Source: Candidatus Omnitrophota bacterium (GTDB lineage: Bacteria > Omnitrophota > Gorgyraeia > Gygaellales > Profunditerraquicolaceae). From it: a stretch of 64,000 nucleotides of DNA. Of the stretch, positions 1 to 64,000 are shown one piece after another. The notes beneath the pieces were generated by a model that had not been told where the DNA came from, searched no databases, and was given only the letters and a program-made list of their open reading frames with translations. Within the stretch, counting starts at the first letter, position 1; the number at the start of each line of letters is the position of its first letter. The stretch is from contig JAPLLZ010000029.1 in the NCBI GenBank assembly GCA_026387265.1, positions 1,064-65,063 of the forward strand. The letters are read 5' to 3'. A program made the position numbers and the translations under genes.

Positions 1-1191
1 TTGGGGGGGATAGTCAGTGGTTCAATTGAAGCTGCGTCGGAAAAAGAGGCGATTGAGAAGATTAGCGCGTTAGGGTATCTTCCTATGCATTTGGAGGAAG
101 ATAAGGGTGTTGTTGCGCGGGCACCGGTTGCGGCGGTAGTGAATAAGGCTAGCGGAAGGATTAAAGGGGGCCAGATTACTATTTTTAGCCGTCAGCTTTC
201 CAGCCTTTTAAAATCCGGGGTACCGATTTTAACGGCAATTAATATTATCAGCGAACAATCAGAAAATGCCCACTTAAAAGTTGTTTTGCGCGATATCTAT
301 AATATGATTAAAAACGGCGGAACTTTTTCTGCCGCATTAGAAACCTACCCGAAATATTTTTCCGTTTTATATATTGCTATGGTGCGTACCGGTGAGAATA
401 GCGGAGCTTTAGCCGGTTCACTTTTAAGGATTGCCGATTACCGCGCTAAGCAAGAAGAGCTGCTTTCCCGTTTCCGCATGGCCATGGCCTATCCAATTTT
501 AATGGCTTTGGTAGGGGTAGCTACAGTGGTATTTATGCTTACTTTTGTTTTACCCAGATTAATGGGGATATTTTCTAATATGGGCCAGAATTTGCCGTTG
601 CCTACCCGGATTTTATTAGCGGTAAGCCAGGGGTTACGCCAATGGTGGCCTTGGATAATTTTAATTATCGTGGCCGCAGTTTTCCTGATTAAACAGCAGC
701 TTAAAACTAAGGTGGGCAAACTTACCTGGAGTGCTTTAAAATTACATATACCCATATTTGGAAAATTTGCTCTAAAAGCGGATTTGGCTTGTTTTAGCCG
801 GACCCTGGAGTTGTTAATTAAGAGTGGGTTACCGATCTTAAGAGCCCTGCAGATATCTGTGCAGGTATTAAGTAATGAAGTGATTAAAGAGAAGTTAATT
901 AAGAGCTACCGTGATTTAGAGCAAGGCGGGTCTTTTGGCCGGAGCCTGAAAGATTCTAAATTACTTCCTTTATTTATGGTTAATTTAATCAGCGTCGGGG
1001 AAGAGTCTGGAAATCTGGCTTCTGCGTTGGGTGAAGTTGCCGATTCGTATGAGCGCGATACTGATGAAATGATTAGGATTATGAGCAGCCTGCTTGAGCC
1101 TTTAATGATTTTGGTGATGGGTTTAATTGTGGGATTTATTGTAATTGCGATGCTTTTGCCGGTTTTTGAAATCAATATGATGGCTAAATAA
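1..1191 (+). CDS. gspF: Type II secretion / type IV pilus inner-membrane platform protein (GspF/PilC family), N-terminus cut by window edge
   Basis: ORF runs off the 5' edge; 396 aa; GspF/PilC layout with TM helices (AYPILMALVGVATVVFMLTFVLP, WWPWIILIIVAAVFLI, LLEPLMILVMGLIVGFIVIAMLLPVF) separating two related cytoplasmic domains; heads a pseudopilin operon. Confidence 0.85.
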   Translation: MGGIVSGSIEAASEKEAIEKISALGYLPMHLEEDKGVVARAPVAAVVNKASGRIKGGQITIFSRQLSSLLKSGVPILTAINIISEQSENAHLKVVLRDIYNMIKNGGTFSAALETYPKYFSVLYIAMVRTGENSGALAGSLLRIADYRAKQEELLSRFRMAMAYPILMALVGVATVVFMLTFVLPRLMGIFSNMGQNLPLPTRILLAVSQGLRQWWPWIILIIVAAVFLIKQQLKTKVGKLTWSALKLHIPIFGKFALKADLACFSRTLELLIKSGLPILRALQISVQVLSNEVIKEKLIKSYRDLEQGGSFGRSLKDSKLLPLFMVNLISVGEESGNLASALGEVADSYERDTDEMIRIMSSLLEPLMILVMGLIVGFIVIAMLLPVFEINMMAK

Positions 1192-1193
1192 TT

Positions 1194-2054
1194 ATGAAAA
1201 GTAATAAACAAAAGTTATGTTTATTAATTTTTTTAAGTTTATTTTGTTTGGCTGCGGGCTATCCCGGTGATTGGCTGGAGAAAAAAAGCGAACATTTTGT
1301 AGTGAATTTTACTCAGGATGAAAAGTTTGCTCAGGATGTATTGGATGCTGCAGAAAAAGATTACCGCAGGATAGCCTATGATTTAGGTTATGTGCGTTAT
1401 TCGGAATTCTGGACCTGGGATAAACGAGTTAAAATTTATATCTTTCCTGACCGCGCAGGATTCTTAAAAGCAACCGGCCAGCCTGATTGGTCAGAAGGCA
1501 TGGCTGATTATAGGAATAAACAGATCGTAAGTTATGTGTGGGGAAAGGGTTTTGTTGAATCCCTTCTGCCGCATGAAATAGCGCATCTGGTATTTAGGGA
1601 TTTTGTGGGTTTTGTAGGTGAAATACCTCTTTGGCTGGACGAAGGAGTGGCGCAGTGGGAGGAGGAGGCCAAAAGAAAAGATATGAAGGCCCTGATTCAG
1701 CGTTATTATCAGCAGGATAATTTATTATTGCTGAGCGATGTAATGAAGTTGAATATTGAAAATCTAAAAGGTAAACAAGGAGTACTGATTAGGGCAACGC
1801 GGACAAAAGACGGCCAGGACGGAGTTCTTTTCCTCAGTGCGAATAATTTAGTAGAAATTTATTATCTTCAATCCGTTGCTTTAATTGGGTATCTTATTGA
1901 AAAGTATGGTTCTAATTCTTTTTCCGGGTTTTGCCGTGAATTGCGCGACGGCAAAAATGTGGAAGAGGCCTTAAAGACAGCTTATCCTTTACATATACGT
2001 AATCTACGGGAGTTTGAGGATGGATGGAGGGAATATTTAAAGACAGGTGGTTAA
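1194..2054 (+). CDS. Secreted zinc metallopeptidase-like protein (HExxH, peptidase-MA-like)
   Basis: Signal peptide MKSNKQKLCLLIFLSLFCLAAG; HExxH site LLPHEIAHLVF with downstream LDEGVAQWEEE Glu-rich region (gluzincin-like); no closer family recognised. Confidence 0.6.
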   Translation: MKSNKQKLCLLIFLSLFCLAAGYPGDWLEKKSEHFVVNFTQDEKFAQDVLDAAEKDYRRIAYDLGYVRYSEFWTWDKRVKIYIFPDRAGFLKATGQPDWSEGMADYRNKQIVSYVWGKGFVESLLPHEIAHLVFRDFVGFVGEIPLWLDEGVAQWEEEAKRKDMKALIQRYYQQDNLLLLSDVMKLNIENLKGKQGVLIRATRTKDGQDGVLFLSANNLVEIYYLQSVALIGYLIEKYGSNSFSGFCRELRDGKNVEEALKTAYPLHIRNLREFEDGWREYLKTGG

Positions 2055-2076
2055 TCTGATTATATGGAGGTTAGCG

Positions 2077-2511
2077 ATGAATAAGCGGCAGAAAAAAGAA
2101 AATAAGGCCAGAAGTTTAAAAGGATTTACTCTTATTGAGTTAATGCTGGTAGTAGTAATTATCGGGGCATTAGTAGCGATGGTCATGCCTAGGCTTACCG
2201 GTAGAGGAGAGCAGGCGCGCGTAGCTGCTGCTAGCGCGGATATCAATGCCAATATTGCCACAGGCTTAAAGCTCTATGAATTAGATAATGGCAGTTTTCC
2301 TAGTACGACAGAGGGATTGGCTGCTTTATTGGTTAAACCTGCTTCAGCTAGAAATTGGAATGGGCCGTATTTGGAAAGAAAACCCTTAGACCCCTGGGGC
2401 AAAGAATATGAATATAAATCTCCCGGTGAACATCGTAAAACTGATTATGACCTGTATTCTTTAGGCAAGGATGGAACAGAAAGTGCCGATGATGTTACAA
2501 ATTGGGAATAA
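2077..2511 (+). CDS. gspG: Major pseudopilin GspG
   Basis: Prepilin N-terminus KGFTLIELMLVVVIIGALVAMV and GspG-type C-terminus (NWNGPYL, PLDPWG, YEYKSPG, DYDLYSLGKDG); ATG 2077 preferred over track start 2047 because GGAGG lies just upstream. Confidence 0.9.
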   Translation: MNKRQKKENKARSLKGFTLIELMLVVVIIGALVAMVMPRLTGRGEQARVAAASADINANIATGLKLYELDNGSFPSTTEGLAALLVKPASARNWNGPYLERKPLDPWGKEYEYKSPGEHRKTDYDLYSLGKDGTESADDVTNWE

Positions 2512-2938
2512 GCAGACATGTTTTTTAGAAGCAATCGCCGGTAAGAAATCCGGGAGAGATCCGCAAAAAGGCTTTACTCTTTTGGAGGTAATGATTACTG
2601 CCGCAGTTTTAGCATTAGGGGCAACATTGATTTATCAATCTTTTTTCATTGCGATTGACTCTTTTAATTATTATTCCACTTCTTTAAAGATTACTCCCTG
2701 GATGGATGAGAAAATTTGGCAGGCGCAGAATGAGCTTAAACATTCAGGATCTCTCGGTGTGATGACTACAAGCGGCCAGGCGGAAATTAATAATAAAAGC
2801 GTGGATTGGAGTTTAGGTTATAATTCCGTCGGATCGTCAGATAACCTCTTTAAAGTCGATTTAATGCTTTCTTGGTCACAGGGGCTGCGGCAGATAAAAT
2901 TATCAAGATCAACATATGCGATTTATTCGGTTAAATAG
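2471..2938 (+). CDS. Minor pseudopilin (GspH/GspI-like)
   Basis: Prepilin-type N-terminus QKGFTLLEVMITAAVLALGATLIY; about 150 aa; true start uncertain (ATG 2489/2492 also possible), overlaps the gspG 3' end. Confidence 0.7.
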   Translation: MEQKVPMMLQIGNKQTCFLEAIAGKKSGRDPQKGFTLLEVMITAAVLALGATLIYQSFFIAIDSFNYYSTSLKITPWMDEKIWQAQNELKHSGSLGVMTTSGQAEINNKSVDWSLGYNSVGSSDNLFKVDLMLSWSQGLRQIKLSRSTYAIYSVK

Positions 2939-3500
2939 GATAGGGTTTAGCCTGGTCGAGTTACTGGTAGTTACGGCTATGCTGGGGATAATCTCCCTAG
3001 CCATATTTTCAACCTTTAACAATGGTTTTAAGGTTTGGCAAAAGATAAATAAGCCTTTGGCAGAGGAGGATTTGGGCATTTTTTTTGACAAACTTGCCCA
3101 AGATTTGAGTAATTGCGTGAAGTCCAGCAGTATTCTTTTTACCGGGGATGCGAGTAGTTTCGGCGTACCGACCCTGGTGAACAGTTCAAGGCTAAAGGTA
3201 AACTCATTGGGTTTGGTGGTTTATTCATACGATCAGCAATCCGGGTTGCTATATAGAGAGCAAAAAGATTTTAGCCAGCTTTATAATCATCAGGATGCTA
3301 GCCCAGTTGTCCTGCTTAAGAATATCAGTTTTTTAAAATTTGAATATTATTATTTTGATAAGCAAGAACAGAAATATGTATGGAAAGAAGAATGGTCAGG
3401 TGCGGGTTTGCCTCTGGCAGTAAGGGTAGGTTTAAATTTAAATGATTCCTCGGAAACCGATAAGATTATCCGGACGATTAACATCCCTATCAGCGGCTAA
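2916..3500 (+). CDS. Minor pseudopilin (GspJ/PulJ-like)
   Basis: Short leader MRFIRLNR followed by IGFSLVELLVVTAMLGIISLAIF prepilin-type helix; 194 aa. Confidence 0.65.
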   Translation: MRFIRLNRIGFSLVELLVVTAMLGIISLAIFSTFNNGFKVWQKINKPLAEEDLGIFFDKLAQDLSNCVKSSSILFTGDASSFGVPTLVNSSRLKVNSLGLVVYSYDQQSGLLYREQKDFSQLYNHQDASPVVLLKNISFLKFEYYYFDKQEQKYVWKEEWSGAGLPLAVRVGLNLNDSSETDKIIRTINIPISG

Positions 3501-4459
3501 ATATAGGGGGAGCATTCTGATTGTTGCCTTATGGTCGCTTTGTTTGTTGTCGGCATTCGCAGTTATTCTGAATAGTCAGATAAGGCAGGAATTAGTTTTA
3601 GCCAACCGGCTGGACCAAAAGGATAAAATGCGCCTGATTGCCGAAGCCGGAGTGGCCAAGGCAATTTTAGAAGTAAAAAATGATCCGGAGATGGCTTATG
3701 ATTATTTAGGTGATACCTGGAGCGACAACCCGGGCGCATTCCAAAATATTCAAGTGGGAGACGGCGAGTTTAGTTTAGCTTACACCTATCCGGATATAAA
3801 ATCCGGGCTTTTGATAACAGGTTACGGTTGTATAGCTTAAAATTTTAGAGCGCCTTTTTAAAATTGTTTTGCCTTGTGATGAAACGCAAGCTCAGGAATT
3901 AGCGGCTTGCATTCTGGATTGGAGAGATTCCGATAGCGAACTTTCCATTCCTGCCGGCAGCGCGGAATATTTGCATTATAGCAGCCTGCCGTTTTCTTAC
4001 GCCGCCAAAAATTCTGAATTTGAAATACTTGAGGAGTTACTTTTAGTGAAAGGGTTTAGTGAGAATATTTTTGAAAAAATAAAAGACTATGTTACTATCT
4101 ATGGAGAAGGCAGGGTCAATATTAATACTACCAATGCAGCTGTTCTTTTTGCTTTAGGTTTGGATGAGGATACCGCCAATAAGGTTATTTTATACCGGGC
4201 GGGTAAAGACGGCCTGAGGGGTACGCTGGATGATAATGTTTTTGTTTCTGGTGCTGAGATTGTCCCGAAGCTGTCCCAGGCGTATGCGTTTAGCCCTTCT
4301 CAGATTGAACAACTCAATCAGGTGGCCGTTTCGTTTTTGGCGGTTAGTTCCAATAATTTTTTAATTAGGTCAACCGCCAGGCTGAATGCCAGATATTCGT
4401 TAACGGTATCCAGTGTAGTTAGGCGGGATGGCAGGATTATTTACTGGCGGGAAGATTAA
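3442..4459 (+). pseudogene. gspK: GspK-like minor pseudopilin split by a one-nucleotide frame change
   Basis: ORFs 3442-3840 (frame 1, TM GSILIVALWSLCLLSAFAVIL) and 3869-4459 (frame 2, open from 3836; ILDWRDSDSE, ININTTNAAVLFALGL). Skipping T3838 joins ...GYGCIA to KILERLFKIV... giving about 338 aa, a typical GspK size. Confidence 0.55.
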
Positions 4460-4464
4460 TTAAA

Positions 4465-5943
4465 ATGTTTAAATTAAATATTAATAAATTAAAATTTTTG
4501 TCCGCGCTAGCTAATCAAGAATTTGTTGGGATTAATTTTAGCGGGAATAATTTAAAAATTTCTCACGTTAAAGTCTCTCCAAGCAAGAAGGAAATAGTCA
4601 ATCTCTTAAATTTAGATGTTACTGGGCTTAGTGATCTTGATATTACTAAGAATATTCAGGTTGCTATTGGTGCGCTTAAAGGAAAAAAGATTGAAGTCAT
4701 TGATATCGTTCCGACGCAACTGGTGATTACAAAAAATATTGAAATTCCTTCTATTGAAAAGAAGGAGATTAAAGAGATCCTTAATTTGCAGGCAGGTAGG
4801 CATACTCCTTATTCACGGGAAGAAATAATTGTTGATTATGTTGAAATAGGCACTTATAAACATAGTTATACTAAGGTACTTTTAGTGATTGTTGCCCGCA
4901 GCGTCTTAAAGCGGCATTATGAAATATTAGACCGTGCAGGTTTTAGATTAAAGAGAGCGCTCTTAGCTTCTGAAGGGCTGGCCTTATCTGTTTCTAAAAC
5001 CTTAAGGCTGGAGATGGATAATGTCCCGGTTAATATATTGCATGTCGATGAAAACTTTACAGATTTTAGTATTATTCTTAAAAATAAGGTAATTTTTATC
5101 CGTTCTATCCCCATTGGTACCTTTCAGTTAAAGAATGAAAAAGAAGTTTATCAGCTAAAATTTGTAGATGAGCTTAAACGGTCTTTGGAGGCTTACTTGG
5201 GAGGGGATATTGAGATAAGTCCGAATATGTTAATTCTAACCGGGGCAGGTGAGGATCTTAAAGAAATTGAAAGCTTGTTGAATAAAACAATGCACCTGCC
5301 GGTAAAGATTTTGTCTTATGCCAGTATTTTTAACATTTCAGAGTTGGCTAAAGGAACGATATCTAAAGCTAAGCAGGTATCTTTTTTTGATGTTATTGCG
5401 CCGATTCTTAATTGCCAGGAGATGAAAATAGACCTTATCCCGGAAGAAGCCAGGGTACGCCGGTCTATCGAAGAGAGAGGTAAAGATCTGATTAAAACAG
5501 GTATTTTCATTTTAACCATTTTTATCGCTACCTTTTTTATACTGGCTAGTAAGATTTATTTTAAAGGTGCGCAGTTAAGTAAGCTCGATAGTAAGTATGC
5601 GGTAATTAACCAAGAAGCACAAAAACTAGAGAAAGATCTCTTGAAGGTCGGCTTAGTCAAGAATTATCTGGTTAATCGAGGCTATACTTTAGAGATTTTA
5701 ACGGAGTTGCATGGTTTGGTTTCTGAGGATATAGAGCTTAGCGAGATTCGTTATGACGCAGATAAATTTTCTGTAAAGGGAAGCGCGGATGCAATGAGTT
5801 CAGTTTTTTCTTTTGTTGACCGCATGGAAAAATCAAAATATTTTAAAGAGGTTAAAACCAGATATACCGCTAAGCGTAAAGATGGTTTAAGGGATTATAC
5901 AGATTTTGAAGTCATTGCATTAATGGAAAGGCCGCAGGATTGA
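4465..5943 (+). CDS. PilM-PilN fusion (GspL-equivalent assembly protein)
   Basis: 492 aa: N-terminal roughly 330-aa actin-like PilM-type domain, TM helix IFILTIFIATFFILASKIYF, then a PilN-like periplasmic domain. Confidence 0.7.
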   Translation: MFKLNINKLKFLSALANQEFVGINFSGNNLKISHVKVSPSKKEIVNLLNLDVTGLSDLDITKNIQVAIGALKGKKIEVIDIVPTQLVITKNIEIPSIEKKEIKEILNLQAGRHTPYSREEIIVDYVEIGTYKHSYTKVLLVIVARSVLKRHYEILDRAGFRLKRALLASEGLALSVSKTLRLEMDNVPVNILHVDENFTDFSIILKNKVIFIRSIPIGTFQLKNEKEVYQLKFVDELKRSLEAYLGGDIEISPNMLILTGAGEDLKEIESLLNKTMHLPVKILSYASIFNISELAKGTISKAKQVSFFDVIAPILNCQEMKIDLIPEEARVRRSIEERGKDLIKTGIFILTIFIATFFILASKIYFKGAQLSKLDSKYAVINQEAQKLEKDLLKVGLVKNYLVNRGYTLEILTELHGLVSEDIELSEIRYDADKFSVKGSADAMSSVFSFVDRMEKSKYFKEVKTRYTAKRKDGLRDYTDFEVIALMERPQD

Positions 5944-6509
5944 TGAAATTGCTTAATGTGCAGATGCTCCAAGTATTCTTGGGGCGTTTATCAAAAAAAG
6001 ATAGAACAATTTTCTATGTTATTGTTGCTATTGTTTCGTTATTAATACTGGACCGGGCGATTATTTCTCCCGTATTTTCAAAAATCTGCTCGTTAAATAA
6101 AGAAATTCAGGATAAACAGGCGACGATTAAAAAGAACCTGCGGATACTGACACAGAAGGACAAAATCCTGGCGCAGAGTTCTAAGTATAGTTCTTTTTTA
6201 GGTGATTCCCAAATGACTGAGGATGAGCAGGTAACTGCGGTTTTAAAAGAGCTGGAAAGCTTAGCAAGTAAAAGTTCAGTATATCTGATTGATATGAAGC
6301 CGGCCGGGGCTAAAGGATCAGGTTCTTCAAAAAAGATTTACGTAAACTTAAATTGCGAAGCTCAGATGGAACAATTGGTTGATTTTATGTATAATATGGA
6401 GAATTCCAGCAACCTGATTTCTATTGAAAAATATCAACTTACTCCTAAAGCAAAAGAATCAAGCGTGGCAAAATGCAGTATATCGGTGTATAAAGTAGTT
6501 GCGCTATAA
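5943..6509 (+). CDS. PilO/GspM-like bitopic assembly protein
   Basis: ATG 5943 overlaps the upstream stop (TGATG); N-terminal TM IFYVIVAIVSLLILDRAIISPVF, coiled-coil segment, small C-terminal domain; operon position after pilMN. Confidence 0.5.
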   Translation: MKLLNVQMLQVFLGRLSKKDRTIFYVIVAIVSLLILDRAIISPVFSKICSLNKEIQDKQATIKKNLRILTQKDKILAQSSKYSSFLGDSQMTEDEQVTAVLKELESLASKSSVYLIDMKPAGAKGSGSSKKIYVNLNCEAQMEQLVDFMYNMENSSNLISIEKYQLTPKAKESSVAKCSISVYKVVAL

Positions 6510-6553
6510 ATTTTAGAAAATAAAGGCAGGTAAAAAGAAAAACGGAGGGGTGG

Positions 6554-7027
6554 ATGAAAAAGATAATTTTTTTTGTTTTAAGCTTAGTGTTGGCTTGGAG
6601 TTTGACTGCTCAGGCACTGGAAACAAATTTGGTGGATACGCGTAATGAAATCTTGAAAACTGCTCAGGAGGTGAAAACATATTTTACTTCCTCCAGGGAT
6701 CCGGTTTTGATAAACAGCATGTGGGATTCTGCGGTTTTGTCTGTCTCGCAACTGGATGCCTATTTTTCTATGCTTGGGATATTTAATACTATAAAAAAGG
6801 AGAACCTAGATAATGCCCCATTTAGCTATTTGATTACCTGGTTGACTCAGTTAAAGAAAACAACTGAATTAAACATAAAGAGCCTGGAGGAAATAAAAAC
6901 AACCACTGATGCCCGCAGTAAGGTTCTGGTATTAAAATTAAAGGATATTTTTAGCAATCTGAAAATGCGTATTGATAAAGAGTTGCAGACCGTTGGGCAG
7001 TTTCAGGAAGCTACTAAGAAACAATAA
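6554..7027 (+). CDS. Secreted helical protein of unknown function (last gene of the pseudopilus operon)
   Basis: Signal peptide MKKIIFFVLSLVLAWSLTAQA; GGAGG upstream; no recognisable family. Confidence 0.5.
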   Translation: MKKIIFFVLSLVLAWSLTAQALETNLVDTRNEILKTAQEVKTYFTSSRDPVLINSMWDSAVLSVSQLDAYFSMLGIFNTIKKENLDNAPFSYLITWLTQLKKTTELNIKSLEEIKTTTDARSKVLVLKLKDIFSNLKMRIDKELQTVGQFQEATKKQ

Positions 7028-7104
7028 TTTCGGATAGTTAATTACCTGGTTGAGCAAGAAATAAGTATTTTAAGAAAATAGGGCCATTTTTTATGTTTTA
7101 TCTA

Positions 7105-7134
7105 TTGGATGATTAGTTGATTTTGAGGTATAAT
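7105..7134 (+). promoter_or_regulatory. Putative sigma70-type promoter of purU
   Basis: TTGGAT (7105-7110), 18-nt spacer, TATAAT (7129-7134). Confidence 0.4.
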
Positions 7135-7152
7135 AATTTTGTTAAGTGGAGG

Positions 7153-7184
7153 ATCCTTGCTCGCTGCGCTCGCAAGGATTTTTC
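7153..7184 (+). promoter_or_regulatory. Leader hairpin plus T-run (terminator/attenuator-like), ATCCTTRC-N11-GYAAGGAT module
   Basis: ATCCTTGC (7153-7160), 11-nt loop TCGCTGCGCTC, GCAAGGAT (7172-7179), then TTTTT; sits between the putative promoter and the purU SD AAGGAGG. Confidence 0.45.
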
Positions 7185-7208
7185 TGGATAAAGTATTAAG
7201 GAGGAGTT

Positions 7209-8051
7209 ATGCGTAAATTTATCTTGTTATTTCAATGCCATGACCGCAAAGGGATTGTCGCTAGAATTTCAGATTTTATCCTTAAAATAGGCGGCAATAT
7301 TATTACTGCTGATCAATATAGTACAGATCCTGCAGGCGGTTATTTTTTTATGCGCGTCGAGTTTATTCTGGATGACGGGCAACAAAACAGGCAGAGTTTG
7401 GTTTTAGCTTTTGGGCCTATAGCGCAAGAATTTGGCGCTAGCTGGAATCTTTATGACCAGGCAGAAACTTTACGTATGGGGATCCTGGTGTCGGAACCGG
7501 ATCATTGTTTAGTAGATTTGTTGTATTTATGGAATGCCGGTGAACTAAAAGTACAAATTCCATTTGTTTTGAGCAATTGTGAGAAACATCGCAAACTGGT
7601 AACCGGGTATAACCTGCCATTTTATTATGTACCAGCCAGTAAAGATAACCGGCAGGAATCCCAGATACTTTCTCATTCTTTAGCGTCAACCGATTTTTTG
7701 GTGTTGGCGCGTTATATGCTGGTGCTCTCTTCAGATTTTCTGCATAAATATAACAAAGATATAATCAATATTCACCATGGTTTTTTGCCTTCTTTTAAAG
7801 GCGTGGATCCTTACGGCCAGGCATTAAATAAAGGGGTTAAGGTTATCGGTTCAACTGTGCATTTCGTAGATAATCAACTGGATGAAGGGCCGATCATTGC
7901 CCAGGAAGTTGAGTATGTTTCGCATAAAGATAGCCGGCAGGATTTAATAAGAAAAGGCAGGCATGCGGAAAAGAAGGCGCTGGCGCAGGCATTGTCCAGT
8001 TATATTGATTACCGGATTATTAAGCACGAAAATAAAACTATAGTTTTTTAA
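7209..8051 (+). CDS. purU: Formyltetrahydrofolate deformylase
   Basis: N-terminal ACT-like domain plus formyltransferase domain with INIHHGFLPSFKG and DEGPIIAQ; 280 aa. Confidence 0.9.
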   Translation: MRKFILLFQCHDRKGIVARISDFILKIGGNIITADQYSTDPAGGYFFMRVEFILDDGQQNRQSLVLAFGPIAQEFGASWNLYDQAETLRMGILVSEPDHCLVDLLYLWNAGELKVQIPFVLSNCEKHRKLVTGYNLPFYYVPASKDNRQESQILSHSLASTDFLVLARYMLVLSSDFLHKYNKDIINIHHGFLPSFKGVDPYGQALNKGVKVIGSTVHFVDNQLDEGPIIAQEVEYVSHKDSRQDLIRKGRHAEKKALAQALSSYIDYRIIKHENKTIVF

Positions 8052-8112
8052 TCAAAAACACATTTTCCCAGGCAAAAAGGCACGAAGTGCGTAAAGGAAC
8101 TGTGTTTTTGAT
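8051..8112. terminator. Long hairpin between convergent purU and ispH
   Basis: 12-bp stem ATCAAAAACACA (8051-8062) / TGTGTTTTTGAT (8101-8112) with inner GCAC-GAA-GTGC hairpin; begins at the last base of the purU stop. Confidence 0.5.
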
Positions 8113-8140
8113 TATCCGCTAACGTTTCAGTGGCGGATAA
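8112..8140. repeat. CCGCC-type hairpin repeat, copy 1
   Basis: TTATCCGCTAACGTTTCAGTGGCGGATAA; its reverse complement ATCCGCCACTGAAACGTTAGCGGAT matches 26045-26071 (ATCCGCCACTGAAGCGTTGGCGGAT) at all but 2 positions. Confidence 0.6.
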
Positions 8141-8158
8141 TTCAGCAGTAAAAGAGTA

Positions 8159-9004
8159 TTAAGCAGAACAAATAGCTTTAATTCTGGCAATAATTTCTTT
8201 AATGCTTGTTTCCGGAGTGGATGCGCCCGCGGTAATACCCACATTTTTGACGTTTTTTAGCCAACCTGATTTTATTTCTTTAGCGGAATTAACCCAATAG
8301 CTATGCGGATTCAAGGATTTCGATATTTCGTAAATTCTTTTGGTGTTGGCGCTGGTTTTTGAGCCGATAATAATCATGATGGTATTTTTAAGCGGCATAG
8401 TTTTTACTTCATTTTGTTTTGTTTTGGTGGGGTTACAAATCGTGTTATGGAAGGAAATTTTTGGGATATATTTACGCAGCAATTCCAGGATTACCAGTAC
8501 ATGATCTAGATTTTGGGTTGATTGTACGACAATCCCGGCTTTTTTAATCCTTTTGATTTTAGTTAAAGGTATATCCTGGAGACTGTCAATTACTATAGCT
8601 TTTGATTTAAGCTGTCCGATGATACCTGAAACTTCATCGTGTTTTTTGTCTCCGATAATAATTATCCGGTAACCTTGGTTTTCTAACTGCCGGGCAATTT
8701 GATGGATTTCTTTTACCATGGGGCAGGTTGCATCGATAACCCGGTAGCCTAGATTTTTAGCCCGCCGTAAAGTATATTTGGACAAACCATGCGCCCGGAT
8801 CAATAATGTTTTACCTTTACCTGTAGAGAGCCGGTTAATTTTTTTAATTCCGGCATCCCGGATTTGTTTAACCACCTCTTCATTATGCACAATATCGCCA
8901 AGCATAAATACAGACTTTTGTGTTTTTGCGGTTTCCAGGGCTTGAGCGATAGCTTTTCTAACTCCAAAACAGAATCCCGCTGATTTAGCTAGATTAATTT
9001 TCAT
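8159..9004 (-). CDS. ispH: 4-hydroxy-3-methylbut-2-enyl diphosphate reductase
   Basis: Three conserved Cys regions (AGFCFGV, DATCPMV, HNTICNPT) and DIVHNEEVV; 281 aa. Confidence 0.92.
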   Translation of the reverse strand: MKINLAKSAGFCFGVRKAIAQALETAKTQKSVFMLGDIVHNEEVVKQIRDAGIKKINRLSTGKGKTLLIRAHGLSKYTLRRAKNLGYRVIDATCPMVKEIHQIARQLENQGYRIIIIGDKKHDEVSGIIGQLKSKAIVIDSLQDIPLTKIKRIKKAGIVVQSTQNLDHVLVILELLRKYIPKISFHNTICNPTKTKQNEVKTMPLKNTIMIIIGSKTSANTKRIYEISKSLNPHSYWVNSAKEIKSGWLKNVKNVGITAGASTPETSIKEIIARIKAICSA

Positions 9005-9066
9005 CAGTACTTTTTTTATAATAATATTTAAGAATGAGCAGTATTTTCTTTGTTAGCCAAGAAGAT

Positions 9067-10107
9067 TTAAATACCAAGGATTTTTTTGGAAAAATTATCC
9101 AGTGCTTGCTTATATTTTTGGTTCATCTGCAAACCTTGAATTTGTTTGCTTGCTTGGCCATATAGAATTTTTATTTGGTTTAGCGCATAAGCCAGTGCGC
9201 CGGTATCGGTAATGATCGAGCGCATTTTAATCAACTCCGCGTCTTGGGTAACCTTACTTTCCATAATCCTTTTTATAATTAACCTGTCTTTTTTACCAGC
9301 GTGGTTGAAGGCATACCAGGCCAGTAAAGTTCTTTTGGCTTCTTTAATATCGGTGAGGTTAGATTTGCCGATATCCTTAACCGTTCCGAAAGTTCCGATA
9401 ATGTCATCTTTAATCTGAAAGGCCCTTCCTAAAAGCATACCGTAGGAATATAACTTTTTAATTTGTAAGGGTTTTGCCCCGGCTAATTCGGCTCCCATGG
9501 CTAGAGGAGAGGCAAAGGTATAATTTGCAGTTTTGTAGTCATAGATTTTGTAGATATCTTTTTGGGTAACTTTTTCTATCGGTTTAATTCCCAGCAGCAG
9601 TTCAATAAATTCTCCGCTACCTGTATATAGGGCTGCCAGAAATAATTTTTTTAGCGCCTTTTCTTTACGCAGCATGTTTTCTTTTACAGATAGGAAAGCA
9701 TCCAGAGCCATGGCGTACATCACATCGCCGACTACAATCGCCAGGTCTTCCCCTTTAAATTTAATTTTCTTATTTTGTTTTAGAGAGCTTCTAAGCAAAG
9801 TATGCATGGCAGGCTTGCCGCGGCGTTGGTCGCTTTTATCGATGATATCGTCGTGGACAAGCATGAAATCATGTAATAGTTCTAAAGATAAGGCGCTGCG
9901 ATAAAGCCCGGAAGGGATTTTTTTAGAAAAGCCCAGATAACCGATACAGAATAATATCGGCCTGACTCTTTTGCCATCGCGGCAGATAAATTCTTTGATG
10001 TTCTTAAAAAGGACAGGGGAGAGCTTATTTAAGGCGTATAATTTATTAATTGAGCCGATATAAGCACTTAATTCTTTTTCGATTTTGTTTTTTATTCCCA
10101 AAAACAT
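9067..10107 (-). CDS. Polyprenyl diphosphate synthase (GGPP/FPP synthase family)
   Basis: Asp-rich motifs LVHDDIIDKSDQRRG and FQIKDDIIG; 346 aa. Confidence 0.85.
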   Translation of the reverse strand: MFLGIKNKIEKELSAYIGSINKLYALNKLSPVLFKNIKEFICRDGKRVRPILFCIGYLGFSKKIPSGLYRSALSLELLHDFMLVHDDIIDKSDQRRGKPAMHTLLRSSLKQNKKIKFKGEDLAIVVGDVMYAMALDAFLSVKENMLRKEKALKKLFLAALYTGSGEFIELLLGIKPIEKVTQKDIYKIYDYKTANYTFASPLAMGAELAGAKPLQIKKLYSYGMLLGRAFQIKDDIIGTFGTVKDIGKSNLTDIKEAKRTLLAWYAFNHAGKKDRLIIKRIMESKVTQDAELIKMRSIITDTGALAYALNQIKILYGQASKQIQGLQMNQKYKQALDNFSKKILGI

Positions 10108-10112
10108 AATTT

Positions 10113-10141
10113 ATGTTAACATATAAAGAGTAATTAAGCAA
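10113..10141 (-). promoter_or_regulatory. Putative promoter abutting the prenyl synthase start codon
   Basis: Minus strand: TTGCTT, 17 nt, TAACAT, 5 nt, ATG (10107); no Shine-Dalgarno. Confidence 0.35.
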
Positions 10142-10349
10142 TTATTTTGCCTTCTTGGAAAACGAAAAAATATAATTATTGGCGATGGTTTTGGGGGATT
10201 GAGCGCTGGTTGATAGAGGAATTAATCCGGAATTCCTGTGTAATGATATTGCAACCTTCTGCCGTAAATTCAGGATTAAGTTTATTCAGGAAGAGTATTT
10301 TGTGTTTACTCGGCTGGAAAATTTGTAACCTTTTACAGAGAGGTGGCAG

Positions 10350-10745
10350 ATGTCAAACTGGGGTATTTTGATCCTGAGGTTGGGGATAGGAGTGATGTTT
10401 GCGGCGCATGGGCTGCAAAAAGTTTTTGGTTTTTTCGCCGGTCCGGGGATTAAAGGATTTTCTCAGATGTTATCAAGCCTGGGTTTTGCTCCGGCAATTC
10501 CGTGGGCTTATTTGGCCGGATATACTGAATTGTTAGGAGGTGTATTTTTAATTATTGGGGTGTTTACCCGGCCTTGCGCTACCTTGCTTTTTATTCTTAT
10601 TACAACTGCTGCGATTAAAGTGCATTTAGGAAAAGGGTTTTTTCTCTCCGGTGGAGGTTTCGAATATGATTTTGTGATTGCTTGCGTTTGCCTTGCGCTT
10701 GTCTTGCTGGGTGAAGGCAAGTATACTATTTTTAGCCTGATGTAA
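10350..10745 (+). CDS. DoxX family membrane protein
   Basis: 131 aa, four hydrophobic helices, N-terminal GIGVMFAAHGLQKVFG typical of DoxX; SD GAGGTGG. Confidence 0.8.
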   Translation: MSNWGILILRLGIGVMFAAHGLQKVFGFFAGPGIKGFSQMLSSLGFAPAIPWAYLAGYTELLGGVFLIIGVFTRPCATLLFILITTAAIKVHLGKGFFLSGGGFEYDFVIACVCLALVLLGEGKYTIFSLM

Positions 10746-10867
10746 GTTTATCGAGGGAAAATTTCTGTTGATTGCTAAAGCAAATGTGCTATATTTGATT
10801 TGAAGTTTTAAATCTTGAGCAGATATTTTCCAGTTAAAATAATCACGCGAAATAACATTAAGGTGGC

Positions 10868-12049
10868 ATGATGAATAAAATATTTAATTATTTTATCACG
10901 ATTTTGTTTTTAGCTTTATTTTTGCCGATAGGATTTCTGTTTGCTGATGAATCAGGCTCAAGTCCGGCTAAGCTTATCTTTTTTCATTCTCCCGGTTGTC
11001 ATCGATGTATTCAAGTAAAGCAGGAGGTAATGCCGGCTATAGAAAAAGAGTTTAAGGATAAGGTTATTTTCGAATACCGGGATATTACTGATTTGGATAA
11101 TTACAAGATGCTTCTGGGGTTATTGCAAGCTAACCCGGAGAGCCAGAAACTCCAGGTTCCGCTTTTCTATATGGGGGGTAAATTTTTAAATGGCCAAGAT
11201 CCCTTGCCTGATAGGTTGCGGAGTTTTATTTATTTTGGAATAAAAAGTAATTTAAGCTTAAAGTTAAATCCAGTAGATTTAGTGGCTTATTTTAAAAGCT
11301 TTGTTCCGGCGGCAGTTATGGTTGCTGGCCTTGGCGATGGTATAAACCCTTGTGCTTTTACGGTAATTGTTTTTTTTATTTCTTTCCTTGCTTTGCAAGG
11401 ATATCGCAAAGCAGAGCTTATTTTGATTGGTTTATTATTCATTATTGCGGTTTTTTTGACCTATCTAGGCATCGGTTTAGGTATTTTTAATTTCTTTTAC
11501 CGTTTTGCAGGGTTCTGGGTAGTTGCGTATTTATTAAATATAATTATTGGAATTTTAAGTATTATTTTTGGATTTCTTGCCGTTTATGATTTCGTAACAT
11601 TTAAAAAAACAGGTTCTACTGAAGGGTTAGTTTTGCAGCTGCCCAAACCGATTAAGGAGAATATCCACAAAGTAGTAGGATTTTTCTATCGTAAGAGCCA
11701 GCAGGAAAAACAGGAAAAAACAAAACCGGCACTAGGCAAGCTTGCCTTGAGTGCTCTAATGACCGGATTTTTAGTTTCACTTTTAGAGGCAGTTTGCACC
11801 GGCCAGGTGTATTTACCGACGATTTCCTTTGTTTTAAAATCTTCAACATTTAAGCTTCAGGCGCTAGGATATCTCTTGTTGTATAATATTATGTTTATCG
11901 TGCCGCTGATTGTCGTTTTCGTATTGGCGCTTTTGGGTACTACCAGCCAGCAATTTTCCGGTTTTTTGAAAAAACATTTAGGATTAATTAAAATTTTATT
12001 GGCAATTTTGTTTTTTAGTTTAGGTATATTTTTACTTTGGAGGGTTTAA
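10868..12049 (+). CDS. Thioredoxin-fold CxxC domain fused to a CcdA/DsbD-like thiol-disulfide transmembrane domain
   Basis: FFHSPGCHRCIQVKQE (CxxC) in the N-terminal domain; multi-TM C-terminal part with GDGINPCAF and EAVCTGQVYLP Cys-containing helices. Confidence 0.7.
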   Translation: MMNKIFNYFITILFLALFLPIGFLFADESGSSPAKLIFFHSPGCHRCIQVKQEVMPAIEKEFKDKVIFEYRDITDLDNYKMLLGLLQANPESQKLQVPLFYMGGKFLNGQDPLPDRLRSFIYFGIKSNLSLKLNPVDLVAYFKSFVPAAVMVAGLGDGINPCAFTVIVFFISFLALQGYRKAELILIGLLFIIAVFLTYLGIGLGIFNFFYRFAGFWVVAYLLNIIIGILSIIFGFLAVYDFVTFKKTGSTEGLVLQLPKPIKENIHKVVGFFYRKSQQEKQEKTKPALGKLALSALMTGFLVSLLEAVCTGQVYLPTISFVLKSSTFKLQALGYLLLYNIMFIVPLIVVFVLALLGTTSQQFSGFLKKHLGLIKILLAILFFSLGIFLLWRV

Positions 12050-12447
12050 TGCGTAAGTGGATAATTTTCTTGAGTTTTTTTATTTTACAATTTTCTTGTG
12101 TAACAGTGTTTACGAAGTCGGACTCCTTTGCCCAGGAAGAGAAGGTGGATACGAATGAATGGGATTTTGGTGTGGTTAAGCAAGGGGATGTGTTAAAGCA
12201 TGATTTTATACTAAAAAACGAAACAAATGATATTCTGGAAATTAATAGTATTCATACTTCTTGCGGATGTACTGTTTCGCAGTCAGATAAAAAATCCTTA
12301 ATGCCGCAGGAAAGTACAGTGATTAAAGTAAGTTTTAATTCGCGTGGATATTTGGGTGAGGTTAAGCAATTTGTCTATGTTAATACTGATAATACGGATT
12401 TGGCAATAATTAAATTTACAATTAAAGCCCAAGTTGTAAAGGATTAA
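12049..12447 (+). CDS. DUF1573 domain protein (secreted)
   Basis: ATG 12049 overlaps the upstream stop (TAATG); signal peptide; HTSCGCT motif typical of DUF1573. Confidence 0.7.
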   Translation: MRKWIIFLSFFILQFSCVTVFTKSDSFAQEEKVDTNEWDFGVVKQGDVLKHDFILKNETNDILEINSIHTSCGCTVSQSDKKSLMPQESTVIKVSFNSRGYLGEVKQFVYVNTDNTDLAIIKFTIKAQVVKD

Positions 12448-12461
12448 ATTATAAAGGAACT

Positions 12462-12641
12462 TTCCGCCTCAGAAGCTATTTCAAAATTCTCTAGAATTTT
12501 GAAATATTCGGCGGAATAATCCTTACTCTTTTCATTCGTAAGGATTTCGCTAAACAAGAGCTAAGGGAGCTCAAATTCGCGGACACTCCAACAAGCTGGA
12601 GCTACAACTTACGTCGGCTGCGGCTTCCGTAAGTTGTCCGC
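12462..12641. repeat. Modular multi-hairpin repeat element, long copy (modules 1-4)
   Basis: Module 1 12462-12516 (TTCCGCC / TCAGAAGCT / 12-bp stem ATTTCAAAATTC / ATTC / GGCGGAA); module 2 12519-12545 (ATCCTTAC-N11-GTAAGGAT); module 3 12558-12572 (GAGCT-AAGGG-AGCTC); module 4 12579-12641 (GCGGACA ... ACAACTTACG-N14-CGTAAGTTGT ... TGTCCGC). Modules 1 and 4 recur at 40559-40674. Confidence 0.7.
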
Positions 12642-12663
12642 TCATTTAAGGAGGATTAATTCG

Positions 12664-13626
12664 ATGTGGTCATTACAGTTAAGAATGTGGTTGCTGGTAA
12701 CTTTGCTCTTTGGAATTATTTATGCTTTATTAGTTGTAGTGGGCAGTAGTTTTTTGCACGTAAGCAGTTTTAGTTTCTACCTGATTATCTCTTTAGTCAT
12801 GATGATTATTCAGTATATGGTAGGGCCTAAAATTGTAGAGTGGAGTATGCGCGTTAAGTATATTAAGAGAGAAGAGAACCCGCGCCTGTTTCAGATAGTA
12901 GAAAGTTTAAGTGTGCGCGCTAACATTCCCATGCCTAGAATTGGTATTGCTCAAATTGATATACCCAATGCTTTTGCTTTTGGCCGTTCTCTTAAGGACG
13001 GTAGAGTTTGTGTAACTAGCGGGATATTGAATTTACTTGATGAGGAAGAGTTAAAAGCTGTTCTTGGGCATGAATTAAGCCATTTAAAGAATCACGATGT
13101 GCTTACAATTACTTTGCTTTCAGTTATTCCAATGATTATGTACCGGATTGCCTGGCAGTTTTTATTTTATGGCCGCAGGCGTGATGAGCGGGGCGGCAAT
13201 ACCGTGTTAATCGGGCTGGCAGCCTTTTTGTTTTATTTTATAACCAATCTTTTAGTGCTTTATGCTTCGCGTATCCGGGAATATTTTGCTGACTGCGGTT
13301 CTGTGCTTTTGGGTAATCATCCGAAAGCTTTAGCCTCTAGCCTCTATAAGCTGGCTTATGGATCAGCTAAGTTAAACAAAGAAGAATTGAAGCAGACTGA
13401 AGGTTTAAAAGCATTTTTTATTAATGATCCGTCACAGGGGCGCAAGGAAGTGCTGGAGATATCACAATTAGATTTAGATAAAAGCGGTACGATTGATGCT
13501 TCTGAGCTGGAGTTGTTAAGAAGGTCGAATATACGTTTAAATTTGGGGGATAGGATGTTGGAGCTTTTAAGTACACATCCAAATATGCTTAAACGTATTA
13601 AAAGACTTTCAGAATATAAAGCTTAA
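12664..13626 (+). CDS. htpX: M48 family zinc protease HtpX
   Basis: HELSHLKNHD zinc site, TM helices, C-terminal STHPNMLKRI; ATG 12664 has AAGGAGG upstream (track start TTG 12634 lies inside the repeat). Confidence 0.85.
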   Translation: MWSLQLRMWLLVTLLFGIIYALLVVVGSSFLHVSSFSFYLIISLVMMIIQYMVGPKIVEWSMRVKYIKREENPRLFQIVESLSVRANIPMPRIGIAQIDIPNAFAFGRSLKDGRVCVTSGILNLLDEEELKAVLGHELSHLKNHDVLTITLLSVIPMIMYRIAWQFLFYGRRRDERGGNTVLIGLAAFLFYFITNLLVLYASRIREYFADCGSVLLGNHPKALASSLYKLAYGSAKLNKEELKQTEGLKAFFINDPSQGRKEVLEISQLDLDKSGTIDASELELLRRSNIRLNLGDRMLELLSTHPNMLKRIKRLSEYKA

Positions 13627-13644
13627 AAGAGCTTGAAAAATAAC

Positions 13645-13690
13645 AAAACGGGGCCGTTTCAGCGATATTGATACGGCCCCGTTTTCTTTT
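13645..13690 (+). terminator. Rho-independent terminator after htpX
   Basis: AAAACGGGGCCGT (13645-13657) / ACGGCCCCGTTTT (13673-13685) GC-rich stem followed by a T-rich tract. Confidence 0.8.
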
Positions 13691-13717
13691 GACATAACCC
13701 TAAATATACTATATAAT
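13689..13717 (+). promoter_or_regulatory. Consensus sigma70 promoter of lysS (near-leaderless)
   Basis: TTGACA (13689-13694), 17 nt, TATAAT (13712-13717); lysS ATG at 13727, no SD. Confidence 0.6.
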
Positions 13718-13726
13718 TACTAAACT

Positions 13727-15190
13727 ATGGACATTAATGAGATTGTGCAGCAAAGAATTGCAAAATTAGAAGCATTGGGAAGCAAAAACGTGGTTTTGTA
13801 TCCGGCCAGCGTTCCTGCTCATATTACCATTGGGCAGGCTTTGAGCAGCTTTGAAGAAGGCAAGCAAGTTACTCTCTGTGGTAGGATTATGGCTAATCGA
13901 GCGCACGGAAAGGTCAACTTTATGGACCTGCGGGATACTACTGGTAAGATCCAGCTTTATATTAAGCGGGATGTTGTAGGGCAAGAGAAAGCGGAGCTGC
14001 TTGAGCAATTGGATATTGCTGACATTTTAAGCGTCAGCGGTGAGCTTTTTAAGACGCACACCGGTGAATTTACGGTGAAGGTTCTGGATTTTACGATATT
14101 ATCTAAGGCTTTACGGCCTTTACCTGAAAAATGGCATGGTTTGAAAGATGTGGAGTTGCGTTATCGGCAGCGTTATTTAGACCTGCTTTCTAATGAAGAT
14201 GTAAAAAAAGTATTTTTGTTGCGTGCTAAGATTATTCAGGCGATTCGCAGTTTTTTAGATTCCCGGGGATTTTTAGAAGTAGAAACTCCAATGATGCATG
14301 ATATCGCCGGAGGTGCAGCTGGCCGGCCTTTTAAGACCTTTCATAATGAATATAGCATGGATTTATATTTAAGGATTGCCCCGGAGTTATATTTAAAACG
14401 CCTTATCGTCGGCGGCCTGGACCGGGTTTATGAAATTAATCGTTCTTTTCGTAATGAAGGAGTCTCTACCCGGCATAACCCTGAGTTTACCATGTTAGAA
14501 GTTTATCAGGCTTATACAGATTATGAAGGCATGATTAGTTTAACGCAGGATTTAATTTGTCATATCACTAAAGAGGTTTTAGGCAAGGAAGAGTTGCTTT
14601 ATCAGGGTAAGACAATTGATCTTAAGACTCCTTGGAAGAGGCAATCCTTTGCTCAGCTGGTCAAGGATAAATTTGGGATCCAACCGCAGGATGAACCGGC
14701 GGTAATGCTGAATAAGTTGCAGGCTAAAGGGCTGGCTAAGGACCAGAACCGCCTGAGTCGTTCGCAGATCAATAAGATTGTGGAGGATGCGCTAGAGCAG
14801 GAACTTCTGGTTAATCCGACATTTATTACTGATTATTTTACCAGTCTTTGCCCTTTAGCCAAGACTAAGCAAGATAATCCTTTGATTTCAGAGAGATTTG
14901 AGCTTTATTTGGCCGGGATGGAGATTGCTAATGCTTATTCTGAGTTAAATAATCCTTTAGAACAGCGTCGGCGTTTTGAAGAGGAGATTAAGGATCTTAA
15001 TACCGATGAAAAGAAGAATGTTGATGAAGAGTATCTGTTGGCCCTGGAGCATGGTATGCCGCCGGCCGGAGGATTAGGTATTGGAATCGATCGACTGGTA
15101 ATGTTGCTTACAGATCAACCGTCTATTAGGGATGTGATTTTATTTCCTCTCTTACGTACACAGCAAGAGCAAGGAGAGGATAAGGTTTAA
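13727..15190 (+). CDS. lysS: Lysyl-tRNA synthetase, class II
   Basis: OB-fold anticodon-binding N-domain, class II motifs (SFRNEG, GGLGIGIDRLVMLL); 487 aa. Confidence 0.95.
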   Translation: MDINEIVQQRIAKLEALGSKNVVLYPASVPAHITIGQALSSFEEGKQVTLCGRIMANRAHGKVNFMDLRDTTGKIQLYIKRDVVGQEKAELLEQLDIADILSVSGELFKTHTGEFTVKVLDFTILSKALRPLPEKWHGLKDVELRYRQRYLDLLSNEDVKKVFLLRAKIIQAIRSFLDSRGFLEVETPMMHDIAGGAAGRPFKTFHNEYSMDLYLRIAPELYLKRLIVGGLDRVYEINRSFRNEGVSTRHNPEFTMLEVYQAYTDYEGMISLTQDLICHITKEVLGKEELLYQGKTIDLKTPWKRQSFAQLVKDKFGIQPQDEPAVMLNKLQAKGLAKDQNRLSRSQINKIVEDALEQELLVNPTFITDYFTSLCPLAKTKQDNPLISERFELYLAGMEIANAYSELNNPLEQRRRFEEEIKDLNTDEKKNVDEEYLLALEHGMPPAGGLGIGIDRLVMLLTDQPSIRDVILFPLLRTQQEQGEDKV

Positions 15191-15191
15191 T

Positions 15192-16403
15192 ATGTTTTCA
15201 GAATTATGGCTTAGCCAAAGATACCTAAGGGCAGGCAAGAAGGAAAAAATTATCTCGATTACCGCGTTAATTTCCATAATCGGGATTGCCATTGGGGTAA
15301 TGGTTTTAATCGTGGTGATTTCAGTAATGAGCGGGTTTGACCGGTTTCTTGAAGATAAGATGGTGGGGACTAATTCTCACTTGTCGCTGGAGTTTTATAA
15401 TGGCGCCAGGAATTCAGACAGAGTAATTGACAAGCTAAAAACTTTTTCTTACGTAGAAGGGGCGTCTCCTTTTATTGACGGACAGGCCCTGGTGAAGACC
15501 GGTAAGTCGATTTTCGGGGTTCAGGTGCGTGGTATTGATCCAAAGCTGCAGATGGAAACATCTAAGCTTGATGAATATTTAAAATCCGGCAGCTATGATT
15601 TGACGGGTAATGAAGTGGCATTAGGCGGTGAATTGGCTTTACGCTTAGGCTTGGAGGTAGGCGGGATTTTAAGCTTGGTTTCTCCAGTTTCTTTAGCGAA
15701 AACTGATTTTTATGTTAAGGGAATTTTTAATAGCGGAATGTATCTTTATGATTCCAGCTTAGTTTTGACTAGTATCCAGGGAGCGCAGGATTTCTATAAA
15801 ATGCCGGATACAGTCAGTGGCGTTGCCGTGCGCGTCCGGGATATTTATAAAGTTGAAAATATCAAAGAGAAATTGTACCGGGACTTAACCGGGATTGGCC
15901 CATATCTGGTGCGTACCTGGATAGACGCCAATAAGAATTTTTTGGAAGCGTTGAAGCTTGAAAAAATTGTGATGTTTATTGTAGTCACCATGACTACGGT
16001 AGTAGCGGCATTTGGTATTGTGAGCACTTTGATTATGTCGGTAATGAGCAGGATTAAGGATATTGGTATTTTACGTTCTGTCGGAGCCAGGACTAAAAGT
16101 ATTCTGCAGATTTTTATTTTTCAGGGTATGGCGATTGGTATAACCGGAATATTTTTAGGGTTGAGTGCAGGGGTGAGCCTGGCGCTTTCGTTAGATAAGG
16201 TAGTAGATATTATATCTAAAATTATCGGTAGAAGCCTGATTCCCAAGGATATTTATTATTTTGACCGGATTCCGGTGAATATTAATGTCGGCGACGTAAC
16301 GGTTATTGTAATTTCTGCTTTGTTGATAACTTTGGCGGCCAGTATCTATCCGGCATATTATGCCAGCCGTATAATCCCCAGCGAGGCAGTCCGGCATGAG
16401 TGA
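15192..16403 (+). CDS. lolE: Lipoprotein-releasing ABC permease (LolC/LolE family)
   Basis: 403 aa, FtsX-like 4-TM permease with large periplasmic loop; N-terminus LSQRYLRAGKKEK...; followed by lolD. Confidence 0.8.
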   Translation: MFSELWLSQRYLRAGKKEKIISITALISIIGIAIGVMVLIVVISVMSGFDRFLEDKMVGTNSHLSLEFYNGARNSDRVIDKLKTFSYVEGASPFIDGQALVKTGKSIFGVQVRGIDPKLQMETSKLDEYLKSGSYDLTGNEVALGGELALRLGLEVGGILSLVSPVSLAKTDFYVKGIFNSGMYLYDSSLVLTSIQGAQDFYKMPDTVSGVAVRVRDIYKVENIKEKLYRDLTGIGPYLVRTWIDANKNFLEALKLEKIVMFIVVTMTTVVAAFGIVSTLIMSVMSRIKDIGILRSVGARTKSILQIFIFQGMAIGITGIFLGLSAGVSLALSLDKVVDIISKIIGRSLIPKDIYYFDRIPVNINVGDVTVIVISALLITLAASIYPAYYASRIIPSEAVRHE

Positions 16404-17094
16404 AGAAATAATTAAAGTCAACTCGATTTGTAAGAGTTATCAGGATAACTTAACTAACCTGGAAGTATTAAAAAATATTAATTTTTCTGTTTTGGCGGGT
16501 GAATTCTTGGTAATTCAGGGGCCAAGCGGCGCAGGAAAGTCGACGCTTTTACATATTTTAGGCGGTTTGGATAATCCGACCCAAGGGAAAGTTTATTTTC
16601 AAGGAGCGGATATTTATGCCATAGATGAGAATAAGCGTTCTGCTTTGCGCAATGAGAAAATAGGTTTTGTTTTTCAGTTTTTTCATCTTTTGCCGGAGTT
16701 AAATGCTTTAGAGAATGTTTTGTTACCGGGAATTTTAAAATCCTGGTGGGATAGGAAAAAAAGCTTAGGCAAGGCGCTTGAACTTTTAGAAAGATTAGGA
16801 TTATCCTCCAGGTTAAAACATCGGCCGGGTGCTTTAAGCGGCGGAGAACAACAGAGAGTGGCGATTGCCCGGGCGTTAGTCAATTGTCCGCAGCTTTTAC
16901 TTTGTGATGAGCCTACGGGTAATTTAGATTCAGAGAATGGTAAAAATATCCTGCAGCTTTTAATTGAGCTTAACCGGGCTCAAAAGATTACCATTGTGAT
17001 GGTTACTCATGATAAAGATATTGCCTGTGGAGCCGGAAGAATTATTCATTTGAAGGATGGGGTTATTCTAGGAAATAATAATGATAAACACTAA
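16396..17094 (+). CDS. lolD: Lipoprotein-releasing ABC ATPase
   Basis: Walker A GPSGAGKST, signature LSGGEQQRVAIARAL, Walker B LLLCDEPTGNLD; overlaps lolE by 8 nt. Confidence 0.85.
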   Translation: MSEEIIKVNSICKSYQDNLTNLEVLKNINFSVLAGEFLVIQGPSGAGKSTLLHILGGLDNPTQGKVYFQGADIYAIDENKRSALRNEKIGFVFQFFHLLPELNALENVLLPGILKSWWDRKKSLGKALELLERLGLSSRLKHRPGALSGGEQQRVAIARALVNCPQLLLCDEPTGNLDSENGKNILQLLIELNRAQKITIVMVTHDKDIACGAGRIIHLKDGVILGNNNDKH

Positions 17095-17217
17095 ACCCGA
17101 AAAACGAAACTCTAAACAAACTCAAAATTCTAAACTCGAAACTCAAAACATTGGTTTAAAAATTTGAGTTTTGGATTTAGGATTTGTTTAGGATTTAGAG
17201 TTTAGTGTTTAGAGTTT
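17089..17217. repeat. Inverted heptamer-array element, copy 1
   Basis: Left arm of CNCTAAA/CTCGAAA-type heptamers (17089-17147), 15-nt centre, right arm of TTTAGRR/TTTGAG-type heptamers (17163-17217); begins in the last lolD codons, ends 4 nt before the ilvE SD. Confidence 0.7.
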
Positions 17218-17233
17218 ATTAAAGGAGGTAAGC

Positions 17234-18103
17234 ATGCAGATTTACATTAACGGGAAATTTTATGATAAAGAGAACGCTAAGGTATCTGTATTTGATCATG
17301 GGTTGCTTTATGGGGATGGTGTTTTTGAGGGGATCCGTTCTTATAATCGCCGTGTGTTTAAATTAAGCGAGCATATTGATCGGCTGCTGGAATCTGCCCA
17401 GAGTATTATGTTAAAGGTCCCGTTGACTAAAGAACAGTTAATTAAAGCGGTAACCCAAACATTAAAAGCTAATAAGCTAGATAATGCTTATATCCGTCTG
17501 GTGGTTACCCGTGGGGTAGGTGATTTAGGGCTTGATCCGCGTAAATGTAATCAAGGCTCGACAATTATTGTTATCGCCGATAAAATCGCTTTGTATCCAG
17601 AGAAACTTTATCGTGAGGGCTTAACGATTGTGACTGTGCCTACCGTGCGTAATTTGCCGGAAGCACTTAACCCCCAGATTAAGTCTTTGAATTACTTAAA
17701 TAATATTCTGGCTAAGATGGAAGCGGCTAATGCTGGATGCGATGAAGCAATTATGTTAGATTCACTAGGGTATGTGGCAGAGTGTACTGGAGACAATATT
17801 TTTGTGGTTAAGCATGGCCAGCTTTACACTCCTCCGCAGTGTATGGGGACTTTGCGCGGAATCACCCGTGATTCCATACTGGAGATTGCCCGCAGGGATA
17901 AAATTCCGGCACACGAACATGTAATTACGCGGCATGAAGTTTATATTTCAGATGAGTGTTTCTTAAGCGGTACGGCAGCAGAGCTCATCCCGGTAGTTAA
18001 GGTGGATGGCCGGATTATTGGCCAGGGTAAGCCGGGTAAGCTTACTTTGAGCCTGATGAAAAAATTCAAAGAGTTAACCGTTAAAGATGGAGTAAAGTAT
18101 TAA
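17234..18103 (+). CDS. ilvE: Branched-chain amino acid aminotransferase (class IV PLP enzyme)
   Basis: 289 aa; VFDHGLLYGDGVFEGIRSY and class IV fold motifs. Confidence 0.85.
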   Translation: MQIYINGKFYDKENAKVSVFDHGLLYGDGVFEGIRSYNRRVFKLSEHIDRLLESAQSIMLKVPLTKEQLIKAVTQTLKANKLDNAYIRLVVTRGVGDLGLDPRKCNQGSTIIVIADKIALYPEKLYREGLTIVTVPTVRNLPEALNPQIKSLNYLNNILAKMEAANAGCDEAIMLDSLGYVAECTGDNIFVVKHGQLYTPPQCMGTLRGITRDSILEIARRDKIPAHEHVITRHEVYISDECFLSGTAAELIPVVKVDGRIIGQGKPGKLTLSLMKKFKELTVKDGVKY

Positions 18104-18615
18104 TGCTTTGTGATATTTGCGGTAAAAATCCGGCGACCGTGCATTTGACTGAGATTATTGATGAACAGATGAACGAGTTGCATTTATGTGAAGATTGCGC
18201 CAGGCATAAGAGTGCGGCTATGGAACAGCAATTTGGTTTGAGTGATTTGCTGGCGGGCATGGCGGATTTTGAAAAACCTTCTGATAAAGAAGAAGAGTCG
18301 GTGACCATTAAATGCCCTGCTTGCGGTTTGGCTTATGCGGATTTTAAGAAGATCGGACGGTTAGGTTGCGGAGAATGTTTTAATGCTTTTCGTAAATACC
18401 TGGCTCCTTTATTGAAACGTATACATGGTTCAAATCAGCATGTTGGAAAAAATCCAACTAAGGCAAAAACTCAGGTTAAGTCTTCTAAAAAGAAATCCGG
18501 TTTGCAAGAACTAAAAGATCAATTGCAAAGAGCTATTCAGCAGGAGGCGTTTGAAGAAGCAGCGCGCCTGCGCGATCAAATCAAAAAAATATCGTTAGAG
18601 CAGGGTAGCCTTTAG
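18103..18615 (+). CDS. mcsA: McsA (zinc-finger / UVR-motif activator of McsB)
   Basis: MLCDICGKNPATVHLTEI, CEDC, CPACG, CGEC zinc-finger pairs and C-terminal UVR-like EEAARLRDQIKKI. Confidence 0.8.
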   Translation: MLCDICGKNPATVHLTEIIDEQMNELHLCEDCARHKSAAMEQQFGLSDLLAGMADFEKPSDKEEESVTIKCPACGLAYADFKKIGRLGCGECFNAFRKYLAPLLKRIHGSNQHVGKNPTKAKTQVKSSKKKSGLQELKDQLQRAIQQEAFEEAARLRDQIKKISLEQGSL

Positions 18616-18646
18616 ATATTTTGCCGCGGAATTAAAAAGGAATAAT

Positions 18647-19699
18647 ATGCAGATTAATGATTTAATTAATCATACTAGTGAATGGCTTAAAGGGACGGGG
18701 CCGCATTCGGATGTAGTTATTTCCAGCAGGATCCGCCTGGCTAGGAATTTAAATAAATTTCCTTTTCCACACTGGGCATCTAAGGCACAGCTAAATGAGG
18801 TTTTGGAAAAAACCAGTCAGGCGATGGGAAAAGTAGAATTGTTGAGTAAGGCTGCGCTTTTTATTCTGGCAAATTTAGATAGTATTGATAAGCAATTTTT
18901 AGTGGAAAGACATCTGATGTCGATTGAACATACTCAAAAAACAGAGCAGAAAGCGGTTCTGGTGAATGATGAAGAAAATATCTCAGTAATGATTAACGAA
19001 GAAGATCATTTGCGCATTCAGCTTATGCAGTCGGGCTTTAATCTTTTTGAAGCATGGGAGATTATTAATGGTATTGATGATGAGCTAGCTAAGCTGTTGG
19101 ATTATGCGTTTCTGGAGGATTTTGGTTATCTTACCGCTTGTCCGACGAATACCGGTACAGGTATGCGTGGTTCAGTAATGCTGCATTTACCCGCATTGGT
19201 AATGAGCCGGCAAATTGAGCGGGTGCTGGCGGCGATTGCTAAATTGAGCTTTACTACGCGCGGGCTTTACGGAGAAGGTACACAGGCCAGCGGTAATTTT
19301 TTTCAGATTTCCAACCAGGTTTCTTTAGGACATAGCGAAATGGAAATTATTGAAAATATTAATGGCCTCATCCGGCAGATTATTGAACAGGAAACGCAAG
19401 CCCGGGATATTATGTTGACTAAGAGCAGGGCGATTTTAGAAGACAGAATTAACCGTTCGTTAGGAATTTTAAAAAGTGCCCGGATAATTACCAGCCAGGA
19501 GACGATTGAATTGTTGTCTATGGTAAGATTGGGTAGTGATTTGGGAATGATTAAAGATATTGACCGGCGTACGATTAATGAACTTTTCATTATTACTCAG
19601 CCGGCGCATTTACAGAAGCTGGAGAATGTTAAGCTTTCATCGGACCAGAGGGATTTAAAGAGAGCGGAGTTGATTCGGAAAAAATTGAATTTATTATAA
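18647..19699 (+). CDS. mcsB: Protein arginine kinase McsB
   Basis: Phosphagen-kinase catalytic domain with CPTNTGTGMR; 350 aa; sits between mcsA and clpC. Confidence 0.9.
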   Translation: MQINDLINHTSEWLKGTGPHSDVVISSRIRLARNLNKFPFPHWASKAQLNEVLEKTSQAMGKVELLSKAALFILANLDSIDKQFLVERHLMSIEHTQKTEQKAVLVNDEENISVMINEEDHLRIQLMQSGFNLFEAWEIINGIDDELAKLLDYAFLEDFGYLTACPTNTGTGMRGSVMLHLPALVMSRQIERVLAAIAKLSFTTRGLYGEGTQASGNFFQISNQVSLGHSEMEIIENINGLIRQIIEQETQARDIMLTKSRAILEDRINRSLGILKSARIITSQETIELLSMVRLGSDLGMIKDIDRRTINELFIITQPAHLQKLENVKLSSDQRDLKRAELIRKKLNLL

Positions 19700-19807
19700 G
19701 GTCCTTTCTTATTTTGTGTTTGAATTATGTAGAGACGCAAAATTTTGTGTCTCTACAATACACAAAGGAAGGTTTACCCCTTTGGGGTAATGATTAGGAG
19801 AATAACC

Positions 19808-22231
19808 ATGTTTAATCGTTTTACGGAGAGAGCAAGAAAAGTAATTATTTTAGCTAAGGAAGAAGCCAGGCGTTTCAATCATGATTATATTGGCACCGAG
19901 CATATACTTTTAGGCCTGATTCGGGAAGGTGAAGGAGTAGCCGCTGCAGTTTTGCAGAAGCTGGATGTTTCACTGGAGAATATCAGGCTGGAGATCGAAA
20001 AGCTGGTTCAGCCCGGACCGGCCACTCAAATTATCGGGGATATTCCTTTTACTCCCCGGGCCAAAAAAGCATTAGAGCTGGCTGCTGAGGAAGCGCGTTC
20101 TTTGGGGCATAATTATATCGGAACAGAGCATCTTTTGCTTGGGCTGATCCGCGAAGGCGAAGGCATTGCTTCCCAAGTATTATTAAATTTAGGTATGGAT
20201 TTGAATTCTGTACGCAATGAGGTAATGAGCCTTTTAGGTTCAGCTTTACCGGGGATGAATCAGCAAGGGGGGCCGCAGGCAACAAAATCCAAGACTCCAG
20301 CCCTGGATGCTTTTGGTCGGGACTTAACCGCGTTGGCGCGTGAAAATAAATTGGATCCGGTAATTGACCGTACGCAGGAGATTGAGCGGGTAGTGCAAAT
20401 CTTAAGCCGGCGTACGAAAAATAACCCGGTGCTTTTAGGAGAGGCTGGAGTAGGTAAGACCGCGATTGTGGAAGGCTTAGCTCAGTTAATTATTGCCGGA
20501 AACATTCCTGAGGTTTTAAGGGGTAAGCGGATTGTGGTTTTAGATTTGGCATTAATGGTTGCCGGGACCAAATACCGTGGACAGTTTGAAGAAAGAATCA
20601 AGGCGATTATGGAAGAAATTAAGCGTTCCCAGGATGTAATTATTTTTATTGATGAGCTGCATACTTTAGTGGGAGCAGGCGCGGCAGAAGGTGCGATTGA
20701 TGCCTCGAATATTATGAAACCGTCTCTTTCCCGTGGTGAGATGCAGTGTATTGGGGCGACCACGATTAATGAATACCGTAAATATATCGAGAAAGATGCA
20801 GCTTTAGAGCGTCGTTTCCAGACGATTATGGTGGAACCGCCTACAGTTGAGCAGACGGTTAAAATTTTAAAAGGCCTGCGGGATAAATATGAAGCACATC
20901 ACCGGGTTACTTTTAAAGATGAGGCGCTGGAGGCAGCAGCTGTATTAAGTGACCGCTATATTACCGGAAGGTTTATGCCGGATAAAGCGATTGATTTAAT
21001 TGATGAAGCTGGTTCTCGTGCGCGTTTAAATGTTCTGATTGTTCCGGAAAATATTAAAAGCATTGAGGCAAATGTTGAATCGTTAAGAAAAGAAAAAGAG
21101 GCTTATATTAAGAGCCAGGATTTTGAAAAAGCCGCTTCGCTGCGGGATCAGGAGCGTACTGCCCGTCAGGAGCTGGAGCGATTAAATAAAGAATGGAGTC
21201 AGGCTAAAGATAAGATGCGTCCGGAGGTAACCGGTGAGGATATTGCCAAGATTCTGGCGCAGTGGACAGGTATTCCTATTTTTAGATTAGAGGAAAAGGA
21301 AAGCGAGAAACTGCTTAAGATTGAAGAGGAGTTGCATAAACGCGTAGTCGGGCAAAATGAAGCAATTGAAGCAATTGCCCATGCGGTAAGACGTTCACGT
21401 GCCGGGATTAAAGATCCTAAGCGGCCGATTGGTTCATTTGTATTTTTAGGCCCTACCGGTGTAGGAAAAACTTTATTGGCCCGGGCATTGGCGGAGTTTA
21501 TGTTTGGCGATGAAGATGCATTACTTCAGATCGATATGTCTGAATATATGGAAAAATTTAATGTTTCTCGCTTAATTGGTGCTCCTCCGGGATATGTGGG
21601 GTATGAGGAGGGTGGCCAGCTTACTGAACGCGTCCGGCGCCGGCCGTATGCGGTAATCCTTTTGGATGAAATTGAAAAAGCCCATCCGGATGTTTTTAGT
21701 TTATTGTTGCAGGTTTTTGAAGAAGGCCGGCTTACCGATAGTTTCGGCCGTAAGGTAAACTTTAAGAATACGATTATTATTATGACCTCAAACGTCGGAG
21801 CAGAATTGATTCGTAAAACCGGATCATTAGGTTTTAAAGCACAAAAAGACGATGGCAATTATCAAGATATGAAAGAAAAACTGCTGGAGGCTGTTAAGCA
21901 TGCTTTTAAACCGGAGTTCCTGAATCGTATTGATGATATTATTGTTTTTAAACAATTAGCCAGAGAGGATTTAACTAAAATTATTGATATCGAAATCGGC
22001 TATGTAATTGAACGTTTAAAAGAACAGAAGATTATTTTAGAAGTAAGCCAGGAAGCTAAGGATCTATTGATTGAAAAAGGGTTTGATCCGGTATTTGGCG
22101 CCCGTCCTTTAAAAAGAACTATTCAAAGATATTTGGAAGATTCTTTAGCCAATGAGATTATTTCTAAGAAATATAAGGAGGGCTCTTCTATTAAAGTAAC
22201 GCGTAAAAACGAAGAGCTTATTTTCGAATAA
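19808..22231 (+). CDS. clpC: ATP-dependent Clp protease ATPase subunit ClpC
   Basis: Duplicated Clp-N repeats ([13 protein letters not shown] / [13 protein letters not shown]), two AAA+ modules ([16 protein letters not shown]), UVR-like middle segment; ATG 19808 after AGGAG. Confidence 0.95.
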
Positions 22232-23016
22232 TGCTTATGCTATTTTTTTTGTTTTTTTGCCGTAAGATACTTTCTTTTATGTATTTTTTAGGCGGTTTGG
22301 CCAGTTTAACTGGACAGACTGTTTACCAGACATTTAAGCCTCCCTATAAATACGATCATATTGTTGAGCAGTCGAAAAAAGCCGGTTATGACAGCTTGCC
22401 GATTGTTTCAGTGGTAGCTTTGTTTATCGGTTTTATCTTTGCTTTACAATTCGGTTATTTTATGCAGCGTATCGGTTCAGAGATGTATATCGCCAGTTTA
22501 GTGGCTTTAGCGATCGTGCGCGAATTAGGGCCGGTGATTACTGCTTTAATTGTTGCCGGAAGGGTAGGGGCAGCTAATACTGCTGAGATAGGTTCAATGC
22601 AGGTTACCGAGCAGATTGATGCTTTGGAAACTTTAGCGACTAATCCGGTCAAGTATTTAGTTGTGCCGCGTTTTGTCGCCCTGGGCGTTATGCTTCCTTT
22701 ACTTACATTGTATGCTGACATTGTCGGTATAATGGGAAGTTATCTTATTTGCGTAGTAAAACTGGGAATTACCAGCAGCATGTATATGCACATGACTTTT
22801 TCCGCTTTGCTTTATAAAGATTTATGTACCGGGTTATTTAAGGCTTGGATTTTTGGTATGGTCATTGCTTTGGTAAGTTGCTATGAGGGTTTTAATGTCG
22901 AAGGCGGGGCAGTAGGGGTGGGCAAGGCTACTACGCGTTCAGTGGTGATTAGTTTTTTAATGATTCTGGCTGCGGACTGTTTGATTACCGCGCTATTCTA
23001 TTTTATTTTTCCTTAA
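22231..23016 (+). CDS. mlaE: MlaE-type ABC permease
   Basis: About 260 aa, MlaE family pattern (ELGPVITALIVAGRVGAANTAEIGSMQVTEQIDAL). Confidence 0.85.
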   Translation: MLMLFFLFFCRKILSFMYFLGGLASLTGQTVYQTFKPPYKYDHIVEQSKKAGYDSLPIVSVVALFIGFIFALQFGYFMQRIGSEMYIASLVALAIVRELGPVITALIVAGRVGAANTAEIGSMQVTEQIDALETLATNPVKYLVVPRFVALGVMLPLLTLYADIVGIMGSYLICVVKLGITSSMYMHMTFSALLYKDLCTGLFKAWIFGMVIALVSCYEGFNVEGGAVGVGKATTRSVVISFLMILAADCLITALFYFIFP

Positions 23017-23022
23017 AAAACA

Positions 23023-23772
23023 ATGATTGAGATACAGTCTTTGAGTAAAACATTTAATAACAACTTAGTTCTGAATGAACTGAGCCTGAATGTGCAGACT
23101 GGAGAAACCTGCGTAATTATCGGCCGCAGCGGTTGCGGAAAATCAGTTTTACTTAAACATATTGTCGGGTTATTAAAGCCCGATAGCGGGCGGGTTTTGG
23201 TCGAGTCTAGAGAAGTAGCTACTTTGAAAGAACTAGAGCTGGTGGCATTGCGTGCAAAAATCAGTATGGTTTTTCAGGGAGGAGCGCTTTTTGATTCGAT
23301 GAATGTGAGTGAAAACGTAGGTTTTAGCCTGCTGGAGCATACCTCTTTGAGCCAAAAAGAAATTATGGAAAGGGCGGAAGAGTCTTTGTTTTTAGTCGGC
23401 CTGGGCGGTATTGGAAATCTTATGCCTTCAGAGTTAAGCGGCGGGATGAAGAAACGCGTAGCTTTAGCGCGGGCAATTTGTATAAAGCCTGAAATTATTC
23501 TTTATGATGAACCAACTACGGGAGTAGACCCGATTACTGCTGATTGTATTAATGAATTAATTCGTTCATTGCATGATAAATTAAAAGTTACCTCTTTAGT
23601 GGTTACTCATGATATGAAAAGTGCTTATCATATCGCCGATAAAATTGCCATGATGTATAAAGGAAGAATAATTATGGAGGGTACTGCGGAGCAGATTCAA
23701 AATGCGCAGGATCCGGTAGTGCACCAGTTTATTAACGGGCTTTCCAAGGGGCCGATAACTGAAGTAGAGTAA
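23023..23772 (+). CDS. mlaF: MlaF-type ABC ATPase
   Basis: Walker A GRSGCGKS, signature LSGGMKKRVALARA, Walker B ILYDEPTTGVDP. Confidence 0.85.
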   Translation: MIEIQSLSKTFNNNLVLNELSLNVQTGETCVIIGRSGCGKSVLLKHIVGLLKPDSGRVLVESREVATLKELELVALRAKISMVFQGGALFDSMNVSENVGFSLLEHTSLSQKEIMERAEESLFLVGLGGIGNLMPSELSGGMKKRVALARAICIKPEIILYDEPTTGVDPITADCINELIRSLHDKLKVTSLVVTHDMKSAYHIADKIAMMYKGRIIMEGTAEQIQNAQDPVVHQFINGLSKGPITEVE

Positions 23773-23900
23773 TATTTTAAAAAAATCACGCCGTGTTTGG
23801 CTTGAAGTGCCCAGTGCAGATTGCACCTGGCGCCGATAAGTATTGCGCCAGTGCGCGCTAGGAGAGCGTGGGGTGTGTTTTTGTAGACAAGGAGGCTTAA

Positions 23901-24515
23901 ATGATTTTCGGTAAAACTAAACTAGAGATGAAGGTTGGCATTTTTGTTTTTATCGGATTAGTTGTTCTAGTTGTTTTTATATTATCCATTGGCGGTTTTA
24001 AAACCTGGAGTTCAGGTTATCGGATCAACCTTATTTTTAATTTCGTTAACGGAGTAAAAATCGGAGCGCCTGTGCGTTTTGCCGGGGTAGACGTGGGAGA
24101 AGTAAAGAAGATTGATCTGCAGTTTAAATCTGCTGAAAGTCATACAAATGTCTGCTTGGATGTTTGGATTAGAGATATAGTACATGTGCCGGCGGATTCA
24201 ACGGTATGGGTGAATACCTTGGGTTTATTGGGTGAAAAATATGTAGAGATAATGCCGGGTAAAGATTATTCTCATCCGCTTAAAGAGAATGATTCTTTGG
24301 TTGGAGTAGATCCGGTGCCTACGCATGAGTTGTTCAGTAAAGCCGAAAGCATAATGGGTAATGTAGACAATGGGATTGCTAAGATTGTGAATAAAGAAGG
24401 TACATTGGGTAGGCTACTTTATGATGACAAAATTTATAATGAATTGGAAGCTTTAGTTACCGATGTGCGTAAGAATCCCTGGAAGTTGTTGATTAAAACT
24501 AAAGAAAAAAAGTAA
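23901..24515 (+). CDS. mlaD: MlaD (MCE domain) substrate-binding protein
   Basis: N-terminal TM (KVGIFVFIGLVVLVVFILSIG) followed by MCE domain (GAPVRFAGVDVGEV). Confidence 0.8.
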   Translation: MIFGKTKLEMKVGIFVFIGLVVLVVFILSIGGFKTWSSGYRINLIFNFVNGVKIGAPVRFAGVDVGEVKKIDLQFKSAESHTNVCLDVWIRDIVHVPADSTVWVNTLGLLGEKYVEIMPGKDYSHPLKENDSLVGVDPVPTHELFSKAESIMGNVDNGIAKIVNKEGTLGRLLYDDKIYNELEALVTDVRKNPWKLLIKTKEKK

Positions 24516-24522
24516 TTCACCC

Positions 24523-24572
24523 CCCACACCAATTGAAGCATAATTCAAAACTATGTATATAATTGGTGTGGG
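24523..24572. repeat. 12-bp-stem hairpin between mlaD and radA
   Basis: CCCACACCAATT (24523-24534) / AATTGGTGTGGG (24561-24572), 26-nt loop; stem resembles the ACACCAAAATT stem of the element at 40559. Confidence 0.5.
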
Positions 24573-24586
24573 AGTAAAGGTGTATA

Positions 24587-25972
24587 ATGAAAACCAAAAC
24601 AGTTTTTAGTTGTTCAAGTTGTGGTTACCAATCACCTAAATGGGTAGGCCGGTGCCCGGATTGTAACAGCTGGAATTCTTTTATTGAAGAAAATTATACT
24701 CCGATTGCTCCCGGTAGCAAAGAAAGAGTCAGTTTATATAAAGACGGCCCGGTGCTTTTAAAAGATGTAGTCGCCAAAGATGAGGATCGGTTAAAAACTA
24801 ATATTGTTGAGCTGGATCGGGTTTTAGGCGGCGGGATTGTTAAGGGATCGGTAATTCTTATCGGTGGCGATCCGGGTGTAGGTAAGTCTACGATTTCTCT
24901 GCAAGTTTCAAATCATTTGACTAAGCAGGGAATCAGGGTGCTTTATGTCAGCGGAGAAGAATCCGTGGCTCAGACTAAGTTGCGCGCCAAGCGTTTAGGC
25001 GAGTCAGGAAGCGATGATCTGTATATCGTTAACCAGACAGATTTATCTTTAATTGTTGAATATATAAAAAAATTAAAGCCACAGGTAGTGATCATTGATT
25101 CTATTCAGGTAGTTTTTGATCCGGGAATTAGTTCTTCTGCCGGGAGCGTCAGCCAGGTCAGGGAGTGTGCCGGAGTACTTACCCAATTAGCTAAAACTAC
25201 GGAAACTTCGATTTTTATTATCGGACATGTGACTAAGGAAGGTACTTTAGCCGGCCCACGAGTTTTAGAGCATATTGTAGATACCGTATTATATTTTGAA
25301 GGCGACCGTTTTGCCATCTATAGAATATTAAGAGCGGTGAAGAATAGGTTTGGCTCGACCAATGAAATCGGTGTATTTGAGATGGTATCTACGGGATTGG
25401 CGGAAGTAAAAAATCCTTCTGAAATTTTTCTGTCTGAACGGCCCAGCAATGTTTCCGGCACCATTGTTACTTCGGTTCTGGAAGGAACGCGGCCTCTTTT
25501 GGTCGAGATTCAGTCTTTAGTTTCCAGAAGTAGTTTTGGTTATGCCCGGCGCAGAGGTCAGGGGTTTGATTTTAACCGGCTTTCTTTACTGGTGGCAGTT
25601 TTAGAAAAACGCATGGGTTTGGCTCTTGAGGCCGAAGACATATTTATTAATGTTGTCGGTGGGATGAAAGTAGAAGACCCAGCAGCGGATTTAGCGGTAT
25701 GTGCGGTAATTGCCTCGAGTTTCAGGGAGCAAGAGGTGTTGCCTAAATCGCTAGTTTTAGGAGAGGTTGGTTTAAGCGGTGAAATCAGGAGCATTACGCA
25801 GGTGCTTACGCGGATAAACGAGGCAGAAAAGCTGGGTTTTAAGCACTGCATTTTACCAAAAAACAGTATTAAGAATCTTAAGCTTAAAAAATCAGATATG
25901 GAAATTATCCCTGTTTCTACTTTAAAAGAAGCTTTGGATATTATACTTTGCCGCCAAAAACAGCAGGCTTAG
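24587..25972 (+). CDS. radA: DNA repair protein RadA/Sms
   Basis: N-terminal zinc finger CSSCGYQSPKWVGRCPDCNSWNS, RecA-like Walker A GGDPGVGKST, KNRFG motif, Lon-like C-domain. Confidence 0.95.
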   Translation: MKTKTVFSCSSCGYQSPKWVGRCPDCNSWNSFIEENYTPIAPGSKERVSLYKDGPVLLKDVVAKDEDRLKTNIVELDRVLGGGIVKGSVILIGGDPGVGKSTISLQVSNHLTKQGIRVLYVSGEESVAQTKLRAKRLGESGSDDLYIVNQTDLSLIVEYIKKLKPQVVIIDSIQVVFDPGISSSAGSVSQVRECAGVLTQLAKTTETSIFIIGHVTKEGTLAGPRVLEHIVDTVLYFEGDRFAIYRILRAVKNRFGSTNEIGVFEMVSTGLAEVKNPSEIFLSERPSNVSGTIVTSVLEGTRPLLVEIQSLVSRSSFGYARRRGQGFDFNRLSLLVAVLEKRMGLALEAEDIFINVVGGMKVEDPAADLAVCAVIASSFREQEVLPKSLVLGEVGLSGEIRSITQVLTRINEAEKLGFKHCILPKNSIKNLKLKKSDMEIIPVSTLKEALDIILCRQKQQA

Positions 25973-26044
25973 TATGGCCGCAAAGTATTTTACTGTTAAA
26001 GGATTTAAGGAGTTCAATTTTGGGAGTAGCAATTAATAGCAATT

Positions 26045-26071
26045 AATCCGCCACTGAAGCGTTGGCGGATT
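26045..26071. repeat. CCGCC-type hairpin repeat, copy 2
   Basis: AATCCGCCA-CTGAAGCGT-TGGCGGATT; near-identical to the reverse complement of 8112-8140; preceded by tandem AGCAATTAAT x2. Confidence 0.6.
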
Positions 26072-26095
26072 CAATTCCGGCAAAAGAATTGTCGT

Positions 26096-26116
26096 TCCGC
26101 CATAAAACATGGCGGA
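26096..26116. repeat. 21-bp hairpin TCCGCCAT-AAAAC-ATGGCGGA (intergenic copy)
   Basis: Exact reverse complement of 36151-36171. Confidence 0.75.
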
Positions 26117-26117
26117 T

Positions 26118-26136
26118 CCGCCACGGATTGTGGCGG
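26118..26136. repeat. Third CCGCC hairpin of the radA-yacL spacer
   Basis: CCGCCAC-GGATT-GTGGCGG, directly abutting the 21-bp hairpin. Confidence 0.55.
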
Positions 26137-26156
26137 GCATTGAAGGAGGTAAGAAA

Positions 26157-27137
26157 ATGAATTTATTGTTAGCACGGATTTTATTTATTTTGGGAAGTGC
26201 GGTAATCGGTTATCAGGCAACCGGGTTTGGTGGAAATGGTTTAATTGGTATGGCTATTGGTGCTCTGGCCGCATTAATCATGATTTTAATAGAAGTAGGA
26301 TTGCGTAAAGTTTCGGTAAGCGGTTTGTCCAGCGCGGTATTCGGATTAATTTTAGGTTTAATTATGGCCAAATTAGTAGGGGATGCTTTTAGCCTTGCCC
26401 CTGTAGATGCTGGCATGCTTTCAAGAATCAGGGTGGGGTTAACCTTAATCTTTTGTTATCTTGGTATGGTGATGGCTTTACGCGGAAAGGATGAATTTAA
26501 TATTATTATTCCTTATGTGCGCCTGCGCCGGCAAGATCAGTCTCAGGATGTAATTCTTTTAGATACCAGCGTGATCATCGACGGCCGGATTGTGGATATT
26601 TGTAAAACGCGTTTTTTAGGCGGAAAAGTGATTATCCCTAAATTTGTACTTAGGGAATTGCAGCAGATTGCTGATTCTACTGATCCGATTAAGCGTCAGA
26701 GAGGCCGGAGGGGATTAGAGATACTTAATACTATTCAAAATGAGCCGGGTATGGATATTGCCATACATGAACAGGATTTCTCAGAGACCTCGGAAGTGGA
26801 TGCGAAGTTAGTTTTGTTAGCTAAATTGTTGGAAGCAAAAATTCTTACGGTTGATTTTAATCTAAACCGCGTAGCCAGCATTCAAGGAATTAAGGTGCTG
26901 AATATTAATGAATTAGCCAATGCGCTTAAGCCGGTAGTTTTCCCCGGTGAAGAGATGCAGATTAAGTTGATTAAGGAAGGTAAAGAGCATAACCAGGCGG
27001 TAGGTTATTTGGATGATGGCACGATGGTCGTGGTTGAAGATGCCCGGCGTTTAATTGGCCAGGATGTTAAGGTGGCGGTGACCTCAGTTTTACAGACTCA
27101 GGCCGGCAGAATGATCTTTACTAAAATTGAAAAATAA
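26157..27137 (+). CDS. yacL: PIN/TRAM domain membrane protein (YacL-like)
   Basis: ATG 26157 after AAGGAGG (the track start 26109 reads through the hairpin repeats); N-terminal TM helices, PIN domain ([13 protein letters not shown]), C-terminal TRAM-like domain; conserved position upstream of ispD-ispF. Confidence 0.8.
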
Positions 27138-27823
27138 TGCTTAGTGCAATTATTTTGGCAGCTGGGCAGGGCAGGCGATTAAAAACTGTCGTGCCTAAAC
27201 CGTTAATAAAAATAGGGAAATTACCGGTAATCGTTTATTCTTTAGGTACTCTAGATAAGCATCCGGGGATTGATGAGATTATTGTGGTGGTAAATTCCCG
27301 GAATCAGCGGGCAATAAAACAGCTGATAAATAGATACTCATTTAAGAAGATTAAGGGGTTAGTTTTAGGTGGTAGACGCCGGCAGGATTCGGTGTATAAC
27401 GGCCTTAAAATAGTTAACGGTAATAGCCGGTGGGTATTGATTCATGATTCTGCGCGGCCGTTTATTGATAGGGAATCGATAACTAACGTTATTGCGGCGG
27501 CTAGAAAAATCGGTTGTGCTATCGTGGCGGTGAAGCCAAAAGCAACCATAAAATTATCTTGCCGGAATAATACGGTAGCCGAAACTTTAAATAGAGATAA
27601 TCTTTGGGAGGCACAAACCCCCCAGGTTTTTAAAAAAGAATTGATTCTAGAGGCGTATAAAAAGTATTCTACCGGCAATGTTACTGATGATGCCTCATTG
27701 GTTGAAAAATTAGGTAAGCAAGTTTTGCTGGTTCAGGGAAAATATGAAAACATTAAAATTACCACCAAAGAGGATTTGTTGTTTGCCGAATTAATTGCTA
27801 AAAGGTGTAAACATGCAATATAG
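27137..27823 (+). CDS. ispD: 2-C-methyl-D-erythritol 4-phosphate cytidylyltransferase
   Basis: AIILAAGQGRRL nucleotide-binding motif; 228 aa. Confidence 0.9.
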   Translation: MLSAIILAAGQGRRLKTVVPKPLIKIGKLPVIVYSLGTLDKHPGIDEIIVVVNSRNQRAIKQLINRYSFKKIKGLVLGGRRRQDSVYNGLKIVNGNSRWVLIHDSARPFIDRESITNVIAAARKIGCAIVAVKPKATIKLSCRNNTVAETLNRDNLWEAQTPQVFKKELILEAYKKYSTGNVTDDASLVEKLGKQVLLVQGKYENIKITTKEDLLFAELIAKRCKHAI

Positions 27824-28295
27824 GGTTGGGATAGGCTATGATATTCATCGTTTGATTGAAGGAAGAAAGTTATTTCTGGGGGCGGTAGAAATCCCTTATG
27901 TTAAAGGCCTCCTGGGGCATTCTGACGGTGATGCGTTGATTCATGCGCTCTGCGATGCTTTGTTAGGGGCTTTAGCGTTGGGGGATATTGGAGAGCATTT
28001 TCCGGACACGGATCCTAAATATCAGGGTATTGCCAGTAGCCAGTTGCTTAAAGTAGTTAAAGAGTTAGTGGATAAAAGCGGATATAAAATCAATAATCTA
28101 GATATAATTGTTATTGCCCAGGAGCCCAAGCTGACGCCTTTTAAGAAACAAATTAAAGAAAAGATTTGCGCGCTTCTGGATATTGGGCAAGATATTTTAA
28201 ACATTAAAGCAAAAACTAATGAAGGGTTAGGCGCTGTGGGCCATAAGGAAGCGATTTCCTGTTTTGCAACAGCTTCTTTAGTGAAGGGGGAATAA
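27813..28295 (+). CDS. ispF: 2-C-methyl-D-erythritol 2,4-cyclodiphosphate synthase
   Basis: [12 protein letters not shown] and [11 protein letters not shown] metal-site motifs; ATG 27813 overlaps the ispD end. Confidence 0.92.
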
Positions 28296-28296
28296 T

Positions 28297-28980
28297 ATGG
28301 TTTATCTGATTAACATTTTAATTATATTGCTGGCGATTGCAGTAATTAAACTGGTGTTAATTTCTATCTTTTTCTATGCTGATATTAGGGCGGCGCAAAA
28401 AAGAGATCCTGCGGCGAAAAGTTTCTTAGAGATAATTTTACTTTATCCCGGGCTGCACGCTTTAGTTTATTATCGGATTGCGCATTTATTCTATGGAATA
28501 AGGTTATTCTTTTTAGCGCGCCTGTTATCTCAGGCCGGTAGGTTTTTTACCGGTATTGAAATTCATCCGGGAGCTAAAATCGGTAAACGTTTTTTTATTG
28601 ATCATGGGCTAGGAGTAGTGATTGGAGAGACGGCGGTTGTGGGTGATGATGTCCTGCTTTATCAGGGATCTACCTTGGGTGGAACCGGTATTGTTCAGGG
28701 TAAGCGCCATCCTACGGTTGGTAATAATGTGGTTATTGGAGCCGGAGCCAAAGTTTTGGGCAACATTGTTATCGGAGATAATTCTTATATTGGAGCAAAC
28801 GCAGTAGTGGTGAAAGATGTTCCGCCGAATTCTACAGTAGTGGGTGTTCCCGGTAGGATTACAAAACAGGATGGTAAGAAGATGGATGTCAGCCTGGATC
28901 ATGCGCGTATACTTGATCCGATTATGCAGACGATTGAAGAACTGCAGGATAGAGTTAAAGAATTAGAAAAGAATAAGTAA
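28297..28980 (+). CDS. cysE: Serine O-acetyltransferase
   Basis: [21 protein letters not shown], hexapeptide-repeat C-domain. ATG 28297 has a strong SD, giving an unusual hydrophobic roughly 25-aa N-terminal extension; GTG 28354 would give a canonical-length protein. Confidence 0.85.
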
Positions 28981-29113
28981 ACTCTAAACACGAAACCCTA
29001 AACTCTAAACAAACTCGAAACACTAAATCCGAATTTAAGAACTTACTTCTGAGTAATATTTGAGTTTCGGATTTAGGATTTGTTTAGGATTTCGAGTTTC
29101 GAATTTAGGATTT
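28979..29113. repeat. Inverted heptamer-array element, copy 2
   Basis: Left arm AAACTCTAAACACGAAACCCTAAACTCTAAACAAACTCGAAACACTAAATCCGAA, variable centre, right arm TTTGAGTTTCGGATTTAGGATTTGTTTAGGATTTCGAGTTTCGAATTTAGGATTT; fills the cysE-cysS spacer. Confidence 0.7.
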
Positions 29114-29120
29114 AATAATT

Positions 29121-30629
29121 ATGTCTATTTTTATATATAATTCTCTCACCAGAAAAAAAGAAGAATTTATTCCCTTAAAACCGAAGGAAATTAAGATGTA
29201 TGTTTGCGGACCGACGGTTTATGACGAGGCGCATATCGGCCATGCCCGCAGCGCCTATGTATTTGACGTGATTCGGAGGTATTTAACGTATAAGGGGCTC
29301 GAGGTTAAATTTGTGAGAAACGTAACCGATGTTGACGATAAGATTATTAATAAGGCGAAAAATGAATTTAAGGGAGAGGATTTAAATACGGCGGTGGGCA
29401 AAGTCTCCAATAAGTATTTAGATCTTTACCATGATGATATGAAAAGCCTGGGGATTCTTGAGCCGGATATTGAGCCGAAGGCAACCGAATATGTCGGCAA
29501 CAATAAGATGCAGGAATTTATCCAGCAGCTGATTGAACAAGATTGTGCCTATGTTGCTGATGGAGATGTGTATTTTGATATTAAAAAAGCCAAGGGTTAC
29601 GGAAAACTATCTAATCAGGCGATAGAAAAGATGGAATCCGGAGCTAGGATTGCTTTGGGCGAGAAAAAGAAAGACCCATTAGATTTTGCATTATGGAAAG
29701 CAGCTAAGCCGGGAGAGCCTGCCTGGGATAGCCCCTGGGGAAAGGGAAGGCCGGGTTGGCATATTGAATGTTCGGTAATGAGCTCGGATATTCTTGGGGA
29801 CGAATTTGATATTCATGGCGGTGGAATCGACCTTATTTTCCCGCATCATGAAAATGAGATTGCTCAATCTGAAGGCGCAGGTAAGACGTTCGCTCATTAT
29901 TGGATACATCATGGTTTATTGACAATCAATGCTCAAAAGATGTCCAAGTCATTAGGTAACTTTATTACTATAAAAGACGTGATAAATAAATATTCTTCCG
30001 ATGTTTTAAAGATATTTTATTTGCAGGCACATTATTCTAGTCCGGTAGATTTCACTTGGGAAAGGCTTGAAGAGGCTCACAAGGCAATTCAAAGATTTGA
30101 AATACTTTTCTTTAGAATGGATCAAGCGAGAAAAATCGGTATGACTTCTTCAGTGCAAACAGCTAATTTTATCGAAAAAAATAAAAACAATTTTATTAAA
30201 GCTATGGATGATAATTTTAATACACCAGATGCTTTAGCTAGTCTTTTCGATTTAGTTAATGATACTAACAAGTTTATAGATACAGAGAAACAAACTGCTA
30301 ATTATACAGAAATAGTAAATGAAGCAGAGAGGGTAATTATTGAATTAGGAAATATTTTTGGTCTTGAACTTAAGTCTATTCAAATATCCACTAGAGCATT
30401 CAATTTAGAATTATCCGAACCTAGCGGTAGTAGTAGTTCTAGTAGTAGTTCTAGTAGTAGTTCAAGTAGTGAGGAAATTGCAGAAATCAAATCGTTAATT
30501 GTTGACCGAAACGAAGCAAGGAAGAGTAGGGATTTTAAAAAATCAGACGAAATTCGAAAAACACTAGAAGATAAAGGTATAATTTTAGAAGACACTAAAG
30601 ACGGTACAATCTGGCGTAGAAAGCTATGA
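29121..30629 (+). CDS. cysS: Cysteinyl-tRNA synthetase
   Basis: Class I HIGH (AHIGHARS) and KMSKS (KMSKSLGN) motifs, C-terminal ...LEDTKDGTIWRRK; 502 aa including a Ser14 linker insert. Confidence 0.95.
   Translation: MSIFIYNSLTRKKEEFIPLKPKEIKMYVCGPTVYDEAHIGHARSAYVFDVIRRYLTYKGLEVKFVRNVTDVDDKIINKAKNEFKGEDLNTAVGKVSNKYLDLYHDDMKSLGILEPDIEPKATEYVGNNKMQEFIQQLIEQDCAYVADGDVYFDIKKAKGYGKLSNQAIEKMESGARIALGEKKKDPLDFALWKAAKPGEPAWDSPWGKGRPGWHIECSVMSSDILGDEFDIHGGGIDLIFPHHENEIAQSEGAGKTFAHYWIHHGLLTINAQKMSKSLGNFITIKDVINKYSSDVLKIFYLQAHYSSPVDFTWERLEEAHKAIQRFEILFFRMDQARKIGMTSSVQTANFIEKNKNNFIKAMDDNFNTPDALASLFDLVNDTNKFIDTEKQTANYTEIVNEAERVIIELGNIFGLELKSIQISTRAFNLELSEPSGSSSSSSSSSSSSSSEEIAEIKSLIVDRNEARKSRDFKKSDEIRKTLEDKGIILEDTKDGTIWRRKL
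30429..30470 (+). repeat. In-frame 12-nt tandem repeat encoding Ser14 within cysS
   Basis: AGTAGTAGTTCT x2 + AGTAGTAGTTCA + AGTAGT = 14 consecutive Ser codons. Confidence 0.9.
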
Positions 30630-31231
30630 AAAGCAAGTTTATTACATTTGAAGGCTCCGAAGGCTGTGGCAAGAGTACGCAGTCAGAGATGCTTTTTACT
30701 TATCTTAAAAGCAAAGGGCATAATGTTATTTATTTGCGTGAACCGGGTGGAGTAAAATTAAGCGAAGATATCCGTCTAATGTTGCTTGATCCAAAAAACC
30801 GGATTTGCGCGCAAGCCGAAACCTTGCTTTATATGACTGCCCGGGCGCAGGTAGTTGAGGAAATAATTAAGCCGGCTCTTGAAGACGGAAAAACGGTAGT
30901 TTGTGACCGGTTCCTTGATTCAACCGTCGCTTATCAGGGGTTCGGTTTGGGGGTAGATATAAAATTAATTAAAATTATGGGTGATTTTGCTACTCAAGGG
31001 ATTCAGCCTGATCTGACTATTTTTTTAGATTTACCGATTGAAAAGGGGTTAGAGTGCCGTAATAATTGTCCGGATCGTATTGAACAGCGCAGTTTAAGCT
31101 ATCATGAAAAAGTTCGTCAGGGGTATTTGATGTTGGCTAAAGAAGAGCCGTGCAGGATTAAAGTTGTAGAAGTTTTAGCGGATAAGCTTGATACGCAAAA
31201 TAAAATCCGGGAGATTGTACATGTATTTTAG
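30626..31231 (+). CDS. tmk: Thymidylate kinase
   Basis: P-loop FITFEGSEGCGKSTQ, DRF motif (CDRFLDS). Confidence 0.9.
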   Translation: MKSKFITFEGSEGCGKSTQSEMLFTYLKSKGHNVIYLREPGGVKLSEDIRLMLLDPKNRICAQAETLLYMTARAQVVEEIIKPALEDGKTVVCDRFLDSTVAYQGFGLGVDIKLIKIMGDFATQGIQPDLTIFLDLPIEKGLECRNNCPDRIEQRSLSYHEKVRQGYLMLAKEEPCRIKVVEVLADKLDTQNKIREIVHVF

Positions 31232-32111
31232 TGATTGTTTAGGTCATGATCGAGCATTAAGTATGATTAAGGCGCATTTGTCGAATTCTCGTTTTTCCGG
31301 AGCATATATTTTTCGCGGACCGGAAGGGATTGGCAAGAGGATGGTAGCTAAAATTATTGCTGCACAGCTTAATTGCACTGGAGAAACACCGCGGCCATGT
31401 GGTAATTGTAGTTCATGTGTGAAGACGCACAAAGAAGAGCACCCTGACCTGCATATTATTCAGAAAGGTGAATCGCAAATTAAGATTGAAGATATCCGTG
31501 ATATCTTAAGACAGGCAAATTTCAGGCCGTATCAAGGGCAGGTTAAGGTTTTTATTATTGATAATGCGCACAAACTTAATTCCGAGGCGGCTAATTCTTT
31601 GCTTAAGGTGCTGGAAGAGCCTCCTAAGGATGTCTTGATTATTTTAATTACGCATAAACCTCAGAATATTATTAAAACCGTGCTTTCCCGTTGTAATAAA
31701 ACTACTGCGCATTTTCTGGCGTATTATGCGGAAGGCCGGATAGGCCTGGCATTAAGATTAAAGGATACGCCGCTGTTACAGGAGAAAAACAAAATATTTG
31801 ATTCTTTTGTCCTTGCGGCAAAACCCCTGGATCGTAATATCATGGGGCAAAGCAAGGAGCAGCTACAGGTTTGTTTGAGTATTCTGGCTTCCTGGTTCAG
31901 GGATATTTATTTATTAAAGTGCGGTTTAAGTGATAAAGAAATAATTCATTCAGATCGGCATAGTGATTTACTCAAAGCCGCACAACGGTATTCTTATAAA
32001 CAGCTGGATGATATTATCAGCGTTATTTCCGAAAGTGTGGTGTTTTTAGAAAAAAATGTTAACAGTAAATTACTTTTGCATAATTTGGGGGCGCAACTAT
32101 GGAAGGTTTAG
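31221..32111 (+). CDS. holB: DNA polymerase III delta' subunit
   Basis: AAA+-like GPEGIGK, zinc module CGNCSSC, LLKVLEEPP, SRC motif; start ATG 31221 (MYFSD...) overlaps the tmk end. Confidence 0.75.
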   Translation: MYFSDCLGHDRALSMIKAHLSNSRFSGAYIFRGPEGIGKRMVAKIIAAQLNCTGETPRPCGNCSSCVKTHKEEHPDLHIIQKGESQIKIEDIRDILRQANFRPYQGQVKVFIIDNAHKLNSEAANSLLKVLEEPPKDVLIILITHKPQNIIKTVLSRCNKTTAHFLAYYAEGRIGLALRLKDTPLLQEKNKIFDSFVLAAKPLDRNIMGQSKEQLQVCLSILASWFRDIYLLKCGLSDKEIIHSDRHSDLLKAAQRYSYKQLDDIISVISESVVFLEKNVNSKLLLHNLGAQLWKV

Positions 32112-32905
32112 TTTTGATACAGCTTAATAATTCCGGAATCATTCAATTTTATCAAGTGGGAAGCTTGAGTTTAAAAGTAGGCGACTATGTAATTGTCGAG
32201 CATGACCGGGGGCTAGACTGTGGCTGTGTGATTCCGGCAGCGCGTGCGCATTGCTGCCATGATGAGCCTCCGAAAGAACCTCCGAAAAAAATTATCCGGT
32301 TGGCTAAAGAGAGTGATTTAAAGCAGGTTCAGGATAACGCAATTAAAGCAAAAGAAGCGTTTAATGCCTGCGAGAAAAAGATCTTGGAGCATAAGCTAGA
32401 TATGAAGCTGGTCAAAGCGGAGTATTCTTTTGACCGGTCTAAAATTTTATTTTACTTTACTTCAGATGGGCGCGTGGATTTTCGTAATTTAGTTAAAGAT
32501 TTAGCTAAAGTATTTAAGGCGCGTATAGAATTAAGGCAAATCGGAGTCAGGGATGAAGCCCGGCTTTTCGGCGGGTATGGTTCATGCGGCAGGGAGCTGT
32601 GTTGTAGAAAGTTTTTAAAGGATTTTGAACCGGTAACAATTAAAATGGCCAAAGAAGAAGGTTTGCCGCTAAATCCTCCTAAGATTTCCGGCTTGTGCGG
32701 CCGCCTGATGTGTTGTTTGTCTTATGAATATGAAACCTATAAAATACTTTCTAAGGGGTTGCCGCGGGAAGGGGAACACCTGAACACTCCTGAAGGTAAG
32801 GGTAAAGTAATCGGGGTGAATGTATTTAAGCGCTTGGTAAGTGTGCAGCTGGATGAAGGTGGTTATGTTGAGGTCAGCTATAAGGAAAAAGAACATGTTA
32901 AATAA
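32099..32905 (+). CDS. ricT: PSP1 domain protein (RicT/YaaT-like)
   Basis: PSP1 C-terminal domain with Cys cluster (GSCGRELCCRKF, GLCGRLMCCLSYE); conserved position after holB. Confidence 0.8.
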   Translation: MEGLVLIQLNNSGIIQFYQVGSLSLKVGDYVIVEHDRGLDCGCVIPAARAHCCHDEPPKEPPKKIIRLAKESDLKQVQDNAIKAKEAFNACEKKILEHKLDMKLVKAEYSFDRSKILFYFTSDGRVDFRNLVKDLAKVFKARIELRQIGVRDEARLFGGYGSCGRELCCRKFLKDFEPVTIKMAKEEGLPLNPPKISGLCGRLMCCLSYEYETYKILSKGLPREGEHLNTPEGKGKVIGVNVFKRLVSVQLDEGGYVEVSYKEKEHVK

Positions 32906-34394
32906 GTTTTATATTACTACACCTATTTATTATGTGAATGCTGCTCCGCATATCGGCCATTCGTATACTACTATTGCTGCCGATGTTTTAAGCCGGTTTA
33001 AGCGCCGGCAGCTAGGGCCGGAGCATGTGCATTTTCTTACCGGGACTGATGAGCATGGGCAGAAGATTCAGAAAGCCGCAGATTCTGCTAAACTTTCCGC
33101 GCAAAGCTTTGTGGATCAGACCAGCCAGAAATTCAGGAACCTTTGGCAGTCTTTAAATGTTTCTTACGATGATTTTATCCGTACGACTGAGTCGCGGCAT
33201 ATTAAGGTTGTCCAGAAGAGTTTAGATATACTTTTTAAAAAAGGTGATATCTATGAAGGTAAATATGAGGGATTATATTGTACACCTTGTGAAACATTCT
33301 GGCTTGAGGCGCAGGCGGTGGGAGGGTTATGTCCGGATTGTCAGCGGCCGGTGGAACGTATTGTCGAAACCAACTATTTCTTTAAATTATCAAAATATCA
33401 GGATTGGCTTTTGAAATATCTTAATGAGCATCCGGATTTTATTAAACCTGCCAGCCGCTATGAAGAAACGTTAAGGTTTTTAGAGTTGAATAAATTAAAT
33501 GATTTATGTATTTCGTGTCCTAAAGAAAGGCTTAATTGGGGGATTCCTTTACCTTTTGCCCCGGAACACGTTACTTATGTTTGGTTTGATGCTTTGGTCA
33601 ATTATATCAGCGCCGTCGGTGAATTTGATGAAAAAGGAGAGTATCATTCTGATTGGTGGCCGGCAGAATTACATCTAATGGCTAAAGACATTTTAAGGCA
33701 GCATACAGTGTATTGGCCGATCATGCTGCATGCTTTAAATATTGATCTGCCTAAAGCAGTTTTTGCGCATGGCTGGTGGATGATTAATGAAGATAAAATG
33801 TCTAAATCCCGCGGTAACGTTGTTAATCCTCTTGAGATGGTAGAAAAATTCGGCTTGGATGCTTATCGCTATTTTCTTCTGCGCGAAGTTCCTTTTGGCT
33901 TAGACGGTAATTTTTCGGAAGAGAGGATAATTAAGCGTTATAACAGCGATTTGGCCAATGACCTGGGCAATTTGGTATATAGGACATTAACCATGGTGGA
34001 AAAATATTTTAACGGTGAAATTCCCGACCTCGTATTAAGTGGCAGTTCAAAATCTGTTGAGGATATCTTAGCAAAAATAAAACATTTGCCGGTACGTGTT
34101 AATTTAAGTCTGGATGAAATCAATTTTAGCCAGGCGCTTGAGGCTATTTGGGAAGTAATTGGAATGGCCAATAAACATGTTGAAGAGACTAAACCCTGGA
34201 ATTTAGCTAAAGAAAATAAACAGGAAGAGCTAAAAGAATTCATTCGATTATTAATTGATGTGATTAGAGCAGTGGCAGGGCAGTTAGAAATCTTCATCCC
34301 CCAGACTGCTTTGTCGATTCAGGAACAGTTTAAGGGGGATAGGGTTAAAAAAGGCAATCCTTTATTTCCGCGCATTGAAACTAAAAAGAAGTAG
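32895..34394 (+). CDS. metG: Methionyl-tRNA synthetase (short form)
   Basis: HIGH (APHIGHSYT), KMSKS (KMSKSRGN), zinc knuckle CTPCE...CPDCQ; ATG 32895; no C-terminal tRNA-binding domain. Confidence 0.95.
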   Translation: MLNKFYITTPIYYVNAAPHIGHSYTTIAADVLSRFKRRQLGPEHVHFLTGTDEHGQKIQKAADSAKLSAQSFVDQTSQKFRNLWQSLNVSYDDFIRTTESRHIKVVQKSLDILFKKGDIYEGKYEGLYCTPCETFWLEAQAVGGLCPDCQRPVERIVETNYFFKLSKYQDWLLKYLNEHPDFIKPASRYEETLRFLELNKLNDLCISCPKERLNWGIPLPFAPEHVTYVWFDALVNYISAVGEFDEKGEYHSDWWPAELHLMAKDILRQHTVYWPIMLHALNIDLPKAVFAHGWWMINEDKMSKSRGNVVNPLEMVEKFGLDAYRYFLLREVPFGLDGNFSEERIIKRYNSDLANDLGNLVYRTLTMVEKYFNGEIPDLVLSGSSKSVEDILAKIKHLPVRVNLSLDEINFSQALEAIWEVIGMANKHVEETKPWNLAKENKQEELKEFIRLLIDVIRAVAGQLEIFIPQTALSIQEQFKGDRVKKGNPLFPRIETKKK

Positions 34395-34396
34395 TT

Positions 34397-35158
34397 ATGT
34401 TGATTGATACGCATTGTCATCTTGATTTTCCCGCCTTTGAGCCGGATCGCGATCAGGTCCTCCAGCGCGCCCAAGAAGCAGGAGTAAAATATTGTATTAA
34501 TATCGGTGCAACTTTGGAATCTTCAACTGCAGCTTGTCTACTCGCTGGTAAATATCCGGAAGTTTATGCTAGCGTAGGCGTGCATCCGCATGATGCGGAT
34601 ACTTTTGATGAACAGGCATTGCTTAAATTAAAACAATTGGCTGGCGCAAAAAAAGTGGTGGCCATCGGAGAAACCGGCCTGGATTACTATCGTAATTTAT
34701 CCAGTAAAGAAAATCAAAAACAAGCTTTTCTTAAACAGATTGTTTTAGCCAAAGAATTAAATTTGCCGGTTGTCGTGCATTGCCGCCAGGCTGAAGAAGA
34801 TACTTTAAAGATTTTAAAAAATGTTTTACCTTTGCCGATTGTCGTGCATTGTTTTTCCGGAGATGAAAATTTTTTAAAAGAGTGCTTAGACTGTGGTTTT
34901 TTCATTTCTTATACCTGTAATATTACTTACAAAAAAGCAGCTGCCTTAAGAGAGATGGTTGTTTTGACTCCCTTGGATAGGTTAATGTTGGAAACTGATG
35001 CTCCGTATTTATCTCCGGAAGGTTTCCGGGGTAAGCGTAATGAGCCAATGCAGGTAAAGCTATTGGCGAACGAAGTCAGCCGAATTAAGGGGGTAAGTTT
35101 ACAAGAGCTAGAAGAGCAGACGAGCAGAAACGCAAAAAGTTTTTTTAAATTAACATGA
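34397..35158 (+). CDS. tatD: TatD family metal-dependent hydrolase
   Basis: LIDTHCHLDF, VGVHPH, ETDAPYL metal-ligand motifs. Confidence 0.85.
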   Translation: MLIDTHCHLDFPAFEPDRDQVLQRAQEAGVKYCINIGATLESSTAACLLAGKYPEVYASVGVHPHDADTFDEQALLKLKQLAGAKKVVAIGETGLDYYRNLSSKENQKQAFLKQIVLAKELNLPVVVHCRQAEEDTLKILKNVLPLPIVVHCFSGDENFLKECLDCGFFISYTCNITYKKAAALREMVVLTPLDRLMLETDAPYLSPEGFRGKRNEPMQVKLLANEVSRIKGVSLQELEEQTSRNAKSFFKLT

Positions 35159-36294
35159 GCGCTCAAATTTCTATAGTTAAGTGTGACAATTATGAGCCAG
35201 CTAAGGTCCAGCAAGCCATTCGGGATGCGCTTGGCCTTTTAGGCGGGATAACTAACTTCATTAAGCCGAATTCCAGGGTGTTGGTTAAGCCAAATCTTTT
35301 AATGTCTAAAGGCCCGGAATGTGGTATTACTACGCATCCGCAGATAGTTAGGGCAATTATCCAAATACTGAAAGAAATAAATTGTAAAGTTGTTGTTGGT
35401 GATGGGCCGAGCGTTTGGGGCGGATATATAGAAAATGTGGATGAGGTTTATGGAGTAACTGGAATTAAAAAAGTCTGTCAGGATGAGGATGTGCGCCTGG
35501 TAAATTTTGATAAACGCCGGATGCGCGATAAATTTCCTCTTACCGCACAGCTAGATGAGTGTGATCATTTAATTAATCTGCCTAAATTTAAAACTCACGA
35601 ACTTACTTTAATTACCGGGGCAATAAAAAATCTTTTTGGATTGGTCTCTGGCACCTATAAAACCGAACTGCATAAGAATTATTTTGCCCCGGCAGAGTTT
35701 GCTAAAATCTTGGTGGATATCTATCAGGAGGCAAAACCGGATTTGACGATTATTGACGGAATATTGGCGATGGAAGGCGATGGCCCGGCGACTAGCGGAA
35801 TACCCCGGGAACTTGGCCTTTTGCTTTGTGGGGCTGATTGTGTGGCGTTAGATACAATTGTCGCCAAAATAATGGGGATTAAACAAGAGGTTTTGACGAC
35901 TAAAGAAGCTGCTTTACGTAATTTAGGGCAGGCCTGGTTGGATAAAATAAAGATAGAGGGAGAGAATATCGATCGGTTAAATATCCGTCCGTTTATTCTA
36001 CCGAAAAATTCAGTTAAACTAACTACTTTACCTCCGATTATAACAAAAATATTTAAGTCTCTGGTTAGATATTATCCTTATTCATTGCGTTTAAAATGTA
36101 CGCGTTGCGGGCATTGTGTTAAGGTTTGTCCAAAGCAGTGCATTAGATTATCCGCCATGTTTTATGGCGGAAAGAAAAGTGGAATACAGATTAACTATCA
36201 TCAATGTATTGCTTGTTTTTGCTGTCAGGAAGCTTGTCCGGAAGCAGCTATAGGGGTAAGGAAGAGCCTTTTAGCTAAATTAATAGGGTTATAG
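35155..36294 (+). CDS. DUF362 domain protein with C-terminal 2x[4Fe-4S] ferredoxin domain
   Basis: DUF362-like core; CTRCGHCVKVCP and CIACFCCQEACP cluster motifs; carries the 21-bp hairpin in frame between the two clusters. Confidence 0.75.
   Translation: MSAQISIVKCDNYEPAKVQQAIRDALGLLGGITNFIKPNSRVLVKPNLLMSKGPECGITTHPQIVRAIIQILKEINCKVVVGDGPSVWGGYIENVDEVYGVTGIKKVCQDEDVRLVNFDKRRMRDKFPLTAQLDECDHLINLPKFKTHELTLITGAIKNLFGLVSGTYKTELHKNYFAPAEFAKILVDIYQEAKPDLTIIDGILAMEGDGPATSGIPRELGLLLCGADCVALDTIVAKIMGIKQEVLTTKEAALRNLGQAWLDKIKIEGENIDRLNIRPFILPKNSVKLTTLPPIITKIFKSLVRYYPYSLRLKCTRCGHCVKVCPKQCIRLSAMFYGGKKSGIQINYHQCIACFCCQEACPEAAIGVRKSLLAKLIGL
36151..36171. repeat. 21-bp hairpin TCCGCCAT-GTTTT-ATGGCGGA inside a CDS (in frame, SAMFYGG)
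   Basis: Exact reverse complement of the intergenic 26096-26116; starts on a codon boundary of ORF 35155-36294 and is exactly 7 codons long. Confidence 0.75.
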
Positions 36295-36302
36295 AGCTAT
36301 GT

Positions 36303-36374
36303 ATTAGCGGGGTCCTGTCGAGATTTGTTTTCGCCGCATGACGCGGCTCAAATCAAATCTCGCCACCCGCTAAT
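36303..36374. repeat. GCGGG-TCCTG...CACCCGC nested-hairpin element, copy 1
   Basis: Outer stem ATTAGCGGG / CCCGCTAAT, middle stem CGAGATTTG / CAAATCTCG, central GCCGC-ATGA-(C)GCGGC. Confidence 0.6.
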
Positions 36375-36386
36375 TCCCACAATAAG

Positions 36387-37442
36387 ATGGATATTCGCAC
36401 AATAGACTGGAAAAATAATAAGATCAGGATTATTGATCAAACTAAATTACCGCTTAAATTATTATATATTAATATTGATCACTTGGAAGATCTCTGGCAA
36501 GCAATTAAAATTATGCAGGTGCGTGGTGCTCCGGCTTTAGGGGCAGCTGCCGGATTAGGAATGTATTTAGGGATAAAAGATTATATTTGTTCCGATTGGG
36601 GAAAATTTAGCCGGAAATTAAATTCAGTAGCCAAATATCTTGCCAGTAGCCGTCCGACCGCCAGAAATTTATTCTGGGGGATAGAAAGAATATTGGCAGT
36701 TGCATCGGCCCATAAAAATCAACCAATTACTAAGATTAAGCAGGCGATATTGGCGGATGCAAAGTTAATTATGCAGGAAGATGCGTTTTCCTGTCGCAAG
36801 ATTGGTGCTTATGGAGCCAGACTGTTTAAAAATAATAATAAGGTTCTAACTATCTGTAATGCCGGAATATTGGCAACCATTGATTATGGTACTGCTTTGG
36901 GGGTTGTTTATACTGCTGTCAGTCAAGGAAAGAAGGTAGAAGTTTTCTGTTGTGAAACACGGCCTTTGCTGCAGGGGGCACGTTTAACCACATGGGAATT
37001 GAATAAACAAGGTATAGATGTTACTTTAATTGCTGATAATACTGCTGCTAAATTAATGCAAGAGAATCAGGTGGATATGGTGATTACCGGCGCAGACCGT
37101 ATTGCTGCCAATGGTGATACTGCTAATAAAATAGGTAGTTTTAATCTGGCTGTCTTAGCTAAATATCATAATATACCTTTTTATGTTGCTGCACCAAAAA
37201 GTACCTTTGATTTGGCAATCAGGGATAAGTCTGGTATAAAGATTGAGCTGCGTAAAGATCAGGAAGTATCCAGTATATTATTTAAAAAAGAGATTGCCCC
37301 GAAAAATGCCAAAGTACTGAATCCTGCTTTTGATGTTATCCCGCATCAATTAATTAGCGGTATTATTACTGATCAAGGAGTCATTCAGATGCCATATTTG
37401 CAGAATATCAGAAAAATATTAGGGAAAAATAAATGCGGATAA
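36387..37442 (+). CDS. mtnA: S-methyl-5-thioribose-1-phosphate isomerase (eIF-2B-related family)
   Basis: 351 aa; MQVRGAPALGAAAG and GADRIAANGDTANKIG family motifs. Confidence 0.8.
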   Translation: MDIRTIDWKNNKIRIIDQTKLPLKLLYINIDHLEDLWQAIKIMQVRGAPALGAAAGLGMYLGIKDYICSDWGKFSRKLNSVAKYLASSRPTARNLFWGIERILAVASAHKNQPITKIKQAILADAKLIMQEDAFSCRKIGAYGARLFKNNNKVLTICNAGILATIDYGTALGVVYTAVSQGKKVEVFCCETRPLLQGARLTTWELNKQGIDVTLIADNTAAKLMQENQVDMVITGADRIAANGDTANKIGSFNLAVLAKYHNIPFYVAAPKSTFDLAIRDKSGIKIELRKDQEVSSILFKKEIAPKNAKVLNPAFDVIPHQLISGIITDQGVIQMPYLQNIRKILGKNKCG

Positions 37443-38329
37443 GTGATCTTGGCGAATTTGAGTTAATTAAAAGGTTTAAGAAGAAGATCAGAACTAATTC
37501 TTCTGTGGTTGAAGGCAGCGGGGATGATTGTGCGGTATTAAAATTTGATAAAAATAGCTACCAATTGTTAACTTGCGACATGATCGTAGAAGGGGTGGAT
37601 TTTTACAAAACTGATAATCTTCGCTTGGTAGGCGCTAAAGCTTTAGGAATCTCTATCAGCGATATTTCTGCCTGCGGAGGAGTGCCTAAGCACGCGGTAG
37701 TGTCATTAGGGTTACCTAAAAATATGTTGGTGAGTCAGGTAGATTTATTGGCAAGAGGGCTATTTGATATGGCCGGTAGGTTTGATATTAATGTTGTTGG
37801 AGGAGATATTTCGGCTTCTGGCAAGCTTGTTATTGATGTAAGCCTATTGGGAGAAGTGGAGAAGAATAACCTTTGTTTGCGCCGGGGAGCAAAAACCGGT
37901 GATATTATTATGGTAACTGGTGAATTCGGCGGCTCGATCAAAGGCAAACATTTAAAATTTACTCCGCGTTTAAAAGAAGCGCGGTTTTTAGTAAATAATT
38001 TTAAGATTAATTCCATGATCGATGTTTCCGACGGTCTGGTGCAGGATTTAGGACATATTTTAAAACAAAGTTTAGTAGGGGCAGTTTTATATGAAAGCCT
38101 TATTCCTCTAAGCAAACAGGCAAAAAACAGCCAGGATGCTCTTTGTTCGGGTGAAGAATTTGAGCTTCTTTTTACTGCCACCAGAGAAGAGGCAAGTAAA
38201 ATTATCAAAAGTACTAAATATCGTTTTAAAGTTATTGGTGAAATTATGCCGGAATCATTCGGCTTAAGGCTGATTAATTATAAAAACAGGTATTCCCGAT
38301 TTAAATTAAAAGGGTACCAACATTTCTAA
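37433..38329 (+). CDS. thiL: Thiamine-monophosphate kinase
   Basis: AIR-synthase-like fold, GEFELIKRF... GDDCAVL N-terminal motif. Confidence 0.8.
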   Translation: MRISDLGEFELIKRFKKKIRTNSSVVEGSGDDCAVLKFDKNSYQLLTCDMIVEGVDFYKTDNLRLVGAKALGISISDISACGGVPKHAVVSLGLPKNMLVSQVDLLARGLFDMAGRFDINVVGGDISASGKLVIDVSLLGEVEKNNLCLRRGAKTGDIIMVTGEFGGSIKGKHLKFTPRLKEARFLVNNFKINSMIDVSDGLVQDLGHILKQSLVGAVLYESLIPLSKQAKNSQDALCSGEEFELLFTATREEASKIIKSTKYRFKVIGEIMPESFGLRLINYKNRYSRFKLKGYQHF

Positions 38330-38796
38330 TGGAAAAAATATCTGCATCGGTTAATCAGACATTAAAATTAGGTAGGGTTATTGCTGGTTGCCTTACTGGC
38401 GGAGAGATTATCCTTTTAGATGGACAATTGGGGGCAGGTAAAACCGTCTTAGCTAAAGGAATTGCTCAGGGGTTAGGGATTAATAAAAATGATGTGGTTA
38501 GCCCGACCTTTGTTTTGTTGCGCATATATCAGGGAAAACATTTATTGCAACATTTTGATTTTTATCGTATTAATTCACCGGAGGATATTTTTGCTTTAGG
38601 TTATCAAGAATATCTGTATTCTGATGCGGTGACGGTTATTGAATGGCCGCAGCGGTTGAAATTCCTCTTGCCAAAGGAATTTTTAAAGATTAAGCTATTT
38701 ACTAAAGCCAGAAATAAAAGGTGTTTTAAGTTTTTGGCAAAAGGCTCCGGATATAAGAAATTATTAGAAAGGATTAATGAAAATACTCGGGATTGA
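38329..38796 (+). CDS. tsaE: tRNA t6A37 biosynthesis ATPase TsaE
   Basis: P-loop DGQLGAGKTVLAKG, SPTFVL, HFDFYR motifs. Confidence 0.85.
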   Translation: MEKISASVNQTLKLGRVIAGCLTGGEIILLDGQLGAGKTVLAKGIAQGLGINKNDVVSPTFVLLRIYQGKHLLQHFDFYRINSPEDIFALGYQEYLYSDAVTVIEWPQRLKFLLPKEFLKIKLFTKARNKRCFKFLAKGSGYKKLLERINENTRD

Positions 38797-39451
38797 TACT
38801 ACGACGGCGCGTCTTTGTTTAGGTTTGCATGTAGACGGTAAGTTCTATGAATACAGCCTGGAAACTGGGCGGAATCTTTCGGCGCTGTTGGTTCCAACTA
38901 TCCAGCGGGTGCTTAGTGCTGTAGGATTAAAAGTATCCGACATTGATTATTTTGCCTGCGGTTTAGGGCCAGGGTCTTTTACTGGAATCCGTATTGGTTT
39001 AGCTACGATTAAAGGGTTAAGTGTGATAAAAAATAAGCCGGTTATTGGAATCTCAACATTAGATATTCTGGCTAAGAATGCGCAGCTAGATGATCGTTTA
39101 ATCATTACTGCGGTAGATGCCAGAAGATCGCTTATTTACTGCAGTTCTTATAGGCACGTACAGGGAAAGTTGCAGCGTAAGAGTGCATATGCGCTACTTA
39201 GTTTAGATGAGTTAATTGAAAGATTCCCCGGCAAGTCGGTAATTTTGGGAGATGCTGTAGCTTTGTATGGTGATGCATTATTGGCGCGTATAAAGAATAC
39301 ATCTGTTTTAGATAAAGATTATTGGACTCCGCAGGCACACAATCTTATGGAACTGGCGTTGGACAGGATTAAAACTAAACAATTTTCTTCGGCTTTGGCG
39401 ATTAAACCCATTTATTTATATCCTAAAGAATGCCAAATAAAAACGCGATAG
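38777..39451 (+). CDS. tsaB: tRNA t6A37 biosynthesis protein TsaB
   Basis: MKILGIDTTT and GPGSFTGIRIG motifs. Confidence 0.8.
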   Translation: MKILGIDTTTARLCLGLHVDGKFYEYSLETGRNLSALLVPTIQRVLSAVGLKVSDIDYFACGLGPGSFTGIRIGLATIKGLSVIKNKPVIGISTLDILAKNAQLDDRLIITAVDARRSLIYCSSYRHVQGKLQRKSAYALLSLDELIERFPGKSVILGDAVALYGDALLARIKNTSVLDKDYWTPQAHNLMELALDRIKTKQFSSALAIKPIYLYPKECQIKTR

Positions 39452-40551
39452 GCTATCGGCCCACCTGGGCGGAAGTCAACCTAAATTGTCTGGAGCATAA
39501 TTTTAAAGAGGTTAAGTCTCTTCTGCGTCCTGAAATTAAAGTTTTGGTTACCGTAAAAGCCGATGCTTATGGGCATGGTTTAATTCCGGTAGCCAGGAAA
39601 TTAGTTGCCTGTGGTTTGGGTTATTTAGGGGTTGCCTCTATAGATGAAGGGATAAAATTAAGAAGAGCCGGAATTAAAAAACCGATTTTACTTTTAGGGT
39701 TAGTTCTTAAAGAAGATATCAGCCCGCTTTTTACTTATCAGCTTATTCCTGCAGTTTGCGACCTTCAGTTAGCCTGTGCTATTAGTGTTAAAGCTCAAAT
39801 GCTTAGGCAGGTTATGCCGGTGCATATCAAAATCGATACCGGGATGGGCAGGATCGGGGTTTTGCCCAAGGAAGCCTTTAAATTAGTAACGGATATTCAC
39901 AAACTAAAGAATATACAGATCCAGGGGATTTTTACGCATTTTCCTCTTGCGGATTCCGACCGTAAATTTACTGCCAGGCAAATCAGTATATTTGATAAAT
40001 TAGTTGTGGATTTAAAAAATAGCGGGATAGGGATTCCTCTGGTGCATGCTGCCAATAGTATTGGTTTAATTAACCATCGTAACAGCCATTTTACGATGGT
40101 TAGGCCGGGATTGGTAATTTATGGTTTGTATCCTAAGAAAAATTTAGGCTTAAAATTGAAGCCGGTGTTGAGTCTTAAAACCCGCGTAGTTTTCATTAAA
40201 CAAGTTGGCTCGCATGTCGGTATAAGTTATGGGTTAACTTATGTAACGGCGCGGCCAACGCGGATTGTTACTTTGCCTATCGGTTATGGTGATGGTTACC
40301 CGCGCAATCTTTCCAATTTAGCCTGGCTTTTGATTGGTGGCCGGAGGTTTAGGGTTAGTGGTAGAGTTTGTATGGATCAAATTATGGTGGATGTCGGTAA
40401 TTTTAAGCCGAAAATCGGAGATGAGGTAGTCTTAATTGGTAAACAGGGTAAGCAACAAATTACCGCGGAAGAACTTGCGGAGTTATCCGGTACAATTTCC
40501 TATGAGATTGTTTGTGGTTTAGGGAGTAGAATTCCTAGGATTTATAGATAA
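39430..40551 (+). CDS. alr: Alanine racemase
   Basis: PLP-lysine motif VTVKADAYGHG, C-terminal beta domain (VCMDQIMVDV). Confidence 0.9.
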   Translation: MPNKNAIGYRPTWAEVNLNCLEHNFKEVKSLLRPEIKVLVTVKADAYGHGLIPVARKLVACGLGYLGVASIDEGIKLRRAGIKKPILLLGLVLKEDISPLFTYQLIPAVCDLQLACAISVKAQMLRQVMPVHIKIDTGMGRIGVLPKEAFKLVTDIHKLKNIQIQGIFTHFPLADSDRKFTARQISIFDKLVVDLKNSGIGIPLVHAANSIGLINHRNSHFTMVRPGLVIYGLYPKKNLGLKLKPVLSLKTRVVFIKQVGSHVGISYGLTYVTARPTRIVTLPIGYGDGYPRNLSNLAWLLIGGRRFRVSGRVCMDQIMVDVGNFKPKIGDEVVLIGKQGKQQITAEELAELSGTISYEIVCGLGSRIPRIYR

Positions 40552-40558
40552 CGAAAGC

Positions 40559-40674
40559 TTCGCCTCAGAATCTACACCAAAATTATCTGGAATTTTGGTG
40601 TATTCGGCGAAATTAATACGCAGACGGCCTAACGCCTACGACTTACGTCGCTTCCGCTTCCGTAAGTTGTCTGC
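40559..40674. repeat. Modular multi-hairpin repeat element, short copy (modules 1 and 4)
   Basis: Module 1 40559-40611 (TTCGCC / TCAGAATCT / stem ACACCAAAATT / ATTC / GGCGAA); module 4 40620-40674 (GCAGAC ... ACTTACG-N13-CGTAAGT ... GTCTGC); fills the spacer between convergent alr and lptG. Confidence 0.7.
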
Positions 40675-40677
40675 TTA

Positions 40678-41775
40678 TTAAGGTAGTTTTGAAATAAGAT
40701 AGAGGCTGCTGGATAGAATAATAATGTGGCTTAATGAAGCAGCCAGAATAGGCGTGATTAAACCGGATTTTCCTATAGCCAGGCAGATCGCATCCAGGAC
40801 ATAATAGAGAAAGCCCACGATAATTGAAACTCCGATAGAAGACATCCCCGTTGCGCGTTTACGCATCAGAAGAGAAAATGGTATTCCCAAAAGGATAATG
40901 ATGATACTGGTAAATGGTGAAGTGAAACGCTGATAAAGGTCGACCTTTAAATTCCTAATTACCGTAGTGGCTCCGCTTTTAGAGAGTATCCAGATATAGT
41001 CCTGCATTTGGCGGATATTCATTTGTTCCGGTTTTTGCCTTAAAGAGGCAAGATTTTCCGGGGTTTCCGGAATACTCATGATTTCTTCTTCCAAATAATT
41101 TGGCTCGTCAATTACCTGTCCATTGCTATCAAATTTATAAGTGATACTTTGCGAAAATCTCCACAGTCCATCTTGGTAGACTCCCCTAGTAGCGATGATT
41201 TTTTTAGTCAAATTCTGTTTTTCATCTTGCTCCAAAATGGTGATCCCTTCCATGGTTTTTGCAGCTGGTAAAAACCTGCTGATAAAAAATAATCTATTCC
41301 TCATACCGTAGAGCGTAAGGTTGGTGATTGCTTCATTTTTTTTAGGCTTACCTTTTGTGCCTTCTTCAATCTGGATTTTAATTTTTTGATTTTCGACAGA
41401 AGAGACAGGGACAAATCGGTCATTTACCCAGAATACTGCTAAGCTAATTAGTAAGCCAAAGATTAGGGCATTGCGGGCGATTTCAAATATACTTAAACCG
41501 CTTGAACGCATAGCAATAATTTCATTATTGTGGTTTAGTTTTCCGAAAGTATAAACCGTACTCAAGAGACAGGCAAAAGGGGAGACCTGCACAAACATAA
41601 TCGGCAGATATGAAACATAATAGCGTATCAGCAGCGCTAAGGTGGCTTGATGTTTTAATACTTCATCTAGATTAGAAAGTAGGTCGATAACGATATAAAG
41701 AAATAGAAATACAAAAATACAAGAAAAGAAAATATAAATAATTGATTTTAGGATATAGCGGTCTAAGATGCGCAT
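40678..41775 (-). CDS. lptG: LPS export ABC permease LptG
   Basis: LptF/LptG family: 6 TM with periplasmic insert; second of an overlapping pair. Confidence 0.8.
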   Translation of the reverse strand: MRILDRYILKSIIYIFFSCIFVFLFLYIVIDLLSNLDEVLKHQATLALLIRYYVSYLPIMFVQVSPFACLLSTVYTFGKLNHNNEIIAMRSSGLSIFEIARNALIFGLLISLAVFWVNDRFVPVSSVENQKIKIQIEEGTKGKPKKNEAITNLTLYGMRNRLFFISRFLPAAKTMEGITILEQDEKQNLTKKIIATRGVYQDGLWRFSQSITYKFDSNGQVIDEPNYLEEEIMSIPETPENLASLRQKPEQMNIRQMQDYIWILSKSGATTVIRNLKVDLYQRFTSPFTSIIIILLGIPFSLLMRKRATGMSSIGVSIIVGFLYYVLDAICLAIGKSGLITPILAASLSHIIILSSSLYLISKLP

Positions 41776-42866
41776 AGTTTATAGGTTAAATAACTTCCGA
41801 CACTGGCAAAGATAATATTGGGTAACCATATAGCCAGGGCTGCCGGTAAGGCTCCTTCCATGGCTAGTGCGGTTAAGCCGATATATAAAGGATAATAGCA
41901 GACAATAATTAATACGGCAATTCCGATATTAATGGATTTTTCGCGCCGGCGCGTAATAATCCCCAAAGAGGACCCTAAGAGCATAAAAACAAAGCAAGAA
42001 AAGGCTAAGGCTAGTTTCTCATGTATTTTGGTAATGAGCGGGGCGGGGCTAATGCCTTCAGATTTAAGTTTAGCCGCCTCTTTTTTTAACTCATGAATAG
42101 TCATTTCTTTATACTTCTTTTCTACAACTTTATCCTGCATTTGGGCCATGTCCAGATTCATAAAGTAAGTACGGAAATTAAGTTTATAAAAGTTAGTTGG
42201 GTTTTCCGGGTCAGGTTCGTCACTGGTCCCATCGATAAGTTTTAATTTTACAGTATTTTTCCCCGGCATAGTGATAAATTCTCCGGCTTTAGCGACAATC
42301 GTGCGGGTGGGCCGGTCTTCGCCCTGCGGCTCATAGATGCGGATGTTATTGAGCCGGTTTTTTTTCTGGTCGACATGGTAGATAAAGAGGATATATTTTT
42401 TGAAAGAATCAATAAATACTCCTTCTTCAAAAGCGGCAGTAGGATTTTTAATACCCATTTCCTGCAGGGTTTTGCGGTAAGCAAAATGAGAATATGACGC
42501 AGCTTGATCATTAAAAACTGCCAGGGCCAAACTTAAAGCTAAACCAATAATCAATAAGGGCAGCATTAATTTAAATAAGTTTATGCCGCTGGCGCGGATA
42601 GCGATTACTTCATTATCACCGCTTAATCTACCTAAAGCCAGCAATACTGCCACCAGGATTGATATCGGCAGGGTATAGGTGACGATATAAGGAGTAAGGT
42701 AAATAAAGATCTGGATTACGCTGAATATATCCACTCCTTTATTAATCACTAAATCCGCAATGCGTTTCAAATTACCGATAAGCACCATGACAAAGGTTAA
42801 TACTCCTAGAACTAATAGTAGCGGTCCGAAGAATTCCCTTAAGATGTAATTACGCAGGATTTTCAT
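41763..42866 (-). CDS. lptF: LPS export ABC permease LptF
   Basis: LptF/LptG family (MKILRNYILREFFGPLL...); first of the pair. Confidence 0.8.
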   Translation of the reverse strand: MKILRNYILREFFGPLLLVLGVLTFVMVLIGNLKRIADLVINKGVDIFSVIQIFIYLTPYIVTYTLPISILVAVLLALGRLSGDNEVIAIRASGINLFKLMLPLLIIGLALSLALAVFNDQAASYSHFAYRKTLQEMGIKNPTAAFEEGVFIDSFKKYILFIYHVDQKKNRLNNIRIYEPQGEDRPTRTIVAKAGEFITMPGKNTVKLKLIDGTSDEPDPENPTNFYKLNFRTYFMNLDMAQMQDKVVEKKYKEMTIHELKKEAAKLKSEGISPAPLITKIHEKLALAFSCFVFMLLGSSLGIITRRREKSINIGIAVLIIVCYYPLYIGLTALAMEGALPAALAIWLPNIIFASVGSYLTYKLCAS

Positions 42867-42868
42867 AG

Positions 42869-43536
42869 TTAACTAGCTAAAGTTAAAAAGAGCACTTTTC
42901 TGGCTCCGGCTGCCTTTAAACATTTGGCTGCCTCATTTGCGGTAGCGGCAGTGGTTAAGACATCATCAACAAGCAGTAAATTTGTATTATTAATTAATTC
43001 CGGTTTGGTGACCATAAAACATCCCTCAATATTGCGGCAACGTTGTTGAAAAGTAAACTCAGTTTGAGTTTTTGTAGGTTTGATACGTATGAGAACATTA
43101 GCTAAGACCCTCTTTCCGAATTCATTCGCTACTTCTTGGCTTAAAATTTCAGCTTGGTTAAATTCTCTTTCTCTTTTGCGGCTGCTATGTAGCGGTATAG
43201 GAATAATGAAATCAAGATGTTCAATTGGCAATTGGTAATCTTGGATAAAAGTATTCATTATTTTTCCCAAAGGTTTACCCAGGTAATCTTTACCGGAATA
43301 TTTAAATTCATGGATTAGTTTTTTTACAGAGCCGGAATATGCGCAAGGACTAAAGGCCCGGTCAAAATAGAAATCTTTTTTGTATTTCCCACAGCTTGGA
43401 CAAGTATTTTTTTCTATTGCTTCAGGGCTAAGGTGCCTGCCGCCTGTTGGTTAGGTGTCCGGATTATATTTTTACAAACTAAACAGCAGTTTGGATAAAA
43501 TAGATCCTTTAAGCCTTTTAATAACCCCCGCAACAT
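42869..43536 (-). pseudogene. comFC: ComFC-like phosphoribosyltransferase, frameshifted near the N-terminal zinc finger
   Basis: ATG 43536 opens MLRGLLKGLKDLFYPNCCLVCKNIIRTPNQQ... which stops at 43414. A second frame, open from 43450, reads ...EKNTCPSCGKYKKDFYFDRAFSPCAYSGSVKKLIHEFKYSGKDYLGKPLGKIMNTF... through the PRTase motif LLLVDDVLTTAAT to 42869. Confidence 0.6.
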
Positions 43537-43542
43537 AAAGAT

Positions 43543-43571
43543 ATAATATCAATGAAAATTACGTTTGTCAA
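43543..43571 (-). promoter_or_regulatory. Consensus promoter abutting the comFC ATG (leaderless geometry)
   Basis: Minus strand TTGACA (43571-43566), 17 nt, TATTAT (43548-43543), 6 nt, ATG 43536. Confidence 0.55.
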
Positions 43572-43576
43572 AGTAA

Positions 43577-43605
43577 TTGACAGTCAACTCTATCGATAGT
43601 AGAAT
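43577..43605 (+). promoter_or_regulatory. Consensus promoter abutting the pyrE ATG (leaderless geometry)
   Basis: TTGACA (43577-43582), 17 nt, TAGAAT (43600-43605), 7 nt, ATG 43613; the -35 is what the ORF track used as a TTG start. Confidence 0.6.
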
Positions 43606-43612
43606 AAAAACC

Positions 43613-44176
43613 ATGGAAAAGTTAAATTGTACGCAGTTAAAGCAGGAATTATTTAATTTATTAAACCAAGAGGCTTTAAAAAGAGGCAAATTTGTGCTTT
43701 CTTCAGGTAAGGAAAGTAACTATTACCTTGATGGGCGTATAATTACCTTGAGTCCGCAAGGGGGTTATTTGGTGGCTAACATTATTTTGGATATGCTCAA
43801 AGATGAAGCTTTAGATGCCATCGGCGGACCGACCTTAGGGGCTGATCCTATTGTGGGTGCTTTGGCAGCAGTAAGCTATATCAATAGGCATCCGGTGAAT
43901 ACTTTTATCGTGCGTAAGCAGGCCAAAGAACATGGAACGCAGCAGCAGGTAGAGGGGCCAGCTTTGAAAAAAGGAAGCCGGGTGGTTTTGGTTGATGATG
44001 TGGCTACCAGCGGTAAGGCGATTCTGGAGGCTAAACAGGCTTTGGATAAAATTGGAGTAATCGCCGAAAAGGCAATCGTGATTGTTGACCGCAACCAGGG
44101 CGCTGCTGAGAATTTAGCTAAAGCAGGATTAAAACTAGAGTCAATCTTTAAGATTACGGATTTCGGTTTAGGTTAG
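43613..44176 (+). CDS. pyrE: Orotate phosphoribosyltransferase
   Basis: PRPP-binding motif VVLVDDVATSGKA; about 187 aa from ATG 43613. Confidence 0.9.
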   Translation: MEKLNCTQLKQELFNLLNQEALKRGKFVLSSGKESNYYLDGRIITLSPQGGYLVANIILDMLKDEALDAIGGPTLGADPIVGALAAVSYINRHPVNTFIVRKQAKEHGTQQQVEGPALKKGSRVVLVDDVATSGKAILEAKQALDKIGVIAEKAIVIVDRNQGAAENLAKAGLKLESIFKITDFGLG

Positions 44177-44183
44177 GTGTTGC

Positions 44184-45434
44184 GTGAAAAACATAAAAAT
44201 TATAGTAGTAGGCGCTGGGCCATCAGGCATAATGGCGGCAATCCGGGCATGCTCTCTTGGCCAGGTTGTGCTTCTTCTGGAAAAAAAGAGCTCGCTGGGC
44301 AATAAACTTCTCCTTAGCGGCAAAGGCCGCTGCAATCTTACCAACACAGAAGACCTTCCTAATTTTCTAAAACGTTTCTCTAAAAACGGCGATTTTTTAA
44401 GAGATGCTTTTAAGAAATTTTTTAATCAAGAATTAATCTCTTTTTTTGAAGATCGCGGTTTAAAGTTAAAAGTTGAACGTCAACTGCGTGTATTTCCACA
44501 GAGTGATCGATCTGCCAGTATTCTTAAAGTGCTAGAAGATGAATTAGTTAAATTGGGTGTGCAGGTTATCTGTCGCAGTAAAGTTGTGGATGTTTTGGTT
44601 ACCGGCGGACAAGCCAAAGGAGTACGTTTAGAGAATGGCCAAAATATTCTTGGTGATTGCGTTATTTTAGCTTCTGGAGGCGCTAGTTATAGTTTCACTG
44701 GCTCTGATGCTTCGGGAATAAATATTGCTAAGAAGTTAGGGCATATGGTTGTACCCTTACGTGCGGGTTTAGTTGCGTTGGATGTAAAGCAAAGTTATGT
44801 TAAAAAGTTAGAAGGATTAACCTTGCGCAATATTAAACTTAAGTTTTCTGATGGAAAGCGGGAGATTGTTTCAGAGATTGGAGAGTTGGTTTTTACTGCC
44901 ACCGGGATATCCGGGCCGCTAGTGATTACTTTAAGCGGTAAAGTTATAGATTTAAAGACGTCGGATCAAACTGTATTTGTGGATATAGACTTAAAACCAG
45001 CCTTGTCTATTCAACAGCTGGATGCCCGTTTATTGAGGGAGTTTAAACTAAATTCCAAAAAAAGCATTAAGAATATGCTTAAAGAATTATTGCCTTTGCG
45101 CTTAATTATGGTTTTTGCTGACGCTGCCGGGATTGATCCGCTGAAAAAATGCAGCCAGGTTACGCAAAAGGAAAGAGAGAAGATCACTTCTTTACTTAAA
45201 GGTTTTCATTTGGAGATTTCCGGGTCACGGCCGATTGAAGAGGGTATGGTTACCCGCGGGGGAATAAGTTTAAAACAAATTGATCCGCGGACAATGGAGT
45301 CTCGTCTGGTTAAGGGGTTATATTTTTGCGGAGAGATGATTGATGTGGATGCAGATACTGGAGGATTTAATCTCCAGGCAGCTTTCTCAACCGGGTATCT
45401 GGCAGGAGAGAGTGCGGCGCTTAATGATAATTAA
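44184..45434 (+). CDS. FAD-dependent oxidoreductase (HI0933/BaiN-like family)
   Basis: IIVVGAGPSGIMAAI dinucleotide-binding motif, LSGKGRCNLTN, C-terminal GGFNLQAAFSTG. Confidence 0.8.
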   Translation: MKNIKIIVVGAGPSGIMAAIRACSLGQVVLLLEKKSSLGNKLLLSGKGRCNLTNTEDLPNFLKRFSKNGDFLRDAFKKFFNQELISFFEDRGLKLKVERQLRVFPQSDRSASILKVLEDELVKLGVQVICRSKVVDVLVTGGQAKGVRLENGQNILGDCVILASGGASYSFTGSDASGINIAKKLGHMVVPLRAGLVALDVKQSYVKKLEGLTLRNIKLKFSDGKREIVSEIGELVFTATGISGPLVITLSGKVIDLKTSDQTVFVDIDLKPALSIQQLDARLLREFKLNSKKSIKNMLKELLPLRLIMVFADAAGIDPLKKCSQVTQKEREKITSLLKGFHLEISGSRPIEEGMVTRGGISLKQIDPRTMESRLVKGLYFCGEMIDVDADTGGFNLQAAFSTGYLAGESAALNDN

Positions 45435-45439
45435 TAATT

Positions 45440-45513
45440 TATTTGCGGGTCCTGCCGCAGGAGCGCCTCTCGCCAAATTTGGCTCGAGGCATCTTGCGCG
45501 TCACCCGCAAATA
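45440..45513. repeat. GCGGG-TCCTG...CACCCGC nested-hairpin element, copy 2
   Basis: Outer stem TATTTGCGGG / CCCGCAAATA; inner TCCTG-CCG-CAGGA, GCCTC...GAGGC around the palindrome GCCAAATTTGGC. Confidence 0.6.
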
Positions 45514-45524
45514 AATAATATTCT

Positions 45525-46898
45525 ATGGAAAAGATTTATTTAGCCTCCAATTCTAAGGCCAGAAAGAAATTATTAGAAAAATTTGGCCTGAAGTTTAAAA
45601 TCCTACCTTCTAAAGTTAAAGAGCAAACTCAACGCGGTAATTTATCATATCCTCAACTTGTGCAGAAGAACGCCCGTAAAAAAGCAGAAGAAGCAGCAGC
45701 TCGAGTAACTGGTGGAATTATTATTGCCGCCGATACTATTTGTGTGCAGAATGGTAAGATCTTCGGTAAACCGAAGAATATGGCAGCTGCCCGCCGGATG
45801 CTTCAACAATTATCCAGTAGGCCGCAATGGCTATACACCGGTTTGGCACTAATTAAAAAAACTAAAAGTAAACAAAAACTCCTGCTAGATTATGAAAGAG
45901 CAAGAGTTTATATGGATAAATTAAGCCCGGCGCAGATTGATAATTATTTTAAACAGGTTTCTCCTTTAGATAAAGCCGGTAGTTTTGATATCCAGGGCAA
46001 AGGGGCATTTTTTATTAAGCGAATCGATGGGTGTTTTTATAATGTAGTCGGACTGCCTTTGAGAAAATTATATCTGATGCTTAAAAAGTTTGATGTAAAA
46101 ATTCTTTCGTTTTTTTTAACGGCCACCAGTTGTTTATTAACTGCCGTGGTTTTGTCTGGCTGCTCTACGGAATATAATCTTGCTACTAAACAGGAGGAGA
46201 AATATTATTATAGTACGGATAAGGAAGTCCAGATGGGCCAGTCAATTAACCGTAGGGTAGAAAAAGAATTAAAATTTTCCGCAGATCCATTACAGCAAAA
46301 ACGCGTGGAGGATATTGGCAAAAAGGTAGCTGCCGTCAGCGATAGAAAAGAGATTGATTATTATTTCCGGGTTTTAGATGATGATGAGGTTAACGCTGTA
46401 TCTTTACCCGGAGGGTATGTTTATATTAACAGTGGATTGTTGGATAAAGTGGCTAATGATGATGAGTTGGCCTGTGTTTTAGCACACGAGGTAGGCCATA
46501 TTGTTGCCCGGCATAGCATAAAGAAACTTCAGGCGATGCAGAGTTATTCTATTTTAAGAGTGTTAGTGGCTGTAGCTCCTGGTGCTTCAGAGGTAGGCAG
46601 CGCCGCAGATGCTGCTTTTACTCAATTTTTGCTTGGCTATAACCGCGAAGATGAGCTATTAGCAGATCAACTGGGTGCCCGTTATGCTAAATTGGCTGGT
46701 TATGATCCACATAGCATGATTACTTTTTTAATTAAGTTGCAGGATATCAACCGTAGGATGCCGCTTAGAGAACAGTCGTATTATAAGACCCACCCTTATG
46801 TTCCTGATCGGATTAGAGTAGTTAAGCAGGAACTGGGGGAGCAGATTGATTTTGGGGACTACATCAATATTGAACAAGAAAGCCACCAGCCCCGTTAG
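45525..46898 (+). CDS. Maf nucleotide pyrophosphatase domain fused in frame to an M48 metalloprotease lipoprotein
   Basis: Residues 1-190 Maf-like (IYLASNSKARKKLLE, AGSFDIQG, YNVVGLPL). An internal ATG 46077 opens the lipoprotein signal MLKKFDVKILSFFLTATSCLLTAVVLSGC, followed by an M48 domain (HEVGHIVARH, THPYVPDRI). No stop codon lies between the two parts. Confidence 0.75.
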   Translation: MEKIYLASNSKARKKLLEKFGLKFKILPSKVKEQTQRGNLSYPQLVQKNARKKAEEAAARVTGGIIIAADTICVQNGKIFGKPKNMAAARRMLQQLSSRPQWLYTGLALIKKTKSKQKLLLDYERARVYMDKLSPAQIDNYFKQVSPLDKAGSFDIQGKGAFFIKRIDGCFYNVVGLPLRKLYLMLKKFDVKILSFFLTATSCLLTAVVLSGCSTEYNLATKQEEKYYYSTDKEVQMGQSINRRVEKELKFSADPLQQKRVEDIGKKVAAVSDRKEIDYYFRVLDDDEVNAVSLPGGYVYINSGLLDKVANDDELACVLAHEVGHIVARHSIKKLQAMQSYSILRVLVAVAPGASEVGSAADAAFTQFLLGYNREDELLADQLGARYAKLAGYDPHSMITFLIKLQDINRRMPLREQSYYKTHPYVPDRIRVVKQELGEQIDFGDYINIEQESHQPR

Positions 46899-46954
46899 AG
46901 ACAGGCTGCCGAAGGCAGCCGTTAGTTACCCTAGGTGTCTTGTCTCTAACGGGG
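46890..46954. repeat. 64-65-bp palindromic element (CCCCGTTAGAG...CTCTAACGGGG), intergenic copy
   Basis: 14-bp terminal inverted repeats CCCCGTTAGAGACA / TGTCTCTAACGGGG, internal hairpin GGCTGCC-GAA-GGCAGCC. Contains the upstream stop TAG (46896-46898) and ends on the G of the downstream GTG start. Confidence 0.75.
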
Positions 46955-48069
46955 TGAATAGAATAATTGCTCTCTTGGTAATTTTTTTGTTAACCTTTTG
47001 CCGTTTACCGGCAGGAGAGATTTCCGATAAGAAATATATGAAAAATAATGTGGCGCATTTAGACAAGGTAAATTTTGATAACCCTTTTGGGGTTTTGGAA
47101 TTTTTGCATTGGAATCATTCTTGGAATAATTATAAATATTCCAGCCAACGCGATTTGGAAGAAGTGGTTTCCCTTATGCGTGATGCTGGTGTGGGTTGGG
47201 TAAGGTGGGATTTTTTATGGTCAGATATCGAAGCTCAGGAGGGGAAGTTTGACTTTACTAAATATGACAATATTGTTAAGGTGCTTAAAAATAATGATAT
47301 TCATATTTTAGGTGTTTTACATTACAGTACAAATTGGGCTTCTTCCTGCGGCGAATGGAATTGTCCGCCTGAAGATAACCAGAAATTCGTAAATTACGCA
47401 AGCAAAGTTATCCAGCGCTATAAGGATCAAGTGAAGTATTGGGAGGTTTGGAATGAACCGGATTCAGCTATCTACTGGAAAAAGCAGGATAGTCTTAAGT
47501 CTTATTGTATTCTATTGAAAGAGGTTTATTTGGCAGCTAAAAAAATAGACCCTGATTGTAAGATTCTAAATGGCGGCATTGCCAATGGTTTAGTTAGTAT
47601 TAATCATTTGTATGATAATGGAGCAAAAGATTATTTTGATATATTAAACCTGCATTTTTTTGAAAGCCCTTTACATGGAAAAAATGGTATAAAGGCGGTA
47701 ATTAGTTATCCTAATCTTGCTTATAAAATAATGGTGCGTAATGGTGATGCGCATAAGAAAATCTGGATAACGGAGATTGGCTGCCCGGGGGTAGAATCCG
47801 GATTAAAGACAGATAATTGGTGGATGGGAGAGAATCCTGATGAGCGCCAACAGGCTGAATGGGTAAAAGAAGTTTATGGCGAATTGTTAAAAAATCAGCA
47901 GGTGGAAAAAATTTTCTGGGCCTTTTTCCGTGATACCAAGGAACATTGGGGTAATGGTGTTGATTATTTTTGTTTAGTGCGTTGGGATTATTCCACCAAG
48001 CCTTCCTTTGAAGCTTATCAAAAGCGTTATCAGGAGTGGAAAAAGAATAAAGCCGTAAGGCCTAAGTGA
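46954..48069 (+). CDS. Secreted clan GH-A (TIM-barrel) glycoside hydrolase-like protein
   Basis: GTG 46954 gives the signal peptide (M)NRIIALLVIFLLTFCRLPAG; YWEVWNEPD (acid/base Glu) and KIWITEIG (nucleophile Glu) signatures; the track start 46846 reads through the repeat. Confidence 0.65.
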   Translation: MNRIIALLVIFLLTFCRLPAGEISDKKYMKNNVAHLDKVNFDNPFGVLEFLHWNHSWNNYKYSSQRDLEEVVSLMRDAGVGWVRWDFLWSDIEAQEGKFDFTKYDNIVKVLKNNDIHILGVLHYSTNWASSCGEWNCPPEDNQKFVNYASKVIQRYKDQVKYWEVWNEPDSAIYWKKQDSLKSYCILLKEVYLAAKKIDPDCKILNGGIANGLVSINHLYDNGAKDYFDILNLHFFESPLHGKNGIKAVISYPNLAYKIMVRNGDAHKKIWITEIGCPGVESGLKTDNWWMGENPDERQQAEWVKEVYGELLKNQQVEKIFWAFFRDTKEHWGNGVDYFCLVRWDYSTKPSFEAYQKRYQEWKKNKAVRPK

Positions 48070-48089
48070 AAATAAGCCTTTTTCTTAAG

Positions 48090-48437
48090 CTATGCTTTTT
48101 TATTCTCAATATCCGTTTTTAAAATGGCTAATTCCTGAGTTAATTTTATTATTTTGTCTGTAAGTTCGGATATTTTTACACAAAAGTGCAGAGCAATTAA
48201 AAATAGCGATAGAAGCGTAAAAATAAAGAGTGTTGTTGTCGGCACTACCGCCCCGATAAGTTTTGTCAGCAGTAATAATAAGTCATACCAACTGATTAAA
48301 ACCAGAATAGAAATCCCGCACAAAATCCACAAAAATGAATATTCTTCGCGCAGCTTTCTGCGCCGGATTAATTCAACAATCAGCAGCAAAAGAAAAACCA
48401 CAACTAATATCGCAAATAATTTTTGCCTAAAAAGCAT
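48090..48437 (-). CDS. DUF2304-like small membrane protein
   Basis: 115 aa, hydrophobic helices, LIVELIRRRKLREEYSFLW segment; sits directly downstream of a GT2 gene, as DUF2304 proteins usually do. Confidence 0.6.
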   Translation of the reverse strand: MLFRQKLFAILVVVFLLLLIVELIRRRKLREEYSFLWILCGISILVLISWYDLLLLLTKLIGAVVPTTTLFIFTLLSLFLIALHFCVKISELTDKIIKLTQELAILKTDIENKKA

Positions 48438-48462
48438 TTTCCCCTCCTTGAAATTTTATTAG

Positions 48463-49185
48463 TTAATTTGCAGCATTTCTCTTTGTCAAAAGTTTACGTA
48501 TAAAGATAACTAATAATGAAAGCGACATTTTAAATATATAGTAAAGAGGTTTCATTCCGCTGTGCATTGATTTTTTGCTGTTTTTTAAATACATTTTTAC
48601 CGGAATCTCTTTTATTTTAAAGTTTGCGAAGTAAGAAGCGATAATTACATCGGCATCCGGAAAATCCGAAGGATACATGTTAGAATAAAATTTGCATACC
48701 CTGCGATTTAAGGCGATGAAACCAGAGGTGGGATCGGTAATCTTCTGTCGGGTAACTGAGCTGGCAATCACCCGTAAAATAGCAATACCAATCCTTCTTA
48801 AAGTAGAAACTTTGTAAGCGGATTCTCCTAAAAAACGCGAACCAATAATGATATCATTCTGATTATTCTGAATCTCAGAAAATAAGGAAGGTATGGATTT
48901 GGATTCGTGTTGTCCATCGGCGTCCAGGCATACCAGGTAATCATAGTTATGAGCTGCCGCATATTTAAAGCCAGTTTGCAAAGCCGCCCCGTAACCTAGA
49001 TTAAAGGGAAGAGAGACTACAACCGCTCCTGCTTGTTTTGCAAGAAAAGCAGTATTATCAGTTGAACCATCATCAACTACTAAAATAGGCAAATCAAAAT
49101 ATTTTTTTTTAATTTCTTTTATAACTACGCCAACATTTTCTGCTTCATTGAATGCCGGAATAATAATGCATTTTGAGATATTCAT
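48463..49185 (-). CDS. GT2 glycosyltransferase, polyprenyl-phosphate sugar synthase (Dpm1-like) type
   Basis: IIPAFNEAENV, VVDDGSTDNT, LDADGQHE (DxD); 240 aa soluble GT-A domain. Confidence 0.85.
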   Translation of the reverse strand: MNISKCIIIPAFNEAENVGVVIKEIKKKYFDLPILVVDDGSTDNTAFLAKQAGAVVVSLPFNLGYGAALQTGFKYAAAHNYDYLVCLDADGQHESKSIPSLFSEIQNNQNDIIIGSRFLGESAYKVSTLRRIGIAILRVIASSVTRQKITDPTSGFIALNRRVCKFYSNMYPSDFPDADVIIASYFANFKIKEIPVKMYLKNSKKSMHSGMKPLYYIFKMSLSLLVIFIRKLLTKRNAAN

Positions 49186-50141
49186 GCTTTTACTGTTAAG
49201 TATGCCTTGGTTTTATTAATTAATCCTATACTAATCCCGAACACTACAACGATATTTCTTAAAATGGAAATCAACGGATAAAGAATAATGGCCGGATCTT
49301 TTTTAATTTTTAAAAGTATGCAAGCAAAACCTATCTGTAAAGTTAACAGCAAGAAAAGAAATAAAATAAAAATAGTTAGCGGTCTGATGGCTAATGTTAG
49401 AATGCACATTCCGGTTAACAAAGTATTCAATAAAAACCATCTATCCAGGGGGTAAAGTTCAGCTTTGGGCAAAAATACTCTGTATCTTGCATAGGCGTAT
49501 TGTCGTTTTAAGAAACCCAACAAAGTTGATTTAAAATGGTGGATGGCGAGGGCATTTTCAACATAGATAAGTTTATACCCGCAATTTATAATCCTGGAAT
49601 TAAAATCGGCGTCTAAAGCAGCATTTAACAAATTTTCATTAAATCTACCGATTTTGTTAAAGGCCTCCTTGCGGTAAATCGCATTTGCCGAAGTAATATG
49701 TTTTGTGCAGTGCGGTTTATTTTTAAATTTAAGTTCTATTTCATAACCGGCAATCCTGGCGATCCAAGAATCATCCTGGGCAGTTACTAAATGTCCTCCT
49801 ACCCCCATAATGCTCGGACAATCAAATTCTCTGGTTACTTTAGTTAACCAGCCTTCTTCTAGCTCAACGTCGGATTCAATCAAAGCCACAAATTCTCCTT
49901 CACAATGTGCCAGAGCTGCATTAAGAGCAGCGGCCTCACCTTTATTTTTTTGCCGGAACAATTTAATATTCTTATTTTCACTGAATAATTTAGCCAGCCT
50001 TTCTGCGGGATTGTCCGTAGAACCGTCATCGATTATAATTATTTCTAATGCCTGGTTGGTTTTTTGTTTCAAAATAGATTCTACCGTATTGCTTAATGTA
50101 TTTGCGTTATTATAAACAGGAATGATAAAGCTTACTTTCAA
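49182..50141 (-). CDS. GT2 glycosyltransferase with C-terminal TM helices
   Basis: SFIIPVYNNANTL, IIIDDGSTDN, IESDVELE; hydrophobic C-terminal third. Confidence 0.8.
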   Translation of the reverse strand: MKVSFIIPVYNNANTLSNTVESILKQKTNQALEIIIIDDGSTDNPAERLAKLFSENKNIKLFRQKNKGEAAALNAALAHCEGEFVALIESDVELEEGWLTKVTREFDCPSIMGVGGHLVTAQDDSWIARIAGYEIELKFKNKPHCTKHITSANAIYRKEAFNKIGRFNENLLNAALDADFNSRIINCGYKLIYVENALAIHHFKSTLLGFLKRQYAYARYRVFLPKAELYPLDRWFLLNTLLTGMCILTLAIRPLTIFILFLFLLLTLQIGFACILLKIKKDPAIILYPLISILRNIVVVFGISIGLINKTKAYLTVKA

Positions 50142-51581
50142 TTAGCGCCTCCTAAATAATTTAAAACCGATTGTTAGATCTTTAATTAAGTCCCCGATTT
50201 TTTTATACTTTTTTATCCGGTTAAAAATTATCTGGGGCCTTAAATAGAATGATCTATACGCATAGCGCACTAAATTTTCCAGGGTTTTATTTGAAAGCTT
50301 TGTATAATTAATTATGCTTTTGGACAAAGGATCGATGCTGGTAGAATTTTCGGTTAAATAACCTTGTTCCTTGCAGATGTTATAAAAATCAGTGCCTTTA
50401 AAAGGAGTGGCGATAGAAAACATGATGTTTTTTAATTTCATATCTTTTAATTTGTCGATAGTGCTTATTATGTCTTGAGGTGATTCATCAGGGCAACAGC
50501 CTAACATTATATTCAATTTTGGTTCTATTGCGTAGTCATTTAACAATTTTATTGCAGTAATGATTGTTTCAACCTTAAGATTTTTATTAATATAATTCAG
50601 CGCTTTTTGGTTTAAGCTCTCTACTCCAATATCAATAGAGCGGCATCCGGCATCTGCCAGTGTTTTGATGATTTGTTTATTTGTTAAGAAATCCGCCCGG
50701 CTTAAACATCCCCATTCAAGTTTTAAATCCTTGATTCCCTCACAGATCTGTATTGTTCTGGATTCTTCCCATAAAAATTGGTCATCAACGATCATTACTG
50801 AGTTAAATCCCTGTTTCTTTATTTCTTGAAATTCCAGTATTACTCTTTGGGGGTTGGCTATTTTTAGTGGCGGTTTCTTGCCGAAATATTTTTTATATTC
50901 TAATTCTCTGGCAAAATTTATAGAAATAGGGACGCAAAAGATGCAATTAAAAATACATCCTCGAGAAGTCATCATCGTAGTGAAAGGTGTTCCTTTAAAC
51001 TTTGGATTAAAATATTTTTTTAAGTAAGGCAGAAATATTTGATGATTTCTGTAGGGTATGGGCAGGTTATCCAGATCCACTAAAGAGCCGGAAGGAGGTA
51101 TGTGCAGGAAAGTTTTCTTCTCAAGAAGCGAGACGCCAATTAATTTTCCTTCTGTAAAATAGTGAACAAGGTTATCCTCGACTTCACCCCTAAATACAAT
51201 CACTTTTGGCGAAATAAGATAATCTTCCGGAGCACGCGTTGGCTCCGGGCCGTAAACTATAATCTTAGTATCTTGGTTAAGCCGGGATAACTTATGGATA
51301 AAAGCCAAATCCGTGGGCTTAGAAAGAATAACAGAATGGAGCAGGCAATAATCCGGATTATAGCTCCTGATTGCCTCCCAAAATTTGCTCTCAGGTATTT
51401 TTTCCAATACGGCATCGATATAATTTAACTGGAAACCATATTTATGCAGTAAAGTGAATATATATAAGTTGGCCAGGTCAGGAAAATGGTATAGCTCATA
51501 TGAACAACCGGCTAATCTCTCCGCGGTTCTTTTTTCCAGAGGGGCGGGTTCGACAAATAGGATTTTTTTACCGTTCATCAA
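50142..51581 (-). CDS. B12-binding-domain radical SAM enzyme (class B-like), paralog 3
   Basis: Radical SAM cluster motif SRGCIFNCIFCV preceded by a roughly 190-aa Rossmann-like N-domain; 479 aa. Confidence 0.8.
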   Translation of the reverse strand: MMNGKKILFVEPAPLEKRTAERLAGCSYELYHFPDLANLYIFTLLHKYGFQLNYIDAVLEKIPESKFWEAIRSYNPDYCLLHSVILSKPTDLAFIHKLSRLNQDTKIIVYGPEPTRAPEDYLISPKVIVFRGEVEDNLVHYFTEGKLIGVSLLEKKTFLHIPPSGSLVDLDNLPIPYRNHQIFLPYLKKYFNPKFKGTPFTTMMTSRGCIFNCIFCVPISINFARELEYKKYFGKKPPLKIANPQRVILEFQEIKKQGFNSVMIVDDQFLWEESRTIQICEGIKDLKLEWGCLSRADFLTNKQIIKTLADAGCRSIDIGVESLNQKALNYINKNLKVETIITAIKLLNDYAIEPKLNIMLGCCPDESPQDIISTIDKLKDMKLKNIMFSIATPFKGTDFYNICKEQGYLTENSTSIDPLSKSIINYTKLSNKTLENLVRYAYRSFYLRPQIIFNRIKKYKKIGDLIKDLTIGFKLFRRR

Positions 51582-52948
51582 TACCTTCCTGCCAGTATTT
51601 CTTTAGCAACGGCTAATCCGGTTTTAGCGAAGTCACGGATAATAATATTTTTTTTGAATTTCTTTAAAAGCCTTAAGTGGTATCGGGGGCGGGTAAAGAA
51701 ATCAAAAGTTGCCTTGCGCCTTAACGCATAGAGCTGTTGGACTGATAAATCCGAAAGGGGGATAGGGGGAGAGTTGACTAATCCAAACCCCGACCAATTC
51801 GGCATTTTTACCCCTTTGCTGATAGCGTAATTATAAATATCAGTTCCCGGATAAGGAACGCAAATAGCAAATGAGGCATAGTCCATTTCTAATTTATTCG
51901 TGGCCAGGTTTATGGTGTCCATGGCGGTATCCCAGGTTTCACCGGGGAAACCTAGCATAAAATTCCCCCCGATATGAAAACCTACCTTGTTGGCAGCTGC
52001 AAATGACTTATATACATTTTCCAGCGTGATATTTTTTCTAACGCTATCCAGAATGCTTTGATTACCGCTTTCTACTCCAAAGCAGCACCAGTTTACTCCG
52101 GCCTGGCGTAACTTTTGATAGAGTTCCATATCCACTTCATCGCAGCGGCCCGCGATCATTATTTCTAACTTATAACCGCGTTTAATTATTTCTTCACAAA
52201 TTTCCATGGAACGTTTTTTATTCACAGTAAAGGTATCGTCCTGGATATATAAAATCCTAATTTTATACTGTTTAACCAGGATATCTAGTTCTTCCATCAC
52301 GCGGCTAATACTGAAATAACGGATACCTCGGCCCAAGACTGTTTTAGATGAGCAAAATGTGCAGTTTCTGTAGCATCCTCTGGCGGTATAAAGAACTCCT
52401 ACGGGGGCGCGCACGCCGCTGGGTAAGTCGTCAAGATTAGCAATAGGCGCCGGGGGAGGATTGTCAATTATTTTTGAACCCTTGCGAAAAGTTATGCCTG
52501 GTAATTCATCCGGGGAGTCTTTAGAGTTTAATATTTGTATTAATTTCGGCAAGGTGTATTCGCCTTCACCTCTTACTACAAAGTCAACAAAGGGGTATTG
52601 TTCTATGGTTTCCACCGGTAACGCCGTAACATGGATGCCGCCGAAAATAGTAATTATTTTAGGATCTGCTTTCTTTACGCATTCGCATAAACTTGCTGCA
52701 ATTTCCATGGTTGCCGTCATGGCCGTGACGCCGATATAGTCAGGATGATAGTCAAGTACCCGGCTTAAGCATGCTGTAAAGTTTAAAGCCAGGCCATCGG
52801 CATCTAAAAGTATGACTTTATGCCCGACACGTTCTAAGCAGGCAGCGACTGTTAAGATGCTCGTTGGCGGTATAACTGCCACAAAGTCCTGGAGTTGGTG
52901 ATAGGCGTGTTCAGAGGTTGGTGCGCAGATCAAAACTATTCTACTCAT
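51578..52948 (-). CDS. B12-binding-domain radical SAM enzyme (class B-like), paralog 2
   Basis: N-terminal cobalamin-binding-type domain (IITIFGGIHVTALP), TARGCYRNCTFCSS cluster motif; 456 aa. Confidence 0.85.
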   Translation of the reverse strand: MSRIVLICAPTSEHAYHQLQDFVAVIPPTSILTVAACLERVGHKVILLDADGLALNFTACLSRVLDYHPDYIGVTAMTATMEIAASLCECVKKADPKIITIFGGIHVTALPVETIEQYPFVDFVVRGEGEYTLPKLIQILNSKDSPDELPGITFRKGSKIIDNPPPAPIANLDDLPSGVRAPVGVLYTARGCYRNCTFCSSKTVLGRGIRYFSISRVMEELDILVKQYKIRILYIQDDTFTVNKKRSMEICEEIIKRGYKLEIMIAGRCDEVDMELYQKLRQAGVNWCCFGVESGNQSILDSVRKNITLENVYKSFAAANKVGFHIGGNFMLGFPGETWDTAMDTINLATNKLEMDYASFAICVPYPGTDIYNYAISKGVKMPNWSGFGLVNSPPIPLSDLSVQQLYALRRKATFDFFTRPRYHLRLLKKFKKNIIIRDFAKTGLAVAKEILAGRY

Positions 52949-53589
52949 TTTGGTTTATGGGCCACCATTATACAATGCAGGCTTAATGGCCAGATTAAAA
53001 AAGGGATATTGGTTATTTTTATTATTCTAAAACCAAGAGATCTAAGCTGTTTTTCCATCTCGCCAGGAGTCCACTGCCAGAGATGTCCAGTATTATAGAA
53101 AGCTTCTTTAAACATAAGCGCAGCGATCCGGGTGATTTTAAATATGAAATCATTGGGGAATACAACTATAAGTGTACCGTCTTTACGTAAAATTCTATAC
53201 ATTTCTTTAATTACTAATATCGCATCCTGAAATTTAAAGTGCTCAATCACTTCTGCCAAGATACAACAGTCGATCGTTTCCGAAGGCGTATTTAGCTGTA
53301 GTAGGTTTGCTTCGGTAACAGTTAATCCATGCTTTCGGCAAATAGCCACTTTTTCTTTGTCTATTTCTATTCCCCAGACATCTTTGTTAGGATAGGTCTT
53401 AGTTAATTTTTCTAGCGTTATTCCTTCTCCGCAGCCAGCATCTAATATTATATTTGCTTCTTTGTGGATATTGTTCAATATGGTTCTATTGCGATAATTC
53501 CAATAAATCCTGCTGAGCCTGTTTTTTGCGTATTGTTCTCGTTGAGGCAATGTTTTGCTATAACTGTAGAAATTATTGTTTGTGGGCAT
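52945..53589 (-). CDS. Class I SAM-dependent methyltransferase
   Basis: Motif I ILDAGCGEGITL, acidic loop VWGIEID, post-I/II motifs; 214 aa. Confidence 0.8.
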   Translation of the reverse strand: MPTNNNFYSYSKTLPQREQYAKNRLSRIYWNYRNRTILNNIHKEANIILDAGCGEGITLEKLTKTYPNKDVWGIEIDKEKVAICRKHGLTVTEANLLQLNTPSETIDCCILAEVIEHFKFQDAILVIKEMYRILRKDGTLIVVFPNDFIFKITRIAALMFKEAFYNTGHLWQWTPGEMEKQLRSLGFRIIKITNIPFLIWPLSLHCIMVAHKPK

Positions 53590-53601
53590 ATTTAGTTTTA
53601 A

Positions 53602-55050
53602 TTATTTTTCAAGCTGTTGAGCTAAACATTGTTTCGGTTTCAAAAATATAAATTTTAATAGAGGAATACTGATCTTCAATATTCTTCTGAAATAAAGCGG
53701 GTTTTTCATTATTCTAAGCAGGTAATCAAGAATAATTTTAGGCCTAAAATAAAATTCCTTTAGAAAGAGCTTAAAGTATTTCTCCAGGTCCTTCTTCTGT
53801 AAGCCAGAGGGTATAAAAACAGTATTTAACATGCTCATTTTTTGCCAGTCTTCAGTATGCTGGCCATATTGTTTTGCAATTCTATAAAGTTCTGATCCGG
53901 GAAACTGCGTCATAAAAGAGACGGTAATGTCGTTTAATTTAATTCGTTTAGCAAAATCAATAGTCTGGCGCAGAGTTTTTTTTGTTTCCTTAGGAAAGCC
54001 CAAGATAAAGAATCCTTTGCTAAAGATGCCTGCTTGACGAGTTAATGCGACTGCTTTTTCAATTTGTCCAAGGCCAAGTCCTTTTCTAGAGAAATCCAGG
54101 ATGTCTTGAACACCGGTTTCTATACCAAAACCTATCTGCCAACAACCGGCCCGTTTCATTAATTTTAAGATGTCCAAGCTTACCAGGTCCGCCCGGCTAT
54201 TACAAGTCCAACTTAAAAAAAGTTTCTTTTGTAATAAAAATTCACATATTTTGATTAACCGTTCTTTAGATAAAAATAGAGTATCATCTTCAAATGAGAT
54301 TTCCTTTATTCCATAGCGGTGGTGTAGAAGTTCGATCATTTCTGATATATATTGATGGCTAAAAAATCTGCAGGTTTTTTTAAAAACAGAGGAGGAGCAA
54401 AAAATACAGTTATAAGGACAGCCCCGGGAGGTTAAAATATAAGCCGCGGGCAGTTTTTGAAATTTAGATATAGCCGGATAATATCCTCTAGGGAAGTTTG
54501 GCAGGATATCCCAGGCAGGAAACGGCAGCTTATCTAAGTCAACAATTGGTGGTCGTTCCGGGGTAAGTATAACTTTATTTGTTTCCCTAAAAGTTATTCC
54601 AGGAACTTCGCCCAATTTACCTTTACTCTCTATTCTTTTAAGCAATTCAATCAATGTTTCTTCGCCTTCGCCGATTATTCCAAAGTCAAATGCGGGGAAT
54701 TTTTGCATTGTTTCTTCAGGGGTGGCGCTTAGATGTGCTCCACCGATAATTATGGTGATTCTAGCTGCCCTTTCTTTAATCATTCTCGCTAGCCTTGCAG
54801 CATTAAAAATAGATACGGTGGTAGCGGTAATCGCAACATAATCGGGATGATGGCCTAAAATTTCACTTACGCTATCTTCGTAGCTTAAGCTATTAGACGC
54901 TTCCGCGACGGCAACATCGAATTTTTCAACCCTGGCTACGCTCGCTAAATAAAGTAACCCTAAGGGCGCTAAAGTGTTACCCATTCCAGCAAAGTAACCG
55001 TATCGCTGGAATAAGCTGGTCGGTGGATTAACAAAAACTATTTTTGACAT
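53602..55050 (-). CDS. B12-binding-domain radical SAM enzyme (class B-like), paralog 1
   Basis: N-terminal cobalamin-binding-type domain (ITIIIGGAHLSATP), TSRGCPYNCIFCSS cluster motif; 482 aa. Confidence 0.85.
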   Translation of the reverse strand: MSKIVFVNPPTSLFQRYGYFAGMGNTLAPLGLLYLASVARVEKFDVAVAEASNSLSYEDSVSEILGHHPDYVAITATTVSIFNAARLARMIKERAARITIIIGGAHLSATPEETMQKFPAFDFGIIGEGEETLIELLKRIESKGKLGEVPGITFRETNKVILTPERPPIVDLDKLPFPAWDILPNFPRGYYPAISKFQKLPAAYILTSRGCPYNCIFCSSSVFKKTCRFFSHQYISEMIELLHHRYGIKEISFEDDTLFLSKERLIKICEFLLQKKLFLSWTCNSRADLVSLDILKLMKRAGCWQIGFGIETGVQDILDFSRKGLGLGQIEKAVALTRQAGIFSKGFFILGFPKETKKTLRQTIDFAKRIKLNDITVSFMTQFPGSELYRIAKQYGQHTEDWQKMSMLNTVFIPSGLQKKDLEKYFKLFLKEFYFRPKIILDYLLRIMKNPLYFRRILKISIPLLKFIFLKPKQCLAQQLEK

Positions 55051-55052
55051 AG

Positions 55053-57116
55053 CTATATTTGAGTGTTTTGAGTTTGTTTTCTATTTGTATTTTTAAGTGA
55101 TTCTAAAAAATTAGGATTAGCTGGATATCCAAGTTGGATAGCTTTATCATAATATTGGATTGCTAGGTTATAGTTTTTTATATTATAGTATGCCCAAGAG
55201 AGAAGATTATACGTTGAGCCTGAATCAGGATTAATCGTCAGTGCTTTTTGGAAAGATTTTATGGCTTGATCAAAATTACCCATATTTTCATATGTGTAGC
55301 CGAGATTAAAGTGCACAGCATGTGAATTTGGATTTATTTTTAGTGCTATTTTACACAAATCCATCGCCATTTGATACTTACCAATACCGTTGCAAAACTC
55401 CGCAGCATAAATATATACCTCAGCGACACCTGGGTTAATCGCGATTGCTTTATTATATACAATAATCGCCTCATCATTGTTTTTAATTGCTTGGTAGGTA
55501 TAAGCAAGCGCTCTGTATGATTCTATATACTTTGGGTTTAGACGCAGGGCCTGGTTAAAATCAGCTATGGCTTGAGCGTATTCTTTTTTATCACCGAAAG
55601 ACATTCCTCTGAAATAGTAAGCCTGGAAATCTAGAGGGTCTAGTTGGATTGCCTGATTTAGATAAAAAATAGCTTTATCAGGATCATTTTTTTCATAATA
55701 GACACCGCCGAGGTTATAGTAAGCTTCACTATAATTAGGCGCTAATTCAGTTGCTTTAATTAAGCTCTCTATGGCCTGGTTGTACATTTTCTTTTTGGCA
55801 TAAGCATTACCTAATTGGACATAAGTTCTTGGTTTTTTAGCGGATTTAAGAGTCAGATCTTTACTTAAAGTAATATCATCCTGCCAGGCAAAATTTCTGC
55901 TGTATGTTAAAATTGCATAGCCTGAAATAATTAAAATAAGAATTACTACCCCAAGATTTTTATTTTTAAATAAATAATACATAATAGTAACTAAAAATAT
56001 GCTGTAGCCTAGCATTGGTAAATAAAGCCGGTGTTCAAAGATTACATCTGCAAGAGGGACAACGCTTGATTCCGGCAGGAGAGTCAAGAAAAAATAGAAA
56101 ATGGCAAACGCAATTAATCTGTGCTTATGAAATATGCGGATAGCGGCAGTTAAAATAACCAACAAAAACAGAAAGCTGGCCAAGACGGGTGGCTCAAAAA
56201 ACGTATGCGTAACGGGATAATCATAGTCTAAGTTCTGATTTAAGGGTATAAATAGTAGGCGTAAATATGTAATCATAACCCTAGGCTGTGTCAGGAGGTA
56301 ATTCCAGCGAGGGATATCCGGCGCGGATTTTAACAGCTGTATCATTTTTCTGGAGTTTTCCGAGCTAGTATAAAATAATACTAACGGAACAATTAAGGAG
56401 ATGATAAAGAAAGGCAGGATCCTTTTCCAGTTTAATCCAGAAGATATTCTCAAGAAACAAAACTCATAAAGCAAAATCATGAAGGGGAGGGTGATGATTA
56501 TTTCTTTTGTAAACATCCCTACCGAAGCGGTTATCAGAGAGGCAAAGTAATAAAAATTAATCTTTTGCCCGTAATCGGGTTTTTCTATTTTCAGAATCCT
56601 GGATTTAATATAAAGGCAGAGAGTGAGTAGATAAAATAATGTGGCTAAGCCGCTGGATCTCTGGACAATATAATTTACAGCTTCAGTTTGTATGGGGTGT
56701 GCTACAAATACAGCCGCAATAAAAAAAGCAATTAGATTTGCGTGCTTAGAAATTTTGTTCTTTTTCATTGCTGGCGTAGCAAGGGTTAAAAAGGCAAACC
56801 ACCAAACCAGGATAGTTACAGATAAATGGCTAATTAGGTTAAATAGATGATAGCCGAAGACGTGCAGTTGATGTAAATGATAATTAAAGGCAAAAGAGAG
56901 GTAGGTTATGAAACGCGTAGGAGCAAAATCCCAGATCAACCCTAAATTAGACAGGTTTTTTATATTTAAATTTACAACAATGGATGACTCGTCATCGAAA
57001 TGAAATGAACCATTGAGGCTATTTGAGTAAGCAACAATCCCTAAACAACAAAGAAGAACTATGGCTAAAAGTTCATAAAGTGGATATATTTTTTTTGTGA
57101 CATTTACATTTTGCAT
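55053..57116 (-). CDS. Polytopic GT-C-like membrane protein with C-terminal TPR array (TMTC-like architecture)
   Basis: About 400-aa multi-TM N-domain with first-loop acidic motif GSFHFDDESSIV, followed by about 7 TPR repeats (YAKKKMYNQAIESLIKATELAPNY...); 687 aa. Confidence 0.7.
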   Translation of the reverse strand: MQNVNVTKKIYPLYELLAIVLLCCLGIVAYSNSLNGSFHFDDESSIVVNLNIKNLSNLGLIWDFAPTRFITYLSFAFNYHLHQLHVFGYHLFNLISHLSVTILVWWFAFLTLATPAMKKNKISKHANLIAFFIAAVFVAHPIQTEAVNYIVQRSSGLATLFYLLTLCLYIKSRILKIEKPDYGQKINFYYFASLITASVGMFTKEIIITLPFMILLYEFCFLRISSGLNWKRILPFFIISLIVPLVLFYTSSENSRKMIQLLKSAPDIPRWNYLLTQPRVMITYLRLLFIPLNQNLDYDYPVTHTFFEPPVLASFLFLLVILTAAIRIFHKHRLIAFAIFYFFLTLLPESSVVPLADVIFEHRLYLPMLGYSIFLVTIMYYLFKNKNLGVVILILIISGYAILTYSRNFAWQDDITLSKDLTLKSAKKPRTYVQLGNAYAKKKMYNQAIESLIKATELAPNYSEAYYNLGGVYYEKNDPDKAIFYLNQAIQLDPLDFQAYYFRGMSFGDKKEYAQAIADFNQALRLNPKYIESYRALAYTYQAIKNNDEAIIVYNKAIAINPGVAEVYIYAAEFCNGIGKYQMAMDLCKIALKINPNSHAVHFNLGYTYENMGNFDQAIKSFQKALTINPDSGSTYNLLSWAYYNIKNYNLAIQYYDKAIQLGYPANPNFLESLKNTNRKQTQNTQI

Positions 57117-57164
57117 TTAAACTTTTTACCTGTTTTTCTGGATATAATTTCCTTTTAGTGTTTT

Positions 57165-57193
57165 ATTATACCACAGGTAATTTTGTTAGTTAA
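57165..57193 (-). promoter_or_regulatory. Putative promoter of the 57.1-48.1 kb operon
   Basis: Minus strand TTAACT (57193-57188), 17 nt, TATAAT (57170-57165) with TG at the extended -10 position (TGGTATAAT). Confidence 0.5.
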
Positions 57194-57492
57194 ACTATTT
57201 GAATTATTAAAGCACTGAACTTGTTTTATACCCTGTGTCTAAAAACTGCGATAGGGCGTCTACTTATTAACTTATCCAAACAGATTTTTTAGTGAATTGA
57301 TTATAGGAAACTCAAAAAATTCGGTGAGACTTAGTGAAAGTTTATTAAATACTACGTATTGCTGGAGGGGATGGAGTTTCCCGTTTTTCCAGATTAAACC
57401 TTTTGGGAACGGAATCCCGCTTGAGTATTTATCTAATGAGCGGGAGAACCACCAATAATAAATGCGGGAGAAGTATCTCTCCATGAGTTTTA

Positions 57493-57573
57493 TGCGGGAG
57501 GAGGGAGTTGAACCCTCAAGGGTTACCCCACACGCTTCTGAGACGTGCGCGTATGCCATTCCGCCACTCCCGC
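57493..57573 (-). tRNA. tRNA-Leu (anticodon CAG)
   Basis: Hand-folded: acceptor GCGGGAG/CTCCCGC, D arm GCG-GAATGGCATA-CGC, anticodon arm CACGT-CTCAGAA-GCGTG, 13-nt variable arm, T arm GAGGG-TTCAACT-CCCTC, discriminator A; CCA not encoded. Confidence 0.9.
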
Positions 57574-57850
57574 AAAATTGATAACTTTTAATCTTTTATC
57601 TAGCGAAATCCCTGATCAAACGTTAGAAAGATCAAGGATGATCCCCGCAAGAATTGTGTGGGGTTCTTGAATTGATTAAGTATATCTTAGCCTGCTAATC
57701 CTGTCAATTGGATATCACCTTTTAGCTTTAAATAAATTGCGGTTGAGTTTTTTTGCTGTTATAATATATGACTTAGTATATTTTGAAATAATGATTCTAC
57801 CTGTTAGGTATAGGTTAATTTGTTTATAAGTTGCAGGAGGATATGGATTA

Positions 57851-58807
57851 ATGTTTTTAGAACAGTTTAAAATTACCGGCCTGGCGATGGTTCAGATATT
57901 TCTTTTGGGTGGTTTAGGCTATATTTTGGTTAAGAAAAATATACTTTCCCATGAAGGCTTGGATGCTTTAAGCCGCTTAGTGATCCAGATTATTTTTCCG
58001 GCTTTAATTATTGTTCAGATGCTCAAGAATTTTCGTTTTGATCTTTATCCAAATTGGTGGGTTTTTCCGTTAGTCAGCCTGATGATTACGGTTACGGGTT
58101 TAATTGTCGGCTGGCTGTTGCTTAAGTTTTCAGGGTTAAAAACGCATAAGTTACAGTTTTTAAGTTTAGTGGCTTTTCAAAATTCAGGTTATCTTCCTTT
58201 AGCGATGGCTGCGGCGATATTTTCCGGCCAACAAGCTAATGATATATTTATTTTTATCTTTCTGTTTTTATTAGGGTTTGATTTAGTAGCCTGGTCATTA
58301 GGTATTTATATGCTTACTTATGAAAAGCAGGTTAAATTTAAACTACAAAGCCTTTTCAGCGCCCCGGTAATCGCAAATTTAACCAGCCTGGCGTTAATTG
58401 CGCTGGGTTTAAATAAATTTATTCCGGATGTTTTGTTTAAGCCTTTATCTATGGTGGGTAATTGCACTTTGCCTTTAGCCATGTTAGTTGTGGGGGGTAA
58501 TGTGGCTTTAGTACAACTAAAGAATATCGATTGGAAAACAACCTTGATATTTTTGTTGGGAAAGTTGATTATTCTTCCGGTATTGGGTATAGTGGTTGTT
58601 TTAAAACTTGCACTGCCGAATTTATTGGGTTTTCTGATTGTGATGCAACTGGCGATGCCTTCGGCAACTTCTTTATCCGTGATCATCCGCCGTTTTAACC
58701 GGCAGGATGCTTTAATCAGTCAAGGTGTATTTTTTAGCCATGTTATCGGCTTGTTTACTATGCCTGTATTTTTAAGTTTATATTTATACTGGGTTATGCT
58801 AAAATGA
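57851..58807 (+). CDS. AEC (auxin efflux carrier) family transporter
   Basis: 318 aa, about 10 TM helices in two inverted halves, typical AEC N-terminus. Confidence 0.8.
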   Translation: MFLEQFKITGLAMVQIFLLGGLGYILVKKNILSHEGLDALSRLVIQIIFPALIIVQMLKNFRFDLYPNWWVFPLVSLMITVTGLIVGWLLLKFSGLKTHKLQFLSLVAFQNSGYLPLAMAAAIFSGQQANDIFIFIFLFLLGFDLVAWSLGIYMLTYEKQVKFKLQSLFSAPVIANLTSLALIALGLNKFIPDVLFKPLSMVGNCTLPLAMLVVGGNVALVQLKNIDWKTTLIFLLGKLIILPVLGIVVVLKLALPNLLGFLIVMQLAMPSATSLSVIIRRFNRQDALISQGVFFSHVIGLFTMPVFLSLYLYWVMLK

Positions 58808-59259
58808 ACAACACAACTGCTACTAACCGTAAAGCGTACAGAGATTATGAGGTTTTGGAGTCTTTAGAGTGCGGGATTGAATTAAAAGGCTCGGAGGTTA
58901 AATCTTTACGCGATGCCAGGGTTAACCTGAATGATAGTTTTGCCCGTTTTGAAGAGCAGGAAATATTTTTATATAACGCCCATATCAGTCATTACGCGCA
59001 GGCCAGTTATTTAAACGTTAATGCGGACCGGCCGCGCAAGCTGCTTCTGCATAAGAAGCAAATCCAAAGAATAAATGGCAAGCTTACCCAAAAAGGCCTA
59101 ACCTTAATTCCGTTGAAGATTTATTTTAATGACCGGGGTTTTGCCAAAGTAGAGCTGGCGCTTTGTAAAGGCAAGAAGCTTTATGATAAGCGGGAAGATG
59201 TTAAGCGCAGGGAAACTGATAAAATATTGCGCCGAGTAATCAAGAATAGAAGAGGATAA
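58804..59259 (+). CDS. smpB: SsrA-binding protein
   Basis: NRKAYRDYEV, GSEVKSLR, LLLHK motifs; tmRNA immediately downstream. Confidence 0.95.
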   Translation: MNNTTATNRKAYRDYEVLESLECGIELKGSEVKSLRDARVNLNDSFARFEEQEIFLYNAHISHYAQASYLNVNADRPRKLLLHKKQIQRINGKLTQKGLTLIPLKIYFNDRGFAKVELALCKGKKLYDKREDVKRRETDKILRRVIKNRRG

Positions 59260-59289
59260 TCGTTTTTAGAATTGTTCTTTTGAAAACTT

Positions 59290-59710
59290 GGGGGTGAAAG
59301 GGTTCGACTTAAGATATGTCGCTTAAGAGCAGCATGCCGCGGATGTAAGGTTAGCCGCGTTAACAATCCTTGCACAATTCAAACGCAAACACAAAAACAC
59401 CAGTGTTCACAAACCGATTGGCAGCGTTACCGGGTTTTCAGCCGGTAGCATTTCCAGCTGGTTGCGTACCAGTCTTAGCGTTTAATTAAACGCTAAGCCT
59501 CTAGCTGTCCTGCCTACGGGATAGATTAGAGCTCAAGTAGGATAGTCCCGGCGGTTAGCCTTCCAAACCGGGGCAAAATCGAAAAGGCTGCATCTTGCAA
59601 ATCCTGCCGGGTAGGAGTTGCAAGGTTAAGAATAAATTACCAGGCTAAGCATGTAGCGGTTTTTAGGTGATTACTTAAGGACGGCGGTCCGATTCCGCCC
59701 ACCTCCACCA
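59290..59710 (+). ncRNA. ssrA: tmRNA (SsrA)
   Basis: 5' GGGGGTGAAAGGGTTCGAC; 3' tRNA-like end GGACGGCGGTCCGATTCCGCCCACCTCCACCA. The acceptor pairs GGGGGTG/CACCTCC with the G3-U pair. Tag ORF 59385-59489 has its stop in the loop of the CTTAGCGTTT/AAACGCTAAG hairpin. Confidence 0.9.
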
Positions 59711-59732
59711 TTTTTGCTGTGCAAAAATGGTG
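59706..59732 (+). terminator. Hairpin overlapping the tmRNA 3' end
   Basis: CACCATTTTTGC-TGT-GCAAAAATGGTG, 12-bp stem that includes the terminal CACCA. Confidence 0.5.
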
Positions 59733-59733
59733 A

Positions 59734-59765
59734 GACCTCGCCAAAATATTAGATTTTGGCGGGTC
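59734..59765. repeat. CGCCAAAAT hairpin downstream of the tmRNA
   Basis: GACC-T-CGCCAAAAT-ATTAG-ATTTTGGCG-G-GTC; stem sequence resembles the GCCAAATTTGGC core of 45440-45513. Confidence 0.45.
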
Positions 59766-59806
59766 CACCACTTTATTTATAATTATCATCTTAGTGTTAC
59801 AAATAT

Positions 59807-60901
59807 ATGAAAATTAAAAAACATTTAAAAATATTTATCAGCTGTATTTTTTTGGTTGCTTTAATCAGCGGTTGCGCCACTATTCCTGTGGGCGAAAATA
59901 TTGCTACTTATTTTATCGGCGGAGTAACTTATTATCCTTTGGTTACTTTGTGCGATTTACGCGGGGTCACTATGCAGTATGATCCGCTTATCCGTACCGT
60001 CTATTTAAGCAAAGATCTGCAACATTCAAGCTTAAGAGTTGGTGACGCTCTAGTGTTGGTAAATGATAATACTTTACGTTTAAATAATCCGATTGATATC
60101 TATCAAGGTACAATTGCGGTGCCCCTCCAATATAAAGAGCAAGTTTTTGATGTTTTATTCAGGCAGGCTGTTTTGGTGCACCGCCGTCCGGGTGTCGGTA
60201 AAATAAGATTAACCAAAGTAGTGATTGATGCCGGTCATGGTGGCAATGACCCCGGAGCGATTGGTAAGAATGGTTTAAAGGAGAAGGACGTAAACCTGGA
60301 TATTGCTAAAAGATTAAGTAATCTTTTAAAAGCCGAAGGTGTACAGACAGTGCTTACCCGTTCGACAGATAAATTTATTCCGCTTTCTATGCGGGTGAGT
60401 ATTGCTAATCGTTCAAAAGCAGATTTATTTATCAGTATTCATTCTAATGCTGCCCGTTCGCGTTCTTTATGCGGGTTTGAAGTTTATTATGTTGCTCCCA
60501 GTGTAAGTGACTCCAAACGCGCGGTGCTTACCTCAAGAACTACCGCATTGAATCTCAAGGGTGCTGATTTTGCTAGTAATTCTCAGGAGCTCAAGACGAT
60601 TATTTGGGACATGATTTATACGAATAGCCGCGCAGAGTCGATTGAGTTGTCGCGTTCTTTATGTAAGGTGATGGATTCTAGTATTGATGCTGATATTTTG
60701 GGAGTAAAGAATGCGCGTTTTCAGGTTTTAAAAGGGATTACCATGCCGGGGGTATTAATTGAGGTGGGATTTGTGTCTAATTTTAATGAAGAAAGGCTGT
60801 TAAAGACCTCTAGTTATCGTGAGAAGTTAGCCGACGGCATATTAGAGGGGGTCAGGGATTATTCCCGGGATATGGCATTAGTGGAGGTAACAACAAAATG
60901 A
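59807..60901 (+). CDS. N-acetylmuramoyl-L-alanine amidase (Amidase_3) lipoprotein
   Basis: Lipobox LISGCAT, N-terminal stalk domain, catalytic domain VVIDAGHGGNDPGA ... FISIHSNA ... VLIEVGF. Confidence 0.85.
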   Translation: MKIKKHLKIFISCIFLVALISGCATIPVGENIATYFIGGVTYYPLVTLCDLRGVTMQYDPLIRTVYLSKDLQHSSLRVGDALVLVNDNTLRLNNPIDIYQGTIAVPLQYKEQVFDVLFRQAVLVHRRPGVGKIRLTKVVIDAGHGGNDPGAIGKNGLKEKDVNLDIAKRLSNLLKAEGVQTVLTRSTDKFIPLSMRVSIANRSKADLFISIHSNAARSRSLCGFEVYYVAPSVSDSKRAVLTSRTTALNLKGADFASNSQELKTIIWDMIYTNSRAESIELSRSLCKVMDSSIDADILGVKNARFQVLKGITMPGVLIEVGFVSNFNEERLLKTSSYREKLADGILEGVRDYSRDMALVEVTTK

Positions 60902-61689
60902 GTTCAATTGGCGTTTTTGATTCTGGAGTAGGCGGGCTTACAGTAGCCAGAGAAATAATCCGTCAACTACCCAATGAAAATATAGTTTACTTTGGTGATA
61001 CTGCTCGCGTTCCTTATGGGATTAAGTCGCCTCAAACCGTAATCCGTTTTTCTATTGAAAATATTTTATTTTTATTAAAGCACGATGTTAAATTAATTTG
61101 CGTTGCTTGTAACACTGCATCTAGTTTTGCGCTTCCGGTAATCCGGAATAATTTCCGTGTTCCGATTATCGGCGTAATTACCCCTGGAGCCAGAGAAGCA
61201 GTTTATGCTTCACAAAATAAGCGTATTGGAGTAATCGGGACCAAGGGAACGATTAAGAGCCGTACATATGAAACAGAAATTAAACAGCTTGATCCTAAAG
61301 TTAAAGTAACGGCTGTGGCTTGTCCTTTATTTGTTCCTTTTGTGGAGGAAGGCTGGCTTTCCGGAGAAGTAGTATTAAACGTGGCCAGGCAATATTTAAA
61401 ACCGCTGCGCCAGGCTGGTGTGGATACAGTAATCTTAGGCTGTACACATTATCCTTTGCTTAGGCCGGTAATTCAGGAAGTTTTGGGCAAAAATGTTATT
61501 TTGATTGATTCTGCTAAGCAGGTAGCTTTTGAAATAAAAAAGATTCTGACTAGTGAAGATTTATTTAATCGCGGCAAGGGCGGCAAACATAAATTTTACG
61601 TCAGTGATAATCCTGAATGGTTTAGTTCTCTAGCTCATCGGTTTATGGGGACTAAATTGATGAACGTAAAGAAGGTGGAAAATGTATAG
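60898..61689 (+). CDS. murI: Glutamate racemase
   Basis: IGVFDSGVGGLTV, catalytic Cys motifs VACNTAS and LGCTHYP. Confidence 0.92.
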   Translation: MSSIGVFDSGVGGLTVAREIIRQLPNENIVYFGDTARVPYGIKSPQTVIRFSIENILFLLKHDVKLICVACNTASSFALPVIRNNFRVPIIGVITPGAREAVYASQNKRIGVIGTKGTIKSRTYETEIKQLDPKVKVTAVACPLFVPFVEEGWLSGEVVLNVARQYLKPLRQAGVDTVILGCTHYPLLRPVIQEVLGKNVILIDSAKQVAFEIKKILTSEDLFNRGKGGKHKFYVSDNPEWFSSLAHRFMGTKLMNVKKVENV

Positions 61690-62128
61690 CTTAAAAGTAC
61701 AGGGGACTTTTAGTTCTGCGCATAATTTAAGAGGCTATAAAGGTAAATGTGAAGATTTGCATGGGCATAATTGGGTAGTGGAGATAGTGGTTAAATCTAA
61801 GAGGCTAGATAATATCGGCATGGTTTTGGATTTTAAATTCCTGAAGAAAAAATTAAATGTTTGTTTAGAGCAGATGGATCATAAGTATCTTAATCAACTG
61901 TCTTATTTTAAAAAAGTAAACCCCGTTAGAGGCAGGGCGCCGAAGGTAACCGACGGCTGCCTGCGGCAGCCTGCCTCTAACGGGGTAAATCCAACCTCTG
62001 AAAATATTGCTAAATATGTTTATGATCAACTTAAATCTTCGATTCCTTTATTAAATTGTGTAACGGTCTGGGAAAATAGTACAAGCAGCGCTACCTATGA
62101 ACCTAGCCCTTCCTCGGGTAGGGATTAA
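61682..62128 (+). CDS. queD: 6-carboxy-5,6,7,8-tetrahydropterin synthase QueD, carrying a 23-codon repeat-derived insertion
   Basis: FSSAHNLRGYKGKCEDLHGHNW, MDHKYLN, NPTSENIAKY motifs; 148 aa versus the roughly 120 aa I recall as typical. Confidence 0.85.
   Translation: MYSLKVQGTFSSAHNLRGYKGKCEDLHGHNWVVEIVVKSKRLDNIGMVLDFKFLKKKLNVCLEQMDHKYLNQLSYFKKVNPVRGRAPKVTDGCLRQPASNGVNPTSENIAKYVYDQLKSSIPLLNCVTVWENSTSSATYEPSPSSGRD
61921..61984. repeat. 64-bp palindromic element (CCCCGTTAGAG...CTCTAACGGGG), copy inside queD
   Basis: Termini CCCCGTTAGAGGCAGG / CCTGCCTCTAACGGGG; the internal part (GGTAACCGACGGCTGCCTGCGGCAGCC) matches the reverse complement of the internal part of 46890-46954; flanked by GTAAAYCC 69 bp apart. 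Confidence 0.8.
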
Positions 62129-62149
62129 AGAATGAAAGGAAGGGCTGGG
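62102..62149 (+). repeat. Hairpin spanning the queD stop and the queC start
   Basis: CCTAGCCCTTCC (62102-62113) pairs with GGAAGGGCTGGG (62138-62149), including one T-G wobble on the + strand; the 24-nt loop contains the queD TAA; encodes the queD tail EPSPSSGRD. Confidence 0.5.
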
Positions 62150-62808
62150 TGAAGAGTAAAATTTCTAAGACTGCGGTAGTGCTTTTATCCGGCGGATTAG
62201 ATTCGGCTACAGCTTTGTATTTAGCTAAAGCTAAAGGATATAAATGCCACGCTTTAATTTTTGACTATGGGCAAAGGCATAAACAGGAAGTTATTTGTGC
62301 AGTAAAGATCGCCCGGGCCAGCGGCTGTGCTTACCGGATTTTAAAAATAGGATTTCCCTGGAAAGGTTCTGCGCTTTTAGATAAAAAAATTAATGTTCCG
62401 GGGGGAATTACCCAGGGCGTTCCGGTTACTTATGTGCCGGCGCGTAATATTATTTTTTTAAGTTTTGCTCTATCTATGGCAGAAGTAATTAAGGCACAGG
62501 CGATATTTATCGGGGCACACGCACAGGATTATTCCGGGTATCCGGATTGCCGGCCAGCTTTCTTTAAGGCTTTTATACAAATGGCTAAAGCTGGGATTGC
62601 CGCTAAAAATAGAATTAAAATTTTAGTTCCCCTTTTAAATATGAATAAATCACAGATTATTCGTTTAGGTAATAAACTTGGTGTACCATTTAGCCTTACC
62701 CGTTCATGCTATCGGGCAGGCAAAAAACCGTGTCAAAAATGCGATAGTTGTTATTATCGTGCTAAAGGTTTTAAGGAGGCGGGGCTGATAGATCCGTTAG
62801 TTAATTGA
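62149..62808 (+). CDS. queC: 7-cyano-7-deazaguanine synthase
   Basis: PP-loop AVVLLSGGLDS, C-terminal zinc Cys cluster CYRAGKKPCQKCDSC. Confidence 0.92.
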   Translation: MKSKISKTAVVLLSGGLDSATALYLAKAKGYKCHALIFDYGQRHKQEVICAVKIARASGCAYRILKIGFPWKGSALLDKKINVPGGITQGVPVTYVPARNIIFLSFALSMAEVIKAQAIFIGAHAQDYSGYPDCRPAFFKAFIQMAKAGIAAKNRIKILVPLLNMNKSQIIRLGNKLGVPFSLTRSCYRAGKKPCQKCDSCYYRAKGFKEAGLIDPLVN

Positions 62809-63479
62809 TTAAAGCCAGGATTTCCGAAGTATTCGATAGCGTACAAGGTGAAGGCCTGTATTTGGGAGAGAAGCAGATTTTTGTGCGTTTTTTTGACTGT
62901 AATCTCAGCTGCATTTATTGTGATACTAAGCTGGACCGGTTTACGGAGTATGAACCAAAAGAGCTTTTTGAAGAAATTAGCCTTTATCGCGATAAGTATC
63001 ATTCTATTTCTTTTACCGGGGGTGAGCCGCTTCTTTATGCGGATTTCTTGAAGGAGATCTTTAAGCTTACTAGTGGGCGTGGCCACCGGCATTATCTGGA
63101 AACAAATGGAACCCTGTTTTTTGAGCTAGAGAAATTAATCGACCATATTGATATTATTGCGATGGACTTGAAATTCCCCAGCTCATCCGGGATGGGTAAT
63201 CTTTGGCAATTACATCGTAAATTTTTAAAAATTGCCTCCAAAAAAGAAGTGTTTCTTAAAGCAATTATCTGTCAGGCGACTTATGAGGAAGATTTAAAAG
63301 AGGCTTTGGCGATAATTAAAGAAATAAGCCCGGCCAGCGTTTTAGTTCTGCAGCCGAATAGCTATGAGAATCAGGCGGTTTTACATGAAAAAATGATGAA
63401 TTTCAAAGAGATTGCTACACAACAGGGGGTTACCACTTGCGTTATCCCCCAGATTCATAAAATAATGGGGTTAAAATGA
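62805..63479 (+). CDS. queE: 7-carboxy-7-deazaguanine synthase (radical SAM)
   Basis: FDSVQGEG, CNLSCIYCDT cluster motif, FTGGEPLL. Confidence 0.85.
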   Translation: MIKARISEVFDSVQGEGLYLGEKQIFVRFFDCNLSCIYCDTKLDRFTEYEPKELFEEISLYRDKYHSISFTGGEPLLYADFLKEIFKLTSGRGHRHYLETNGTLFFELEKLIDHIDIIAMDLKFPSSSGMGNLWQLHRKFLKIASKKEVFLKAIICQATYEEDLKEALAIIKEISPASVLVLQPNSYENQAVLHEKMMNFKEIATQQGVTTCVIPQIHKIMGLK

Positions 63480-63910
63480 AGAATAAACTAATAAAAATGT
63501 CCGCCACAGTGCATGGTGGAAAGAAATCTGATTATGAAGGTTTACAAAATAATGTCAGGAAATTAAAGACACCGGCAATTGAGGTTTGGCAAAATCAATA
63601 TGCGGATAAGGTTTATGTTATTAACTTGGATATTCCGGAGTTTACTTGTATCTGTCCTAAAACCGGTTTACCGGATTTTGCGGTTATCCGAATTGAATAT
63701 TCTCCGCTTAAGTTTTGTGTGGAGCTAAAATCTTTTAAACTTTACACCATATCTTTTCGCAATGTGGGGATTTTTCATGAGCATCTGATTAATAAAATGC
63801 TGGAGGATTTTGTGCGCGCAGTGAAGCCGCGCTGGGTAAAGATTAGTGGTGTTTTTAATCCCCGCGGCGGAATTACTACTACTGTTTCAGCGGAGTATAA
63901 AACTAGATGA
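63476..63910 (+). CDS. queF: NADPH-dependent 7-cyano-7-deazaguanine reductase (unimodular type)
   Basis: Catalytic Cys motif CICPKTGLPDF and ELKSFKLY QueF motif. Confidence 0.9.
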   Translation: MKNKLIKMSATVHGGKKSDYEGLQNNVRKLKTPAIEVWQNQYADKVYVINLDIPEFTCICPKTGLPDFAVIRIEYSPLKFCVELKSFKLYTISFRNVGIFHEHLINKMLEDFVRAVKPRWVKISGVFNPRGGITTTVSAEYKTR

Positions 63911-64000
63911 GAGAACTAAAGGCAGTAAGGATAACCCAGGCAGTAATGGATTTAGTAAAACAGGCTAATTTTTTACTGCGTAAAGATGTTTTATCGGCTT
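63907..64000 (+). CDS. 5' fragment of a CDS, possibly Fe-S type hydro-lyase (class I fumarase / tartrate dehydratase) alpha subunit
   Basis: ATGA overlap with queF; MRELKAVRITQAVMDLVKQANFLLRKDVLSA resembles N-termini of that family; only 31 codons visible. Confidence 0.35.
   Translation, partial: MRELKAVRITQAVMDLVKQANFLLRKDVLSA

Follow-up and report, generated by a model that had tools for sequence, protein, structure and literature searches.

The spacer between cysE and cysS in a contig of a Candidatus Omnitrophota bacterium, of which a stretch of 64 kb was analysed (the window), is occupied by a 135-base imperfect palindrome of about 7-nt units (28979–29113). This element is probably, at a likelihood which we would put near 0.7, an ORF-less derivative of a selfish cassette built around a PF05635 (S23p) gene, which would be co-transcribed with its operon and probably be cut by RNase III or melted by ribosomes, any effect on cysS being a by-product. 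[quoted passage not shown] An incidental effect of the putative hairpin on the translational coupling of cysE and cysS is plausible.

Position and architecture of the element

As the initial annotation had stated, the element begins at the stop codon of the gene before it and reaches nearly as far as the start codon of the following gene (Table 1). The C-terminus of CysE (...ELEKNK*) is identical in a relative (L123), and the start of CysS, MSIFIYNSLT, aligns with MPILIYNSLT of the same relative. The ends of the elements are nhmmer envelopes and thus uncertain by several nucleotides, and the gene calls at the loci are simple longest-ORF calls.

Table 1 Coordinates of the element, its parts and its neighbours in the window
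Feature	Position	Strand	Remarks
cysE ORF	28297–28980	+	NCBIfam TIGR01172, 245 bits
cysE stop codon TAA	28978–28980	+	overlaps the first unit of the element
Whole element by the cassette-arm model	28977–29120	+	nhmmer E = 2.5e-26, 86.8 bits, model positions 3–146
Left arm, about 7 units AAAnnCT/G (AAAC-type)	28979–29027	+	landmark CTAAACAA at 29005–29012
Centre, 31 nt, 5-bp stem	29028–29058	+	differs between the copies; loops vary across 54 copies
Right arm, about 8 units TTTnGnn	29059–29113	+	landmark TTGTTTAG at 29080–29087
SD-like AGGA in the last heptamer	29107–29110	+	paired in the basal stem
cysS (cysteine--tRNA ligase), directly downstream	29121–30629	+	ATG at 29121; TIGR00435, 548 bits
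Copy 1, family member	17083–17219	+	between an ORF with its stop at 17092–17094 and an ORF starting at 17234

TRF reports a period of 7 on both arms with 71–80 % matches, namely 4.7 copies of TAAACTC and 7.6 copies of TTTAGGA. An nhmmer model of the arm matches the right arm at E = 2.4e-13 and the left arm at E = 6e-09 on the minus strand, that is as the complement of the right-arm model; the two arms are complementary and can form an extended stem-loop. The centre has the small stem of its own that had been described for it, and it stands at the place where the body of the S23p ORF lies in full cassettes.

A further family member in the window, copy 1, is matched by the cassette-arm model at 17084–17221 (E = 3e-27). 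Its identity is 76 % with the copy between cysE and cysS, and 85 % with an element of another Omnitrophota MAG (L028), where the locus is unrelated. The initial annotation had described the present element as a second inverted heptamer array with conserved arms and a different centre, the right arms being nearly colinear and the left arms sharing a stretch. Both the sequence and the comparison of the two copies agree with this description, since the right arms are the same in 33 of 34 nt (TTTGAGTTTYGGATTTAGGATTTGTTTAGGATTT) and the left arms have AAACTCTAAACAAACTC in common. In addition, a break in the periodicity, CTAAACAA / TTGTTTAG, is present on both arms of both copies, and simple low complexity would not produce such a break. 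No further copies were found in the 64 kb, where the next match of the cassette-arm model has E = 0.58.

A family of short elements in many phyla

A degenerate 24-mer from the shared core was used as query in a scan of one genome per species, for which about one match by chance is expected by our own estimate (40 bits against 1.2e12 positions). It matches at least 119 genome stretches from more than 20 phyla, the hosts being MAGs and one SAG. They comprise many Patescibacteria/CPR lineages, Omnitrophota, Dehalococcoidia/Chloroflexi, Desulfobacterota and other Deltaproteobacteria, Planctomycetota, Nitrospirota, WOR-3, Elusimicrobia, Bacteroidota, Acidobacteriota, Latescibacterota, Aminicenantia, Actinomycetes, Gammaproteobacteria and others; all hosts of this TTTAGGA-type family are uncultured. 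The GC content of the loci spreads from 0.29 to 0.61 among the family stretches listed, so the family cannot be put down to wrong binning in a single lineage.

Among the matches listed the arm model finds 71 arm pairs, always an A-type arm followed by a T-type arm and mostly 110–170 nt long. The three longest "arm pairs" (978–2103 nt) were set aside because they have ordinary genes inside and consist of arms of separate elements, not of arms around cargo. The initial annotation had named an alignment of all copies without a conserved arm architecture as the outcome that would speak against it; the MAFFT alignment of 54 copies gave the opposite, namely one common architecture with 22 invariant columns. 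From the outer end inwards it consists of about four outer units, CTAAACAA, three to four inner units with the consensus ...ATTCAAATGACCAAAATTCAAAAC, a free loop and the mirror image of these parts. For 25 of 49 copies the nearest neighbour belongs to the same phylum, where 6 ± 2.5 would be expected, which points to lineage-specific subfamilies; the window copies belong to an Omnitrophota subfamily with AAACTC-type units.

Most of the 52 short copies with both neighbours called are located between co-directional genes (42), fewer between convergent (6) or divergent ones (4). More than half of the short copies, including both in the window, fill the whole spacer, leaving 0–20 nt to the stop codon on the one side and to the start codon on the other. 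Family members also precede essential genes such as rpsS. Logan contigs break within the element, and heptamer elements disrupt short-read assemblies and yield spurious ORFs in MAGs.

Elements that are 85–90 % alike, loops included, occur at loci with unrelated flanks, within one MAG as well as between MAGs, which indicates that the short form or its parent has dispersed. The outer ends are fuzzy with a varying number of outer units, and no sharp terminus was seen. No recurrent target-site duplication was seen among 61 flank pairs, compared without an empty site. The element resembles a MITE in being multi-copy and dispersed to unrelated loci, with two copies in 64 kb, but a transposase-encoding parent was not found, the only cargo found being PF05635. 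We know of no catalytic activity of PF05635.

The long form carries a PF05635 gene

Three arm pairs of 470–520 bp (L106, L034 and L055) enclose an ORF of about 120 aa, which is frameshifted in L055. The cargo ORF belongs to PF05635 (23S_rRNA_IVP, S23p) with 55 bits against a gathering score of 33.8, and the solved structure closest to its protein is 2rld_A (E = 5.5e-13). A scan of metagenomes with the cargo protein gave more than 500 relatives, the best 80 of which, with 58–77 % identity, were examined; these loci are by construction related to a protein whose own gene came from within an element. Both arms abut the gene in 50 of these best 80, one arm in 25, some of which lie at contig ends, and none in 5. 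The cassettes are 441–580 bp long, mostly 465–480 bp.

The cassette ORF has its ATG within the inner left arm, where ATGACcgAAAttcAAAATTCAAAAC encodes MT.IQNSKQ, and its stop codon is the point at which the right arm begins. The short form is therefore the cassette minus the body of the ORF; with about 140 bp it retains the two arms and, as part of them, the sequence of the first codons. A cassette-arm model was made from the arms of the 50 metagenomic cassettes only, and is thus independent of the window. It matches the window element over its full length (Table 1), so that the arms in the window are homologous to those bracketing PF05635 genes. Between these arms there is no PF05635 ORF, the centre measuring just 31 nt, and tblastn of the cargo protein found nothing in the 64-kb window; for this reason the element is classified as an ORF-less derivative and not as a cassette.

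Cassettes have a preferred orientation. In 36 of 40 scorable cassettes the S23p gene points in the same direction as its immediate upstream neighbour, the stop codon of which is within a few nucleotides of the left end of the cassette. A polarity classifier, consisting of an HMM from cassette arms and correct in 23 of 25 cases in cross-validation, assigns to the short elements the same bias as in cassettes (41 to 18, p = 0.004). By this classifier both window copies are weakly "sense" with +1.3 and +3.4 bits, which is marginal. The GCAC/ATAT unit had been considered as a polarity marker, but its ratio of 13 to 6 is not significant and the HMM was used instead.

A tblastn search of phage records with the cargo protein gave two weak partial matches. 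A reverse transcriptase, a template repeat or a variable repeat was associated with none of the cassettes examined.

Relation to intervening sequences of 23S rRNA

IVS elements and S23p ORFs have been known since about 1990. One short copy of the present family, in a Saccharibacteria MAG (L102), interrupts a helix of 23S rRNA (LSU model positions 1206–1226) with about 122 nt inserted into its terminal loop, just 5' of GGUAGGGGAGCGUUC; from E. coli 23S rRNA we take this helix to be helix 45, the classical IVS site. In its location this copy corresponds to an rRNA IVS in the strict sense, unlike the window element, which does not lie in a helix loop of 16S or 23S rRNA.

The IVS of Coxiella burnetii is 428–444 nt long, lies in helix 45, is bordered by complementary sequences and contains an S23p ORF with a poor SD (PMC4990558). 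The S23p ATG is preceded by three tandem heptamers GACAGAT, whose number varies among strains, and RNase III cleaves where the first of them begins (PMC4990558). Excision of the IVS by RNase III is described for Coxiella, Salmonella and Leptospira (PMC4990558). [quoted passage not shown] In contrast, the window copy is ORF-less and stands in the intercistronic spacer of an mRNA, its arms are long degenerate arrays of 7–8 units with a consensus conserved across phyla, and cleavage by RNase III is ascribed to it by analogy with that of the Coxiella IVS (PMC4990558).

Folding of the arms and strand bias

The RNA of the element folds with −38.4 kcal/mol (z = −4.4 against dinucleotide shuffles), and that of copy 1 reaches z = −5.1 by the same comparison. 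For the 54 copies together RNAalifold gave no consensus hairpin. Covariation is absent in the arms as well: in a hand-drawn structure of 62 pairs, in which standard pairs were counted, 73.4 % of the cells are paired, compared with 74.9 ± 0.4 % after the 3' letters had been dealt among the copies, and 500 of 500 shuffles reach the observed value. With no consensus and with pairing no better than between shuffled partners, the idea of a structure under compensatory selection was dropped. The pairing derives from the invariant skeleton of the unit, AAA..C opposite G..TTT, while the two variable positions per unit pair only about 40–55 % of the time.

In the 39 copies between co-directional genes the sense transcript is the more stable one in 20 and the antisense transcript in 19, and G–U pairs show no bias with 151 in sense and 160 in antisense. 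Nothing indicates selection on the RNA structure of the sense strand. In Rfam the best match is a sub-threshold plant miRNA precursor with 32 bits against a gathering score of 90, and only generic hairpins appeared. A promoter-like match at 29112–29141 is at chance level.

Two other roles of the arms were considered and given up. That they close all three reading frames was rejected, as 21 of 61 elements do so compared with 28 % of shuffles. A CsrA-type sponge of GGA motifs was dropped, because the GGA units are complements of the other arm and the family occurs also in rRNA.

PF05635 genes and heptamer arrays on plasmids

A tblastn search against plasmids gave 30 records, mostly cyanobacterial and named "four helix bundle protein", with 33–44 % identity. 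Twelve of these plasmid genes were inspected by eye together with three control stretches. All 12 have adjacent 7-nt arrays, the unit of which differs among the genes. The arrays are inverted in N. punctiforme and N. commune (GAAGTCG), N. flagelliforme and Aulosira (AATTCAA), Planktothrix (AATCGTA and CCCCAAT, the latter presumably the STRR1 unit), Dolichospermum (AATTCGT), Anabaena cylindrica (AAAGTAA), Chlorohelix (ATGAAGG) and Monoglobus, and direct or mixed in Treponema (CCGCTCT), Bernardetia and Chondrinema (ACTG-type units resembling TAACTGA).

In the control stretch of pNPUN01 (50 kb), five of the six period-7 arrays lie within 7–166 nt of its two four-helix-bundle genes, each of which has its own unit, GGGTGTA or GAAGTCG. 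A 50-kb stretch of Treponema contains two period-7 arrays, both flanking the PF05635 gene, and the strict detector reported none in the 50 kb of Chlorohelix, the arrays of which are imperfect. Pairs of proteins with 74–95 % identity have a common unit, but one pair at 76 % identity has different units, and a strict specificity of protein for unit was therefore rejected. Beside PF05635 genes it is the 7-nt period which is the constant feature, and not the sequence of the unit.

These arrays may also be regarded as binding sites in DNA or RNA that are read as sequence by a protein, such as an S23p pentamer or a recombinase, in the manner of the subterminal repeats of some transposons. We consider this possible but doubtful. 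The skeleton TTT.G.. / ..C.AAA is invariant in every unit of both arms, the variable positions pair poorly and do not covary, and the period beside PF05635 genes is kept in spite of such different units as GAAGTCG, AATTCAA, CCCCAAT, GGGTGTA, CCGCTCT and others, all of which speaks for this reading. The different units of the two proteins with 76 % identity, however, argue against strict sequence-specific recognition, and template switching in quasi-palindromes together with slippage could homogenise the arrays without any protein. Protein-binding arrays are compatible with an ORF-less cassette derivative, for they concern the way in which the family works and not what the copy in the window is.

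The cysE–cysS spacer and the start of cysS

The best CysS match to the window protein has 75 % identity, and the gene order ispD-ispF-cysE-cysS-tmk-holB-PSP1-metG is kept in four relatives. The element is also present in the cysE–cysS spacer of L127 (E = 1.4e-19), where a GC palindrome is nested in it. In L123 and L126 the hairpins are shorter and keep the unit register, with the skeleton altered on both arms (TAAAC to TAAGC, GTTTA to GCTTA), and L123 retains in addition a remnant of the old right arm. In L124 the spacer is filled by a different, GC-rich element of 341 nt. The hairpins in the relatives indicate that the heptamer hairpin is old at this site. Between cysS and tmk there is no spacer in the window, where the genes overlap, but one of 60 nt in L127, and GC-rich elements of 153–198 nt in three relatives. 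The spacers of this operon are thus sites at which palindromic repeats land and turn over. The persistence of the heptamer hairpin across relatives whose CysS is only 70–75 % identical could mean that it is useful there.

The initial annotation had suggested that the structure could gate the translation of cysS, which has at best a weak SD in the right arm. Such a dedicated cis-regulatory RNA, in which the hairpin sequesters the ribosome-binding region of cysS until a signal or the translation of cysE releases it, is improbable in our opinion. Its local geometry is suggestive: the AGGA and the 3' base of the stem, 7–14 nt from the ATG, are paired in the MFE fold, a ribosome terminating at the cysE stop in the first unit would open the base of the stem, a heptamer hairpin is retained between the two genes in relatives, and the tight fit at both ends is shared by more than half of the co-directional family members. 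Against it, the same element stands at more than 100 unrelated junctions in more than 20 phyla and in a 23S rRNA gene. Neither covariation nor an RNAalifold consensus nor an advantage of the sense strand was found, Rfam remained far below its threshold, and in the relatives the spacer has been remodelled or, with the 341-nt element of L124, replaced. The weak SD is real in so far as the AGGA does lie in the basal stem, but it has little weight, because 36 of the 58 genes in the window are without any SD-like motif and its absence is the norm in this genome.

Less probable still is a role of the element in intrinsic termination or attenuation of transcription between the two genes. A strong hairpin with a U-rich 3' arm follows directly after the stop codon, but a scan of 28700–29300 found 0 sites with a GC-rich stem and a following T-run, the stem being AU-rich without such a core; the element stands inside a conserved string of co-directional genes with 0-nt spacers further on, and members of the family are located in rRNA and in front of essential genes. 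Practically negligible is an array of simple heptamers expanded in place by slippage and alike by low complexity, for in spite of its period 7 by TRF and of the over-representation of heptamer SSRs in bacteria (PMC4692102, PMC4679880), 54 copies from many phyla have kept the order of the units, the break CTAAACAA and the sequence of the inner arm, and the cassette-arm match of E = 2.5e-26 compares with 0.58 for the next-best in the window.

Proposed fate of the element in its operon

As a derivative of the PF05635 cassette, the element would have resided between cysE and cysS since before the Omnitrophota clade diversified, and would be co-transcribed with the ispD-ispF-cysE-cysS-tmk operon. 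Its transcript is predicted to form a long imperfect stem, in which 5-bp helices are interrupted at intervals of 7 nt. By analogy with the rRNA IVS, this stem would most likely be attacked by RNase III, whose cut would separate the messages of cysE and cysS. Alternatively, ribosomes that terminate at the cysE stop in the first unit may open the stem from its base, which would expose the start of cysS 7 nt past the last unit. Any effect on cysS would be a by-product of where the element can survive and not an evolved switch. As the base of the hairpin joins the stop and the start, its shape may explain why it is tolerated in tight operon junctions. Some observations count against this explanation. 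The stem is AU-rich and has one or two mismatches in nearly every unit; moreover, there is no S23p gene in the 64-kb window and a target-site duplication was not seen.

Comparison with known repeats and significance

Correia/NEMIS, ERIC and BIME are short non-coding imperfect palindromes of about 100–150 nt which occur in many copies in transcribed spacers, and RNase III cleaves those Correia elements that are co-transcribed. Repeats of the MITE/REP type are, like the window element, derivatives of a longer gene-carrying form. Unlike them, the present family shows no transposase, no defined end of a terminal inverted repeat and no target-site duplication, the cargo of its long form is a four-helix-bundle protein of 120 aa, and its hosts span more than 20 phyla. 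Heptamer repeats have repeatedly been reported as an unexplained excess in bacterial genomes.

Among the intergenic heptamers are the cyanobacterial STRR and the GGGAATC repeats of Xanthomonas (PMC4692102) as well as the TAACTGA repeats of Beggiatoaceae and Bacteroidetes (PMC4679880), which consist of 7-nt units as the window element does. They follow shortly after the ORF on their 5' side, lie mostly between co-oriented genes, often form convergent pairs capable of a hairpin and in part overlap stop codons, and their horizontal spread is suspected with no known mechanism (PMC4692102, PMC4679880). The GGGAATC repeats are found on average 28 nt behind the 5' ORF and in convergent pairs (PMC4692102). 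STRR, GGGAATC and TAACTGA repeats are near-perfect tandem arrays of variable copy number, which have been read as G-quadruplexes or binding sites of regulators, whereas the window element has diverged units and an architecture of 140 nt inherited as a whole. It therefore shares with heptamer SSRs and STRR the head-to-tail 7-nt units, but not the near-perfect repetition or a copy number varying by slippage. A link to PF05635 was not found in either of the two papers (PMC4692102, PMC4679880).

The Avd protein of diversity-generating retroelements is a pentameric, PF05635-like four-helix bundle and has the same fold and family as the cargo (PMC10053308). In contrast to Avd systems, the cassettes examined are not associated with the reverse transcriptase, template repeat and variable repeat.

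Already known are thus the IVS with S23p ORFs and their excision by RNase III, the relation of Avd to PF05635 (PMC10053308), heptamer repeats (PMC4692102) and TAACTGA arrays (PMC4679880). A literature search that mostly left out subscription journals found no description of the cross-phylum consensus family or of ORF-less copies in mRNA spacers. Within the same limits, a general link between PF05635 and 7-nt arrays was not found either, the sole exception being a remark on the single case of Coxiella.

Tentatively, a PF05635 gene and its inverted 7-nt arrays may be one self-contained selfish module, resident in transcribed spacers and in loops of rRNA, whose protein acts on its own arms as RNA or DNA and thereby favours retention or spread of the module. 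Many intergenic heptamers (STRR, GGGAATC, TAACTGA), the window element included, could be arms or footprints of such modules; we hold this to be possible rather than likely.

For the window the result removes an unsupported "riboswitch-like" reading of the cysS leader, and both of its heptamer hairpins are copies of one repeat family. Beyond the window, the data tie together IVS elements, S23p ORFs and heptamer repeats: 75 of the best 80 metagenomic PF05635 genes and 12 of 12 on plasmids stand beside such arrays, nearly all period-7 arrays in two of three 50-kb stretches flank PF05635 genes, and one of the short copies is a genuine insertion in 23S rRNA.

Genes and repeats around the cysE-cysS spacer

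All three public short-read contigs encoding a CysS identical to that of the window (Logan contigs L001-L003) correspond to the window from about position 29071 onward, and each of them starts within the right arm of the heptamer element in the cysE-cysS spacer; assemblies therefore break at this repeat or palindrome. The CysS protein itself comprises 502 aa, versus 450-514 aa, mostly 467-496, among the relatives listed. Its residues 4-500 match 465 positions of the profile model, so that about 25-30 extra residues are inserted within the protein. Elsewhere in the window a tmRNA gene was found (Rfam, 165 bits), for which ARAGORN predicts the unusual tag AKPLAVLPTG*; this may reflect a mis-called resume codon.

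The cysS-tmk junction of the window has no spacer. In Omnitrophota relatives the spacers of the conserved cysE-cysS operon also hold GC-rich structured repeats of the CGGGTGAC...GCGGG type (130-340 nt), a second family which is unrelated to the heptamer elements. Furthermore, small GC-rich palindromes are nested within heptamer elements or abut them, examples being GGCCTGCCTGCCGGCAGGCAGG, CCGCCAGCTGGCGGAC and the ...CCCGC..GCGGGAATGAC... type. The heptamer arrays seem to act as sites at which other mini-repeats land.

Coordinates of the genes and repeats discussed (L123, L124, L126 and L127, Omnitrophota relatives; L007-L115, genome stretches with heptamer elements)
Feature	Location	Positions
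CysS gene	window	29121-30629
tmRNA gene	window	59290-59710
GC-rich repeat, operon spacer	L123	662-797
GC-rich repeat, operon spacer	L123	3008-3162
GC-rich repeat, operon spacer	L124	3659-4001
GC-rich repeat, operon spacer	L124	5383-5582
GC-rich repeat, operon spacer	L126	5443-5630
Small GC-rich palindrome in heptamer element	L127	~1188-1209
Small GC-rich palindrome inside left arm	L068	
Small GC-rich palindromes adjoining arms	L007, L012, L014, L020, L037, L115	
Four-helix-bundle paralogue	L239, N. punctiforme pNPUN01	21567-22269
Four-helix-bundle paralogue	L239, N. punctiforme pNPUN01	24543-25112

Heptamer arms on viral contigs, plasmids and in defence loci

Arms of the heptamer family occur on 19 IMG/VR contigs classed as viral (L208-L226), which may be true viruses or misclassified CPR-like contigs. 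Several of them (L219/L226, L221, L213) carry 3-5 elements per 6-9 kb, and S23p was not found by tblastn in the 19 contigs. Downstream of a four-helix-bundle gene on a Chondrinema litorale plasmid (L238) lie the units ACTGATT, ACTGTTA, ACTGATC and ACTGAAA, which are similar to the TAACTGA heptamer repeats of Beggiatoaceae and Bacteroidetes (PMC4679880). N. punctiforme pNPUN01 possesses two four-helix-bundle paralogues, 2.4 kb apart and beside genes for an integrase and XisH/XisI. The two paralogues are enclosed by different heptamer units, GGGTGTA/CTACACC in one case and GAAGTCG/CTTCCGA in the other.

Heptamer arms also accompany four-helix-bundle genes that lie within defence loci of Anabaena cylindrica pANACY.01 (L232), Planktothrix (L228), Monoglobus (L236), Chlorohelix (L234) and Dolichospermum (L231), where the flanking pairs include cas2/cas1, DISARM drmD/MmeI-type enzyme, hsdS/hsdR and helicase/methylase. 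This setting is consistent with the reported enrichment of PF05635 near immune genes (PMC10053308).

Follow-up and report, generated by a model that had tools for sequence, protein, structure and literature searches.

The window analysed here is a stretch of 64,000 nucleotides from a metagenome-assembled genome (MAG) of Candidatus Omnitrophota. It carries a gene coding for a protein of 379 aa, in which a DUF362 domain (PF04015, E = 3.7e-51) is followed by a C-terminal 2x[4Fe-4S] ferredoxin domain (Fer4_7, PF12838, 4Fe-4S dicluster domain, E = 1e-7). Between both cysteine motifs of this DUF362-ferredoxin gene lies a 21-nt hairpin unit, TCCGCCATGTTTTATGGCGGA. Its translation, S-A-M-F-Y-G-G, is part of the protein stretch ...CIRLSAMFYGGKK..., and the deposited protein of a Candidatus Omnitrophota MAG (NCBI MCX5694112.1, identical to that of the window) includes it. 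The host gene is intact: all eight cluster cysteines are kept, and the CxxCxxCxxxC(P) motifs are whole on both sides of the insert. Orthologs of the host protein have 372-373 aa. The reading frame is kept because the unit amounts to seven codons, TCC GCC ... GGC GGA, which are read as Ser-Ala-x-x-x-Gly-Gly and contain no stop codon.

Most of what the original prediction had said about this insert is borne out. The unit begins exactly at a codon boundary of the open reading frame, and the distance from the first CP to the next Cys is 24 residues with the unit and 17 without it. The shorter spacing had been regarded as the typical one, and 17 residues are indeed the norm; the norm of about 15 residues given there does not hold, as 70 of 80 orthologous loci have 17. 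Among 150 distant representatives the spacing ranges from 14 to 30, with the mode again at 17. The claimed hairpin, with an 8-bp stem and a 5-nt loop, is present with 8 Watson-Crick pairs and a loop of that size. Folded as RNA with G.U pairs allowed, the unit forms 9 pairs and a 3-nt loop (-12.6 kcal/mol, z = -3.8).

An exact reverse complement of the 21-mer was said to lie in the radA-yacL intergenic spacer. Both positions are confirmed, and so are the neighbours of the spacer, a RadA/Sms-type gene and a PIN-domain (yacL-like) gene. Even with 3 mismatches allowed, the window holds no match besides these two copies. None turned up in 100 dinucleotide shuffles, in agreement with the original view that a chance match is very unlikely. 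With the flanking A on each side included, the identity is 23/23; apart from that, the coding copy and the spacer copy have the unit alone in common and their flanks differ.

The two copies belong to a family of 21-nt hairpin units, TCCGCC-N9-GGCGGA, of which a covariance model finds five members in the window: three in the radA-yacL spacer, one in the ferredoxin gene and one in queF (Table 1). They occupy three sites, two of them intragenic. Three of the members, namely the longer-loop hairpin and unit B of the spacer and the coding copy in queF, were absent from the original prediction. Further GC-rich 8-bp hairpins beyond this family were not found in the 64 kb. Searches against Rfam, with the whole window at gathering scores and with the spacer at permissive E-values, returned a tmRNA and one tRNA only and no match to the hairpins.

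Table 1. Hairpin units of the window and the genes or spacer that contain them
Feature	Position	Strand	Support
radA-yacL intergenic spacer, three hairpins	25973..26156	+	
Longer-loop family relative, ATCCGCCA-CTGAAGCGT-TGGCGGAT	26047..26069	+	model match 18.8 bits, E about 0.05
Spacer unit A, TCCGCC-ATAAAACAT-GGCGGA, exact reverse complement of coding copy	26096..26116	+	
Spacer unit B, TCCGCC-ACGGATTGT-GGCGGG, abuts unit A	26117..26137	+	
Host gene, DUF362 + C-terminal 2x[4Fe-4S] ferredoxin domain, 379 aa	35155..36294	+	Pfam
Hairpin unit in host gene, TCCGCC-ATGTTTTAT-GGCGGA	36151..36171	+	covariance-model match 30.3 bits, E about 9e-5
queF (preQ1 synthase), 144 aa	63476..63910	+	100% match named preQ(1) synthase, PF14489
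queF unit, TCCGCC-ACAGTGCAT-GGTGGA, one G.T wobble	63500..63520	+	model match 24.4 bits, E about 0.002

Spacer units A and B follow each other with a 21-nt period and 0 nt between them, and together they form two hairpins when folded (-26.7 kcal/mol, z = -6.2). Unit B ends 6 nt upstream of the yacL ribosome-binding site GGAGG, the real yacL start being at 26157. A homologous pair of units is located at the same place in L022. The start of queF overlaps the stop codon of queE (ATGA), and the queF unit is in frame at codons 9-15, translated as S-A-T-V-H-G-G; the next codons are AAG AAA, as in the ferredoxin gene.

In the closest sequenced relative, GCA_028712375.1, the gene order is the same and the DUF362-ferredoxin gene is 92% identical at the protein and 85.7% at the DNA level. 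This genome contains a precise empty site, AGG TTA|AAG AAA AGT, where the window has AGA TTA[21 nt]AAG AAA AGT; the empty counterpart of the unit is locus L001. The filled and empty sites thus differ by a clean 21 nt, with at most 1 nt duplicated. The syntenic radA-yacL spacer of the relative is likewise free of hairpins. Judging from this comparison, the coding copy was evidently added to the DUF362-ferredoxin gene after the split from the closest sequenced relative. A local stem TGTATT...AATACA around the L001 empty site was considered and dismissed as coincidence, as it is not conserved in other orthologs (by eye against L002).

The original prediction had asked whether SAMFYGG is lineage-specific. 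In the ortholog alignment, 112 of 120 DUF362-ferredoxin sequences are without the insert, and the remaining 8 carry S-A-x-x-x-G-G once or twice at the same codon boundary. DNA was compared for six of these carriers, that is, all except P0002 and P0015, and their inserts are TCCGCC-N9-GGCGGA units with differing cores. The case named as fatal to the prediction, a homologous 7-residue segment encoded by non-palindromic DNA in distant orthologs, was not encountered: the distant 7- and 14-residue segments are encoded by palindromes of the same family and are independent on the tree. On this tree (protein neighbour joining, one gene only), each of the 8 carriers is a singleton among unit-less sequences; 8 Fitch changes were counted in 99 of 100 bootstraps, compared with the 29 losses that one ancestral gain would entail. 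Spread of the insert by allelic recombination is not supported, since the residues flanking the insert of each carrier match its unit-less sisters. By parsimony, at least 8 lineages have independently acquired one or two units at the boundary between a Leu codon and AAR AAR. This recurrent hot spot at one boundary, which had no part in the original prediction, is the most interesting aspect of the locus.

The queF start (ATG ^ AAR AAA) is a second such site, filled in the window too. Orthologs of queF have 130, 137, 144 or 151 aa, with 0 to 2 units in a patchy distribution, and the empty form is seen at L099 as ATG AAA AAA TCT GAT. At the DUF362 site, two loci hold remnants left by decay or deletion: TTTACC...GGCGGA in L003, and CTT TCC GCC CGC ATT in place of KKSG in L037.

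Intact units have 21 nt, a stem of 7-9 bp and a loop of 3-7 nt, with folding energies from -8.6 to -14 kcal/mol. Third positions of the stem codons are 95% identical among carriers, compared with 38-63% for the other synonymous sites of the gene. In 5 of the 8 stem pairs both sides change; pairing holds in 94% of cells, and the observed covariation score was not reached by any of 500 shuffles. On the sense strand, the seven outer stem pairs include more G.U wobbles (9) than non-pairs (3). In the orthologous queF units of L098 and the window, 7 of 21 positions differ, with pairing kept via changes from C-G to T-A. On this comparative evidence, the stems are maintained at the nucleotide level and through compensatory changes. 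Doublets occur in the window spacer and at L022, L025, L006, L097, L009 and L100, and their members always abut, 0 nt apart. Each unit of a doublet is palindromic by itself; the cores are only roughly inverted, and the fold favours two separate hairpins.

Several other identities were considered for the hairpins. A CRISPR-like array was rejected, as the units abut without spacers. Intrinsic terminators do not match either: the units are followed by AAGAAA, TCCGCC or CATTGAAGGAGG, with no T run. In some orthologs A AAA AAG comes after the unit, but a frameshift signal was rejected because the hairpin lies upstream of the slippery site and not downstream. A DNA uptake sequence, with the stem heptamer over-represented alone, was rejected as well; CCGCCA occurs 12 times in the 64 kb, 4 of them within hairpins.

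Beyond the window, the identical 21-mer is found in at least 8 unrelated gene contexts in JGI metagenomes, two of which could be traced to Omnitrophota. The exact loop is kept in genomes whose GC content ranges over 40-53%. A doublet in L009 and L013 is translated as the C-terminal tail of tpiA in the same reading frame. This tail is missing from 119 other orthologs, and between the two loci the loop sequence of the 21-mer is kept although the flanks have diverged. Units are rare in other species: about 6 sites were found in 1.19 Mb sampled from 80 species, and in this unbiased sample the DUF362 codon boundary accounts for 2 of the about 6 occupied sites. Intergenic copies lie within operons, directly upstream of the ribosome-binding sites of yacL, secG and ispF. 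In L023 and in the DUF362-mtnA spacer, hairpins sit inside further palindromes. Viral contigs gave 0 matches to the exact 21-mer, and the 13 viral matches to the doublet pattern were discarded as chance, all of them coming from contigs of 56-68% GC without a completed second hairpin.

According to the original prediction, the gene had taken up a mobile mini-hairpin with its reading frame left intact. This reading is supported by the empty site, the 112 of 120 orthologs without insert, the dispersed family and the sharing of the unit alone with the spacer copy; mobility is deduced solely from the distribution of the copies. We consider it likely that the insert is a REP-like mini-palindrome, inserted or copied in frame and tolerated in a variable surface linker, and that it represents a dispersed family in Candidatus Omnitrophota. 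The units would spread as single-stranded hairpins copied in trans; a RAYT/IS200-like enzyme that recognises hairpins and whose gene lies elsewhere in the genome could do this, or else template switching. Integration would favour the junction directly 5' of an A-rich tract, in genes usually Lys-Lys codons, and selection would then retain those copies alone that fall into loops or termini able to bear them. The copies in coding regions are most likely passengers that the protein tolerates. Intergenic copies upstream of ribosome-binding sites probably act as mRNA hairpins. Among genes of the window outside the syntenic block, Pfam revealed no transposase, housekeeping genes only; a tblastn search of 1.5 Mb of loci with an approximate IS200 TnpA query, a weak test, gave nothing below E = 1.

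A stronger form of this proposal, which we put forward tentatively, is that the 21-nt hairpin is a target-directed mobile element integrating 5' of AAR-AAR, possibly in single-stranded DNA. This would explain the repeated independent entry at one codon boundary in the DUF362-ferredoxin gene and in queF, always in the Ser-Ala-x-x-x-Gly-Gly frame; as proposed, the frame would be fixed by the preference for the 5' side of Lys-Lys codons. A comparison of the flanks of 23 arrays shows an A-rich 3' side in all coding contexts and no target motif shared by the intergenic copies, which leaves the three coding contexts as the main basis of the target preference. The target site is not duplicated, save possibly for 1 nt, and a terminal tag is lacking. 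Regarding tolerance of the insert, AlphaFold2 (41 orthologs) modelled the DUF362 part moderately and residues 299-379 below pLDDT 50, too poorly to place the insert; variation of linker length was used instead. The linker between the cluster-binding motifs varies in length across the family, and indels occur there in solved polyferredoxin domains.

How the units came to be shared can also be explained otherwise. One early entry at the DUF362 (and queF) site could have been followed by precise deletion in most lineages including the sister genome, with retention in some of them because the RNA or DNA hairpin was useful. We regard such a history as unlikely. It would account for the identical nucleotide position in distant lineages, the stems conserved at synonymous positions and the remnants in L003 and L037, and the compensatory change in the L098 queF unit makes the queF unit older than the split of the window and L001. 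The about 29 losses would, however, all have to be independent and precise in-frame deletions, as opposed to 8 gains. First-unit cores of several carriers are alike (RCARATCRY), but this resemblance is that of the family consensus, which is present in unrelated contexts too. Moreover, the coding copy of the window equals the spacer copy at 21 of 21 positions, yet synonymous sites have diverged by 37% since the split from the sister genome, and its core is found in 0 of 22 other independent units. Local templated copying between the coding copy and the spacer copy 10 kb upstream, in either direction, would call for no dedicated enzyme: it might suffice that hairpin-forming sequences of the same replichore undergo template switching during replication or short-patch gene conversion. 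The two copies are identical including the loop, although inverted, there is neither target-site duplication nor transposase in the 64 kb, and nested palindromes, as in L023 and the DUF362-mtnA spacer, are expected from hairpin-driven replication errors. This route nevertheless appears doubtful, as template switching into an empty site needs junction homology and the flanks share at most 1 nt. The exact 21-mer is also present in the unrelated contexts of other genomes described above, and repeated use of one codon boundary, with donors of different cores, is hard to obtain by chance slippage.

It is also improbable, in our view, that the hairpin and its loop are an adaptive rather than parasitic cis-element, either a protein recognition site or an mRNA structure (a stability barrier or a translation pause). 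The stereotyped placement of intergenic copies before ribosome-binding sites is in its favour, as is the exact loop, conserved over a range of GC contents and between L009 and L013. The covariation supports a maintained structure, and the excess of wobbles over non-pairs fits one formed in RNA. Against this, the three coding contexts (ferredoxin linker, queF N-terminus, tpiA C-terminus) have no function in common, most orthologs do without the unit, no Rfam family matches, and loop sequences vary freely among carriers at one site. Lastly, palindromes can lead to assembly errors, and the sequence comes from a metagenome-assembled genome. Chance or artefact is still effectively refuted by the result of the shuffles, by the recurrence of family members at this site in independent assemblies (NCBI, JGI, ENA, Logan), by the intact frame and by the presence of the insert in the deposited protein.

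Among known small repeats, the preferred reading of a REP-like mini-palindrome leads to comparison with REPs, BIMEs and REPINs in particular. REPs including intragenic ones were catalogued by Di Nocera et al. 2013 (PMC3733652), and the REPIN-RAYT model was presented by Bertels & Rainey 2011 (PMC3116915). According to PMC3733652, Opitutus terrae, a PVC bacterium, and Rickettsia conorii have the largest numbers of intragenic REPs, both single units and dimers; in two Xanthomonas species, recB carries REPs 'at about the same site', and two super-families are distinguished by an unpaired end tag, GTAG or CGTC. The 21-nt unit is within the size and structure expected of a REP (an imperfect palindrome of about 20-40 bp). 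Like these repeats, it combines a conserved stem with a variable loop and occurs singly or in closely spaced doublets. REPs are also mostly found in short spacers of co-directional genes, G.T pairs suggest their transcription, and in some species they are intragenic and encode extra residues. Unlike REPs, the Omnitrophota units lack a terminal tag: neither GTAG nor CGTC appears in the flanks of 23 arrays. Their length is fixed at 21 nt. They occupy one codon boundary repeatedly and independently in many lineages, always in one reading frame, and no RAYT is present among the genes of the 64-kb window. REPs are predominantly extragenic; the window has three units in one spacer and two inside genes. 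REPINs or BIMEs consist of two inverted REPs with a short spacer that can fold together; the Omnitrophota doublets abut without spacer, and their fold favours separate hairpins.

Elhai et al. are said to have described, in 2008, SDR4-6 of Nostoc punctiforme as hairpins of 21-27 nt with compensatory changes and nested insertions, in a coherent cyanobacterial subgroup. These SDRs were reportedly proposed to be the smallest mobile elements, with an RNA intermediate. The Omnitrophota units share with them the 21-nt size class, the hairpin, the compensatory changes and the nested insertions, a resemblance in kind and not membership, since sequence and phylum are unrelated. SDR5, as cited in a passage of PMC4390886, inserts precisely between nucleotides 3 and 4 of HIP1; the Omnitrophota units lack a HIP1-like target and show an apparent preference for the position 5' of AAR AAR.

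Rickettsia palindromic elements (RPEs) and in-frame MITEs (reviewed in PMC10969869), including Coxiella QMITEs (PMC5896051), offer another parallel. They too are palindromic repeats that lie in frame in housekeeping genes, the proteins being presumed functional because of surface-compatible positions. RPEs, however, have about 100-150 bp and a conserved peptide module, whereas only the stem-encoded SA..GG is conserved in the 21-nt unit, and MITEs possess terminal inverted repeats and target-site duplications, an architecture the unit does not have. Membership in these groups (about 70-300 bp) was rejected in view of the 21-nt length and the duplication of at most 1 nt.

Evidence on how REP-like mini-palindromes spread has come mostly from Proteobacteria; here they are met in an uncultivated phylum. 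One codon boundary of a conserved gene, filled independently at least eight times, and a second gene behaving alike provide natural replicates. Together with empty sites, decayed copies and single- and double-unit states, they allow comparative genomics and simple biochemistry to address target choice, the rates of gain and loss and what inserts of 7 or 14 residues beside Fe-S clusters cost the protein. If the target-directed reading were true, the 21-nt hairpin would be among the smallest site-preferring mobile DNAs known, and the replicates would allow one to learn how REP-like hairpins move and how proteins accommodate them. There is a lesson for annotation as well, as the units yield in-frame extensions and false start codons. 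The mechanically called yacL ORF starts within a hairpin, at 26109, and the start of queF is called differently among orthologs by gene callers.

The 21-nt palindromic unit TCCGCCATGTTTTATGGCGGA starts at a codon boundary of a DUF362-ferredoxin gene and, with up to three mismatches allowed, is matched in the window only by its exact reverse complement in the radA-yacL spacer; no chance match arose in 100 dinucleotide-preserving shuffles of the window. It forms an 8-bp stem with a 5-nt loop and, as RNA with G.U pairs allowed, nine pairs with a 3-nt loop (-12.6 kcal/mol). The original prediction had stated the repeat, its fold, its codon-boundary start and its reading correctly, together with the spacing from the first CP to the next Cys (24 residues, 17 without the unit). 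It was also right in taking the shorter spacing as typical, but the typical value is 17, not 15 or so. Its interpretation, a mobile mini-hairpin entering the gene without breaking the frame, is supported. A deposited protein, MCX5694112.1 (Candidatus Omnitrophota MAG), is identical to the gene product.

Hairpin units and related features in the window
Feature	Position	Strand	Remarks
Looser relative	8115-8137		between convergent genes
Longer-loop relative	26047-26069		radA-yacL spacer; same stem
Spacer unit A	26096-26116		radA-yacL spacer; exact reverse complement of coding copy
Spacer unit B	26117-26137		radA-yacL spacer; abuts unit A, 21-nt period
Host ORF	35155-36294	+	DUF362 domain (E = 3.7e-51), then 4Fe-4S dicluster domain
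Coding copy TCCGCCATGTTTTATGGCGGA	36151-36171	+	in frame, S-A-M-F-Y-G-G
DUF362-mtnA spacer	36295-36386
Gene run	48090-57116	minus	GC skew falls toward zero
tRNA	57493-57573	minus
tmRNA gene	59290-59710		165 bits
Looser relative	59737-59763		after tmRNA gene; 11-bp hairpin, CTCGCCAAAAT-ATTAG-ATTTTGGCGGG
queF	63476-63910		start overlaps queE stop
queF unit	63500-63520		TCCGCC-ACAGTGCAT-GGTGGA; in frame, S-A-T-V-H-G-G, codons 9-15

The seven residues are absent from 112 of the 120 best homologs (71-90% identity, nearly all 372-373 aa, the named ones from Omnitrophota). The closest homolog comes from GCA_028712375.1, whose copy of the gene is 92% identical in protein and 85.7% in DNA and whose gene order matches that of the window over 21 kb. 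It presents the empty site, AGG TTA-AAG AAA AGT, where the window has AGA TTA-(21 nt)-AAG AAA AGT, and the radA-yacL spacer of that genome likewise lacks hairpins. The 17-residue spacing holds in 70 loci from 80 species-representative genomes, and 17 is also the mode among 150 distant representatives (35-65% identity; range 14-30). This variation, together with alignments to solved polyferredoxins (MvhB, FwdF), which put gaps and longer insertions precisely in this linker, shows that the insert occupies a naturally length-variable segment; the AlphaFold model of the ferredoxin domain (pLDDT below 50) is too low in confidence to show its exposure directly.

Eight of 121 proteins (120 homologs plus the window's) carry an insert, all at exactly one shared boundary. 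Five have a single unit (SAMFYGG in the window, STANCGG, SATNHGG, SATDRGG, FTINRGG) and three a doublet (SAANRGG-PAMKYGG, SAANRGG-SAVLHGG, SAADRGG-SARLYGG); a further carrier, SAINRGG-SAKFFGG, was found among genome representatives (locus L025). In the six carriers whose DNA was checked, each insert consists of one or two TCCGCC-N9-GGCGGA units with differing 9-nt cores, placed between a Leu codon and AAA or AAG. On a neighbour-joining tree built with the insert columns left out, each carrier stands alone, its nearest relatives having no insert; Fitch parsimony gives eight changes in 99 of 100 bootstraps, and a single ancestral gain would require 29 precise losses. Spread of one allele by recombination is not indicated, since the residues beside each carrier's insert agree with those of its unit-less sisters. 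Judged from these orthologs, the DUF362-ferredoxin gene gained its unit in a lineage-specific manner. Units also decay and are lost imprecisely: locus L003 has TTTACC...GGCGGA, and in locus L037 (~10997-11011) CTT TCC GCC CGC ATT puts SAR in place of KKSG.

In the sister genome, TCCGGA lies within the radA-yacL spacer (L018/L001, ~1000-1010), which holds no hairpins; TCCGGA and the L037 sequence are possible deletion footprints of units. A second hot spot lies 4-5 residues downstream of the insert boundary, after KKSGI, where five orthologs (P0005, P0017, P0108, P0082, P0046) have unrelated inserts of 3-34 residues (e.g. IPPMLVASGDF...); that of P0082 (L030, 10982-11065) is a small hairpin of a different type, GTTTC...GAAAC. 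Several kinds of hairpin insertion seem to accumulate in the inter-cluster linker. In both the window and the sister locus L001 (11120-11246), the DUF362-mtnA spacer is a nested stem-loop with GGGTCCTGTC...GCCACCCG at its borders, and the inner hairpins differ entirely between the two. The L001 spacer has a 16-nt mini-palindrome, TCCGCCAGGTGGCGGA, with AAAAAC after it, that looks like a family unit minus its core. Another palindrome, CCTGCCTGCCGGCAGGCAGG, occurs in locus L022 (= L002) at 3040-3065 and 11198-11220, one copy just past the DUF362 stop.

The radA-yacL spacer contains three hairpins with a common stem, and a covariance model built from 24 distinct units finds exactly five family members in the window (these three, the coding copy and the queF copy) plus two looser relatives. 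A scan of the 64 kb gave no further perfect GC-rich 8-bp hairpins, and Rfam has no family matching the hairpins. The mechanical yacL ORF begins at an ATG inside unit A (26109) that shares its frame with the real start (26157, GGAGG site upstream), so 21-nt units can create false N-terminal extensions. The start of queF is likewise placed variably among orthologs by gene callers.

The queF unit, an additional coding copy overlooked in the original prediction, is directly followed by AAG AAA, as at the DUF362 site. The basic N-terminus of queF is MKKSD-YEGLQ (130 aa; ATG AAA AAA TCT GAT in locus L099), and orthologs of 130, 137, 144 and 151 aa have 0 to 2 units; one or two S-A-x-x-x-G-G units stand directly before KKSD in 15 of 120 orthologs. 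The closest core relatives of carriers are mostly unit-less, queF being too short for a reliable tree. The sister genome has an orthologous unit, TCC GCT AAA ATA CGT AGT GGA, which differs from the window's at 7 of 21 positions and keeps a 7-bp stem through a compensating C-G to T-A double change; the queF unit is therefore older than the split of the two genomes, with its structure retained. One codon boundary in each of two genes has, on the ortholog comparisons, been occupied repeatedly and independently. A third coding context is found in metagenome contigs L009 and L013, where a doublet is read as the C-terminal tail of tpiA (15 residues, then stop) just 5' of the secG ribosome-binding site; no comparable tail occurs in 119 other tpiA orthologs. 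A different 7-residue (21-nt) periodic extension of the queF N-terminus, (R/K)KTEDG(R/K) in 2-3 repeats, occurs in P0173, P0182, P0189, P0196, P0209 (L101, 4656-4720), P0215 and P0232; its DNA consists of purine-rich direct repeats, not hairpins (AGG ACA GAA GAC AGA GGA CAG AAG ACA GAG GAC AGA).

The 21-nt palindromic units form a dispersed family. Exact copies of the 21-mer are present on 11 JGI metagenome contigs (GC content 0.40 to 0.53) in at least eight different gene neighbourhoods, among them tpiA-secG, glyS-ppdK, an ABC-2 permease beside a GAF/ANTAR regulator, a glyoxalase beside a di-haem oxidoreductase, 3' of NAD(P)H-hydrate dehydratase and 5' of an SNase-like gene, often with a second unit abutting; Omnitrophota origin was traced for two contigs, L016 and L009. 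The two window copies have the unit alone in common, with differing flanks. Since none of 22 other independent units has their core, ATAAAACAT/ATGTTTTAT, their identity reflects either copying in the recent past or a common master copy with recent activity. Units are rare in the 1.19 Mb sampled from 80 other species, with about six occupied sites, two of them the DUF362 boundary; the family is thus active or retained in some lineages only, and its placement is far from random. In locus L023 (5208-5265), a unit CCCGCC-ACGATTCTT-GGCGGG lies inside the loop of a longer palindrome, GAGAATTTTGCGC...GCGCAAAATTCTC.

The stem is conserved both in nucleotides and in structure. Third positions of the stem codons (Ser, Ala, Gly, Gly) are 95% identical among carriers; for conserved four-fold-type residues elsewhere in the DUF362-ferredoxin gene the range is 38-63%. 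Across the 24 units, 94% of stem cells are paired and five of eight stem pairs have changed on both sides (U-A/C-G at 1/21, C-G/U-A at 2/20 and 6/16, others). None of 500 shuffles reached the observed covariation score, in which positions 3-6 and 16-19 are partly fixed by the search and 1, 2, 7, 8 and their partners are free. In the seven outer pairs of the sense strand, G.U wobbles (9) exceed non-pairs (3), which mildly supports a structure with a role in RNA or in one of the DNA strands.

Because no transposase was found in the window, no target-site duplication at the units and no flank motif common to the intergenic copies, the mechanism of movement can only be inferred. Units may be copied as single-stranded hairpins, by an enzyme encoded elsewhere, for which REP/RAYT and IS200/IS605 are the precedent (PMC3116915), or via template switching. 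Integration would favour a junction just 5' of an A-rich tract; the 3' side reads AAGAAA, AAGAAA or AAATAA in the three coding contexts. As A-rich tracts in genes are usually Lys-Lys codons, such a preference would account for the constant frame, and selection would then retain copies in tolerant linkers or termini only. Intergenic copies lie inside operons, within a few bases of the yacL, secG and ispF ribosome-binding sites. Their probable role, one already proposed for REPs (PMC3733652), is that of hairpins in the mRNA; coding copies are probably passengers.

Closest in size among known repeats are the small dispersed repeats of Nostoc, which Elhai et al. in 2008 reportedly described as 21-27 nt long. 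One of these, SDR5, inserts precisely inside HIP1 (PMC4390886). In-frame palindromic repeats as such are already known: Rickettsia palindromic elements and MITEs (PMC10969869), and intragenic REPs, catalogued as singles and dimers, with the highest numbers in Opitutus terrae and Rickettsia conorii, including REPs "at about the same site" in recB of two Xanthomonas species (PMC3733652). Unlike these systems, the present units are fixed at 21 nt, form doublets that abut with no spacer, reside in Omnitrophota and use one codon boundary repeatedly and independently in many lineages, always in one frame. The family is REP-like in appearance and probably in working; lacking a GTAG or CGTC tag, it is not a demonstrated member of the tagged REP super-families. 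What is unusual is the set of natural replicates of insertion of a 21-nt element at one site, in two genes of an uncultivated phylum, which makes target choice testable.

The looser relative behind the tmRNA gene, with its family-like stem preceding a T-rich stretch, is probably the ssrA terminator. The minus-strand run encodes three paralogous B12-binding radical SAM proteins, a methyltransferase, two family-2 glycosyltransferases, DUF2304 and a large TPR protein.

Follow-up and report, generated by a model that had tools for sequence, protein, structure and literature searches.

The Correia elements of Neisseria (CREE/NEMIS), ERIC, REP and BIME are repeated intergenic elements that form hairpins, are co-transcribed with their neighbours, are present or absent at orthologous sites, and can supply promoters or RNase III sites or alter mRNA stability. 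The element described here, from Candidatus Omnitrophota, is likewise repeated, intergenic and hairpin-forming, is likewise present or absent at orthologous sites and, as its position predicts, would likewise be co-transcribed with its neighbours. However, members of the described families carry either terminal inverted repeats or a short fixed palindrome, scarcely differ from one another within a genome, occur in either orientation and lie mostly after genes, whereas the Omnitrophota element is a composite of 115–180 nt that is strand-coupled to the downstream gene, ends in the Shine–Dalgarno (SD) sequence or AUG of that gene, and is kept at the same genes across a phylum. A second comparison is with the intercistronic RNase III sites and gene 10 leader of phage T7 and the promoter-stem-loop cassettes of phage T4, in which a hairpin with an internal loop likewise precedes strong ribosome-binding sites and is reused before many unrelated genes, those of T4 being shuffled across the genome. 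These are phage cassettes of a single genome for which cleavage has been demonstrated; for the Omnitrophota element, which has no sequence similarity to them, cleavage would be a prediction. The 5′ stabiliser stem-loops of E. coli ompA, Bacillus aprE and cryIIIA (STAB-SD) likewise place a stable hairpin near what in our element is the predicted 5′ end and, as in stabilisers of the STAB-SD type, an SD-like motif (AAGGWA) lies 1–20 nt before the first hairpin in about one-fifth of copies; yet the known stabilisers are gene-specific and form no sequence family, whereas here one homologous cassette is found before dozens of genes. Finally, and as a functional analogy only, the eukaryotic 5′ TOP likewise provides a common 5′ leader on ribosomal-protein and other growth-related mRNAs, but it belongs to a different domain of life and is a short unstructured pyrimidine tract with a known protein reader. 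The Omnitrophota element is apparently of the structured 5′ leader or repeated intergenic hairpin kind and has, as far as we could find, not been described before. In the literature searched, no paper connects a leader, RNA motif or stem-loop element with Omnitrophota or Omnitrophica; the one that mentions both used Rfam only for annotation. The covariance models of Rfam 15 gave only tmRNA and one tRNA over the whole stretch of DNA analysed (64,000 nt, hereafter the window) at gathering thresholds, and only a tRNA at E ≤ 1 over four loci with typical copies. A tRNA-like fold of the element itself was considered and rejected, there being no ARAGORN call.

The window holds two copies of this apparently undescribed two-hairpin element, A and B (Table 1), which are its only R1 matches at E ≤ 0.01. 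In the family at large the order of parts is a variable GC-closed hairpin (P1), the linker AUAAAUUC (AU AAAUUC), a long hairpin or three-way junction (P2), the tail UCAUUUAAAGGAGG and a start codon. P1 is closed by (U)CCC...GGG(A). Its type I, to which both window copies belong, has a long inner stem with bulges (CCCGCC-UCA-GAAGCU...AUUC-GGCGGG); a variant of P1 has no inner stem (CCCGCCUCAAAUUAUUCGGCGGG), a second type reads CCCUCGCUUAAGC...GCAAGCUCGGG, and in other copies P1 is a plain GC hairpin. P2 can be written GCGC-A-UUAACUUAC-UC-ACAC-loop-GUGU-UC-GUAAGUUAA-GCGC, and in many copies the bulged A is expanded to an extra small hairpin, giving the three-way junction that is seen, as two different subtypes, in both window copies. 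Optional modules may be placed between P1 and P2, as in copy A. A 2×2 loop, 5′-UC-3′/5′-UC-3′, recurs up to three times in an element, at the base of P2 in nearly all copies, in apical P2 in 43 of 77 copies and in P1 in 23–34 of 79; on the complementary strand it would be a tandem G.A motif, and it is in our judgement the likeliest recognition feature. With about 20 bp and 2×2 loops, the predicted fold of P2 has a geometry compatible with RNase III. In a few copies only, the 5′ flank GGUAAGUU can pair with the P2 arm AACUUAC.

Table 1. Positions in the window of the two element copies, their parts and the adjoining genes
Feature	Positions	Strand	Basis
Copy A P1	12462..12516	+	R2 80.2 bits (copy A in R2 training set); fold
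Copy A optional module 2, hairpin CUUAC...GUAAG (AAUCCUUAC-loop-GUAAGGAUU)	12518..12546	+	Fold; related to P2 core
Copy A optional module 3, UUCGCUAAACAA and hairpin GAGCU-AAGGG-AGCUC with SD-like loop	12547..12572	+	Fold
Copy A linker AAAUUC, P2 three-way junction and tail UCAUUUAAGGAGG	12573..12654	+	R1 match; fold
htpX-like gene served by copy A	12664..13626	+	ORF; true start ATG 12664, 9 nt past SD
alr	39430..40551	+	ORF; ends 7 nt before copy B
Copy B P1 (module 1 of the first-pass annotation)	40559..40611	+	Fold; R2 match; covariation of P1 helix in 25 copies
Copy B linker AUUAAUAC, 5′ strand of P2 basal helix	40612..40619	+	Predicted pairing with 40675–40681
Copy B P2 three-way junction (module 4 of the first-pass annotation)	40620..40674	+	Fold; R1 match; P2 covariation
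Copy B tail UUAUUAA, 3′ strand of basal helix	40675..40681	+	Fold; no SD after tail
lptG, convergent with alr	40678..41775	−	ORF; Pfam LptF_LptG in syntenic relatives

Both window copies have the UCA bulge and AUUC of P1, with an R2 match, and the CUUAC/GUAAG helix and basal A/U helix of P2, with an R1 match; copy A ends in the UCAUUUAAAGGAGG tail followed by a start codon, and copy B does not. Copy A folds at −68 kcal/mol (z = −7.1 against shuffles), with its P2 three-way junction (GCGGAC...GUCCGC) at 12579–12641 and its SD, AAGGAGG, at 12648–12654, and is matched by R1 over 12596–12654 with 31.2 bits. Its subtype, GCGGAC with CUCCNNCAANCNGGAG, is common to L067 and L092. Module 2, which also occurs in L023 and L038, gives a weak R1 match of its own (12511–12551, aligned to the P2 core), and module 3 recurs in L023, L030, L038, L062, L111 and L119. 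The htpX ortholog of L111, whose product starts MWSLQLRMW, has the same leader as htpX of the window.

For copy B, of the GCAGAC plus GGCC-hairpin subtype, the predicted fold (−45.2 kcal/mol, z = −6.6 against shuffles, helices without mismatch) gives a P1 outer stem UUCGCC/GGCGAA, the bulge UCA, GAA:UUC pairs, the bulge UC, and an inner stem of 12 bp with the loop AUCUGG. Its predicted P2 has the stem GCAGAC/GUCUGC, a small branch GGC...GCC at 40626–40636 and the hairpin ACUUACG...CGUAAGU at 40641–40667. R2, with copy B in its training set, scores 40558–40612 at 72.0 bits (E = 4.8e-20), and R1, which was built without the window copies, scores 40625–40687 at 21.9 bits. As the first-pass annotation had said, copy B fills the gap between the convergent alr and lptG: the stop codons lie at 40549–40551 (+) and 40678–40680 (−), and the 126 nt between them are occupied by 40559–40674. 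A homology search with the Alr encoded beside it returned an alanine racemase of a Candidatus Omnitrophica MAG with 100% identity. Copy B consists of P1, linker and P2 only, its basal helix, in the U:A form, being closed by the stop region of lptG: the lptG stop codon lies inside the tail, and neither an SD tail nor a + strand ORF downstream was found. The stretch TTAAGGTAG after copy B was considered as a decayed ribosome-binding site and rejected, since it is made up of the last codons of lptG itself; the C-terminus LISKLP* and its DNA are kept in relatives without the element. Copy B is thus an atypical, exceptional member of its family.

The first-pass annotation compared the two copies and proposed that compensatory changes in the stems surround conserved loop sequences, as in a selected structure. 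Comparison of the hairpin 1 arms of copy A (ATTTCAAAATT / AATTTTGAAAT) with those of copy B (ACACCAAAATT / AATTTTGGTGT) bears out the three changed pairs, with pairing kept in each: the arms differ at positions 2–4 of the 5′ arm (ATTTC to ACACC) and 8–10 of the 3′ arm (GAAAT to GGTGT), that is, T:A to C:G, T:A to A:T and T:A to C:G from copy A to copy B. The closing stem of module 4, GCGGAC/GTCCGC in A and GCAGAC/GTCTGC in B, indeed differs by one compensatory pair, and a core, ACTTACG...CGTAAGT, is common to both copies; the 16-mer GCTTCCGTAAGTTGTC occurs exactly twice in the window, against 0.26 occurrences expected at up to three mismatches. The sequences TCAGAAKCT and ATTC are conserved as had been stated, but they are not the wholly unpaired internal loop that had been drawn: in the predicted fold only the bulges UCA and KC are unpaired, GAA being paired with UUC and the U of KCU with the A of AUUC. 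The annotation also missed the basal helix, which joins linker to tail (AAAU with AUUU) across a 2×2 loop, and it did not foresee a phylum-wide family that normally ends in an SD sequence and start codon.

That family was collected by two routes. A pattern built from the conserved parts of hairpin 1 only was scanned over one genome per species, 185,579 species in all, and gave 24 matches, of which 13 were true copies and 11 were chance matches forming no hairpin; Candidatus Omnitrophota/Omnitrophica MAGs account for 12 of the true copies, and the remaining one is from a MAG labelled Planctomycetales. A second pattern, made from the P2 flanks (AAATTCGC ... GCTCATTTAAAGGAG) and blind to hairpin 1, was run on metagenomes and found at least 120 loci with at least 125 instances. 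In total there are more than 130 related copies, and none was found in viral contigs. The family is specific to Omnitrophota, the one Planctomycetales-labelled MAG aside.

Two copies alone are insufficient to claim selection on structure; we make that claim because the wider family covaries. In 77 distinct copies of P2, the middle of which is free of constraint from the search pattern, 92.7% of cells are paired and 175 are double-change cells, against 57.6 ± 5.9 after shuffling (0/500 shuffles reaching the observed count), and a shift of the partners by one to three columns brings pairing down to 20–42%. In 25 distinct long type I copies of P1, 96.9% of cells are paired, with 50 double-change cells against 9.5 ± 2.7 (again 0/500); 12 pairs show compensatory changes, among them the three that differ between the window copies, and the outer stem covaries as well (UUC/GAA, UCC/GGA, UUU/AAA, UAC/GUA). 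The basal helix was evaluated in 22 copies selected independently of its bases; one pair is A:U in 15 and U:A in 6 of them, and another is found once as G:C. The stem substitutions therefore do not become uncorrelated as copies are added, and the proposal that covarying stems with constant bulge and loop bases reflect a selected structure is supported by many independent copies.

The position of the copies points to what the structure might be for. Among the matches listed from the metagenomes, a start codon follows GGAG by 3–10 nt in 107 of 125 copies, a link that is inflated in this set through its ascertainment by a perfect SD. The set ascertained by P1 is less biased towards the SD; together with the two window copies it places 14 of 15 copies immediately before a start codon and in sense to it: 11 have an SD, and in three the AUG lies directly at the foot of P2 and an SD is missing (lpxD, and nusB in two genomes). 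One of the 11, L008, has no P2 and uses the SD-like loop of module 3. Further copies found by R1 in the flanks comprise three with SD and ATG, two more SD-less starts (one of them radA), two directly upstream of the same tRNA-Lys-Leu-Gly operon in two genomes, one divergent pair, two orphans followed by a sigma-70 promoter (one of these after groEL) and one copy lying antisense between tRNA genes; the orphans and the antisense copy speak against a leader. The 107 downstream proteins among the matches listed fall into 86 Pfam families, the commonest being AMPK1_CBM and CBM_48 (six each, in the same proteins), PFK, L19 and S16 (five each), AsnC and DUF5679 (four each) and ATP-synt_C (three), followed by Enolase, Cpn60, SAM synthetase and L31. 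Orthologous genes carry the element in different genomes: htpX (window and L111), rplS, rpsP, pfk and nusB. Of 93 upstream neighbours, 86 share the strand of the element; the neighbour typically ends less than 100 nt before P2, and the element, as in both window copies, therefore tends to take up all of the intergenic space.

Textbook promoters (TTGACA-17-TATAAT) lie 25–35 nt upstream of P1 in several loci, which places the element within the 5′ UTR there, and over all copies TTGAC is enriched at −70 to −41 and TAnnAT at −50 to −31 relative to P1, the 5′ end of which was sought with the 3′ end of the hairpin as anchor, minimum-free-energy folds being unreliable for this purpose. A scan found no consensus promoter upstream of either window copy, which counts against the leader reading. 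A promoter inside the element, with a −10-like ATAAAT or TAAATT in the linker, was rejected: its −35 would fall in the variable P1, short forms of P1 have none, and its start would cut the covarying base of P2. A small upstream ORF in P1 (ATGCC...GGATAA) was likewise rejected, the ATG being missing in both window copies and in many others.

Our current working hypothesis, which we hold to be probable, if only by a modest degree, is that the element is a cis-acting 5′ leader cassette that has also been copied around, and that copy B is an orphan in a terminator-type position. The leader would begin with the GC-closed P1, followed by one or two free bases and then by P2, the base of which would be a 5-bp A/U helix formed by linker AUAAAU and tail AUUUA; after P2 would come an exposed AAGGAGG and start codon, in place of which some copies have the AUG directly or the first nucleotide of a tRNA. 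Many of the kinds of gene served are highly expressed in other bacteria, and the leader may be a standard expression cassette of housekeeping genes that acts in cis on their transcripts. The stable helices of P1 and P2 would shield the 5′ end or fix where it lies and would keep upstream sequence from interfering with the ribosome-binding site, and the UC/UC loops together with the CUUAC/GUAAG helix could be contacts for a shared factor, e.g. a double-strand RNA-binding protein or a nuclease. Transcription start sites, processing sites and expression levels of the leader are, in this scheme, predictions from the DNA. The cassette would be copied or replaced within genomes, copy B being an orphan product without an SD tail or a gene to serve; it sits in a slot where relatives have a terminator-like palindrome, and any function that it has would most likely be that of a 3′-end hairpin. 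Given its perfect pairing, copy B may be no relic but functional in its own right.

Two other kinds of leader were weighed. Processive antitermination, in which the leader would make RNA polymerase resistant to termination in the manner of rRNA boxB-boxA or the put RNA of phage HK022, would suit a two-hairpin architecture placed before highly transcribed units, including tRNA operons and nusB, and the tail GCUCAUUUAA agrees by eye at 8 of 11 positions with the boxA of E. coli rrn, GCUCUUUAACA. But the boxA-like tail is paired to the linker and covaries with it (A:U 15, U:A 6), a misfit for a single-stranded protein site, and a fixed distance to the SD or AUG would be needless for such an element, so that we consider this reading improbable. 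No real match to an rRNA operon (27F primer pattern and six conserved rRNA motifs) was found in the family loci, the match in L100 lying inside a trpF-like gene. Still more doubtful, to the point where we give it hardly any credence, is a riboswitch or other ligand-sensing leader: invariant unpaired nucleotides in a conserved structured 5′ UTR would be expected of one, but so many unrelated Pfam families, and tRNAs besides, lie downstream; the fold amounts to two plain rods and has no conserved core of several helices, no predicted fold sequesters the SD, and there is the failure to match Rfam at E ≤ 1.

Whether the structure is selected as RNA or as DNA bears directly on the leader hypothesis. 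Structure selected in RNA alone normally tolerates G.U, yet the tally in about 2,400 paired cells is 36 G.U to 35 A.C. With G.U no commoner than A.C, a constraint on DNA hairpins or on both strands may be at work; DNA hairpins, or a need for perfect duplex, would produce such equal frequencies. In favour of RNA are the strict sense orientation to the gene served, the integrated SD or AUG, the promoters upstream of P1 and the conserved bulges, which are strongly asymmetric between strands, R2 scoring 72–80 bits in the sense and 29–37 bits in the antisense direction. P1 is slightly more similar within a genome than between genomes (0.68 versus 0.60, p = 5e-4) and takes genome-specific forms, or 'dialects', in the four copies of L091 and the three of bin-608, and it is identical in L016 and L017; such dialects fit copying between sites or co-evolution with a reader.

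It is in this light that a selfish or semi-domesticated mobile palindromic DNA of the MITE or REP kind has to be considered, one that would spread as single-stranded DNA hairpins via a hairpin-specific transposase, or by gene conversion, its leader positions being a co-option and its covariation reflecting the DNA hairpin. The frequency of G.U, equal to that of A.C, is what that reading expects, and it would also account for the same-genome likeness of P1, the tandem and partial duplications (L025, L052, L141, L113) and the optional modules. The alr/lptG gap supports it further. The order tsaE, tsaB, alr, then convergent lptG and lptF, is kept in seven relatives whose Alr is 77–88% identical to that of the window, but the gap is filled differently: in L145 (Alr 88%) by the long form of the same family in opposite orientation (an independent copy, its P1 found by R2 on the minus strand with 72.2 bits), in L146 and L149 (83%) by a palindrome GGGGACGGTTCT...AGAACCGTCCCC, in L147 and L150 (80% and 79%) by a Y1 transposase gene between two palindromes of the GGGGACGGTTCT...AGAACCGTCCCC type, and in L148 and L151 (77% and 80%) by two further, different palindromes. 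The element is thus on the + strand in the window, on the − strand in L145 and missing from L146–L151, an insertion polymorphism which shows that it turns over at the DNA level, and mobile palindromes with Y1 transposases are present in these genomes. Against the mobile-DNA reading, it is another palindrome, GGGGACGGTTCTC, and not the element that flanks the Y1_Tnp genes of L147 and L150; reading the copies by eye showed no terminal inverted repeats or target duplications; copies within a genome (bin-608; copies A and B) differ by compensatory changes instead of being near-identical; viral contigs gave no match; and 14 of the 15 copies found independently of the SD abut a start codon in sense, with the same genes carrying the element across divergent genomes. 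The two ends of the element, CCCGCC... and ...GCUCAUUUAA, do not form the inverted repeat expected of a MITE, and the 'empty' alr/lptG sites hold other palindromes, which would mask any target duplication. The composite element is also unlike REP/RAYT (REPIN) sequences, which are near-identical palindromes of 20–40 nt flanking a Y1 RAYT gene, and unlike an integron attC, its flanks being core housekeeping genes in conserved synteny and its TTAAC/GTTAA stretch being variable among copies. On this evidence we regard mobile DNA as a rather unlikely primary explanation, and retain the leader cassette as the preferred one.

The same gap bears on the role of copy B, which could be a bidirectional 3′-end hairpin, a terminator or stabiliser, for alr and lptG; this is compatible with the leader explanation for the rest of the family. 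The slot holds a strong hairpin in every case, of a kind that is lineage-specific: in all seven relatives a strong palindrome occupies it, often with A and T runs at its sides, and copy B, whose stable fold has no mismatch in its helices, begins 7 nt past the alr stop and overlaps that of lptG. Other orphans similarly follow gene ends just before the next promoter (L081; L051, after groEL). However, no U-tract follows either hairpin on the + strand, and a consensus scan found no + strand terminator in or beside either window copy and only one weak site, on the minus strand, at chance frequency. We therefore put the 3′-end hairpin forward tentatively, as a possible role for copy B that falls short of an even chance; the comparison suggests that whatever sits in the alr/lptG slot would be at most a 3′-end hairpin for the convergent genes.

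What copy B itself teaches is narrower than what the family does: it is an orphan whose slot holds other palindromes in relatives or, in L145, the inverted element. For the family, it is interesting to speculate that Omnitrophota mark many housekeeping protein genes and some tRNA operons with a shared leader read by a dedicated trans-acting factor at the UC/UC loops. We think this unlikely as it stands but, if true, it would place growth-related expression under one post-transcriptional control and be the bacterial equivalent of the 5′ TOP regulon. In a variant of this idea the element would set the exact 5′ end, and the SD-less nusB, lpxD and radA would be translated from the AUG at the foot of P2.

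The Omnitrophota are a widespread uncultured phylum of very small, reduced and reportedly hyperactive cells, and to our knowledge almost nothing is known of how they control gene expression. A conserved leader before genes for ribosomal proteins, chaperones, glycolysis, ATP synthase and tRNAs would be a direct handle on that control. It would also be a new RNA (or DNA-hairpin) family for resources of the Rfam type, and a marker both for Omnitrophota sequence and for gene starts in MAG annotation. As a natural standardised expression cassette, seemingly copied between genes, it would bear more generally on how regulatory elements spread.

At five loci from other genomes and metagenomes, the gene behind the Omnitrophota leader element (nusB in two genomes, lpxD, radA and one further gene) has no Shine-Dalgarno (SD) sequence between hairpin P2 and the AUG. 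The P2 tail at these genes reads UCAUUUAAUG or UCAUUUAUG, the start codon comes immediately after it, and the AUG lies 6-7 nt past the GC stem of P2. The position of the AUG directly at the P2 tail, with no SD sequence, suggests that the structure of the leader element directs initiation or 5'-end formation at these genes. At the other end of the element, the SD-like motif AAGGWA, which recalls the SD sequences of 5' stabilisers, is enriched 1-20 nt 5' of hairpin P1 and occurs in about one-fifth of the copies; copy B of the window (40559-40681) has no such motif upstream of P1.

Tandem or partial repeats of the leader unit, in the order P2 - tail - P1 - P2, also occur upstream of a single gene. 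At L026 (6036-6258), two SD-less copies stand head-to-head, and similar sequences come after the pair. Across the family (alignments A2, A3 and A4), a 2x2 internal loop, 5'-UC-3'/5'-UC-3', is repeated at up to three positions within one element; among some 2,400 paired cells family-wide, G.U pairs (n=36) are no commoner than A.C mismatches (n=35).

The gap between convergent alr and lptG is occupied in four relatives (L146, L147, L149 and L150) by a palindrome, GGGGACGGTTCTC...GAGAACCGTCCCC, that is distinct from the leader element. In L147 and L150 a Y1 transposase gene (Pfam PF01797) lies between two such palindromes, a layout resembling that of a REP/RAYT or IS200 unit. The alr ORF of the closest relative (L145:3623-3655) exceeds that of the window by 11 codons, because its reading frame enters the inverted leader element before the first stop. 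Within the window, the two copies of another palindromic repeat, CCCCGTTAGAGRCAGG ... CCTGYCTCTAACGGGG, with arms of 14-33 nt and 85-100% complementarity, are possibly REP-like or terminator hairpins. A long, low-complexity imperfect palindrome is also present there in two copies and has 66-nt arms, 73% complementary, with TAAAC/CGAAAC-like units in one arm and GTTTAG/GATTTAG-like units in the other.

Positions of leader elements, palindromes and RNA genes (coordinates local to each locus)
Feature	Locus	Position	Strand	Remark
SD-less leader element	L005	450-526		
SD-less leader element	L024	3102-3165	-	
SD-less leader element	L006	~1300-1384	-	
SD-less leader element	L132	3177-3243	-	
SD-less leader element	L045	8756-8821	-	
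SD-like motif before P1	window	12452-12458		AAGGAAC (example)
Duplicated leader unit	L025			
Duplicated leader unit	L052	299-484		
Duplicated leader unit	L141	183-252		and upstream
Duplicated leader unit	L113			
Duplicated leader unit	L034			
Two GGGGACGGTTCTC...GAGAACCGTCCCC palindromes flanking Y1 transposase gene	L147	3615-4340		
Two GGGGACGGTTCTC...GAGAACCGTCCCC palindromes flanking Y1 transposase gene	L150	2625-3340		
GGGGACGGTTCTC...GAGAACCGTCCCC palindrome	L146	3622-3660		
GGGGACGGTTCTC...GAGAACCGTCCCC palindrome	L149	2633-2676		
CCCCGTTAGAGRCAGG ... CCTGYCTCTAACGGGG repeat	window	46890-46959		
CCCCGTTAGAGRCAGG ... CCTGYCTCTAACGGGG repeat	window	61920-61990		
Low-complexity palindrome	window	17084-17220		long, imperfect
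Low-complexity palindrome	window	28978-29118		long, imperfect
tmRNA gene	window	59290-59710		Rfam, 165 bits
tRNA gene	window	57493-57573	-	
Leader element before tRNA-Lys-Leu-Gly operon	L135	2756-2895	-	
Leader element before tRNA-Lys-Leu-Gly operon	L112	2509-2713	+	

No leader element lies ahead of the tmRNA gene of the window or of its minus-strand tRNA gene. One tRNA-Lys-Leu-Gly operon, found in two genomes, has the element immediately upstream in both, and in L135 the first tRNA base adjoins its tail. Since the leader element stands immediately before a tRNA operon, its role goes beyond that of a translation signal.
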